This document shows, piece after piece, positions 1-64,000 of a stretch of DNA of 64,000 bases. How positions within the stretch are numbered: position 1 is the first letter of the stretch; each line of letters opens with the position of its first letter. The notes beneath the pieces were generated by a model. It was not told the origin of the DNA. It was given only the letters and a program-made list of their open reading frames with translations, and ran no database searches. The position numbers were made by a program, and so were the translations under genes. The stretch is from Oopsacas minuta (taxonomy: Eukaryota; Animalia; Porifera), in assembly GCA_024704765.1 (NCBI GenBank), contig JAKMXF010000222.1, positions 248,001 through 312,000 on the forward strand, written 5' to 3'.

Positions 1-363
1 TTCACAAATTCACGAAGAAACCAGTATTCTGAAGTATGGCAATCAATCTAATAGCAATTCTACATCTCTTCAAAATAGCCAATTCAACACAAATTCTCCG
101 CCGATTGTAGAAGTTGCTTCTTTCTCAGTTACACAAGGTATGGACAACAAACACAAATAAACAAAGAACATATAATTTTGATTAAATGCTCTCTTTTATA
201 TTTATACTCTCCTTCACAAGCACAACAAGTATCTCAAAATGGAGTAATCAACACAATTTCACCTAAAACTGGTTCTCCTTCTATTGATAAAGTATCTCCT
301 CTGCCAGTTACTAAAAGTATATAACAGCAATGTATATTAACAAACAAACAAACTAACTAATAA

Positions 364-408
<45 letters not shown>

Positions 409-3400
409 ATTACCTTTTTAATAAATTGATTTTATGCTCTCCTATAATTATCCTTAGAAACTCCTTCAACAGCATGCCAGCGATTAATCAATATTACAAA
501 GTTCCTCAGTGAGTATGAAAGCAATTCAACAATCTCAGAGAAACCGCCAAAAATTGTTTCTCCCTCTGTTAAGAAAGGATCTCCTTTGTTAGTTTGTTAA
601 TATTGTACGTTTTCATTCAGTAATAATAATTTACTATATAATATGTATAGCTTACAACATCAGTTTATATCTCCACAAAGAGAAAAGAAGCACATACCTA
701 TGGAGAATTTTGATGATCTGCTTAGACATTTCTGCATTCTTAAACCTCCGTTAGATCCTTATTATTTTAAAACGCGTGAGAATCCGTTACAGACACTACG
801 GGATAAACTAAAGAAGAAAAATGAGTTAGCAAGATTTGATACAGGACCTATTTTCGCTAAGAAATCCCCTAAAACTGTTTCTCCATCTGTTGATAATATA
901 TCTTCCATGCCTATTACACAAGGTATATTACATATACTAACAGCATTGGAGCAACAACAAACAAACAAACAAACAAACATAATAATAGCAGTAATATTTA
1001 TAAACTTGTTATTAGACTTTCCTTCACAAATTCACGAAGAAACCAGTATTCTGAAGTATGGCAGTCAATCTAATAGCAATTCTACATCTCTTCAAAATAG
1101 CCAATTCAACACAAATTCTCCGCCGATTGTAGAAGTTGCTTCTTTCTCAGTTACACAAGGTATATATAGTATATGAGTAACAACAAACAAATAAACAAGC
1201 ATAAACTAATATTCATTCCCTCGTATAATTTAGAATCTACACAAACAAGCCAAGTATCCAGTTCGCTAAGTTCAAGCAGTGATGCCAGTAGTTATACATC
1301 TAGTGATACTTCTTCCTCTGAAGATGAATCACTTGCTCCACCGAGAGTAAGTTTTAAAGGGAGCAGATTGTGTGTAAATATTTGTTCGTCTTTTCCGGGA
1401 ATTCGTATTAACGAGGTTCCCTGTATTGAATTAATTCGCATTTGAGAATACACTTTAATATAATATTAATAGAGAGAAGGTAAATATACATTGAGGGACA
1501 AGAGTTACATAACAAGTGAGAATATATTTTGTATCTCTTCGAGATGGGATGGATATAATTTGAGTTTCCAGAAGAGCGATGAATTCAAGCCAAAGAGAGC
1601 GAAAAATGTGGATACCCGAAAAGAGCCGATAAGGTTGGTAGATAATACACAGCAAAGAAAACAAAATCAAATACAAAAAACAAACTTTTTTACATGCATT
1701 AGACATGCATATGGATTTAATATTTCAAACCTGTTCTGGTGGTTTATTCGTGTTTTTTGGAGAAACCCCAAAACACGAATAAACCACCAGAACAGGTTTG
1801 AAATATTAAATCCTCGTATATTAGTAAATTAGAACAGAACACTTGCGGAAGATAACCATGTGAATGAGCGAAAATGAAAATATATGCTGTACAAAAGTGC
1901 TTATAGGTTACACTTAATAACTTCAGTGGCACTTTGTTAATCAAACACCACGTGACGGTCAAATATTTGTTCGTCTTATCCACATCCGGTGTTCGTACTA
2001 GTGAAGTTCTAATGTAATTATATTTACTTACATGTTAGAAAGGCTACTAGCGTCAAGATATCACCAGATAACTATACAATCGACGTTATTGAGAGCTGTA
2101 ATGAATCAGATAATACGTCCGATGATTTTCAAACACCACAAAAGTCTAGAAACAAAAGTAAAAGTACTAACTCTGGATATACCCCATGGACAATATATGA
2201 GAAAGAAAGATTAGTTTTAGCTTATCAGAAGTTTGGTCATAACTGGAAGACATCTCAGAAGCAAGATATTTGGAACGCCCATCGATCCTTAAGCGGTATT
2301 AAAAAGAAATTATTAAAGATGAAGAGTAGTGGAGAATTTAATAGAATACTATTAGAACTCCGAAAAAAAGATTCCGAATGTAATCTGTCTGATTCAAATA
2401 ATAAGGTTAGTGTGAAAATAGAAAAAATCTACAGTCATCCCCGTTTTTTTACGATAAAATTTATGTTACTTTGACAGTTAGGGACCATATTTGTACAAGT
2501 TCAGACTTCGATATATCCGTGTTGGATAGAACGGGATTGGCTTAATACAATACATATCAGAAAATGCGATTTTGGTCAGCATATTGTTGCCTATTAATAG
2601 GTTTGGAAAGAGTTCACGTTAAGTGCATTGCTTATATTTATATAGGAAAGGCCAATTCCGACCTCTCTATCAAATTATGAAAGAAATAGAGCTCCTCTTC
2701 GACCTTCAATAAAAAAAGATTATTCCCCCAGTTTAGCTACATATAGATGGACAGAGGAGGAGACTAATAATTTAATCGAAGGACAACGTCTGTATGGAAA
2801 TAATTGGCTTATCATTTTAAGAAAATATCAATTTCATCCCTCGAGGAGTTCATCGAGTCTGAAATACAAGTTTAGTACTAAGGAAATGCGTGCAAAGGTA
2901 TAAAGAAATATATATTTAAAATTTAGTGTCTTAGATCTCTAATGTGTGAATAGTACTAATCCCATAATTGGCTGTTTCTTTTCACAAATTTTCCAAAAAA
3001 TAGGCCAAAATGTACCCTTGATTGTGTCAGAATTTATTGTCGTGGGCAGAATTAAGCCTATCTCCACTACTTAGAGAAGACGCAACCAAAATAGGAGCAA
3101 ACTGTAATTAAAATTACAGCAATATAACTCAGCTAATTCCAATAAAATCTTTCTATAATAGTTTAATGAAGTATTAGTGTCAAATGAAATATCTGAAGCT
3201 CAAATTGAAATACATTCCTCCCCACCAATAACATCTCCAATATCTGTAAGTTTTATTCTGTATACAAAAAAACTGTGTCATTGAAATATATAGTCGAAAC
3301 TGATTTTTCTAAGATTGCAATGAAATGTGGGAATTACACATATTTTCCATCATTTTATTCTTACTTTATTGTCTTGCAAAAATGGTAAGAAAAACAGGTC

Positions 3401-3916
3401 TCGACTGTACCAGCATTAATTGTGGATCACAGTGGTTATCGTTTATAAGACACCCTTGGGAAGAGCAAATATGTTCTTATAACCGGTATAAATTTTACTA
3501 GAGTTATGAGAACAGTTTTCCAGAGGATGGTTCTTATAGCTAGTATACTTATAAGTGGAATCCACTGTATTATGAACTTTTTTTTATAGGACTTTGCAGG
3601 TAAAACTGTAAACAAAATCGTGTCAACAACAAACGATCGTATAACTACAAGCAAAGAGATGAAGAACAAAACTGACCAGTTGACTAATAAAGATAGTTCC
3701 ACATATGTGAAATGGACAGATTGGGAGGTTGAAAATCTAATGAAAGGTATTCGTGAATATGGAACGAGATGGAGTATAGTTTTCAACAATTGTAAATTTC
3801 ATCCATCAAGGACTCCGAGCAAAATAAAAACTAAATATTACAAGATTAAGGCATTGGATGCGAAAAATAAAAGCTTCTACAATAATGAAAAGGATCCTTA
3901 TTTCCTTCAGAAATGA
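1..3916 (+). CDS. Multi-exon gene (5' part outside window): Ser/Pro-rich repeated exons followed by three separated TRF/telobox-like Myb/SANT repeats
   Basis: Phase-consistent exon chain: <1-137, 221-316, ~458-589, 651-922, 1016-1159, ~1232-1346, 1473-1633, 2039-2406, 2646-2897, ~3162-3245, 3590-3916 (TGA). Myb-like repeats WTIYEKERLVLAYQKFGHNW (from 2187), WTEEETNNLIEGQRLYGNNW..FHPSRSSSSLKYKF (from 2748), WTDWEVENLMKGIREYGTRW..FHPSRTPSKIKTKY (from 3713). Confidence 0.7.
366..404. repeat. (AC)n microsatellite in an intron
   Basis: About 19 perfect AC units. Confidence 0.95.
1713..1813. repeat. Perfect 44-bp inverted repeat with 13-nt loop (intronic hairpin)
   Basis: 1713-1756 ggatttaatatttcaaacctgttctggtggtttattcgtgtttt is the exact reverse complement of 1770-1813. 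Confidence 0.95.
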
Positions 3917-4195
3917 GAGTAATACTTATTCTAAATAATAAATTCGTTCATATTCATTATAATTCACATTTTCACATTTACAGTCATCATGTTAATGCCA
4001 GAAAACCATTAATACACTTAGAATTGTATTTTTGTTTTAACCAAAATATAATATAGCGGGACCAGTATAACCCAAATGAGTTTTATGAGCAAAGTTCAAT
4101 CAAAAGTTTCTAACAATATTTAAGCATTACTATACTATCTGCAATCTAAATACATGAAAAGCTCTGAGGCGAATTCCATATTTACTAAATAAAAG

Positions 4196-6796
4196 TTACG
4201 TTGATGGGAGACTATTTTTAAATATTAATTTTTTCTTAGATTTTTTCTTCTCTTTCTTGCTAATCTTAGAATCCTTCTCCATTCCAAATTCAATAGGTTT
4301 TTCTTTAACTTCCCCGGTTTCATCTGGAGATATTGATTCAGCGTTTATTTCTGATTCTATTTCACTTCTCACACGCTTCGTCTCTGGGCTTGGTTCTTTG
4401 CTTGAGTGCTTTTTACTTTCACCAGCCTGTTCATTATTCTCAGGAGAATCTTGGTCAGAGGAAGAAGTATTAACGTATGAAACTAGTTTATTACAGGTTT
4501 TCGGGCTTGGTTGTTCAGAATCATTTTTATAACGTTTCGCGGAATCGGTATCATCATCGTCTTGTTCAAATGATTTTTTGTTCTTTTTAGATTTTCGCTT
4601 TACTTGTTTCTCTTCGATTTGTTCTTGTTCAGGTGAAGTTGAGGGAGTTATATCCACTATTGCTGTGTTATGAGAATCTGATTCTGCACTCCTCGTGGTA
4701 AAATTATCCGGTTTAATAATCGAGGATTCTGTATTATCTGTCGTAGACTTTTCCGGATCTATAGAAATACCTAGTTCCATTGGTAAAATTTCGGCATTTT
4801 CTGCTTTGGATTTATCCGGTTTCTTTGGTAATATTTCGGCTTTTTCTGCATTAGATTCATCTGGTTCCTTTACTGATATTTGGGCATTTTCCGCAGTAGA
4901 TTTATCCAGTTCCTTCACTAATATTTCGGCATTTTCCGAAGTAGATTTATCCCGTTCCTTTACTGATATTTCGGCATTTTCCGCAGTAGATGTATCTGGC
5001 TCATCTGGCTCACCTTCATTGGGTAATTTTTCAATATTCACTGTAAAAGATTTATCCAGTTTAACTTGTGCTATTTCAGGATTTTCTCCACTAGGTTTAT
5101 CCTGTTTTATCGGAGATTTTTCGGCATCTTCACAGTCACTAATATTCTCTATAGATATTTGTGAATTTCTCTCAGTAGATGTTTGTGAATATGACGTATC
5201 TTGTCCTTTAGAATATATTTTACCTTTCCCTTTAGGATTTTTATTTCGTTTCGAGTCAATCGATTTTACCGGAAATACGGGTATATTCGTAGCACAATTG
5301 AAGTCTTTGATAAGATCAGTTTGGCCAGCAAACAAATGTTCGAGACTATTAAATTCTTTTTGTAGTTTAATTAATACAGAAGAGATAGTAATCCCTGGAG
5401 TAATAACTTCATATTTAGTTTGATAACTGCAAAAACCAGGAAAATCATGTAATTCTTCATATGTTAAACGCATGAAACATTTGAGAATAGCGACGTTATC
5501 AAGAATCTTTTGCTTTGCCCAATCTATGAGAATATAGTCAACAGCTGTTCGTTTGGAAGCTGGGATAATTGATTCTTTTGGATTTGATTCGTAAACCACT
5601 TTCTGAAACTTGAATTTTTCTTTCGAAGTTTCTGCTTCTTCCATATTTGGGGAAGATTTCCTTTTTGAGGAAGGAGATTTCTTTTTATAATGTTCTGGAG
5701 CTTTTTCGGTTGTTTCACTGTCATGAGAAGATTCAGCCTGTTGGCATTTTTGTAATTTATGCTCCGAATCTTTCTCACTTGTTTCATTAGCTAATTCCGG
5801 TTCAATATCATCTTTAGATGGTGGTTGTACATCAAAATTGGCAGCTAGTTCAATTTTTCCACCCTCAACTTTTTTTGAATTTTGAGTCTCTTTTTTGATT
5901 TGATGATATTTAGTGTTTTTAGCTGCAACCGTAAGGACTTCTTCTTTACCATTTGAGATTACAATTTTACAGTTCATTTTTTCGAAATAATCACAAATTC
6001 CAACTTTGAATATATCGAAAATATTTGGCTTTGGAATTTCATCGATACTTTCTTTATTTAAGCTAAAAAAGATTATCATTTGAAATTCGTATTTCACCAA
6101 ATTAAGTGCTTCTCCAAGCCAATTCGTACCTTTCCAGGAATTAGGATTTGCAGCTTGTGGGCTACTTTGAGCCATACCAATGCCCCAAATCCTATCCATA
6201 GGACTTGCTTCTGCGAAATATTTATCATCAGTTTTTAGAAAAATGCTTAAGAGTTTCGGATTTTGAGAGAACTTTGCTACATTCCCTTCTTGCACGTATT
6301 GCCGACAGCACATCTTCCAAATGTCTTGGTCAAAGTTCTTAACTTCTCGTCCATATTTTTTCATTTTTTTCGGCTCAACCGCGCTCATGATATCAGTTAA
6401 TTTTGAATTATCTTCGAATAATCGCGCTTTATTCGACATCATGTATTGTTCAGCACAAACATATAATGTTCTATTGACCCGGAAATCCGCAGAATGAAAC
6501 TGACTGAATGGTGACTCGGTACGCCAAAAATATTCAACATGTGTATTTTTATTTTTAGGATCTCCTTTGTAAGTTTCTTTTGAAGGTTTTCCCTCTGGAA
6601 AATCATCGGGAATTTCAAAGTGCTGTGGTGGTTCTTCGAAATAATTTGAAAATCCTTCACTACGACCGTGGGTATTTCTTAGTGAATATTTTGAAGATTC
6701 ACAATCTTCTGGGAATCTTCTTCTACCTCTTTCTCTGCTCTGTCTACTCCCCCTTTTATCTGATCTGCCTCGTGAGTAAGATCTAGAACTTGCCAT
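4196..6796 (-). CDS. NADAR (YbiA-like) domain protein with RS-rich N-terminus, 15-aa internal repeats and Lys-rich C-terminus; single exon, 866 aa
   Basis: 6083-6535 encodes SPFSQFH..CAEQYMMSNKARLFED..KKYGREVKNFD..AKFSQNPKL..AEASPMDRIWGIG..WKGTNWLGEAL, the NADAR/YbiA signature. Confidence 0.9.
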   Translation of the reverse strand: MASSRSYSRGRSDKRGSRQSRERGRRRFPEDCESSKYSLRNTHGRSEGFSNYFEEPPQHFEIPDDFPEGKPSKETYKGDPKNKNTHVEYFWRTESPFSQFHSADFRVNRTLYVCAEQYMMSNKARLFEDNSKLTDIMSAVEPKKMKKYGREVKNFDQDIWKMCCRQYVQEGNVAKFSQNPKLLSIFLKTDDKYFAEASPMDRIWGIGMAQSSPQAANPNSWKGTNWLGEALNLVKYEFQMIIFFSLNKESIDEIPKPNIFDIFKVGICDYFEKMNCKIVISNGKEEVLTVAAKNTKYHQIKKETQNSKKVEGGKIELAANFDVQPPSKDDIEPELANETSEKDSEHKLQKCQQAESSHDSETTEKAPEHYKKKSPSSKRKSSPNMEEAETSKEKFKFQKVVYESNPKESIIPASKRTAVDYILIDWAKQKILDNVAILKCFMRLTYEELHDFPGFCSYQTKYEVITPGITISSVLIKLQKEFNSLEHLFAGQTDLIKDFNCATNIPVFPVKSIDSKRNKNPKGKGKIYSKGQDTSYSQTSTERNSQISIENISDCEDAEKSPIKQDKPSGENPEIAQVKLDKSFTVNIEKLPNEGEPDEPDTSTAENAEISVKERDKSTSENAEILVKELDKSTAENAQISVKEPDESNAEKAEILPKKPDKSKAENAEILPMELGISIDPEKSTTDNTESSIIKPDNFTTRSAESDSHNTAIVDITPSTSPEQEQIEEKQVKRKSKKNKKSFEQDDDDTDSAKRYKNDSEQPSPKTCNKLVSYVNTSSSDQDSPENNEQAGESKKHSSKEPSPETKRVRSEIESEINAESISPDETGEVKEKPIEFGMEKDSKISKKEKKKSKKKLIFKNSLPST
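4775..5000 (-). repeat. Coding minisatellite, about five 45-bp units (15 aa, KSTAENAEISVKEPD-like)
   Basis: TSTAENAEISVKERD/KSTSENAEILVKELD/KSTAENAQISVKEPD/ESNAEKAEILPKKPD/KSKAENAEILPMELG; the 45-bp period is visible in the DNA. Confidence 0.9.
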
Positions 6797-6992
6797 CTTT
6801 AGGAGTATAGCTCTAGGGAGCGAATTAATATGCTGAATACTGAAATAAAATAGAATCTATGAAAATGTTGCAAACTAGGGTGTCCGTTTAAGTGGAGTCT
6901 CTTTTGTAGTAAAATTATATTAATCATATAATAAAGACCTCAAAGAATTTATTAGAAATATACGTATTATCAATTTATAAGGCTTTACCCGA

Positions 6993-7064
6993 CAGCCGAA
7001 ACCGGTTTTCTAACTAGGTATATTCTTAATTGAAAATTAATGGTTAGAAAACCGGTTTCGACTG
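6993..7064. mobile_element. 72-bp palindromic MITE-like element (CAGT-type terminus)
   Basis: 22-bp arms cagccgaaaccggttttctaac / gttagaaaaccggtttcgactg (1 mismatch), followed by TA. Confidence 0.6.
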
Positions 7065-7124
7065 TAATTGAAGAAATAAACCAAATTCTGTTTGTAAAGT
7101 GTGCTTTATTTTACCCTGCGATAA

Positions 7125-8122
7125 TCATGTTGGATTCCCATGATATTTAGATCCAGTCTCAATAACTAAATCCCCAATCTCTTCCAAATCTGGGGAATCT
7201 AAAATAGCTTTATTCAACTCCCTCAGAGTTATACTAACTCTCCTCACATCAATATCCTTCCTCTTTACACCATGAAGCCAGTTGAACCTAGAAATAATTG
7301 AAAAGTAAAAGAGTGTCAAATGTTCGACAAAATAAATATCAAATATTTTGGTTGTAAAATTGAAAAAACATACCTTGAGCTTCCCCAAAACCCAAGGAAA
7401 GATCTCCTCGGTAATGGTAATGCAACTTGGACACTCAAATCCTGTGAATAGAATGTAATAACACTATCAGACAGAGTACTAATAGAAATCAACCTATCTC
7501 CCCACACCCATTTGTCGTCATAATGCGGATCAATCGAGGCTCCCTTCTCAGCTGTATACTCCAAATTACAAAATTCAACAGGCTTAAAGGTTGAAAAAGT
7601 TTTTAAACTATTTATCTTCTTCACAAGTCCCTCTGCATATGGAGGCAATCCTGTAAATTCACCAAGTTTTAGTTTCTTCCTTTTAAAATTAACTTTCGGT
7701 CCATAATTCTGTTTTCTTCTTCCAGATTGTGAATTTTTCCATTCGATAGAGTCAATTATAGAAATCAACTGAATTTCTTCTAATTCGCTTATAAATTCCT
7801 TCACTAAGTGTATGCCATCCAATACCATACCTTCAATGATTAAATTCTCAATTAGGAGTTCAGATTTCAGAGTTTTAACACACGTGTTACCATTACAATA
7901 CAAATTAACCTCTGAAGGAGGTTCAATGTATTTCTTAGCTTCTCCACAGTTACAGCACACAGAATAGAATACATTAGGGTTGTCAATGTAGGGTGCAAAC
8001 TTTGAACTTTTGACACCCTCGCATATAAGGCAAGTCCGTATACCTTTACACTCACATACTTTATCTGGTGTCACAGCTACTGATGTTTCAATAGGATGGC
8101 TTTCTAAAGAAACTGATGCCAT
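7125..8122 (-). CDS. ALKBH4: AlkB homolog 4, 2OG-Fe(II) dioxygenase; 2 exons
   Basis: CECKGIRTCLICE, SGRRKQNYGPKVNFK, LEY..GASIDPHYDD.WVWG, W.HGV..RVSITLRE. Exons 8122-7374 and 7287-7125 with an 86-nt GT-AG intron. Confidence 0.93.
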
Positions 8123-8428
8123 ACTTGAGGATAAACTATTAATACAACTATAAAGGAAAATAAACGACAAAATTAAGTGATTAATATTTTGTGAGATCTG
8201 CCGCAGGAATAATAGGGTTTGGTAGACTCACAATTGGAGGGTATACTGATAATTGGGGAGGGCGAGACTGGCCCCATGAATTAATAGGGATGAGAAGGGT
8301 ATCAATTATGGTTTGTAAATAATAACTATAATTTGATAAAAGAAAAGTTTTGCTAATCCAATCATATACTTTTATAATAAGCGTGATTAGAAATACACGT
8401 AATAATATAAATTAGATTAAAGTTAGAA

Positions 8429-11400
8429 TTATGAATCCTCCGACACCTGGGCTTTGGCAAAGTTGACAAATATTTGATCTAGAGTAGTTTGGCTTACTCC
8501 GTAATCAAGAATACCTAGTCGATCCTTGTTCATTTCTAAAGACTTGAATATGTAGGAACATAACAACTCGCTTGAAACTAACCGGTACTCGAGTACAACA
8601 TTGTGCTCCTCCGCAAGTTTAACAGCTTTAAAAGTACTGGTAACAAATGCTTTTATATTATTAACAACAACTAAACGATCGCTTTGATCTACACAACTTC
8701 TAAAGCGAATAGATAAAGTGTATCCCTCTCCAAATTTTGTTTTCAAGTGTTGTGTGCTACCAAGGCATTTGAATTCCCCATTGACCATAATTGCGATACG
8801 TGTACACAGAGCTTCACACTCCTCCATAGAGTGAGAACTAAGCACAATACAACGTCCTTCTTTCGTCAAGTTATGCAATATATCCCAGAAAAATCTCCTT
8901 GATCCTGGGTCCATGCCAGTCGTGGGTTCATCCAACAGCAAAATTGGAGCATTTCCAATGAGCGAACAAGCCGCACTCAGTTTCCGTTTATTTCCACCGC
9001 TATATTTCCCACATTGTACTCTAGCATATTTCATTAGACCCATTCTTTCTAGTTCTAACTGAACGAACTCATTTATTTTTCGGCTAGGGATTCCACGTAT
9101 TCGTGCATACATTGATAATAACTGTTTACCAGTCATGTATGTTTGTAAAGCATCGAATTGTGGACAGTAACCGACATTTTGCCGTACTTTTCTGAGGTTT
9201 TTGCGTATATCAAAGCCTTCTACAAAGGCAGTCCCACTTGTACAGCGGAGATTACCAGCTAACATTTCAAAAGTCGTAGTTTTACCAGCACCATTCACAC
9301 CCAACAGACCAAAACAATCGCCATATGAAATACCCATGCAAATCTGGTTAACTGCTAATTTAGGTTTGCGTCTACGAAATACATTGCCTGGATAGGTCTT
9401 AGTGAGATTTCGCATTAACACAGCATTTCCATTTGATTCATTTCGTTTGATTCTTGATCTTTCTTGAGCTACATCAGTATCTTCATTTAAAATTTCGCTA
9501 TACTTACCTTCCTTATGGCAACATACATCTAAAAGTTTTTTATCCACTTTTAAAGATTCTATAAGAAGCGTAAGAATGAAGAATATAATTCCAGCAACCA
9601 AAGGGACAACAATATACAAAAGAATTCCAGGCTTTTCAAATGTGAAAAGATTATCACTCACAACAATACCGACCTGCCGGCATGAATCAAGCGTTCGAGG
9701 AGCTTCTTGGCAAAGCTCAAGGTAAATCGTATTATTAACAATCTGAGAAATGCCTGTTCCTAGCGAGTAGTTAGGGAAGATTGAAAATATGTAGTTAAAT
9801 ATGTCACCAATGCTATACAGGTCAAATGCCAGTAAAGAAACCACAATCAAATTGAAGATCTGGTAAGAAAAGAATAACAATAGGATAGTCGTAGAGAATG
9901 CAAATAAGGCAGAATTGAATAGAAAACTAAAAAAGTACACGAGAGTAAGACTACCAAATCCATATGAAATCAAAAGTAAATAAATATACACGAGGTTAAC
10001 CCCAGAAAAAGCTGAAATGCTGAAACATGGAAAAGTTGCGAAAACAAGCGTGCATGAAAACAATGTAATGACTAGATCCCATAAGAAAATGCCAACCCAA
10101 TACGCCCATGAGTTTAACCCAGAAATAAATTGTAGGAATTTAGATCTATTGCCTTTCTCTTGTAACGGGAATATGATGAAACTCCCAGTAAGGAAAGACA
10201 AGCCGAAGGTGAGAAAAATCGAAAGAGTAAAACCAGGGAAAGGGCTGGAAGCAGCAGCCAACTCAGCTGAACTTGATCTAGGCAGAGGATGGTTGTTGAT
10301 TACGATTTTCGGTGGATCGCCAGTAATATCGTGTTCTTTCCACGCGTTATAGAACATATAATTATGTAGTATAGATAATGCGGTTGGAAGAGTGTGATAA
10401 GCTTGGTTATTGAACCATAACGTTACACGATCAGGCCTAGGTGTTGATGATGGGTAGAGATCACCAATTCCAGGATTAACACATTCTATAGGAGAACTTT
10501 GCTCTACACTGCAAAATCCTGTATCATTGGAATCGTTTGTATTTAGTTCTGAACAACACAAGCATTCGTGTTGAATAGGTAAAGGATCGAGTTTATTCGT
10601 GGTTATTCCTAGTAAATAGTTAGCATAGAAGTTATTCACATTTCTAGCCATTTCTCTCAACAAATACTCGTTAATGTATACTGTGTTGACTGCCAATGGC
10701 CCATAATATAGTCCTGAATATGGTTGCGGTTGAGCTGGGTCGTATATGATGGGGGGAGGCCTAGGGCAAGAAGATGAATCAACAGCTTCAAAACAATCCG
10801 CACATTCTAAGCAGGAAGTATAGCCAAAGTTTGGGTATGTATTACATAAGCTGACTGACTTGAAATCTCGAGCAATACGATGAGCACAGTATTGGTCAAG
10901 AATCTGATACTCGTAATTACAGCATTGAGAAGGTTGTGTGTAGTTTATAGTGGAATTCAATATATCCTGAAATCCTGTTAATATTTCATTCTCAAAAGAA
11001 AAAGACAGCTGACTGAAATTCGAAACATGATTGAGTGTGAAATTTTGCGGCAAACTGTCTCCAATCCCTGGTACCTGCATATAGAACAATGACACTCGAC
11101 TTGGATTAGGAAACGTATCCTGAATAGTCAATCGCAGATTCTGATTTGGACCATCATTATTCATGGGGACCTTTTCCAATGCCAGACCAACTAACGTGAA
11201 AACCACTGGCAGTATTATCTGTAATATTATGAATCCATAACTACGGAAACTATACCAAGCCTTTTTAATGATCATAGCCCATAGCTGCTGGAACCATAAC
11301 AAAACGCCTGAATTCAATTTGACTTGTTTAGAAACATTGGGAGTCAGTCCCTTTGGAGATGAATCATCAAATTGTATTGAATCTGAGTGTACATTCGTTA

Positions 11401-14400
11401 TAATAGGTTGTTGTGAATGGTCTAGTGATGCCTTTGGTATCCGTGGTTTCAATGGTGTCAGAATAATATTATTTTTATCAACACCAGAAAACTGAGTATC
11501 TCCGTTAGAATCATCGTCACTTACCGTCCGAAACACATCTTCCATGGACGTATGCGAAATTCCATAACTCTCAATGCCCAACTCGGTAGAACTGTTTTCA
11601 AATACTTGAAAAAGTTGTGCAAACTTACTTGTATCATGAGAGGGAATAATATAAGAAATCTCAGATCCTATATCGTCTTTAAGATATGCATTAGGAAGGA
11701 AATTTCCTAATATCTGTTTGATACGTGGGCCATCAAAGGTAGGAGATTTGACAATAGTAAGATGGTATCCTAGTCCAAACTTGTTCTTTAGAAAGAGAGA
11801 TGAGCCACACGTCTTGAGGACACCTTCAGAAAGAATCGCTATTCTATCTCCGAGAATATCTGCTTCATCCATGTGATGAGTTGTGAGTAGGATAGTACGG
11901 TCTTGTTTGTACTTTAATAGGAGGTCCCATGTTGTTCTGCGTGCGTATGGATCAACACCTGGATAATCAAAAGTAGTTTATCAATTCGTATTTGAGAAAA
12001 TAAGAAATATCACTATTTATGATATAAAATCAACTTTCCAGATTTCCTGAATGATAATGAGCTTGTAGTATTTACATACTTCCCGAAAATATCCAAATAT
12101 GGCAAAAAATTAGATATCGTAAGACATGAATTCCAGGGAAAACCAGGGATCTCGGGAGTGTTTAGCAAGTATGTATTTTACTAACCTGATGTCGGTTCAT
12201 CCAGTATAATAACTTTTGTATCTCCAATCAACGCTAGACCTACAGACAATCTTCTTTTCATACCGCCAGATAACTGTGAAGATAGGGTGTTCACTTTATC
12301 TTCAAGTTTCGTATTGGATAACATCCCTTGAACTTGAATCTTGGCCTTCGTCCAACCCCAAATGCCTTTGAGACGAATAAAGAAATGTAGATGCTCCTTG
12401 ACAGTCATTCTATCAAACAATATATTTGACTGTGGACAAATGCCAAGATGGTTTCTTATGCTATCCATCTCATTGTGTATGTTCATACCATAGATATAAG
12501 CGTTACCTGGAAATAATCTCACTATTAACAGTCCAGAAATGTAAGCGTGAGCTAGAATCTCAGGGTTTCTCAACCTGTGGTCATATGGCCAAACTGAGGC
12601 ATACTTTGGGTCACAGAGACTTAATCATTTTTAAATAGTCAACTTGGGTGTGGCCCATGAAAGTTTGAGAAACCCTGTAGCAGCTAGATATAAATAGATT
12701 GTCTTACCATTAGTAGGAGGAATCAATCCAGTGAGTATGGATATTAGAGTACTCTTGCCAGCTCCATTATGCCCTAGTAATGCTGTGATTTGTCCACGAT
12801 ACATATTCAATCTGAGATTGTCCAGTGCTATCTTTTTGCGAGTATATTTCTTCGTAATACCTTCTATCTGTATTCCTACTTCGATATCATCAGGTTCAAC
12901 TTCGAATACGTCATTCGTCATAACAGAATTGCTCGAATTTACACGAGAACGAGAACAACATTTCACTGAAGAGCCACACCAATATGATGAAGTGAATGGG
13001 AAGTAAAATGGTTTTCGTAATCCAAATGTTTTTGGTAAAACTTCATCCAAATACCAAGTCAATAAGAATTGCACTACACAGACAAGTGTCATCATTCCAA
13101 ACACATGTAACATGTTAAAATGGTCTGTAGCTGTTGTGGGCTCGGCTATATTGTCCCATTGTACACCTACATTCTCAATCTCACGTGATATGAAAATCCT
13201 AATAGAAATAGACATACAAGTATTGCCTAACAGACAACTAAGGAATTTGCCATATAACGGAAGACTATCGTAGTTGACAAAGAGGAAGAGATAGGGGAAG
13301 AAAGATAAAAACCAGACTAGAAATGAAACTAATAATCCAAGTCGTGATGATGTGAAGAAAGTACTGACAAGAAATGACAGAGAAATCATATAACAGACGT
13401 ACAACATCAGCCATATAAAGATAATCAAGAAGTTAGAGAGTGAGAAAATCAAACCGAAGTGCAACTCTAAGGCTAAACAAACAACCACAAGCGACATGAA
13501 AATAATTTGTTTGGTAAACCAAGACAACCAGTTTACCCAATTCAACAGACCCATCATTTTCATCGACTCCCTTAACCGTGTTTCTTTCTCAATAACGATC
13601 TCTTTAGTAATTGTCCCTGCGGTGTAAATAAAGCTAAACACAATCAGTATAGGCAAGAGGAAGCCTAGAGCTATCAAGAAGAAATCTTCCTTGTATTTAG
13701 GGTAAGGGAATTGTCTGATATCAATTGGTACCTGTTCATAGTTCAAACTGCTCTGACTTTTATTAGTGATTTTGTAATCAATAATAGATTGTGATAACGC
13801 ATCTTGAATGACTAGGAATCCTTCACTAATGTAAGGGCTAGTAGAGACACGAGGTGCTGCTGTCCTGATGCTCGGCTCCACTTGTGAGGTTCTCCAGTTC
13901 ACGGAAGTTTCTTGGTTGAGACGAATGGTTACTTCAATTTCTGTGTCCAATTTATCGAAAATCAACCCAGCAATAATTGGAAGATGAACACTAATTAAAG
14001 AAAGAGATAATTTTCAATACTTTTTCTGAGTCATGGCGTGTTCAATATGTGATTGTCCTACATTTTGGTACAGTGTTACTACGAACGGAGCTTATGGTAA
14101 CGGGAAACTTCTGGAAACGCAGTGAAAGATCGATGTCACGCTAAAAAAACAACTTCCATCTAGTTTTTTCCTCATTCCATGAGTTGTATGAGATTTTACG
14201 GGGAACAATGCAGTAAATTGTAGGGATCTCAACCTCGAAACTCTCGAAATCGTGAGATTCGTCAAAAATCTCTCGATTCTATCGTGAAATGTGCAATTTA
14301 GTATTAGTTTTCTAGTAAAAGACCAAGGATTCTGCAGTAATTGTAGACCCGAAATCGTGAGAGTTGAAAGCCCTGAAGTTGAACAATGAAACTTAACTTA

Positions 14401-14880
14401 CCTTGCATAACTCAGGGCAGTTTGACACACATAAGGATTTGTAAGAGGATCAGATGAGTTGATTCCATTGATAATATCAACAGATAGTCTTTCTATTTCT
14501 AGCTCACTACTGGTAGGGGTAAAATTAAGAGTCACGTTTGGGATTGAGAGTATTTGTTTCGCTCTATTCACTATCGCATCTGTTGCAGGAGTTTTGGGAG
14601 TGTAAAAATAAGTAAAGTTACAATTCTGTGGAGTAAAAACGCTTGAGAAAGGAGGCTGAGAGGATGATGAGGCTAGAGGTTCGAATTGTAAACTTGTCGC
14701 GTCAAATGTCCTGAAACATTTGAATTCAGGGGTTGCTATTGTGTAACGGAGGATAACTAATACCGCTAGTCCGAAGATTGGGTTGATAAGCTCGAAAATC
14801 GTGCCAATAGGCCTTCTGAATTGGAGGAGAAAGTTTTTCCACAAAAGAAGGAAAAACTGGAGCAGTATCTTGAGGTTCAT
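8429..14880 (-). CDS. ABCA: Full-size ABC transporter, subfamily A (ABCA3-like); 4 exons
   Basis: N-terminal LLLWKNFLLQFRR; NBD1 GHNGAGKST/LSGGMKRRLS/LDEPTSG; NBD2 GVNGAGKTT/YSGGNKRKLS/LDEPTTG; two TM domains. Exons 14880-14402, 13990-12708, 12506-12186, 11958-8429. Confidence 0.95.
12561..12677. mobile_element. hAT-like MITE (TIR CAGGGTTTCTCAA) in an ABCA intron; related copy at 31874-32028
   Basis: Perfect 13-bp TIR; degenerate 8-bp flanks tagaatct/tagcagct; internal 'ctgtggtca' and 'tggcccatgaaa' shared with the 31874-32028 copy. Confidence 0.75.
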
Positions 14881-15121
14881 TGTAAATTCTGATTCATTCC
14901 AATAAATATTCACATCTGTCAGATAAATTGGTACACTAACAAGTGATAAATCAGAAATATAAAATATAATATTTAAGAGTTGAAATTTTGTCAAATGCCA
15001 CTTCAATCGTGCCAACTACCAAAATTTTAACAACTAGATTCACAAAATATTCTCCTCATAAATTCAAATATTGCAAATGAAGCTCGTTTTTCTTTGATAT
15101 CAATTATATGAATAGGAAACC

Positions 15122-15192
15122 GAGAAAAAGTAAAGTGATATGAAATAGCCCCTGAGAAAAAGTAATGTGATATGAAATAGTCCCTGAGAAAA
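15122..15192. promoter_or_regulatory. 32-bp tandem direct repeat in the divergent ABCA/ACSBG-1 spacer (candidate bidirectional promoter element)
   Basis: gagaaaaagtaaagtgatatgaaatagcccct followed by gagaaaaagtaatgtgatatgaaatagtccct; lies between start codons at 14880 (-) and 15269 (+). Regulatory role is inferred. Confidence 0.4.
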
Positions 15193-15268
15193 TAGCTGTC
15201 GGCACAGATTTTAAATTATTTTCAATATTTTTTAAATATCCTAGCTGCAAGTTAGATCATCGTTCAAG

Positions 15269-18126
15269 ATGGCTGAAACTATTAAAAACTGGGTAACTGA
15301 ACTTGATGGAGAATTGGCAGTCCAGGTTTGAGACTATTGAACATATAATAGTCTACATTTCTGATATTTTACATTATTTAGGTCGGGAAAGAAGGATTGA
15401 GTGCTCTCCCACCTCGCACCATTCCAGACATCTTCAGAGATGGCTGTGCTAAATTTGAGTCTAGCATAGTATATGATACTAAAAGAGATGGGAAATGGGT
15501 ACCTACAACTTTCAACAAAATGTATGAACAGTGTATGTGTGTAGCCAAGTCCCTTCTAGCTGTTGGTTTGAAGAGATTTGAGGGAGTTAGCATTATGGGG
15601 TTCAATTCACCTGAGTGGATAATGGCAGAATTGGGAACCATCATGGCAGGTGGACTAGCCACTGGTATCTATACAACCAACAATGTAGAAACAACAAAGT
15701 ATATTCTGGAGAATTCTGGTAGTCGTGTTGCGATTGGAGAACACAGCTTGATACTGGAGAAGTTGTTAGAGGCAGGGAAGGGAATTGAGGGTATGAAGTT
15801 TGTACAATACTCACCAGTTCCTGTAGAACAATCTCAGAGGGAGAGAGGAGTGATCAGCTGGGAGGAATTCTTACAATTGGGAAAGGTATAAATAGAAATA
15901 TAGAATCATTTTTGGGAAATATTTATCTGCTGTTATAGGATGTAAAGACAGAAGATGTAGAGGCTATAATATCAACTCAGAAACCAGGACAATGTAGCGT
16001 ACTTGTATACACATCAGGGACTACAGGAATGCCAAAGGTAACACAGTTAACACCCAAAAAGGAGAATTTATGTGTATTCAATTGTTTCTTCTAGGGAGTA
16101 ATGTTGAGTCATGACAACCTTTATTTCATTGCAACTTCTCTCTGCAAGTCTTATAACATCAAACAGGTACATTAATACTATTGACAAATTGTTATGTATT
16201 TATATCATATTTTGTATAGGGCCTTACTTCAATCTCTTATCTTCCACTCAGTCATATCGCAGCGATATTATTTGTAAGTTTTAATGGCTAAATATGGGAT
16301 TTTATGTTGCAAACAGATGAAGATATAATCAGTACAATGACAGTAAACTCTCGTTATAACAAAGTTCTCGGGACCCTGTTTTCATTTCGTTTGAAGCGGA
16401 GTGCAAACAATTACTTTCAAGCTAAAGAATCACTTCGTTATAACTGGAGTTTACAGTAGTATTTATTGTCATTCATTGTCATTGAATTTTAGGATATTAT
16501 TATTCCACTACTCGTTGGTTCTGAGACTTATTTTGCAGAGAGGGATGCTATGAATGGATCAATAACTGAAACCATCAAGTTAATTACAATAAATATGTAA
16601 CTGCGTAGAAATCCAATATTACAAGATATTTTTGGATGAACAATTTCTAAAATATCGGGTTTCTACTGCTTTTATATTTACTGTCATTAATGTACTGGAC
16701 TCTCTAAGACAATAATTTATTATTATATTCAATCTGTAGGAAGTACAACCAAATTTGTTCTTAGGAGTTACCGGAGCGTGGGAGATTATTTATTCATTGA
16801 TTTTACCAGCTGTCTATTCTGGAGAGTATGTTTTATTATATTAGTTGTTCACTTACTCAGATTATTATTGTTACTAATATTCAGAGTACATCTTGAAGAT
16901 GTGAGAAATACTCTGGGATTAAACAAAGCAGAATTAATGGTGAGTTACGTAGGGTTGCCGTTTGAATGAAATTTCGATTCCCAACACATCCCCACAGGAT
17001 TTCCCATAGGATTTTCCATAGGATTTTCTCATTGGAAAAAGTTATTCCCATTTCCATAGCAACCCTAGAGTTATGGAATTTATTACAGAAGTGTTAAATT
17101 TAAGTGATATATGCAATGATTTAATTATTTATTAATTTTCAGTTCATTGGAGCATCACATCCATCTCAAGCATTATTGGAGTTCTTTAAGGGTGCAAATA
17201 TGCAATTATTAGAGTTGTATGGATGCACAGAAACCGCAGGACCTTGTACAGTCTCATTACCTGGTTGCAATAGAAACGGAGCAGCGGGTAAGATAATGGA
17301 CGGAGCTGAATTGAAGATCTATCAACCCAATAGGTGATTATGTTATGATTTGCAGAACATGCTACTTTTCCAATTACATAATATAATTTAGTAATGGTGA
17401 AGGAGAGATATGCATTAGAGGTAGACATATATTTATGGGATATCTGAGGAACCCTGATAAAACAGCTGAAGTGATAGATAATGATAGTTGGTTTCACACA
17501 GGAGACCTCGGGTATACTGACTCAGAAGGTATTTTAGTAATTGATTAAAACTGCAATTAGTATATTTATACGTATTTTAGGGTTTATTTGGATAGTTAGC
17601 CGTATTAAAGAGATACTAATACACGCAACTGGAATGAATGTAATTCCAATGCCAATAGAAGAAGATATGAAGAAAGAACTGAAGCTGTGTGCCTTCTGTG
17701 TTGTAGTAGGTGAAGCTAAGCAGCATTTCAACATGTTAGTAACTCTAAAGAGTAAACTGAGTCCAGCTGGTATTCCTACAGATGATCTAGATGATGAAGC
17801 TGTAGGCATTTGTAAGAGTCTAGGAGTGGAAGTGAATAAAATAAGTGAGGCAAAGGAGAGTGTTGCAGTAAAGAAGTATATTCAGGATGGAATCAATAGA
17901 GCTAATGAGAGAGCTATGAATCATTTGTGTTTGATAAAGGTATTATTATCAAACTATTGAATGTATTTATGTAATGTCATTTATACGTGTTTTCTTATTC
18001 TAGAAGTTTACAATTCTTCCACTGAATTTCTCCATAAACACAAATGAACTTACTCCTACAGGTAAACTGAAGAGATTATATGTTATGAAGAAATATTATG
18101 ACGTAATAGAGAAAATGTACGCTTGA
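15269..18126 (+). CDS. ACSBG: Long/very-long-chain fatty acyl-CoA ligase, bubblegum family, copy 1; 12 exons
   Basis: GFNSPEW, GIYTTN, YTSGTTGMPKGVMLSHDN, SYLPLSH, YGCTE, GRHIFMGY, FHTGDLG, ELTPTGKLKR. Confidence 0.92.
16341..16456. mobile_element. Small CAGT-terminated MITE in an ACSBG-1 intron
   Basis: cagtaaactctcgttataac ... gttataactggagtttacag, imperfect TIRs. Confidence 0.6.
16950..17067. mobile_element. hAT-like MITE (TAGGGTTGC TIR) with 8-bp TSD, in an ACSBG-1 intron
   Basis: tagggttgcc ... agcaacccta; flanks gagttacg/gagttatg (7/8); internal 'ccataggattt' repeats. Confidence 0.8.
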
Positions 18127-18541
18127 ATAACTTGCTCATAACACTTGTACTGAAAATTTTTCATTAATTATCCACTAATCTTCCATTCTAATTAATATTC
18201 TACGTATATGTCTGCTAATTATAATTGCTTCCAAAGAGATTCTCCAAAGATTTTCGGGACACATTCAATTGATGTATATGTATCTATTAATTAGCTTACG
18301 TAAAAATATATTTCATAGAAGATAGAAGAAAGTTCTTTTGTATTATATTTAAGTGATAGTCTCAGGAATTCAATTTATACACAAGGCACGAGTTTGATTT
18401 TATCAAACGTTCAAGAGATTCTCCTATTGAGGAGGTTCTATTGTTACCGAAGCCCTTGTTCACATTATACCTTTTCTTCCTTTCTTTTGATATAAATATG
18501 ATTTTAATAATATGAGAGTAATTACTGTTTGACCTTTGTAA

Positions 18542-21500
18542 ATGGATCAATTAGAACCAAATGGAAAATATTATGTAGAATCTAGCAAGACTCCTGATAG
18601 AGGTAAAAAGAATGAAAGGGGAAAATCGTATTCTCATGATGGGAAAAATGTGCTTTACATGGCCAGAAAAAAGAAATTGGTAAGTCTACAAATCTTGATC
18701 TAAAAACACGATTTTCATAAATATTTTATTCGCATACTTACCAACACCTTTTTGTCGAACATTTACATAAATCTTTTTGACACTATCTTTAATGTTTAAC
18801 ATTTTATTAAATTCTACAACTTGTAGTCTAATCAAGGTAGTCAGGAGAGTATTTTAAGCTTACAAAGTTCAAGCTACAGAAACTTCAAGAAAGGATTTGG
18901 AAATACCACGAAAGATATGGAAAGTATAGTTTCCAGTTGGGTAACGCCACTACATACCGCTGCAGCTGAAGGAAGATGTGATCAGCTTAATCTCTTACTG
19001 GAGTATGAAGAAGTAGATATAAACATACAAACTAAGCTGTACAATGACTATGAAGGGATTATCGTGCTTAATAATACACCTCTGCATTTAGCAATAGAAA
19101 ACGGTAGGAATTTATATTTTACTTAAGCATTAGCTCGGGGAATGCTGCAAGCATATGAATTTCAAGTTTATACATTAACTTTCATACAAATAACAAATTG
19201 AACCAAAGTCCCCGTGCATTTCGTTATAACGTGAGTTTAGTGTACATTTACAATATAGGACATGCTGCCGCAACAACTTTATTGCTAAAGAATGGAGCTA
19301 ATAGTGAGATACAGAATGCAATGGGATGTACAGCATTACATGTAGCTGCTATAAACGGTGTATCTGCTGAGATTGTACAGGATTTGATTCAAGATAGTTT
19401 CCTGTTAGCTTTAAGGGATAAAAATGGTAAGATTGTTACGAAAAATGCAAAGGAATAAATAGCAACATTAAACTGGATAGCATTTTTCGGCCAAAGACGC
19501 CGAAAATGCTACCCAGTTTCCCCGTTGTGGGGGTTCATCTGTATGGGACTAGGAATTCGCTTTATATATTTTCACTCCGTTTTCCAGGAGTTCCCTGTTT
19601 CTACAGGCCCAGTTTATGGGCGTTTCGCTGTACTTTATTTACAAATTATTCCCGTAGGTCGTACTCCGCTATTCTGTGCAGCAGAAGAAGGCTGGCATAA
19701 TCTAATTCCTCTCCTCTTGGATCAAAACGGTTGCATAGAATTAACAGATAATACAGGAGAAACCCCGTTAATTGTTGCAACAAAAAATGGGTTCTCTCAA
19801 ACAATGAAAATACTCCTTGCATCAGGTGCTCATATGTTTACACGTGATAAGAGAGGATTAAATGCAATGGATTATGCTCTCCGTGTAAATGAAAGGTCTA
19901 TACAAGATGAGCAAGTATTCGATCAGGTTCTATCAACAATGTTGAATAATGAATCGAAAGAAACTGCATTAGCACATTTACATAATATTCTATACAAATA
20001 CAACAAAATTCGTTTGAAAGAATGTATAATATCTCTACTGAATAGAATCCCGGAATTGAGAGCAAGGAAAGGTGAGTTTAACATAAGAAAATCGGTGAAT
20101 TTTTTACACTTTTCTATGCAAAATTTAAAATCATGCTAGAGATTAGGAATTTTGACCATTTCAAATCTATTACTATATGATTTCTCATATGATTAATCTT
20201 ATTTTCATTATAGTTATAATATGTTCAAAGTATCTTGAATGCAGTTGTGACGGTCTAACTCCAGATAACAGTGAATTTAGCTCCCGATTTCTCACTCCCC
20301 TTCAAATGATAGCAGATACATACGATGAAAATTTTGCGTTCCATCCACTCGTACGGGTAATTGTAGACAAGAAAATGAGAAGTCTTGGGTATTATTATTT
20401 ACTATTTGAGATGGCATATTTGTTATTTTTCCTCTTTTCCATTTTCTTTATATTCACTACAGCCGCCTCTATGCCAGATCCTCTAACTTACACTACAAAT
20501 ATTGATTATGTACGAGCAGTATTTGAAGCGATTGTCGTCCTACTTTGGCTTTGCACCTTAATCATGGAAATAGCAGAACTCGTTACGGATTTTATTCGTA
20601 TTTATCATAAAGAGTTGGCAATTGTAAAGGAAAAACAGAAAGAAATGGAGTCTCTAATAGGGATGGTAGCACGTAGTCTTCTTAGCGTTTATTTCCTAGA
20701 CGTATTTAACTACTTTGATATTTTAGGAATTGTAGTATTATTTCTAGTGCTTCCATTTCGTTTAGCCGGTAGTCCAGTCCAGTGGATATTCGCCACTCTA
20801 ACGATTCTCATACATTTCATGCGATTTATAAAGGTTGTGAGACTTTTGCCCGGTTTCGGTACTTACGTACATACTATTGGATTAATAGCTCTGAATGATG
20901 TGCCGAAATTCTGTATTGTGAGTTTTACGATAATTATAGTAATTTCTCAGTCATTTTTCATTGCGTTACGTGTACCATATGCTCATGGAATGTTAACTAA
21001 TATTAGTGCCAGTGAGATTGGAGAACAAGGTCTTTATGATACGTTCTATTGGACTCTGCTATTTATGACTCGTGTATTGCTACAAGGTGAAAATATTTTG
21101 GATGATAATTATCTCTTCAATAACTTGAATTGGATGAATGCGATTATCTATTTGTTTGCAATGGGATTGATTATTGTAATTTTGCTGAATATATTCATTG
21201 CTCAGGTATGTTTGCATTTCAAAATATCTTGGATGTGTGTATATAATTTTTTGAGTTTTTTGCTTGTAAAGACGATTCCCATTTCGATTCCCATTAAGTT
21301 AAGTATACTCTACAGTCAACTACCGTTATACCAAACACCGATAGATAGAAATACTCCCTTCAATCGAAGTCTGAAATTGTATAAATATGGTCCCAAACTG
21401 TCAAAGTATTATATATTTCTTCGGATATATCGAAGTAGTCATCGTAGTCCCTCGAGCTTCATTATAAGGGGGGAGTGACTGTATTTATTTCTCCCAACAA

Positions 21501-21994
21501 TTCAGTTTTTATCTCTTTAGTGTATTTCTAGGTAAGTGATACATATGCAACAGCTAAAAGCAAGTCAGAACGTATTGTAGCTCTATACAGATTGAAGTTT
21601 ATTGTTCGAAGAAATCGGAATACACTTATGGTTATTCGTCGTAGAATTTATGAACCAGAACTTGTGATCAAAGGCAATAATTGGAAAGCTTATCAGAAAA
21701 GTTAGTAAATATGTAACAATTTTTTGCAAAAAAATGTTTGGTTTCTATTTTGTGTTTTATCTATTATATTCAGCTACAGGTGGAAATTTAGATGAATTGA
21801 CGAGTTTATTGGAGAGGCAAACAGCTAATTTAGAACAGTTTAAACTACAAATTCGACAGCTGAAGATTTCAATACAAGACCAAAGAGTTAGACATTCAGA
21901 ACGACCATATTTTTGTATGAGTAGTCCAGTGTCCTTCGAAGAATATGATAAAGCCCGAGAGATGGACCAAATACAATCTGAGACATCAGTCTAA
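18542..21994 (+). CDS. Ankyrin-repeat TRP cation channel (TRPA/TRPV-like); about 7 exons
   Basis: About 6 ankyrin repeats (TPLHTAAAEG, TPLHLAIENG, TALHVAAING, TPLFCAAEEG, TPLIVATKNG), six TM helices, S6 LLNIFIAQVSDTY, C-terminal coiled coil. In-frame 5' exons from ATG 18542. Confidence 0.9.
19470..19633. mobile_element. MITE-like repeat in a TRP intron; reverse-complement relative at 62306-62481
   Basis: 19521-19633 matches the reverse complement of 62306-62420 (gtaaccgccgaaaaccgggcctgt..caaagcgaattcc..gggtagcatttt); internal hairpin 19470-19519. Confidence 0.7.
21313..21481. mobile_element. MITE family 1 (CAGTCAACTC TIR, TA target), about 9 copies in the window
   Basis: TA-cagtcaact...gagtgactg-TA. 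Shared core tttgacggtttgggaccatatttgtac..gatataagcgggtatttctatatatcc also at ~2440-2545, 35171-35504 (two nested), 37406-37589, ~39395-39516, 40310-40473, 48992-49119, ~62843-62949. Confidence 0.9.
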
Positions 21995-22138
21995 CTTCTA
22001 ATTTCCTTCCATGAGGATTGAATTATTATATATTTATTGCTCTGCTCTTAGTATTGGATATCCTGGTCATGGCAAAATTGTAATTCTCAGCTAATAGTCT
22101 TATCTATATATGAATTATAATTCTAAATAAACTGCTTT

Positions 22139-22646
<508 letters not shown>

Positions 22647-22716
22647 GAAATTTTAATCTGAAGTGAACAAAAATACGTAGATATAATAGATTCTATTTGG
22701 AATGGGATGGCATAAA

Positions 22717-25315
22717 CTAAGCATACATCTTCTCTATTACGTCATAATATTTCTTCACAACATATAATCTCTTCAGTTTACCTGTAGGAGTAAGTTCATT
22801 TGTGTTTATGGAGAAATTCAGTGGAAGAATTGTAAACTTCTAGAATAAGAAAACACGTATAAATGACATTACATAAATACATTCAATAGTTTGATAATAA
22901 TACCTTTATCAAACACAAATGATTCATAGCTCTCTCATTAGCTCGATTGATTCCATCCTGAATATACTTATTCACAATAACACTCTCCTTTGCCTCACTT
23001 ATTTTATTCACTTCCACTCCTAGACTCTTACAAATGCCTACAGCTTCATCATCTAGATCATCTGTAGGAATACCAGCTGGACTCAGTTTACTCTTTAGAG
23101 TTACTAACATGTTGAAATGCTGCTTAGCTTCACCTACTACAACACAGAAGGCACACAGCTTCAGTTCCTTCTTCATTTCTTGCTCGATTGGTATTGGTGA
23201 TACGTTTAATCCAGTACTGATTACTATTAACTCCTTCATACGGCCATTTATCCAAAGGTATCCTTCAGAAACATAAAATATTTATTGAATTAATCTACAA
23301 GTATGTATGTGTCCTACCTTCTGAATCCAGACTTCCAATATCTCCACTATGAAACCAACCATCTGCATCCATTGATTCTGCAGTCTTTTCAGGATTCTTC
23401 AAATAACCCATGAAGTTACCTCTTGTCTTTATAAATACCTCACCTTCTCCAATACTGCAGGAAAACTCATTAAATCCAAAAGTTAAGGAAAAGATTAAGG
23501 AATTTTTGGAATTTTAAGGTTAATTCATTACGCTCTTAATAGATAGGCCATAGTCAGTTTGAATGCAACACTTTTGCAAATTTTGATATTTTTCGGAATA
23601 TATTATGGAGTTGCAAAGTAAGGACTATTTTTCATTACTCAATTACCTATTTGGCTGGTTAATAATAATCTCTGTACCCTCTGCTGGTTTCCCCACAGAT
23701 ATTACTTTATTTGCATTAGGTGTACACAGTGTAACTGGTCCTGAATTCTCTGTCGTACCGTAAATATTGTATAAAGTTAAACCTGCGCTATCAAATAATT
23801 TGAAAACTTCTGGAGAAGTGAAAGCTGCTCCTGTTAACTGTGCAAAATTATGAACTTGAACTAATATTATTGAAAAGATCTTACCAGAACGTCTGCATTG
23901 CTCAATCCAATCAATTTTGCGATATCTTCAATTTTGATCCTTTATGATATATAAATATTTATACAAGTTTTTAATGAAAGGAATTTATGTAATAAATGCT
24001 TTACTTTCCATTTCTGATATCTGGCTCAATCTTCTCAAGTATTAGCTCCCAAACACGAGGAACGCCAAAAAGTAAATTCGGTTCTACTTCCTACAATTAA
24101 AGAAAGAGTAATCCAAAGTATTTTACATAGATTAACATGAACAATAAACCTTAATCGTGTTTAATAGTGATCCACTCATTGCATCAGACTCAGCAAAGTA
24201 CACTTTATAACCAAAGGTAAATGGAAGAAAGACATCCTATAAAGATGCAGAAATTCAATTTTCAAGTGTCCTAAAATAACAAAATTACCGAATGGAATTA
24301 CATACAAATATTTGTCCTCCTAAGTGACTGAAAGGAAGATAGCTCACAATTATTTGACCCTATAAAAACGAATACAATTAAGTTTGGATACATCAATGAA
24401 ATACAGCAAATAAATACCTGCTTGAAACCATATACATCACCAATCAATGTTGGAAACCAGGTCATATTGTCATGACAAAGCATTACACCCTATAATAGAA
24501 AATAGTAAATTGCATGATAATCTATGGATGTAAGTAGTGAATACCTTTGGCATTCCTGTAGTCCCTGATGTGTATACTAGATTAGTACATTGTCCTGGTT
24601 TCTGAGTTGATATTATAGCCTCTACATCTTCTGTCTTTACATCCTATTACAGCAGATAAATATTTCCCAAAAATGATTCTATATTTCTATTTATACCTTT
24701 CCCAATTGTAAGAATTCCTCCCAGCTGATCACTCCTCTCTCCCTCTGAGATTGTTCTACAGGAACTGGTGAGTATTGTACAAACTTCATACCCTCAATTC
24801 CCTTCCCTGCCTCTAACAACTTCTCCAGTATCAAGCTGTGTTCTCCAATCGCAACATGACTACCAGAATTCTCCAGAATATACTTTGTTGTTTCTACATT
24901 GTTGGTTGTATAGATACCAGTGGCTAGTCCACCTGCCATGATGGTTCCTAATTCTGCCATTATCCATTCAGGTGAATTGAACCCCATAATGCTAACTCCC
25001 TCAAATCTCTTCAAACCAACAGCTAGAAGGGATTTGGCTACACGCATGCACTGTTCATACATTTCTGTAATAGTTATATATTCCCATTTTCCTGCACGCT
25101 TTACGTTCCATGCTTTGTTAGATCCAAATTTTGAAAAGCTGCCTTTAATCAAATCAGGAATGGTGCGAGGTGGGATGGCGCTAATTCCTTCTTTTCCAAC
25201 CTAATTAAGAACAGTGTGACTATTAGCTTGTATACAAATAGAGCTACCATCTAACTACCCTTATCGTTATTTCTGCATTTGGCTCTGTTACCCAATCTGG
25301 TACTACTTGTGCCAT
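22717..25315 (-). CDS. ACSBG: Bubblegum-family acyl-CoA ligase, copy 2; 12 exons
   Basis: Same exon structure as copy 1; YTSGTTGMPK, SYLPFSH, GVPRVWE, YGTTE, FHSGDIG, ELTPTGKLKR; no frameshift or stop seen. Confidence 0.92.
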
Positions 25316-25554
25316 TTGAAATCCTACTTCCGTATTGCTTTAAATTACAGAGAAATTGTAGTTATTGGGATATTAATTCAATATACATATAAGAATACAT
25401 GAATACGTATTCAGCTCCATACAAAGATTTAAACTATTTACAATCAATTACTACAGGGAATTATTTCTAAAAAGAAGGTTAATTACTAGCATAACAACAT
25501 ACAAGAATTCTTATAAGGTGTATCTACTGTAGATCTACAAGCTTGATAGAATAA

Positions 25555-28396
25555 TCATTTTGAGTACATCTTCTCTATTACGTCATAATATTTCTTCACA
25601 ACATATAATCTCTTCAGTTTACCTGTAGGAGTAAGTTCATTTGTGTTTATGGAGAAATTCAGTGGAAGAATTGTAAACTTCTAGAATAAGAAAACACGTA
25701 TAAATGACATTACATAAATACATTCAATAGTTTGATAATAATACCTTTATCAAACACAAATGATTCATAGCTCTCTCATTAGCTCTATTGATTCCATCCT
25801 GAATATACTTATTCACAATAACACTCTCCTTTGCCTCACTTATTTTATTCACTTCCACTCCTAGACTCTTACAAATGCCTACAGCTTCATCATCTAGATC
25901 ATCTGTAGGAATACCAGCTGGACTCAGTTTACTCTTTAGAGTTACTAACATGTTGAAATGCTGCTTAGCTTCACCTACTACAACACAGAAGGCACACAGC
26001 TTCAGTTCCTTCTTCATTTCTTGCTCAATTGGTATTGGTGCAACTTTTTGTCCAGATCCTATCTTCAATATTTCCTTTATGCGTCCATTTATCCATACAA
26101 AACCTGAATAATTAATGAAATTGACTTTATTAACAAAAAGTAAATTTATCGTAACCTTCAGAATCGATATATCCAACATCTCCAGTATGAAACCACCCGT
26201 CAGTATCAATAACTTCTGCTGTCTTAACGGGATCTTTCAGATAACCCATGAACAAATATCTACCTCTTATTAGAACTTCACCTTCTCCTTCACTGAAAAA
26301 TAATTATTTTCAAAAGTATAAAAATTCAAAAAATATACCTCCACAAAAAGGAACGCTGATAAATGCTACCGCGTTTCTGCCAAATTCCACGTTTGTGGAG
26401 GTTTCACTATATACATCATTTTACCTGTTCGGTTTGTCAATGATTAATTCACTGCCTTGTATCGGCTTCCCCACAGAACCAACTTTATTAGCATGAGGTA
26501 AATTCATAGCAGCTGGCCCACAAATTTCAGTTGTACCATACAGGTTATAAAGGGGTAATCCTGCATCTGCCAGGAATTCGTATACACTGAGAGGAAGAAT
26601 TGCAGCTGCTGTAATCTACAGTGGATCTCGTTAATAAGAATACAGTTTATATGACTTCCTGATAAGGAGTACAAAATTGATTATTTCTTACAACTCACCA
26701 ATATTCTAGCTTTGCTAAGACCAATTGATTTAGCCACGTCACCCGTAGGCAATCTGAAATATATTATACGAACATGTCAAATAACAGCATTCAATATGTA
26801 CTCGATAAGATAGAAATTTGTGTCATTTACCTTCCAGTTTTGACTTCAACTTCGACCTTTTCAAAAATTAGCTCCCAGACTCGAGGTACTCCCAAAAATA
26901 CGTTTGGCTCAACCTCCTAGAAGAAAGCTAAATACATAATTCGCCAGTAAATTCCTTCAGCAATTATATATGCTGAAGTGAAATTTTGAAAAGTTGTTTA
27001 GAATACAGTGGACTGTCTTTTAACTAGTCGTAACTTGCATATATTTCCCTTACAAATATACATTAGATACAGAGATGTGTATAAGAGACAAGCATTTCCC
27101 ATGCAAAACGAATTACATGTCCCTGAAAAACTTGCTATCACAGTAATATAATCATTGATATTCAGAGCAATTACTGATTAACAAACATACTACACAAAGC
27201 TCAATAAATATGTACTAACCTTCAGAGAGTCAATTAGTGAACCACTCAATACATTAGACATAGCAAAATACACCTCACATCCTGATATAAATGGCGTGAA
27301 TACATCCTATCATCAAATTAGTTTAATTCTTAATCCTATTTTGTAAATAATGTCAAAAAAACATGATTTGTACTTACAAACATTTGTCCTACAACATGAC
27401 TTGATGGAAGATAACTTAGTATGCGATCTCCCTAGAAATAATTAACTCTGTTAGATTGGAAATCATTCGATTATTCAATACGTGAGTCTTTACCTGTTTG
27501 AATTTATATTCTAAGTTCATTAATGTTGTAATCCAGATCATATTGTCATGCGTTAGCATAGTACCCTAAAAGAGAACATTAAATATGTTGCATGGTAGTT
27601 TAAACTCCATACCTTCGGCATTCCTGTAGTCCCTGATGTGTATACTAGATTAGTACATTGTCCTGGTTTCTGAGTTGATATTATAGCCTCTACATCTTCT
27701 GTCTTTACATCCTATTACAGCAGATAAATATTTCCCAAAAATGATTCTATATTTCTATTTATACCTTTCCCAATTGTAAGAATTCCTCCCAGCTGATCAC
27801 TCCTCTCTCCCTCTGAGATTGTTCTACAGGAACTGGTGAGTATTGTACAAACTTCATACCCTCAATTCCCTTCCCTGCCTCTAACAACTTCTCCAGTATC
27901 AAGCTGTGTTCTCCAATCGCAACACGACTACCAGAATTCTCCAGAATATACTTTGTTGTTTCTACATTGTTGGTTGTATAGATACCAGTGGCTAGTCCAC
28001 CTGCGATGATGGTTCCTAATTCTGCCATTATCCACTCAGGTGAATTGAACCCCATAATGCTAACTCCATCAAATCTCTTCAAACCAACAGCTAGAAGGGA
28101 TTTGGCTACACACATACACTGTTCATACATTTCTGTAATAGTTATATATTCCCATTTTCCTGCACGCTTCACGTTCCATGCTTTGTTAGATCCAAATTTT
28201 GAAAAGCTGCCTTTAATCAAATCAGGAATGGTGCGAGGTGGGATGGCGCTAATTCCTTCTTTTCCAACCTAAAGATATAAAAATTATATAAATTAAAAAA
28301 TATGTTTATACGTATATGTAACCTAAGACTTACCCTTGCTATAGTATCAATTTCTGAAGTTGGTTCACTCACCCAATGCTTTTGATTCGAAGCCAT
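25555..28396 (-). CDS. ACSBG: Bubblegum-family acyl-CoA ligase, copy 3; 12 exons
   Basis: YTSGTTGMPK, SYLPSSH, GVPRVWE, YGTTE, FHTGDVG, ELTPTGKLKR; intact splice phases. Confidence 0.92.
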
Positions 28397-28925
28397 CTTA
28401 GATTAATAATTTTATCGTTTAATTTGATATCAGCTGTAAGCTACCAACTATGTTAATGTAGAATTTAAGATTAATAACATAGTAGACAAGAAATATCAAG
28501 TTGTATACAAGTAACTTCGGTATACTATTAATATTCCACAAACTATTTCTATTCCAGGTTTTATATTTCCATAGAGATGTCACGATGAGGTGATTGGTAC
28601 ATATAACTCATGATATTGAAACCAATATAGACATACATTTACATGTATCATACTTCAAATAGTTTTGTGGGGAAGTAATAACTGTATGTCCAAAGTTACT
28701 TCTCTATAAATTGATGTTTAGAATATTTAGAAACTTATATTTTAGTGCTTTTTTGAAAATTGGGGATACTTTTTGAAGTACGTATAGCATATACTCGTTA
28801 ATTCTTCGTAGTAAAATAGTTGATAGAGTTAACTCAAATTAATAGATAAAATGCGACCTTTATTATTCGACTATTCACCATAAACAGTTGATAAATTCTA
28901 AATTGCTTTATTTATAATAGCAAAT

Positions 28926-31900
28926 ATGGCAGCAGAAACTCCTGCAAACTGGGTTACGAATCCCTCAGATGAAGTAGTTATACAGGTTTGTTCATATTTT
29001 AGTTGTTACTTGGGGATAAATTTATAATTTCCCAACAGGTCGGGAAGGATGGAGTGGCTGCTCTTCCACCTCGAACCATTCCAGACGTTTTCAAAGAGAA
29101 ATGTGATCAATTTGGAGCTGCCAAAGCATTGAATGTAAAGAGAGATGGAAAGTGGCAATCGACAACATTCACAGAGTTATATGAACAGTGTATGCGTGTA
29201 GCCAAGTCCCTTCTAGCTGTTGGTTTGAAGAGATTTGAGGGAGTTAGCATTATGGGGTTCAATTCACCTGAGTGGATAATGGCAGAATTAGGAACCATCA
29301 TGGCAGGTGGACTAGCCACTGGTATCTATACAACCAACAATGTAGAAACAACAAAGTATATTCTGGAGAATTCTGGTAGTCGTGTTGCGATTGGAGAACA
29401 CAGCTTGATACTGGAGAAGTTGTTAGAGGCAGGGAAGGGAATTGAGGGTATGAAGTTTGTACAATACTCACCAGTTCCTGTAGAACAATCTCAGAGGGAG
29501 AGAGGAGTGATCAGCTGGGAGGAATTCTTACAATTGGGAAAGGTATAAATAGAAATATAGAATCATTTTTGGGAAATATTTATCTGCTGTAATAGGATGT
29601 AAAGACAGAAGATGTAGAGGCTATAATATCAACTCAGAAACCAGGACAATGTAGCGTACTTGTATACACATCAGGGACTACAGGAATGCCAAAGGTATAC
29701 AGATTTACTATTTGTATACTTTCAATACTTCTCATATATTTCCTGTTGTAGGGTGTTATGCTGAGTCATGACAATCTCATCTGGACGACGATTACACTAA
29801 TGGGTCCTTTCAATTTTAATTTGGTTAGTAATATGCCTACAATATTGTGTGTTAAGACCACACCATATTTATGTTATTTTCCATTTTACAGGGTGATCCT
29901 GCAGTTAGCTATCTTCCTTTCAGTCATATCGCTGGACAAATATTGGTAAATCAATAGTACAGTATATGATCAGGTTAGTCAAATACGTTATATATTGTTG
30001 ATTATATTTATAGGATATTATAGCAACGTTCATTATTGGTCTTGAAATTAATTTTGCACAACCAGATGCTCTGAAAGGCACACTAGTAGAAACACTGAAG
30101 GTAAGTGAATATGCATCTACAGTAGACTCTGCTTAACAGAGCTATAGTCAATCAGGTCACTTGTCCAGAAACAGAACCATACAAATAGAGTAAAATTACT
30201 CCAGTTAATCGGGCCAAAATGGCCTGGTCCCAATGTGACCCTATTAAGCAGAGTCTACTGTACTTGTATTGGGAAACTATTTCCACTTTTACGATCATAT
30301 TTACTAGGAAGTGGAACCAGTCAATTTCTTGGGAGTGCCAAGAGTTTGGGAAAAGATGAAAGACAAAATAGAACCTGCAGTTAAGGCTGGAAAGTGAGTA
30401 CCCAATTTAAGTTTTTAACATACATGTATACGAATTATTTTAACTTTTGTATGCAGAGTACCACTTCCAGCTGTTAAGAAAATTTTAGGGCTCGGAAAAG
30501 GACAGAAATTTGTAAGTTAGGATCAGACAAAATTTTCTACTTCGTACAATTCAACAATTTCCTATTTCAGTTTACGGCAGCAGCACCAACCCCAATTGCA
30601 GTACTTAACTTCTTTGAAACTGCTGACTGTAAAATTCTTAATGTTTATGGTACCAGTGAGAATTCCGGTCCAGCCTGTTTTTGTCTACCTGATGTGGATA
30701 AGACTGGATCTGTTGGTAAACATATGATAGGTACAGAGGTTAAGCTTCATAAGCCTAATAGGCAAGTATTATTTTATATCATAATTTCCCATGTACATAT
30801 ACGATAAGGCCTCAGTTAATGACAAACTTGTTCAGCTCCACATGATGTCCATCTAAGCATGCGCGCGGGCGCATTTCATTATCATTATCTCTTTACTTTA
30901 TGACGTTATCATACAAGTGAGTTAGTAAATATATTATGTGTAGTTGAATTTCACTGAGAAAATGGTGAAATAATGACAATATTCATGTGGCAGGTAAACT
31001 TGATGCGGGCGGTGGAGCTGAAATAATTATCCAACTAACAATAGCCTAAACGAACTCCCCAAATTGCAAGATAATTTTACGCACTTTTGTAGTTTGATAA
31101 TGGAATAATAAGCGAAAGCACAATTTATACGTATTTATTTGTGTTTAGCATCCACTTGATTCATTAAAATATTGTTATTAAGTTAAATATAATGCAATAC
31201 GTTAGCAATTCTGAAAATCATCAGTAAGCATAGAATTAATCTTTGTCTATATAGTGAGGGAGAAGGAGAGCTGTGTCTTAAAGGTAGACATATCTTCATG
31301 GGATATCTCAAGGCTCCTGAGAAAACTAAGCCTGTTATGGATGCTGATAGTTATTATCATACCGGTGATTTGGCCAAAATTGACTCAGATGGTAAAATAT
31401 ATTATATTTTTTGTAGAATCAAAGAAACTTTTTTGGTTAATTCAATTGTTTGATATTATTAGGTTTCGTGTGGATTACTGGTCGCATTAAGGAGCTGATA
31501 GTTACCTCTGGTGGAGAGAATATTGCTCCAGTAGTAATAGAAGATGAGATGAAGAAAGAAATACTGTTATGTGCTTACTTTGTAGTAGTTGGAGATGGTA
31601 AAAACTATCTCAACATGTTAGTAACTCTAAAGAGTAAACTGAGTCCAGCTGGTATTCCTACAGATGATCTAGATGATGAAGCTGTAGGCATTTGTAAGAG
31701 TCTAGGAGTGGAAGTGAATAAAATAAGTGAGGCAAAGGAGAGTGTTGCAGTAAAGAAGTATATTCAGGATGGAATCAATAGAGCTAATGAGAGAGCTATT
31801 TCTAATGCTGCGAAAGTACAGGTAATCACATTGTATAAATTAATTCATAAATATTTTTCCAGTCATATATTTGCAGGGTTTCTTAACCTGTGGTCAAATG

Positions 31901-32195
31901 ACCTCACTATGACCACAGATATATTACATCATTTTTCAATTTGATTTCTATCGCCATTTTCTAGTGAACTTTGACCAACAAGTTTTTACTTAGCGCGGCA
32001 ATGGCCCATGAAATTTCGAGAAACCCTGATCTATTATTTTCATATTTATTAACTTGTTTCTTTTCCTTATAGAAATTCGCCATCTTACCCCTTGATCTAT
32101 CAATTGCTGGAGATGAACTAACCCCTACTGCTAAGCTGAAACGTAGCTTTGTTATTAACAAATACGCTGATGTTATTGCAAAGTTATATGCATAG
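28926..32195 (+). CDS. ACSBG: Bubblegum-family acyl-CoA ligase, copy 4 (most canonical); 12 exons, one GC-AG intron
   Basis: GVPRVWEK, YGTSE, ITGRIKELIVTSGGENIAP, SNAAKVQK, ELTPTAKLKR. Confidence 0.93.
30120..30260. mobile_element. Tc1/mariner-like MITE with perfect 17-bp TIR and TA flanks
   Basis: TA-cagtagactctgcttaa ... ttaagcagagtctactg-TA in an ACSBG-4 intron. Confidence 0.85.
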
Positions 32196-32340
32196 AATAG
32201 TTTAGCGGATTTCTCTTGTCATTATTTACCTTTCTTTGCTTGTATTTATTCGTTCTTATATCTTTCCTTCTATCTTTACCTTTAACCTAATTGTATATTC
32301 TCATTTTATGGCTAATTATATATTTTTAATATATAGCTAG

Positions 32341-32550
32341 CCAGGGGTAACTAAGTACGCTGAATCCGAATTTGGATATTCTAGTTTCTCTTATGTAAAT
32401 TCTTTGTTGTTTTTATGAATATAAAGTAAACAAATGTTGAAATAGTAAATTATTAATTCAATTTTGCAATTTTATACTTTGTTAAATTCGAGGCACGAAG
32501 TGCCGAGTCCCATGCAAACACAAAGTGTTTGCATGGCCCGCAGCTCGTTA
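32341..32550. mobile_element. Possible Helentron/HINE-like non-autonomous element end; related fragment ~58245-58500
   Basis: Twin hairpins ggcac-GAA-gtgcc and ccatgcaaacac-AAA-gtgtttgcatgg (32510-32536) then cgcagctcgt; 'gctgaatccga..tatgtaaatt..tttatgaat' shared with 58380-58450, which follows a gtctgtttgtttgtccgt tract. Confidence 0.4.
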
Positions 32551-34019
32551 AGTATAATATTTATACAATATTAATAAAATGAAAATTTTTTACTATATTT
32601 CACATTTTGTTTTTCCGAAGGCCCTGAATATCCTGTCTTAGCCATTAGCATAGAAGTAAAAGATTTTACACAGCATTACTATATCTTACAGCTATGCTAG
32701 ATATTCCAAAGTTATTCCAGCACCACCTACTATACACAAATGTGCTATACTTGAGTCATTTCTCACATTACGATGAATTAATTAATGAGCATTATTACTT
32801 CCTCATCTGCTGAACCTCATTAAGTACTTTGCCATGTCCTATTAATGATTGCACCATTTGCCTAAAGGAATTCGGCATGATCATTATTTCAATGCAAATT
32901 AGAATTTAGTTACATGAACATTTCTGTGATAATTATTCATTTAATCGTGAGTAGAATGATTGTAAATAACAAGATACGATGGTCTAGGATTACCTAAGCA
33001 AATATTTTTCAAATACCAAGTCCCTTTAATGGGGCAAGTTAGTTGCTACAAGTTTCTCTCAATTAAGTGGAATTACTGATTTTTAAAATTGTATTATCTT
33101 TATGGGAATGGTAGGAATTCTTCGGGGAAAGCGCGTGTCCCTATTAATTGAATTCGTCTGTATTATAGAAAGTAAATTTGTTGAAGCCTAAGCCTAAGCC
33201 TAATTTCTCAAAATCCCTATATGATTAATATGTCTCGTTGCCTTATCTTGGAGTAATTTTACTATTAATAACTCGTTCAAATTAAGATAGTCAAAATTCG
33301 ATGACTTTATAATGTATACATCGTAACAAGATTTGGATAAAAATTGAAATTTTATTACTATTGTTTGAATAAATAATATGACAGTCACCAAATTGTTAAA
33401 GCATGTTCCCTGTCGTAGACAATATGTCTCTGTATTAAAGATAAATCGCCTATAAAAGCAAACGTTCGATTATGCTATTGTATTTCTAGTTTTGTGTATT
33501 TACACTATTTTCAATAGAATATTTGGCCCATTTAATTCGCATTGAAAATAATACAGGTATTTTAATAATTATCCCATTCAACGCTAATTTTATCCTTTTT
33601 AAATATTATATTTATTTAAGCGAGATTTTGTATATATTTTCTGGACTGAGAAATCAATTCCTCAGATTCTACCTGTATTCTTTAAGGTTTATGCGAAAAT
33701 TTCAATATTTGAGAGAAAATACATCATATACCGTGCTTACTACAAAAATTGATAAATGCATTACAAATGTAAAACATTTGCAATGCATTTTATCTTTATA
33801 CAAGGACCCGATGATTATGTCTCTTCCATCCTTTTGTGAAATATTTGCATTGTTTCATATATGTTTTCCAATATACAATGCTATAAATTCTTCATTTGCA
33901 TATCCTAAATATTATATGCACAATATAAATAATGTTACATATACATATAAACAACAGAATTCGTTGTTTTGGACCCTCAGACATCTATGATGTGCAAAAT
34001 TGCAATGTTTGTAAATAAT

Positions 34020-34165
34020 CAAGGTTGCAACCGAATAGTTCAATATTCGGTTACCAAGTGAATATCAGTATTCGGTATTCGGTTGATGTAACCGAATATT
34101 ATCAGTATTCGGTTAAGCAACTTATTCATGAATTCTGATATTCGGTTCGATCGGTTTCAACCTTG
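34020..34165. mobile_element. hAT-like MITE with perfect 8-bp TSD
   Basis: taaataat-CAAGGTTGCAACCGA ... TCGGTTTCAACCTTG-taaataat; multiple internal tattcggt repeats. Confidence 0.88.
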
Positions 34166-34667
34166 TAAATAATGATACAACGAACTCTTGGACTATGGAT
34201 ATAATAGCTTTTTCTGACTAACACGCCAAATTCTGACAAGTAGAAATTTGACCACACTTGTCAGAACCCAATGGAACCCCCCTGACAAGGGTTTCATCGA
34301 GGTTCTCAAGGCCATACGCAGATACACCTAAAACCGCATTATAATTCTTTTCATAACATAACTACACAATTAGTATTTAAGAGTTTTGCCAAAACGTCTA
34401 GAAACTGATAAGCTGAAATTCTGCGTTGTGGGCGCAGTGTATACGTGTATGCGCCTGGATAATACCCTACAAATGATTTCAACCACATTATGACAAATAA
34501 ATTACTGTAAAGTATACATACATGCAAGTTACCCATTTTCATTACACAAAAATAACAAGCTCACTTTTGATAGATTACATTCTAAATTTCTGACAGTTCA
34601 CTCATTTATCACTTTATTTTATATTTTCTTTGCCCAGCTCTACGGCGCCATAGTTGTATAATTAGAA

Positions 34668-37600
34668 ATGTCTGGTGCCATGTGTTGTATCACTAATGGA
34701 AGAGAAGAAGTAGCTAACAGTGAGGAGCAGATAAAGCTACGTGAGCAGAAGAGAAAGAACAAACTAATCACACAGAAATTGAAATTAGAAAAGATTAAAT
34801 ATGAACGTACTCATCGTCTCCTTTTATTGGGAGCTGGCGAATCAGGAAAGAGTACGGTAGTTAAACAGATGGAATTGGCGTTTCTAAACGGATTCAGTGA
34901 TGAATACAGACTTGAATTTGTGAGTGAATATCTGTAATGAAATCTTAAAAATAAACAATTACAAACCAATCGTCTTAAACAAAAGCTTATCTCCGAAACG
35001 ATCAAATTAGAATGCTTTTTCCTTGTCCTATTTTGGCATTAGTGAGGGTATAATAGATTATGACTGTGGAATTTGTTCTTATAACAAACTATATAGAATT
35101 TGCATATGGAAATATATGGCAGATAATTTACTGTTTTATCAATCTGTTCTTTTAATGTTTCTTGATATTACAGTCAACTCCCGTTATATCGAAGCTCAAG
35201 GGACCGCGATAATGAGATATAAGCGATGAATTGTACAGTCAACTCCTTATATCGAATACGGATATATAGAAATACCAGCTTATGTCTAAGCCTGAACTTG
35301 TTCAAATATGGTCCCAAACCGTCAAAGAGAAACATTAATTACACCGGTTATATTGAAGTTATTATCGTGGTCCCTTGAGCTTCGATATAACAGGAGTTGA
35401 CTCTACTTTACTTTGACGGTTTGGGACCATATTTGTGCAATTTCACACTTCACTATAAGCTGGTATTTCTATATATCCACGTTTGATATAACGTGAGTTG
35501 ATTGTATATCTCACTATTAGGCTGAAATCATACGAAGAAATCTACTTGAGGCTATTCAGACAATCCTTGAAGTAATGCCCAAATTCTCTATCTGTCTACA
35601 CGATAAAAGTCTTGAAATGCATAGAGATTACATTTTAAGAATAGTTCCAAATGGATCTCACCTTCCACCCAGATTCTATGATAGTTGTCGCAAAATAGCA
35701 TTAGATCCAGCTATAATGAAATGTCTATTGAGGAATAATGAATATCAGAGTTTGGATAGTGCAGCTTACTTTCTTGAGCCGAATAAGATCTGTGAAGTTG
35801 CTCGTGAGAACTATACTCCTACTGATATGGATATTCTAAGAAGTAGGTAAGAGTATATGAAATAATTATTGTTTATTTGTTTATATTTGTCAGTGCTAAC
35901 ACCCAGAAAATGAGTTGTTTGACCAATTTACTTAAATTCTATTTCAGGAAGAGAACTGAAGGGATTTTCGAAACTAAATTCGAGATGGAAGGAGAAAATT
36001 TTCATATTTTCGATGTAGGAGGACAGCGTGAAGAACGTAAGAAATGGATACAATGTTTTAATGACGTTACTGCTATAATATTCGTAGTAGAAAGCTCAGG
36101 CTATGATTGTGTTATTCGAGAAAATGGTGAAACAAATAGACTGTTAGAATCTTTAGATCTTTTCGAGAAGATTTGGAAGAATCATTGGCTGAAAAGTATT
36201 TCTGTTATTCTATTTTTAAACAAACAAGATCTTCTAGAGTTGAAGGTAAATTTATATTTTGTGATTTTTGGTATTTCCAATACTTTCGATGTTCTATCCA
36301 AAGTGCGATATCCTCTCCTATATGTATTTCGCGTAATTTTACTTATTATCTTACGTCAATTTATATAAAATTTGTTGAGAGTTAATGCAGCGATTCCCTA
36401 CCATTTTTTCAAAATTTGAGATCCTGTGCCCCTTGCGGTCGTCTGTAGACCACCGAAGAGTCCATGGACCCTAGGTTGGGGACAGCTGTTTAACGTATAA
36501 ACATTGAAACAAATTTTAAGGTTCAAAGTTCATTTACTGAGTTCTAATACAATAATTAGCTTGAATTATTCTTCGGCATAATCTGCTACTTTTTGTTCAG
36601 TAAAATCAATCTTGAAGAAAGCATGCTCAAGTGCTTTATTCGCGGTTAATCTCACTTTAGGATTAAGCTCTAACATCGCCTTTAACAAATCATAGACATC
36701 ATCAGGGTATGGATCAGCTGATCTTTTATCCTCTTTAACTTTTTCACAAATAACAGAAGAATCTGTAGAACCAGTATCTTTATGTTTGAGTCTAATGCTT
36801 CTCCGTGGCGTGCCCGGCTGGCTCGTGTTAACTTCCTGTATATCTGATATTGTTTTCGGTGAAATTATACTTTTATTCGTTTCCGGTGTGTTTATCTTCC
36901 CAGCTTGAGAAATAACTCCCCTAAGCTCACGACACAGATGGGATAATTCAAATCCTTTCACATATGGTTGACACGTGAGTTTCTTGTTCATAGCTCTAGC
37001 AGCTATTTGTACAGCTTCTGTACCGAATATAGTTGTTATGTGTCCTAGAGCAGTGATGTCATCTTGTGATTTGAAGAAAGGATAGCGACGGCTGAGAATA
37101 GAGATTAAAATAATGCCAGCAGCCCACATGTCTATCAATACGGTGTGCGGAGAGTACTTCAATAAGACCTATAAGTAAGTGGAATAGAACGTATAATATT
37201 TTGATTTTCGTCAATTAAGTGTACAGTTAGATGTGAGATGCTCTTATGTCCACACGAGCCTGGAAGTTTCAATTTGCTGTCTAAAAGTCAACCTGTGGCT
37301 AGGAATGTTTCTTATAATACTTTCTTCACAGTTTAGTAATGGAAAAAATTTTGAAAAGTATTATAAGAAACATTCATATTTACAGAACTTTTGCGATACT
37401 TATTCCAATCAACTCCCGTCATATTGAAGCTCAAGGGACCGAAATAATTACTTTGATATAAGCAGAGTTCGATATAACCCGATGAACTTTATGATACGAC
37501 GGCTTGGGACCATACTTGTATATAGTTTCAGAAATCGATATAAGCGGGTATTTCTATATATCCATGTTTGATATAACTGGAGTTGATTGTATGGACTTCC

Positions 37601-38957
37601 AGTGAACTAATATCTATGTCAACTAACCTCTGGGGCCCTGAATCCAGGTGTACCAGCACGAGAAACCTGCTGACTAGGTCTCCCATTACAGATATTACAA
37701 ACCTCTATATCACTGTGTCTATTATTACAACCGATAGAATCTGGAAGTCTTTTCTTTGAGCTATGTTCATTTTCTTTAAATCTACTTAGCGGAGTGCTAA
37801 TTTCTCGAATTTCCGTTGTAGCATCATTAGACACACCCAAATATTGTGCTAAACCAAAATCAACTAATCTGCATTGACCACTAATACGATTATATAGGAA
37901 ATTACTTGGCTTGATATCTCTATGTATTATGTTGAATTTATGTACGTGTTGAATTGCTTCGAGTAGAGCGCGCATGTATTTCTGTGTATCTTGAGTTGTG
38001 AATGTAAGAAAAAACGTCTGGAACTTCTGATGTGGGAAATGCGGCATAACCAATATGTAAATATCTTCCTGTCGCATGCATGTGAGTAATGTTATTACAT
38101 TTTGTTGACCGTTTAGTACACGAAGCATTTGGATTTCTTTTTCAACTCGATCAGGTCCAGATGTAGGGACTAGTACTTTGAATGCTAAACTGAAATTATT
38201 CTCATTGATATAGATTCCTTGATATACAGTGCTGAATGTTCCTTCTCCTATCCTTGTGAAGTTGTGGAAATTTTCGGTTATTTCTGGGAATTTTTCGAAA
38301 ATTTCTGAAACTTTTTGTTGTTGTTGTTCTTCTATAGCGGTCTGTTCTGTAGCCATTTGACATAATTAGTGGGGAAGATTTTTAAACAGATTTTTATATA
38401 TTCTCCTTATTTGGTTGCTTTTTAACTTATGAATATACTACTTACCTTTAACTTTGAAATAGATGCTGTCGTTTTGATGTAAGCTTTTGATCAGGAAACA
38501 ACATACAGTGGTGTTCGCATCATAACAAATTCGTGTAATACTAACGAAAAATTCGTGGAAAATATTACTTGCTAATAGGCGAACTCCACTAGATCTTATA
38601 GTATGTTAATTTTCTCTGATTCAGTTTATATGTTTGATTTAGGTACTACAAGGTCGCAAGTTGGAGCCATATTTCCCTGGGATAGAAGCTTACACGCCTC
38701 CAGATTATTCCACAATTTCCCCAGAAATAGACAAAGAAGAAGCATGCTACGACCCAAGGGTACAAAAAGCGCGTTGGTTTATCCGCGAGCAATTCATGCG
38801 TATAAGCGAAATCAACGTTTCCACGAATGAACGACGACTTTTCCCTCACTTCACAACTGCAATAGACACAGATAACATCAAAAAAGTATTCACTGATTGC
38901 AAAAGAATTGTACAGCTGATCAACTTAAGAGATTTCCATTTGTTAAGTCAAATCTGA
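34668..38957 (+). CDS. GNAS: Heterotrimeric G protein alpha subunit, Gs class (divergent); 4 exons
   Basis: [73 protein letters not shown]. Exons 34668-34919, 35521-35846, 35948-36245, 38643-38957. Confidence 0.92.
36566..38356 (-). CDS. CDC7: CDC7 Ser/Thr kinase, nested antisense in Gs-alpha intron 3; 2 exons
   Basis: [29 protein letters not shown] with a Cys-containing insert, [51 protein letters not shown]. Exons 38356-37628 and 37168-36566. Confidence 0.95.
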
Positions 38958-39610
38958 GATCACAAGTCATTTTTAACCCTTGCCAAATTATGCATCATAT
39001 GATGTTTCTTGTATTTTATACATCATAGGTTATATTTCACTTTGCTCTTTCATAAGCTTGATGCACCCTTCTTTTCTTGTTTGTTTGTTTATTTGTTTAT
39101 TTACGCCAGCCAGCGGCCAGCAACAACCTCTGAAAATATTTGCTTGGATATATATAATGTTTGATCAAGAATATAATGATATGTAGTTATAATTATAATG
39201 TATTATTTTACTGGAATCTTCTCAGCTTTGGGTCACTCTTTTCGATAGCTGAAATGCGACACGTTTAATAAATATATCTAAAGCCACACAAGTTCATTAC
39301 ACGTCTCTTGTGACCTCTAGGCAAAGGCTAAAAATTTATGGAATGAAATGTCAAAAATCCATTAATACTAGTATTAACCATGGACTTTCATATTTCCGGA
39401 ATCCGATATTTCGATCATTCAAGATTGGGATCATATTTGTACAGTTTCAGACTTAGCAGACTTCTATATAAGCGGGTATCGATGTATTCTTGTTGGATAA
39501 CGCGGGGAGTTACGTAGCTGTACTATAAGACTCATAAATATCAAATTAACTAATTAAGGTATGATTTATTTTTTAATAACGTAGTTTTAATAATTGAAGT
39601 ATTCTAACAG

Positions 39611-49246
<9,636 letters not shown>

Positions 49247-49623
49247 CGTACAACAGTACACTCAACAAACTGGTTGTTGCAATGTCAATCAATTAATTGA
49301 ATATATGAATAACTCTATCTCATTTACAATGGCTTTTAGAATCTAGTATTTTAAATAATTCTTGTTCCAAATATCGCAATATTGCATATTTATAACAACC
49401 GTTCATTTAGTGCTTATTCCATATATTATGTGAAAATTGGCTATTTCTTATATAGCAGAACGCGCTTATAACAAACACGGATAAAACGAAGTAATTCAGT
49501 TCATTTTATACATTAGATTAATGCATTCAGAACACGGTTATAAGAACGATCATTTTTATTGGAAAAATTTCATGCAAATACAAATATTATTTGATAACAG
49601 AATTAGAATTAGAATACTCAGAA

Positions 49624-51015
49624 ATGGCAGGGATTAATCTGGGCTGTGTCCAGGTAATAACTGACATAAATAAGCCTGAAAAGTGTGGTTACTGTAAGAA
49701 ACCAGATACACACTATTTGGAGGGTGGCATATGGACATTTAACTTCACACCAGAGCTTGAACAATACTTGCTAGAATTTGGCTGGAGAAGATGTGGAAAA
49801 TTCATATACGTTATGGATAAAGTTAAAAATTGCTGTCCTTTATACATGATACGTTGTGATGCGAATGAATTCAAGATATCCCACTCACAGAAAAAAGTTT
49901 TACGGAAAATAACAAACTATCTAAGAGGAAAGAGTAGTAATATGAACGAAAATGCTCAAGCCAAACAAACTACAAACCCAACTGATGAAGCATGTAAGGT
50001 TATGCTCAAAGAAGCGGAAAATGAAGTTCAGGCCGAACCATTAGGAGCTACACCACTCAAGAAACAGCCTCGTAAAGGCCTGGGCCCTGATCCCAGCAAG
50101 GGGCCTTGTTTGAAGGCAAAGGAGCGACGGAAATTAAAACACAAAGCATCAGACAGTGTAACTGATAGTACAGTTGATCCAAATCCTAAAGTCAATGTAA
50201 GCAAGCCGAAAACTAACATAGAGAGAACACTAGAAAATTATTTAAACGATCACAAACACGATGAAGGATATGCACATAAAATCGAAACAAGATTAATACT
50301 TGTTAATCCAGAATCACCCGAGTATAAAGCAACTGAGCTTGAATCATTTAGAATATACAAAGCTTACCAAATTAAAGTGCATGAAGACCCACCTTGTAAA
50401 GTCAACTTAGAACAATACAAAAATTTCCTTGTTACTTCTGCTGTATCACCCCATGATGGATACGGTTGTTATCACCTGCAGTATTTCATTGATGGAAAAC
50501 TCTTCATGGTAGGAGTTTTAGATTTACTACAGAACTATGTATCATCTGTATACACATATTATGACCCTGATTTCATGTTCTTATCCCCCGGTGTATATTC
50601 AGCACTTACCGAAATCGCGTTAACAAGGAAGTTACAGATTGATCGTGAGGTTAAGCAATGGTATTGTATGGGATTTTATTCACATCATATACAGAAGATG
50701 CGATATAAAGGCGAGTATTATCCCTCTTTTTTAAATTGTCCCTATACTCATAATTGGATAGCTTTTGATAAATGTCTGCCGCTCCTGGAAACTGGTAAAT
50801 ATCATAAACTTGCTGATACAAATTGCCAGCCAATTCCAGCTGAAACGTACATGCAATCTGCAATTATTCACCATAATGGAGATATAATGCCTTATGGCAT
50901 TCTAGCTGAGGCAAATTCTGAAGCTAAAGCTCATAAAGAAACTATTAAAGAGTATTGCCAACTGGTTGGACCTGACTTCTGCCAAAATACAATTGCTATC
51001 TTTGACTTTTTGTAA
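49624..51015 (+). CDS. ATE1: Arginyl-tRNA-protein transferase; single exon
   Basis: CGYCK, GWRRCGKFIY..CCPLYMIRC, SQKKVLRK, YKAYQIKVHED, YGCYHLQYFIDGKLFMVGVLD..SSVYTYYDPD..GVYSALTEI, YCMGFY..KMRYKGEYYPS. Confidence 0.96.
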   Translation: MAGINLGCVQVITDINKPEKCGYCKKPDTHYLEGGIWTFNFTPELEQYLLEFGWRRCGKFIYVMDKVKNCCPLYMIRCDANEFKISHSQKKVLRKITNYLRGKSSNMNENAQAKQTTNPTDEACKVMLKEAENEVQAEPLGATPLKKQPRKGLGPDPSKGPCLKAKERRKLKHKASDSVTDSTVDPNPKVNVSKPKTNIERTLENYLNDHKHDEGYAHKIETRLILVNPESPEYKATELESFRIYKAYQIKVHEDPPCKVNLEQYKNFLVTSAVSPHDGYGCYHLQYFIDGKLFMVGVLDLLQNYVSSVYTYYDPDFMFLSPGVYSALTEIALTRKLQIDREVKQWYCMGFYSHHIQKMRYKGEYYPSFLNCPYTHNWIAFDKCLPLLETGKYHKLADTNCQPIPAETYMQSAIIHHNGDIMPYGILAEANSEAKAHKETIKEYCQLVGPDFCQNTIAIFDFL

Positions 51016-52311
51016 AACGCTCGTGATAATTATAATTATAATTATCATTATGAGATAGTTTGTAAATCTTTTAGGATTTTTAGTACTATTATACTTTAGG
51101 ATATTTCCTGAGGATATTTATTCAATTCTCATAGTTTTTTTGCGTGTATACTTGAGATTAAATCAGAAAAACTTTAGATTTGTAATGATAATTACAAACA
51201 CTTATAGCATACAAAAAATCCAATATTTTCATTATTTAAAAAAATATATTTTATTGTTGTATTTTGTAAAACTTTTTACTCGAAATATTCAAACTTGTAA
51301 GAGCAATTATTATCGCATTGGAGTGACATTCACAATTTTTACGTCATTTCGTCATTTACGTGCTATCCAATTAATTAGTTAGGTGAAACCTCCATAAATG
51401 AATAAATGAGGTCTCTAATTGTGGAAGCTCTCAAAAGATCAATTTGTGGAATACATTAGAGCAAAATTTGAGCGAATAATGATTCATGAAATTACTTAAT
51501 TACAATGTGTAAATACTTTGTATAAAATGTATGAAGTATTTTGAAAGGATACGGTAAAGTTAATTAGCTCTCTATATATTCCCAATTTCCTCGATTACAG
51601 AGCTTCTACTGTATTGTATTTAAATCAGATAGCAATAAGAAAATATTGAATGCTTTGCCTCAACTTATGTTCACTCTAAAACAGCTTCATTACACAAATT
51701 CCCACTTGAGATAATTATTGAATGATCCCTAACTGTATTTGGTCTTATAAATGTTACAAGTTTATTCATCTTTTGAAAAGTTATAATTACGGTTTCCTAC
51801 ATATGAAACATTTCATATTACATTAAATATAAATTTCTTAAGGGTTGACTGGCAATAGTGCCTATAAATGACGAATTGTATTTTCTTTGTTAACTTGAGT
51901 TCAATGGATTCATAATGTATTTGAATGAGGAAGTTTATTGTATAATTTCGTTCCGTTTTGGTAAGATTTGTAAGTATTTTGTATAGAATTATATAGAATT
52001 TTATCAGGAAATCTTATAATTTTCCGTGAAAAGTTCTAGCTAGCCTCTCAAGGATCATGGGCCGTCGAGGCCAATACATTCTTGGAGACCCATGTTACTA
52101 CGCACGACAAAATGGTCGAAGTTGCGTATTAATTTTTTAATAGATAATTTTGATGATTTTAGTAAATGACCCCCGAGCCAAATGACCTCTCCCTCTCAGA
52201 AGAAATTTCATTTTGTTCAGGCGAGCTGTCTCAAATTCTAAAAGTAAATATTGTTATGAAATTACATAATCTTAATAAAATATACTACTAATGAAATCTA
52301 TCCAATAATAA

Positions 52312-54216
52312 TTAAAGAATTGGTTTATCTACAAAATTAATAACCGGTAGTCCAGCTGATCTTGAAGGCATTTCTGCCTCGAATATCATAATCTTGTTAA
52401 TGCCCATTCGTAACACATTAGAGGGTACATAGAGTGTTTGCTGAGGCCCAATATTCCAATACCTCCCCAAGTTTATTTGATTAATGAATAGAATGCCTTT
52501 CCCCCAATTTGACATATCCGCAAAAGTATCTTTGGGGTTCCCTTTAATCTCAATGGTACCTTTCACAAGCATAGGTATTCGTTCTTTCGTTGGCATTCTC
52601 TTCCAAATTCCACCTGCCTCAGCCGTTGATAGGAAGCTAGGTTGAAATTCGATAGCGTATATTTTCCAAGCAAGATTACTATCATCATCAATTGATACAG
52701 GCCCGATTAACTTTTGCCTCTGGTAGTCAAGTTTAGGACCATAGTTGACACGACCCAATCCTTCATATAAAATATCAATTACGTACTCTTCAGCATCTGT
52801 ATAAGGTAAACTAAGAGTCAGTTTATTGTAATTTCTGAGATTATGCAAGTGTTGGTTATTAACCATTATCAACCCAGTTTGGTTCTGAAAACAATTTTCT
52901 ATTGAAATCTGCGTTGATTCTTTCTTCACTCGCGTGCGATAGAGAAGATAACCAAATCGTTGTCCACCATTTAGATTCATAGGTAACTGCTCCATTGAGA
53001 GTAATTTGTTCGCTTTAGCTGGGTAAGGTAAATACACGACAGTATCAAGTAATGGCAGATATAAATGCATTGAGGCTTCTCCATAACTTTCTGTTGGGAT
53101 ATCCTGTGGTATCGGGGGTAACTGCCTACCGAAAGTATACCCACTTAATACCCCACGAAATAGCTTGTATTTCTCAGTGACGTCACCGTTTTCAGTGAGC
53201 GGCGCGTCATAATCATAACTCGTAATGTGAGTTGTATAATTCTCGAAATGTAACGCCCCATTTGTGAACCCAAAGTTTGTACCACCATGAAACATGTATA
53301 TATTGACAGAGAATCCTTTTTCCAGTAATTTGGCTAGCATATTTGTCATCAGTTCGGCATCACGTGTTGCTCTCTCCTTTTCGCCCCAGCCTGTAAACCA
53401 ACCGACCCAGAACTCTGTCACCATGAGAGGGTACTCAGGGTTATGATTCGCGATAAATTTCGCCAGAGACTCATCTCCAAATATATCGCCATTTATAGTT
53501 TGGAGTACATCGGGTCTCAGTACACTAGGAAGTTTCCAAATTCCATCACTAGTGATCAATAGCTCGCCAATTCCTCTTCTACGAAAACTATTATAAATGT
53601 ATTTCATGTATTTGATGTCTTCCCCATATGATCCGTATTCATTTTCAATTTGAAATGCAATAATAGGACCACCTCTATTTGCCTGTAGTTCAGCTAACAT
53701 CGGCAATAACTTGTCGAAATATCTGTCAACAGCTGATAGAAATGGTGGGTAAGTTGAACGTACACGCATATTGTCATCTTTAAGCAGCCAGCTCGGCAGA
53801 CCTCCCCAATCCCATTCCCCGCATATATACGGTCCTGGTCGTACTATCACATTCAAATCTAATTCTTGTGCTTGTTTGATAAATTTTATGACGTCATACA
53901 TTCCTTTAAAATTATACACCCCTGGTGAAGGTTCGTGCATATTCCAAGGTACATACGTCATCACTGTATTGAGACCCATTGCTTTAGCTTTCAATAATCT
54001 ATCATCCCAGTATTTATTCGGCACACGGAAATAGTGAATTGAACCTGAGAGAATTCGCATTGGTTTCCCATTCATCCAAAATTCACCGCCCTTAAGTTTT
54101 AAAGTTTGTTCCAAATTAGGTTGATTTAATCTGCCATAAATATAGACTGTGATTAAGATGAGTAGGATTAGAACAAGGTAGGAAACTATTCGCTTTCTGG
54201 TACAATATTTCTTCAT
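52312..54216 (-). CDS. GH35 beta-galactosidase with N-terminal membrane anchor (GLB1L2/3-like); single exon
   Basis: SGSIHYFRVP, GLNTVMTYVPWNMHEP, RPGPYICGEW, acid/base QIENEYG, nucleophile TEFWVGWF, YMFHGGTNFG, TSYDYDAPL. Confidence 0.95.
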   Translation of the reverse strand: MKKYCTRKRIVSYLVLILLILITVYIYGRLNQPNLEQTLKLKGGEFWMNGKPMRILSGSIHYFRVPNKYWDDRLLKAKAMGLNTVMTYVPWNMHEPSPGVYNFKGMYDVIKFIKQAQELDLNVIVRPGPYICGEWDWGGLPSWLLKDDNMRVRSTYPPFLSAVDRYFDKLLPMLAELQANRGGPIIAFQIENEYGSYGEDIKYMKYIYNSFRRRGIGELLITSDGIWKLPSVLRPDVLQTINGDIFGDESLAKFIANHNPEYPLMVTEFWVGWFTGWGEKERATRDAELMTNMLAKLLEKGFSVNIYMFHGGTNFGFTNGALHFENYTTHITSYDYDAPLTENGDVTEKYKLFRGVLSGYTFGRQLPPIPQDIPTESYGEASMHLYLPLLDTVVYLPYPAKANKLLSMEQLPMNLNGGQRFGYLLYRTRVKKESTQISIENCFQNQTGLIMVNNQHLHNLRNYNKLTLSLPYTDAEEYVIDILYEGLGRVNYGPKLDYQRQKLIGPVSIDDDSNLAWKIYAIEFQPSFLSTAEAGGIWKRMPTKERIPMLVKGTIEIKGNPKDTFADMSNWGKGILFINQINLGRYWNIGPQQTLYVPSNVLRMGINKIMIFEAEMPSRSAGLPVINFVDKPIL

Positions 54217-55098
54217 TTTGAAATATCTAATTATTGTCAACGTAAAATGTTAATAAGTAGAATGTACAAAGTGAATCTCTAGAAATTATTTAATCAAACA
54301 AAATTGAGAAATAAAGATTTTTATGCGAATGTATAATCTGAAACATAAAATTTAAATGTATAAAATATTCAAATTACAGTTTTAAGACCTCTAGAGACAA
54401 TAATCCGAGGTACCCATCAATTTCTAATCTACATATTCAATCTTTCTTCGATTCTAAAATTATTCTCACTCAATGGATCATGATAAGTAGAATAAACAGG
54501 CTCTTATCTCCATTATAAATGCCTGGAGTTAGCAAGTATGTTTCGTGATTAATCGTTAATTATTAAGAAGCTATAATATGTTGCCTGATAAATAGAGATC
54601 CCATAATAATGAATAGATAACATATTTGCTGACTTGAGGTCTGTTGCATGAGAAACGAAGATAGAAAAATGCCAAAATTTGACACTCCAACATGTTAATA
54701 GTGCATTTATATGTATACTTGTAAGAAACTTATCAGTAAATTGTTACTTTCTCTAATCACAGAGCATGTTATAGCTTGTTCCCGTATTTTACGAGTAAGC
54801 TAGATAAATAGTTTAAGAACTCATGCTAATCACTAAATTATTGAAACATTCTTTTAAAACACTAATTTTCAGATAGTTAATGGATCAATTAAATTCCTTT
54901 TGATATACAGTAGAACTCGGATAAGACGTACCCCCTCGGGAAACAGAAATTAGTACGTCTTAACCGAGTGTACGTCTTATCCGAATATGTTTGCATTACA
55001 AATAATGATGACTGATATTTTGGGATATAAGAATAGTACGTCTTAACCGAGTGTACGTCTTAAGCCGAGTACGTCTTATCCGAGTTCTACTGTAAGTG

Positions 55099-55264
55099 GG
55101 TATTTTGATATATATATGATCTATATAACGGCAGTTGACTCGAATCTGTTACTGATTAGTGTAACTGGGTTTAGCAAGGTATTTTGATATATATGTGATC
55201 TATATAACGGCAGTTGACTCGAATCTGTTACTGATTAGTGTAACTGGGTTTAGCAAGGTATTTT
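55099..55264. repeat. Tandem duplication of a 79-bp unit next to a MITE end
   Basis: Units start at 55099 and 55178 (ggtattttgatatata..gggtttagcaa), with a partial third at 55257. Confidence 0.9.
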
Positions 55265-55571
55265 ACCAGAAGTCCCGTGTGGCCTTGAAATATGAAGAAC
55301 AAAGTTCTAGTTGAGGTGTGGCCCGTGTGGGGGGCGCTGTACGTCCCATTGGCCCAGGAGCTAAGGAAAGTTAATGTATTACTAGATTGGAAGAATTATA
55401 CGGGGGTTACCTTATGGGTAACTGATTTAACTGTCATTGAATCCTGCTTAATCAACGAATCCCGAATTAATGTTATACAAAATCGACTGTAAATGCATAT
55501 TCCCAACATACTTGATGGTTAAAAAAATATTACCAAGTAGTTCTTTCCTCTGCCTCTATTATTATCTAGAA

Positions 55572-55654
55572 TAGGGGTTCTCAAACTGGGGTCCGTGGAC
55601 CTCATAAATTTGACCAGAGGTGGTCCGCAAATGAAAACAGATTGAGAACCACTG
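55572..55654. mobile_element. hAT/Charlie-like MITE (CAGTGGTTCTCAA-type TIR); degenerate relatives ~36388-36490 and ~59365-59504
   Basis: taggggttctcaa ... ttgagaaccactg; flanks atctagaa/atctagat (7/8). Confidence 0.75.
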
Positions 55655-55892
55655 ATCTAGATATATTCGAATAATGTTGTTAACCCGAACTTTTCGAATA
55701 TCTCGTCATTTATCGGGTAGAATATTCTGATTTATATGCACAGTTACTTTCTGGCTGCTACAACTGACATCTGTAATCTTATTAGTAATTATTCTGAGTA
55801 ATTGTGATTACAAAATTACATTTTGATTGTCTCGTAAGCTAATTCATCAAATAGTGTGTAGGTATATACGATATTCAGATCATCAAAGTATC

Positions 55893-57560
55893 ATGGCTTC
55901 AACACATTGTGAATGGGGAAAACTTGAAGTTGTAAAGAATGACAGTAAATCTGACCAAATTATTCTGAGCAAGACAGAATTCACGATTGGACGTAAACCT
56001 ACTTGTGATTACTCTATAGTAGATAATCCCTATTTAAGCGGTGTCCATGCCAAATTCAATTTTCATGAGGTAACAGAATTAAGTTATCTGACTGACCTCA
56101 GTGCGAATGGAATTCTCCTAAACACAGTCCGAATAAAGAAAAATACAAATGTTGAATTGCATAATGGTGATAAGATAACACTGGTTATGAAAGGAGCTTC
56201 TCATAGACTAAATCTACATCTGAGACTTCATTTATTGAGTGGTGAAAACGCTGGTGAAAGCGAATCCCCATTCGAGGTAAAACTTGGTCAGATTGAAGCT
56301 GAGGAAAATGGTGAATTGGTGAAAGAGAAACCGAACTATTGTGATGAAGATACAACAGTTTCAGCCATTGACACTCTAAAGAAAGTAGAAAGCATCAGCA
56401 TGAAGCAAGTAGAAGTACTAACAAAAGCTGGTTACAATAAAATACCCGCTATAACTCATTCTGAGTCATTTGAAGAACAATTGTTATGCGGTGTATGCCA
56501 GGAGATAATGCATATGGCAGTTAGCTTACAACCGTGTCTGCACAGTTATTGTGCAGGTTGTTATTCTGAATGGATGGAAATATCAAAAGACTGTCCAGCA
56601 TGCCGAGCAACTGTTGACAGAATCGCGAAAAACCATCTCGTCAATAATCTAATCGAATCATATCTGAAATCTAATCCAGGAAAACGTCGTAACCCTGAGT
56701 GCATAGCTGAACTTGATAAGAAAAATAAAATAACAGAAGACCTGCTTTACCCACCAAAAAGGCGAGCGCACACTTTCCTAGAAGAAGATGAATACTACAG
56801 TCCTTCAGATGAAGAATTCTTAGCTGTTCCCCCTTTCTTCCCTACGCTACTACCAACACACACACCCTTCTCTACATCTCTATTCTCAATGCCGGGTATA
56901 TTCACAAAATGCAGACAATGTCCTGGCTTTATCGGTATTGATCTTACAGGCACGACACCAGTTGTTACTCTATCCTCTTACAAATGCCCGTTAACCGCAC
57001 CAACACACTTAATTTGCATGTGTTGCAATCAACCTATGCCAGACAGAAGTACCTGCACTGACTTAAGTGTTCCTCCACAGCATTGTGATGTATGTAAAAA
57101 CGCATATTGTCATATGTACTGGGGTTGTGCTGGAGTGAGCTGTAATGGTTGTTTGAATGAGTTTAGGAATTATTCATTCGACCCAGCAGTTATGTTAGAT
57201 ATTGTTAATAGGAATGCAATAGAGTCTGATATTCTTACTCAATATTTGGAAAAGAAGAAAATTAGTATTAATCAAATGCTGTTGGAATGTTTACAAAAGT
57301 TAGATGAAAATGAGTATAAATGCACTGATAGTAGATCCTCACTAATATCTGCGAAAACTAGAATATGTTACGGATGCGCGCTCAAGAATTTCCGCGATTT
57401 AGCCTTTCTCTACCGCAAAGATATCCCATTGACAGATTTGCCGGATGATATCGCGGCTCGACCTGTATGTTACTACGGCCGTGCCTGCAAGACTCAAACC
57501 CATAAGCCAATACATGCGAGTAAGTACAATCACGCATGTGAACAAACACGTTTCACATAA
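55893..57560 (+). CDS. CHFR: CHFR E3 ubiquitin ligase; single exon
   Basis: FHA (FTIGRKPTCD..SGVH..DLSANG), RING (CGVCQE..CLHSYCAGC..CPACR), Cys-rich domain, C-terminal PBZ (CYYGRACKTQ..HASKYNHAC). Confidence 0.96.
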   Translation: MASTHCEWGKLEVVKNDSKSDQIILSKTEFTIGRKPTCDYSIVDNPYLSGVHAKFNFHEVTELSYLTDLSANGILLNTVRIKKNTNVELHNGDKITLVMKGASHRLNLHLRLHLLSGENAGESESPFEVKLGQIEAEENGELVKEKPNYCDEDTTVSAIDTLKKVESISMKQVEVLTKAGYNKIPAITHSESFEEQLLCGVCQEIMHMAVSLQPCLHSYCAGCYSEWMEISKDCPACRATVDRIAKNHLVNNLIESYLKSNPGKRRNPECIAELDKKNKITEDLLYPPKRRAHTFLEEDEYYSPSDEEFLAVPPFFPTLLPTHTPFSTSLFSMPGIFTKCRQCPGFIGIDLTGTTPVVTLSSYKCPLTAPTHLICMCCNQPMPDRSTCTDLSVPPQHCDVCKNAYCHMYWGCAGVSCNGCLNEFRNYSFDPAVMLDIVNRNAIESDILTQYLEKKKISINQMLLECLQKLDENEYKCTDSRSSLISAKTRICYGCALKNFRDLAFLYRKDIPLTDLPDDIAARPVCYYGRACKTQTHKPIHASKYNHACEQTRFT

Positions 57561-57806
57561 TAATGTTAATTGTATATTATGTGTATTGAGCTATGAATAC
57601 GTAATTGCTGTATATTGTCTCTGTGCATAGTTTACATGCATACTGCGTACAATATGTTATCTTTAAGTATGATAGTTCTAATAAATTGGTATATTCTTCT
57701 ATTACATTGATTGTTATTTTCGCGAGTATTTAGATATATACAAATTCGTGTTACGTGTTAATGAGAATTAACTGATACTATACAAACCAGTTAATAGCTA
57801 TATAGC

Positions 57807-60800
57807 ATGCCTGTATCAGAAGGTTTGTTACTGAAGAGTCTAAGTGTGCTACAACACAAACAGCTAGAGATACTCTTATCCCCACTAGCTGCATACGTAG
57901 CACAACTGGTGATGCTAGTAGAGAAAGCACATGGTAGGAAGAAGAATAAGAACGAATTGAGAGCTGTGTTTCCTGATCTGAGTAGACAAGCTAGACTGCT
58001 TGTAGATGCAGCAGAGAGATTAGCTGCAGAGGTAATATTAGGAAATTATATGACTGATGCGAACTTTTCTGAGATAATTTTATTAATTTATACGGAAGGG
58101 TAATTTCTTGAATTTTAGAAACTTCGTCTTTATTTTCCAGGTACAGTCGAAAAATTTTATAAATATTTTACTGCCAAAAATTAAATCAACCAACTACAGC
58201 AATTATTTTGACACACATATATAATCTATATTATTAGATCTAGATTATTGTCTGTTTGTTTGTCCGTTGTCAAGGAAAGGATTTACGGTATGCAATTTTG
58301 AAATTGTCGCATAAGTATGAATTTATCGTGTTTATCAAGGAAGTAAATAGAATTCAATAAAACTTCAGTAAACATACCGTACATGCTGAATCCGATTTTC
58401 ACACTTTGGATTAATCATATGTAAATTTATTATTGTTTTTATGAATGTAAGTTAAAAACATTCAAATTTACGTAGATACTTGCCCTCAACGGCTACAAAG
58501 GGGGTTGATCTTACAAAATAATTCAACAACATATATGTCATATACGTATATTTGTGAATTACATTGTTCTAAATATAACTATATTATAATACTCTTAAGG
58601 ACAGTAAATTTGGAGAATAATAGATACCTTGATGCGCAATTCACCGAGTTCATCGCAAAGCTACCAGCCAAAGGCTCGTAATCAAAATATTATAACTACC
58701 ATGTAACTGCAGAAATAAATTCTGCTAACATTTCGGTTATCAAAATGTATAATGCAAGTTTTGGGAATTAGCATCAAGATGGTATTACTACAAAAAATAA
58801 GACAGAGCAATCGTCACTGCAATACGTTAAATTCATAATTACAGTGGTAATACAAATATCTTGCAAGGAAGCATATTTGGTATGAAATATGATGATATGT
58901 TGCATGCCATAGATGTAATCAAAATTGTGAAAATTGATCGTTTAGAAATTAGGAATTTTACAAAGTGTAATATTATGTCACAAGGATCTCACTGGTGTTT
59001 TTTAGTGCAGAAAACTCACCACCCACCCTTTGAAACATTATTGTTTCCCTTCCAGTCTGCCCACTGCACATTCTTCTTCCTGAGCATATAGGAGGGTTCA
59101 TTTGATGATATATGATCCTATTAGAGCTTAATTATTTTAAATGAAAACATATCTATGCAAGAGCGACATGTATTTAACAGGGAGGGGAATAAGGGGTACT
59201 GCTTTTTAAAGAATGTAAATTATCCTTTGACAATTTTTCACTTTTCTAATATTTTGTCTGTACTTTGAGACCAAAAGGTAAAATATACTATAAAGAAGTA
59301 TTCGTATTTGCCCCAAATTTTCGGCTACAATTTTGGCCTTAGCATATACCCTAAAGCATCGGTTTCCAACACCCCTTGGTAGTGCACAGGCGACAGCAGG
59401 GGTCCATAGGATCTCAAAATATCAATTGCAGTCTGTGGGAAGGGGTCCACAGAATGTGTGAAAATTGGTATTGGTCCACTGTTGAAAAAGGTTGGAAACC
59501 GCTACCCTAATGTTTTCTCATATATTTTATTGCTGTAAATGTAAATTATATATTTATGGCAGATTCAGACGTTTACGCTGTGCAGTGAGCGTCCAGACAC
59601 TACAGTACCAGATGAAGGTTGTTCCCTAAAAGAAACCGTTGCTAATGGTAAAGAAAAGCTTGTGAAGGCTGCTAATGGGATTAATGACGCAATACAGAAT
59701 ATAAAGATAAGCGAGGAGCTTGAGAATCATTCTGATTTCTATGAAAATTGTGAAAAACTTATTGGTAAGTGTTTGTCAAGTATTTCTCTTTTCCATTTAC
59801 TAATCTGTTATCATTAACTGCCCAAAATGACGTCATTTAGATATGACATTATGGTAGTAGGCAGTATCATTGTATGGTATGTCTAGCTGTTTCTAGATAA
59901 TTGTATGAATACTGATGCTAAGATATATGATTTGAGCACGAACTGTTGCCAAATTAATGCTATATAATACATACTTTTGAGAAAGTTGCTTTTTATAATA
60001 GAATTGCACAAACACAACGATTCATACAAAACAAACACCCCTAACAGTGGAACTGGGGAAGACATACACTCGGATAATACATCTTATCCATATAGGGATT
60101 GTATTAAAATGAATGGGAACACAATTTTTGTTTGAAAGAAGTACGCATCTCTTATCCCCATGTTATACTCAGGGGTTTTTCCAGGAACAATCTGAGCCGG
60201 CACTCTTCTTTCAGGGACCTTCCTGGGATGGCACATTTTTGGACGGTACAAATTGATCCTGTACACATTTGAGTCTCGTGGTCGGTACTTAGTGTCCTTC
60301 ATGGCTGCTGAACTAGCACCTAGATAAACCCTCGTGCCCTAACAAATTCTTACATTTTACTAATACAAGTAGTCACTACTAATATTCCCGTAAGTAGAGT
60401 TTATGAAATCTTAATAAATCCATTTTACCATTCACAAAACCGTTTTCTAATCGAACAGAAACAAACCAGTGTTAGGAAATATGTTTAGATGACAATATAT
60501 GTTTCAAAACTAAATTGTATGTGATAAGAAATTTATGGAAAGCTTGTATATTCTTGAATGATTTCAGTTAAACTAGCAGATAACAATTTAGTAATTAAAA
60601 AGGGTTCATTTGCTTAATTAATTGATCTCAGCAATAAATCACGAGGCCATAATTGAAGGTTGATAACCTTGCTGGCATAATTCTTGTAAAGTGAAAGCTG
60701 AAGTAGGATATAACGAATTGATTCTTGTAGCCTATAACCTGCGAAAAATAGTGAAACTTACGTATAACAACCACACAGCTCTTGGGAAGTTGTAATGACC

Positions 60801-63516
60801 AGATTTCACTAGATTATAATTGAAATTATATGCTGGAATTATTAGGACTATCGCTTATAAAATGATTTTAGATAACTCACGCAACCTATTAGATGGTAGT
60901 ATCAGTCTTCTGGGTGCCTTAGACAGTGGAGAAAGGAGGAGACTAATCAGAGCAGCATATTCCTCAATAGATAGACTAGGATTAGTCGCTGGTGTAAGAT
61001 CAATGCGAGGCCTACTAGTTTGTTTCAAAGGGTTTACAGAAGCTATGGTATTGCTATTAGAATTAATAGAGGGTAGGAAACAAGATACAACTGATGTAAC
61101 ATTGAAGGAGAAGTTGAGTAATTCTGTTGATGAACTGAAGCAGAAAATACCACCATTCAGTCAGGCAATGCAAATGTATGTTAGAAATCCTTCGCAGGAA
61201 AGTGCAATACAATCCAGGGACTATTCTGTTGAACAGGTAAGTCCTATCCAGTTCCAAATATGGGTATTTTTGTTAATGCGAATTTCTGGATAAGACGAAA
61301 AAATGTTCGTACAAAATCTGGTTCCTGTAATGGTTATTTGATTTGGCATCACTCCGGATAGGGCGAACAATTTTTGACCGTCCGTTGGTGTTTGTATTTA
61401 TTAACGAGGTTCCACTGTGTACTTGCCAAGCTCCTTCGTTTCTGCAAGATTTCTGAATCCACATTGTTGTATGTACGTAATTACGATAACTAATGTGTTT
61501 TGTAGGTAAAACGTTGTCTTGAGAACTTGATAGAAGTTATAGATCCAAATGCTCTGAAGAGTTTTGAAGACAGCTCAGTGATAGCATCAGATATCAATTA
61601 TCCATTCCCAGGGCTAGGTAAAGCGCCTATACTTATGAGCTCTGTAGAAACTGTGAAGAGGAATCTACAAGAAGTTGCAGGTAATTTTAAGTGCTGTGGT
61701 ATTTTAAGATTCGTTCGATCGGATTGTGGATATTTTGTTGCAGCTGAAAATTTTAAAATTCTCTTTTCCATATACACATACGTATATCCCTGCAATTTTC
61801 TCCAATACAGAGCGTAGTGTTCTACTTCTTTATCTCGAAGTTAGTTAGAATCTTTAACTGTCATATCCAGTGTAAAAGATTTGGTTGGCTTCAGTATTTG
61901 AAACATATTTTATTTTGTCCAATATTACTATAATTTAAGTCAGAGTAGAACAGATGTTACATTGTTTGAATTTATGATAATCTGTCTATTTAAGATATAT
62001 GATGAATATCAAAAAATTTATCTACTAAATAGCTCTAAATTTGTCCAATAAAGACCTTCAATTCTTCATTAATGAAAATCTAAGTTTTCTAGTCTAAATT
62101 TACTTAATCACCGATATTTAATTATTCAATAGCTGCTAATTTATTGATATTTATTCAACTATGAGGAATAAATGTATGTACGTATATGTCGTGAATGAAT
62201 TGGAATTGGAACTCGGACTTTCTAGCAAAATTAAAAGTCACATTACTAGCAATCCGAATTGAATATTCAATAATTAAAATACAACTTTTGTATTAGGTGA
62301 CAGTACAATGTAACCGCCGAAAACCGGGCCTGTGGATTGTGGAAAAGGGGAACACCTGGAAATGGATTGAAAAATATACAAAGCGAATTCCGATTGTTTT
62401 CCCGAACTAATGAATCTCCACTAACGGGATAGTTGGGTAGCATTTTGGCATCCTGGCATCCCGTTTTTGGAGGTTACACTGAAATAATGAATTTGATTTC
62501 GATGGTAATTATATCACATAATTTCTCCATTGCAATTATATCGCGAATATAGTAAAGTTATGTAAAATCATATATTTTTGCTCTAAACAACAAATTCTAA
62601 TTTTCTAGCATCAGGTGGACGTGAAGGCCTAGATGAAACCCAGTTGAATCGTGAAGTAGAGTCTGTAGCAAGAGATAGTACATCTGTAGCAATGGGTGTA
62701 AGAGATAGGAGAAGAGATGATATATTATTAGCTTGTGATAGATTGAGAGCTGAACAGTCTGTGTTCTCTTCTGCACTGAGAAATCTTAAGGCTAATCCCA
62801 ATGATGATACTCTCCAGCATAGAATGGAAGGTAGTTCTATATAACCGATAAAATATATGTTACGTCTTTGGGACCATATTTGTACAATTTCGGACTTAGA
62901 TGTAAGCTGGTATTTCAATATGTGTGTTCGATATAACAGGAGTTGACTGTATTTTTGAACATTTATTTTCAATATAGGAAGTGCAGAAATGCTCTGTAAA
63001 TACATAGACGAGCTAGACAACACGGTGAGACGTGTAATACTCGAAGAAACTGTGAAAACATTCACAGATACAGACACATCACTTAGTGAATTGATTGATG
63101 CTACAAACTTAGATGATGAAGGGACACTCAGTGAGAGAGTTGGATCATTTCGCGAACACACAAACAAACTAACTAGAGTTAGTAATTATGCAGCGTCAAA
63201 AAGCGGTGAAGAAAGAGGCGTGGCTCGAATTAGATATTTATCTGAGGAAATTGATCGCTTATCACCAAGGGTGATAACTGCCGCAGAAACAGCATTCCAT
63301 ACACGCGATACTACGAATAAAGAGCATCTAAGTATGCTAAGCCGTGAATGGTTAGATCGAGTGAAGAATTTAACTCTAGCAGTTGATGACGTAGTAGATA
63401 TGAAAGAATTTATCGTAATCTGTGAAGATAATATATATTTCTACGTAACACAGTGTAGAGACGCGTTCAAGCAAGAAGAAGCTGGCTTATTGAGTACATC
63501 TGTAATTGCTGTTAAA
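57807..63516 (+). CDS. Vinculin/alpha-catenin (VIN) family protein; continues beyond the window
   Basis: MPV..LEILLSPLAAYVAQLVML..PDL; ILDNSRNLLDGSISLLGALDSGERRRLIR; FREHTNKL..GV..LSPRVITAA..WLDRVKNLTLAVDD. Exons ~57807-58031, ~59562-59764, ~60842-61236, ~61506-61615, ~62580-62830, ~62978-63516 (internal boundaries approximate). Confidence 0.88.
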
Positions 63517-64000
63517 GTGAGTTAATTTCATAGATTTGTTACAGTAGAAGTCGAATAAGACGTAAGCACGTACTAACCTATGTCTTAATCCGAGTAGGTC
63601 TAATACGAGTTCTGCTGTAATAATAATGAAACGATTGAAATAATAAAAGTAATATCATGAATTTCTGCATAACTACGTATTTTTATCCCCTCCCTATCCA
63701 AAGCCACTCATAATTATTTAAAAAATACGTATCTTGATATCAGTTGACTTAAAATAATGGGGAATAATTCCTTGTAATCTCTGGTATTTCTGACGAATAT
63801 ACGTCTACCATTTATGTAAGATAAAGTTTATTTCAAAAGTCATAGCGTATTGCCTACCCAGTTTTTAATACTCCTATTCAAGCTTGATATGGACATATAC
63901 ATCATCCAAATGATTATCAAATTTATAATCAAATTCGTACATAATTATTACCCTAATGCGTAACCATGTGGGATTAGTTACAGTATATAATTAATATCGC

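What the first reader, a model, noticed from the sequence alone, without database searches (positions are those of the whole stretch)
15269..32195. Four ACSBG paralogs are sequence mosaics: homogenised blocks (introns included) around a highly diverged middle
Block A (15521-16040, 24542-25062, 27610-28130, 29179-29697) is nearly identical in all four copies; I count about 3 differences between copies 1 and 4, including a 53-nt intron. The very next intron and exons 4-10 share little DNA similarity. Block B (17667-18120, 22722-23178, 25565-26018), with a 64-nt intron, is near-identical in copies 1-3, but copy 4 shares only its core (~31611-31799). The genealogies conflict: diagnostic variants group 1+4 versus 2+3 (CSVLV/CTNLV, VAVKK/VIVNK), whereas the C-terminal exon and intron group 1+2+3 versus 4. 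Inference: repeated ectopic gene conversion keeps the N-terminal/P-loop and C-terminal modules uniform while the acyl-binding segment is free to diverge, a conserved-scaffold/variable-pocket system.
Basis: partly seen in the sequence, partly recalled or inferred. Interest (0 to 1): 0.75.

Follow-up and report, generated by a model that had tools for sequence, protein, structure and literature searches.

The report
Mosaic gene conversion in sponge ACSBG cluster
Four neighbouring fatty-acid-activating (ACSBG-type acyl-CoA synthetase) genes of the glass sponge Oopsacas minuta are ancient duplicates whose front and rear parts, introns included, have been overwritten by copying between the genes; this is a clean but ordinary case of partial gene conversion.

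Summary
The window is Oopsacas minuta scaffold DNA. It holds four intact 12-exon ACSBG-like genes of 607-610 aa: c1 on +, c2 and c3 on -, c4 on +.

- **Block A** (about 520 nt: rear of exon 2, the 53-nt intron 2, exon 3) is 97.5-99.2% identical in all four.
- **Block B** (about 454 nt: rear of exon 11, the 64-nt intron 11, exon 12) is 97.8-99.8% identical in c1-c3. c4 shares only a 188-nt core, identical to c1.
- **Between the blocks**, exons are 42-72% identical and introns are at the shuffled-sequence baseline. dS is 1.25-3.3 there against 0-0.08 in the blocks.

In the middle, c4 is 76% identical to a Vazella protein but only 47-50% to c1-c3, and monophyly of the four is rejected (AU p=0.0007). 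In the blocks the four form one clade. Exon-2 fragments from other hexactinellid contigs show the same block A, with the same left boundary.

The best reading is interlocus gene conversion between old paralogs, a known kind. A selected "scaffold/pocket" system is not shown. The assembly gap lies in an intergenic (ATT)n repeat and touches no gene.

The parts
15269..18126 (+). Copy c1: 12-exon ACSBG-like gene, 607 aa, open reading frame intact. Exons: 15269-15325, 15382-15885, 15939-16037, 16095-16166, 16220-16273, 16493-16579, 16740-16825, 16885-16939, 17143-17333, 17392-17528, 17581-17939, 18004-18123, then TGA.
   Evidence: Spliced alignment to the Vazella protein P0027 and to P0035. Junctions were corrected by reading the DNA. 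No in-frame stop. PF00501 and PF23562 hit single exons.
16580..16581 (+). Non-canonical donor of c1 intron 6 (AAG|TTAATT, where the other copies have GT). It may be a splice defect, a young pseudogene, or a base error.
   Evidence: All other c1 junctions are GT-AG. Nearby alternative GT sites would shift the frame or run into TAA.
22717..25315 (-). Copy c2: 12 exons, 607 aa. Exons: 25315-25259, 25200-24697, 24643-24545, 24489-24418, 24359-24306, 24236-24150, 24090-24005, 23939-23885, 23837-23647, 23454-23318, 23262-22904, 22839-22720, then TAG.
   Evidence: The model is 100% identical to the NCBI Oopsacas minuta protein P0046.
25555..28396 (-). Copy c3: 12 exons, 610 aa if exon 1 is 28396-28334 (donor AGG|GTAAGT). 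Remaining exons: 28268-27765, 27711-27613, 27565-27494, 27431-27378, 27306-27220, 26916-26831, 26753-26699, 26615-26425, 26292-26156, 26103-25745, 25680-25558, then TGA.
   Evidence: No in-frame stop.
28926..32195 (+). Copy c4: 12 exons, 608 aa, the conserved lineage with a Vazella ortholog. Exons: 28926-28985, 29039-29542, 29596-29694, 29752-29823, 29892-29945, 30014-30100, 30308-30393, 30457-30511, 30571-30761 (GC donor), 31255-31391, 31463-31821, 32073-32192, then TAG.
   Evidence: The model is 100% identical to the NCBI O. minuta protein P0045 and 80% identical to Vazella P0027.
15521..16040 (+). Block A in c1: rear 365 nt of exon 2, intron 2 (53 nt), exon 3 up to the P-loop, plus 3 nt of intron 3. 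Counterparts: c2 24542-25062 (-), c3 27610-28130 (-), c4 29179-29697 (+).
   Evidence: 97.5-99.2% identity in all pairs. Both edges are sharp. dS is 0.015-0.066. The genome holds exactly four copies.
25063..25204 (-). Extension of the tract between c2 and c3 only: the front 139 nt of exon 2 and the last bases of intron 1. Counterpart in c3: 28131-28272.
   Evidence: For c2-c3 here dS is 0.03 and dN is 0. The other pairs have dS 0.6-1.7.
17667..18120 (+). Block B in c1: rear 273 nt of exon 11, intron 11 (64 nt), and exon 12 to the stop. Counterparts: c2 22722-23178 (-), c3 25565-26018 (-).
   Evidence: 97.8-99.8% identity among c1-c3. Intron 11 is 100% identical.
31612..31799 (+). Core of block B in c4. 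It is identical to c1 17730-17917 and 96.8-97.3% identical to c2 22926-23113 and c3 25767-25954. The c4 sequence on both sides of it is diverged.
   Evidence: 0 mismatches in 188 nt. The flanks have dS of 1.1 or more, or saturated.
15997..16004 (+). Clustered 6-nt difference inside block A (CSVLV in c1/c4, CTNLV in c2/c3), just before the P-loop.
17865..17873 (+). Clustered 5-nt difference inside the block B core (VAVKK in c1/c4, VIVNK in c2/c3).
22140..22673 (.). Assembly gap (N 22259-22471) inside an (ATT)n microsatellite. The flanks are duplicated (22140-22258 equals 22555-22673). It is intergenic, 3' of c2, and most likely a scaffolding artefact from overlapping contig ends.

Best explanation
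The four genes are old tandem or inverted duplicates of an ACSBG-type long-chain acyl-CoA synthetase in the glass sponge Oopsacas minuta. The split between c4 and c1-c3 predates the Oopsacas/Vazella divergence. Non-reciprocal interlocus (ectopic) gene conversion has since repeatedly copied two segments between the genes.

- Block A covers aa 66-220, the N-terminal subdomain up to the P-loop, and includes intron 2.
- Block B covers most of the C-terminal domain from aa 477 and includes intron 11. A shorter core tract links c4 with c1-c3.

Tracts end where homology ends. On the 3' side that is intron 3 and the 3'UTR. On the 5' side it is inside exons 2 and 11. The middle (exons 4-10 and the front of exon 11) carries the gate/A4, A5, A7 and A8 motifs. 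It is too diverged to pair, or conversions there are selected against. It stays as separate lineages under purifying selection.

What is shown: the mosaic, the silent-site and intron homogeneity, the tree conflict, and the same pattern in other hexactinellid assemblies.

What is inferred:
- The mechanism is a non-crossover repair pathway.
- The B core was copied from a c4-type sequence. In the core, c1-c3 are 79-81% identical to Vazella, against 53-57% in their flanks.
- Any adaptive value.
For: 1. Anatomy. All four genes have the same 12-exon structure and intact reading frames. The c2 and c4 models equal the NCBI O. minuta proteins P0046 and P0045.
2. Identity profile. The blocks are 97.5-100% identical, introns 2 and 11 included. 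Between them, exons are 42-72% identical and introns are at the shuffled baseline.
3. Substitution rates. dS is 0-0.08 in the blocks and 1.25-3.3 in the middle. Middle dN/dS is 0.12-0.36.
4. Cross-species comparison. In the middle, c4-Vazella is 76% and c4-c1..3 is 47-50%. In block A, c4-c1 is 99% and c4-Vazella is 89%.
5. Trees. The middle tree is (c1,(c2,c3)) beside (hexB,(c4,Vazella 100/98)), and O. minuta monophyly is rejected (AU p=0.0007). The blocks give an O. minuta clade (93/93), and the c1-c4 path is 0.012 against 1.37 in the middle.
6. Private variants. Each copy keeps its own variants inside block A (c1 2, c2 3, c3 3, c4 1), and there is one incompatible 13|24 site.
7. Other hexactinellid contigs carry several exon-2 copies that are 96-100% identical in block A but 40-67% just upstream, with the boundary at the same 'YEQ'. 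On the upstream part, k300_P0008 pairs with k1272_P0043 (95/90). On block A each pairs with its own contig-mate (k300 100/99; the k1272 pair is identical).
8. Only four block A copies exist in the assembly.
Against: - The assembly is a hybrid SPAdes, SSPACE, Pilon and GapFiller build from several individuals. De Bruijn bulge removal or short-read polishing could have erased some real differences inside the blocks, or mis-threaded which middle joins which ends. No reads were available to check this.
- The reverse constraint on the block tree (c4+Vazella+hexB as one clade) is only marginally rejected (AU p=0.068).
- A GENECONV-style run test on polymorphic sites is significant for c1-c2, c1-c3 and c2-c3 (P<=0.0001) and for c1-c4 (P about 0.013). 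It is not significant for c2-c4 or c3-c4, because a block shared by all four holds few polymorphic sites.
- GC3 is only modestly raised in block A (37-39 against 28-30) and not in the B core, so there is no clear biased-conversion signature.
Confidence: 0.82

Rival explanations
1. Assembly artefact. The near-identical blocks are collapsed or over-polished repeats (a de Bruijn repeat edge copied into four paths, or Pilon homogenisation), so the real copies differ much more.
For: The build was hybrid SPAdes (k up to 99), SSPACE, Pilon and GapFiller, on DNA pooled from several individuals. A scaffolding artefact sits next to c2. The blocks (about 450-520 nt) are longer than the 150-nt reads.
Against: - Each copy keeps private substitutions and shared patches inside the blocks.
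- Reads cannot cross-map or collapse unless the copies are already very similar, so the contrast with 42-72% exons remains.
- Independent assemblies of other hexactinellids, and a Vazella transcript, show the same homogenised block A with the same boundary.
- The c2 and c4 models match the annotated proteins.
Confidence: 0.06
2. Recent duplication of a whole gene, followed by very fast divergence of the middle only (positive selection or local hypermutation), without any conversion.
For: The middle holds the substrate-side motifs. c1-c3 have long branches and altered conserved motifs, for example GVPRVWEK to GVTGAWEI in c1 and SGGEN lost in c1-c3.
Against: - Synonymous sites in the middle are saturated (dS 1.25-3.3) and its introns cannot be aligned, while dN/dS is 0.12-0.36.
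- In the middle, c4 is far closer to Vazella (76%) than to c1-c3 (47-50%), and O. minuta monophyly is rejected.
Confidence: 0.02
3. Reciprocal exchange. Unequal or inverted-repeat crossing-over, or duplication of already chimeric genes, built the mosaic instead of (or together with) non-reciprocal conversion. For example, c1-c3 may share one 3' end through chimeric duplication.
For: The 3' part of block B, with intron 11 and exon 12, is shared by exactly the clade c1-c3 of the middle tree. The c2-c3 tract covers the whole of exon 2. The mixed orientations (+,-,-,+) suggest past inversions.
Against: - dS in these shared parts (0-0.08) is far below the c1/c2/c3 middle divergence (1.25-2.3). They were therefore exchanged long after the duplications.
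- Block A joins all four genes in both orientations without loss of the sequence in between.
- The 188-nt c4 core is an internal patch, which is typical of conversion.
Confidence: 0.1

Closest known systems
Partial concerted evolution by interlocus gene conversion with persisting 'islands of divergence', as in mammalian gene pairs converted for over 100 Myr (PMC2720389) and the GOT1 paralogs of Tigriopus (PMC3728101)
   Same: - Paralogs are more alike than orthologs inside the tracts.
- Introns and silent sites are homogenised.
- Tract edges are sharp.
- Diverged segments escape conversion.
   Different: - Four genes in mixed orientation take part.
- The contrast is very large: saturated dS against about 0.02-0.08.
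- The left boundary of block A recurs in several glass-sponge assemblies.
Plasmodium falciparum acyl-CoA synthetase (PfACS) family: duplication and gene conversion (Bethke et al. 2006, PMID 16860410; seen only as a citation in PMC3337437, paper not held)
   Same: An expanded acyl-CoA synthetase family for which gene conversion among paralogs is reported in the paper's title. Different substrate specificities are predicted for its members (PMC3337437).
   Different: It is an unrelated lineage and I could not check which ACS subfamily it belongs to. Details of the tracts could not be read here.
ACSBG1/ACSBG2 ('bubblegum') long-chain and very-long-chain acyl-CoA synthetases of animals
   Same: - PF00501 and PF23562 are present.
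- The P-loop YTSGTTGxPKG, the A5, A7 and A8 motifs, and the C-terminal TPTxKLKR lysine are present.
- The best named hits are ACSBG2 at 41-44% identity.
   Different: - The hexactinellid cluster genes are shorter (about 607 aa).
- They lack a segment of about 37 aa that Amphimedon ACSBG2 has.
- c1-c3 have changed several otherwise conserved positions.
- Enzyme activity was not tested.

Membership tests
ACSBG subfamily of ANL/AMP-binding acyl-CoA synthetases | AMP-binding domain (PF00501) plus the AMP-binding C-terminal domain | tested here: met
   Single exons hit PF00501 (E=3.8e-17 for exon 2) and PF23562. The database proteins P0045 and P0046, which equal c4 and c2, carry both domains.
ACSBG subfamily of ANL/AMP-binding acyl-CoA synthetases | Closest named relatives are ACSBG rather than ACSL, ACSVL or other ANL enzymes | tested here: met
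   A search with the Vazella ortholog P0027 returns ACSBG2 or ACSBG2-like proteins of sponges, ctenophores and vertebrates at 41-44% identity over about 99% of the length. No formal family-wide tree was built.
ACSBG subfamily of ANL/AMP-binding acyl-CoA synthetases | Catalytic motifs intact: P-loop, A5 YGxTE, A7 TGD, A8 hinge, A10 lysine | tested here: met
   The alignment shows all present in c1-c4. Exceptions in c1-c3: the A8 glycine is serine in c1, 'GVPRVWEK' is altered in c1, and 'SGGEN' is altered in c1-c3.
ACSBG subfamily of ANL/AMP-binding acyl-CoA synthetases | Activation of long-chain or very-long-chain fatty acids to acyl-CoA | not testable with these tools
   This needs an enzyme assay.
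Interlocus gene conversion / partial concerted evolution | Within the tract, paralogs are closer to each other than to orthologs; outside it, the reverse | tested here: met
   (c4 against Vazella and against c1-c3). (contigs k300 and k1272).
Interlocus gene conversion / partial concerted evolution | Homogeneity extends to silent sites and introns, which excludes protein-level constraint as the cause | tested here: met
   Intron 2 is 98-100% and intron 11 is 100% identical. dS is 0-0.08 in the blocks against 1.25-3.3 in the middle.
Interlocus gene conversion / partial concerted evolution | Statistically supported tracts with discrete boundaries | tested here: met
   Boundaries were read to within a few nt. 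The permutation run test gives P<=0.0001 for c1-c2, c1-c3 and c2-c3, and P about 0.013 for c1-c4. It is not significant for c2-c4 or c3-c4, because a block shared by all four is nearly monomorphic.
Interlocus gene conversion / partial concerted evolution | Non-reciprocal transfer seen directly, from donor and acceptor in populations or pedigrees, and copies verified by spanning reads | not testable with these tools

The most novel reading that the evidence does not exclude
The boundaries of the homogenised blocks are held in place by selection and have been stable since before several hexactinellid lineages split. The cluster would then act as a modular enzyme family. The N-terminal/P-loop and C-terminal modules would be kept constant within each species by conversion. 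The substrate-side cores would persist as trans-species lineages with different chain-length specificities, possibly tied to the C26-C32 delta-5,9 fatty acids typical of glass sponges (PMC2992992).
Probability: 0.2. Interest if true: 0.6.

Novelty: new member of a known kind. Interest (0 to 1): 0.4.

Why it matters
- **For annotators and phylogeneticists.** Whole-gene trees of this family will mislead. The blocks report recent within-species copying, while the middle reports ancient duplications. Any ortholog assignment or dating in glass sponges must be done block by block.
- **For evolutionary genetics.** This is an unusually sharp example from a non-bilaterian animal. It is replicated across species, so it can be used to ask whether conversion boundaries are kept by selection or by a self-sustaining homology barrier.
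- **For sponge lipid biology.** The locus has one conserved ACSBG (c4) and three divergent ones (c1-c3) next to an ABCA-type lipid transporter gene. These are candidates for handling very-long-chain fatty acids.

Tried and rejected
The DNA of the related hexactinellid contigs could not be fetched, so there are no cross-species DNA trees or dS values.
- The ESM Atlas and PDB sequence searches with exon 2 gave only generic AMP-binding hits. The PDB holds no close ACSBG structure.
- The word search with c2 exon 9 found nothing (one search was a coordinate-order slip). This says little, because short exons are rarely called as genes.
- The main claim does not rest on absence of relatives.
- I did not run structure prediction, because no coordinates are returned for mapping the blocks.
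- The GENECONV-like test on polymorphic sites has little power for a block shared by all four copies. I relied on dS, introns and trees instead.
- GC3 gave no clear sign of biased conversion.
- Earlier scan notes near the window concern other genes, and a word look-up was blank.
- Joined spliced models were never sent to a search tool. Searches used single exons by reference or database protein ids. Joined coding sequences were built only inside scripts, from window coordinates, for alignment, dS and trees.
Full report
**Identity of the DNA.** The window is G000:C222:248001-312000 of a 61,460,524-base, 365-contig assembly with 34% G+C. Two proteins annotated by NCBI as Oopsacas minuta long-chain-fatty-acid--CoA ligases, P0045 and P0046, are 100% identical to my models of copies c4 and c2. 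The published O. minuta genome has 365 scaffolds and about 61 Mb (PMC10280926). The organism is therefore the glass sponge O. minuta (Hexactinellida, Lyssacinosida, Leucopsacidae).

**The gap.** The only N run is 22259-22471. It lies inside an (ATT)n microsatellite beyond the 3' end of c2, whose stop codon is at 22717-22719. The 119 nt left of the gap (22140-22258: repeat plus the unique 'GAAATTTTAATCTGAAGTGAACAAAAA') are identical to 22555-22673 right of it. The two contig ends therefore overlap, and the gap is most likely a scaffolding artefact. No exon or reading frame is involved. It does mean that the linkage of c1 to c2-c4 rests on scaffolding plus this overlap.

**Gene models.** I wrote a small spliced aligner and aligned two transcript-derived hexactinellid proteins to each copy. 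These were P0027 from Vazella pourtalesii (EukProt) and P0035 from a Logan transcript, both found as cluster members. I then checked the junctions against the DNA.
- All four copies have the same 12 exons: 57-63, 504, 99, 72, 54, 87, 86, 55, 191, 137, 359 and 120-123 nt.
- Their reading frames are open (607-610 aa), with ATG starts and stop codons.
- Splice sites are GT-AG with two exceptions. c4 intron 9 has a GC donor. c1 intron 6 has the donor AAG|TTAATT. That TT may be a splice defect, a young pseudogene or a base error. Nothing else in c1 is broken.
- The layout is c1 (+) 15269-18126, c2 (-) 25315-22717, c3 (-) 28396-25555, c4 (+) 28926-32195.
- An ankyrin-repeat gene lies between c1 and c2, and an ABCA-type transporter gene lies upstream.
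- Joined coding sequences were built only inside scripts. Database searches used single exons by reference or database protein ids, and the joined models were not submitted to any search tool.

**Family.** Single exons hit PF00501 and PF23562. The Vazella ortholog finds ACSBG2 or ACSBG2-like proteins of sponges, ctenophores and vertebrates at 41-44% identity over the full length. The P-loop, A5, A7 and A8 motifs and the C-terminal lysine motif are present in all four. In c1-c3 several otherwise conserved positions have changed: GVPRVWEK is altered in c1, and SGGEN is lost in c1-c3. The genome also holds a more distant ACSBG2 paralog (P0047 on C310) and a near-copy of it on C317.

**The observation.** Self-blastn finds only two similar regions among the copies. 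Per-feature identities are as follows.

| Feature | Identity |
|---|---|
| Exon 2 | 89.5-98.6% |
| Intron 2 (53 nt) | 98-100% |
| Exon 3 | 93-100% |
| Intron 3 | 54-63% |
| Exons 4-10 | 42-72% |
| Other introns | at the shuffled baseline, 46 +/- 12% |
| Exon 11 | 79-93% |
| Intron 11 (64 nt) | 100% among c1-c3, 25% to c4 |
| Exon 12 | 94-98% among c1-c3, about 61% to c4 |

Base-level alignments show sharp edges.
- Block A runs from c1 15521, inside exon 2, to 16040, three bases into intron 3.
- c2 and c3 alone are also identical through the front of exon 2.
- Block B among c1-c3 runs from 17667, inside exon 11, to the stop codon.
- c4 shares only 31612-31799, which is identical to c1 17730-17917.

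Block B is 97.8-99.8% identical.

**More than chance or constraint.** Nei-Gojobori dS is 0.015-0.066 in block A and 0-0.08 in block B. In the middle it is 1.25-3.3, which is saturated, with dN/dS of 0.12-0.36. Identity of introns and silent sites rules out protein-level constraint as the cause. Saturated silent sites and unalignable introns in the middle rule out recent duplication with fast protein divergence.

**Cross-species test.**
- In the middle (aa 221-476), c4 is 76% identical to the Vazella protein but only 47-50% to c1-c3. That is no more than its 54% to the distant paralog P0047.
- In block A, c4 is 99% identical to c1 and 89% to Vazella.
- ML trees give, for the middle, (c1,(c2,c3)) [97/95] beside (hexB,(c4,Vazella [100/98])). 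Monophyly of the O. minuta copies is rejected (AU p=0.0007).
- For block A plus the B core, the four form a clade (93/93). The c1-c4 path length is 0.012, against 1.37 in the middle.
- The reverse constraint on the block tree is only marginally worse (p=0.068), which reflects how few protein characters there are.

The c4 lineage therefore separated from c1-c3 before Oopsacas and Vazella (different families) diverged, and the blocks were homogenised later.

**Other glass sponges.** A word search with exon 2 returned ORF fragments on long ENA contigs. Cluster look-up shows several copies per contig. Contigs are recognised only by their lengths.
- Within contigs, block A is 96-100% identical at protein level.
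- The 15 residues just upstream are 40-67% identical in three contigs (k621, k300, k1272). The switch falls at the same 'YEQ' as in O. minuta.
- On the upstream part, k300_P0008 groups with k1272_P0043 (95/90). k300_P0042 and k1272_P0044 fall with O. minuta c2/c3 (90/82).
- On block A, each copy groups with its own contig-mate (k300 100/99; the k1272 pair is identical).

Concerted evolution of block A with a recurring left boundary is thus a feature of the lineage, not of one assembly.

**Assembly artefact?** The genome was built with hybrid SPAdes, SSPACE, Pilon and GapFiller from several individuals. Some real differences inside the blocks may therefore have been smoothed, and mis-threading cannot be excluded without reads. 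Against an artefact:
- Each copy keeps private variants in block A (2, 3, 3 and 1), and there are shared patches.
- Exactly four copies exist in the assembly.
- The pattern recurs in independent assemblies and in a transcript.

Gene conversion is supported. The 'conflicting genealogies' are not a topological conflict. The splits 14|23 and 123|4 both fit (c4,(c1,(c2,c3))), which is also the tree of the middle. The conflict is one of depth and of placement relative to other species. Only one site in each block shows an incompatible 13|24 split.

The two clustered patches (6 of 8 nt at 15997-16004; 5 of 9 nt at 17865-17873) separate c2/c3 from c1/c4. They may be unconverted remnants or selected differences. 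I cannot tell which.

**Direction of copying.** In the B core, c1-c3 are 79-81% identical to Vazella, against 53-57% in their flanks. c4 is 71-87% identical to Vazella in its flanks. This suggests that a c4-type sequence was copied into the c1-c3 lineage. This is an inference.

**Function of the pattern.** Block A ends at the P-loop and block B is most of the C-terminal domain. However, the middle is under purifying selection and is anciently diverged. A neutral homology barrier, in which conversion cannot enter sequence that is already too different, explains stable boundaries as well as selection does. GC3 gives no clear sign of biased conversion.

**Comparison with what is known.** Partial concerted evolution with islands of divergence is well described (PMC2720389, PMC3728101). 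Gene conversion in an expanded acyl-CoA synthetase family is reported for Plasmodium falciparum (Bethke et al. 2006, cited in PMC3337437; the paper itself is not held). No paper in the library joins ACSBG with gene conversion in any relevant way, and the O. minuta genome paper does not mention it. Glass sponges carry C26-C32 delta-5,9 fatty acids (PMC2992992). That makes a link with very-long-chain fatty-acid handling plausible but untested.

**Verdict.** This is a real and well-delimited feature: a new member of a known kind, of moderate interest.

Noticed in passing
window 8429-15015 (-): A large ABCA-type transporter gene lies directly upstream of c1. Its exons hit ABC2_membrane_3, ABC_tran and the ABCA1-like R1 regulatory domain. 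A lipid exporter next to a fatty-acid-activating cluster may or may not be meaningful.
   Followed up: partly
window 19198-21478 (+): An ankyrin-repeat gene (Ank_2 hit at 19525-20139), followed by a 433-aa ORF with no Pfam hit, lies between c1 and c2. The ACSBG cluster is therefore interrupted.
   Followed up: partly
window 2452-2515, 21311-21467, 35166-35507, 37401-37592, 40356-40475, 62832-62952: A short dispersed repeat family (about 60-180 nt, 74-93% identical, both orientations, some adjacent inverted pairs near 35.2-35.5 kb). It looks like a MITE or SINE. One copy sits between the ankyrin gene and the gap.
   Followed up: no
L005 (G000:C310:316508-320011) and L006 (G000:C317:11490-14774): The distant ACSBG2 paralog locus on C310 and a locus on C317 are 93.8% identical over 1.8 kb, non-coding DNA included. 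This is either a recent duplicate or an uncollapsed haplotype.
   Followed up: partly
window 16580-16581: c1 intron 6 begins with TT instead of GT, although the c1 reading frame is otherwise intact. c1 and c3 did not appear among the annotated O. minuta proteins returned, whereas c2 and c4 did.
   Followed up: partly
protein alignment, after c1 aa 317: All hexactinellid ACSBG-like proteins, including the canonical paralog P0047, lack a segment of about 37 residues that Amphimedon ACSBG2-like P0052 has after the 'EPAVK' region.
   Followed up: no
window 35877-36368 (+) and 36566-37162 (-): Exons of a G-protein alpha subunit and of a protein kinase lie downstream of the cluster.
   Followed up: no
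window 1-141 vs 1023-1163; 45359-45657 vs 47740-48022; 44931-45087 vs 54905-55094: Further local repeats: one pair 99% identical and two pairs 79% identical. The last two lie near the WDR5 region that another note of the scan mentions.
   Followed up: no
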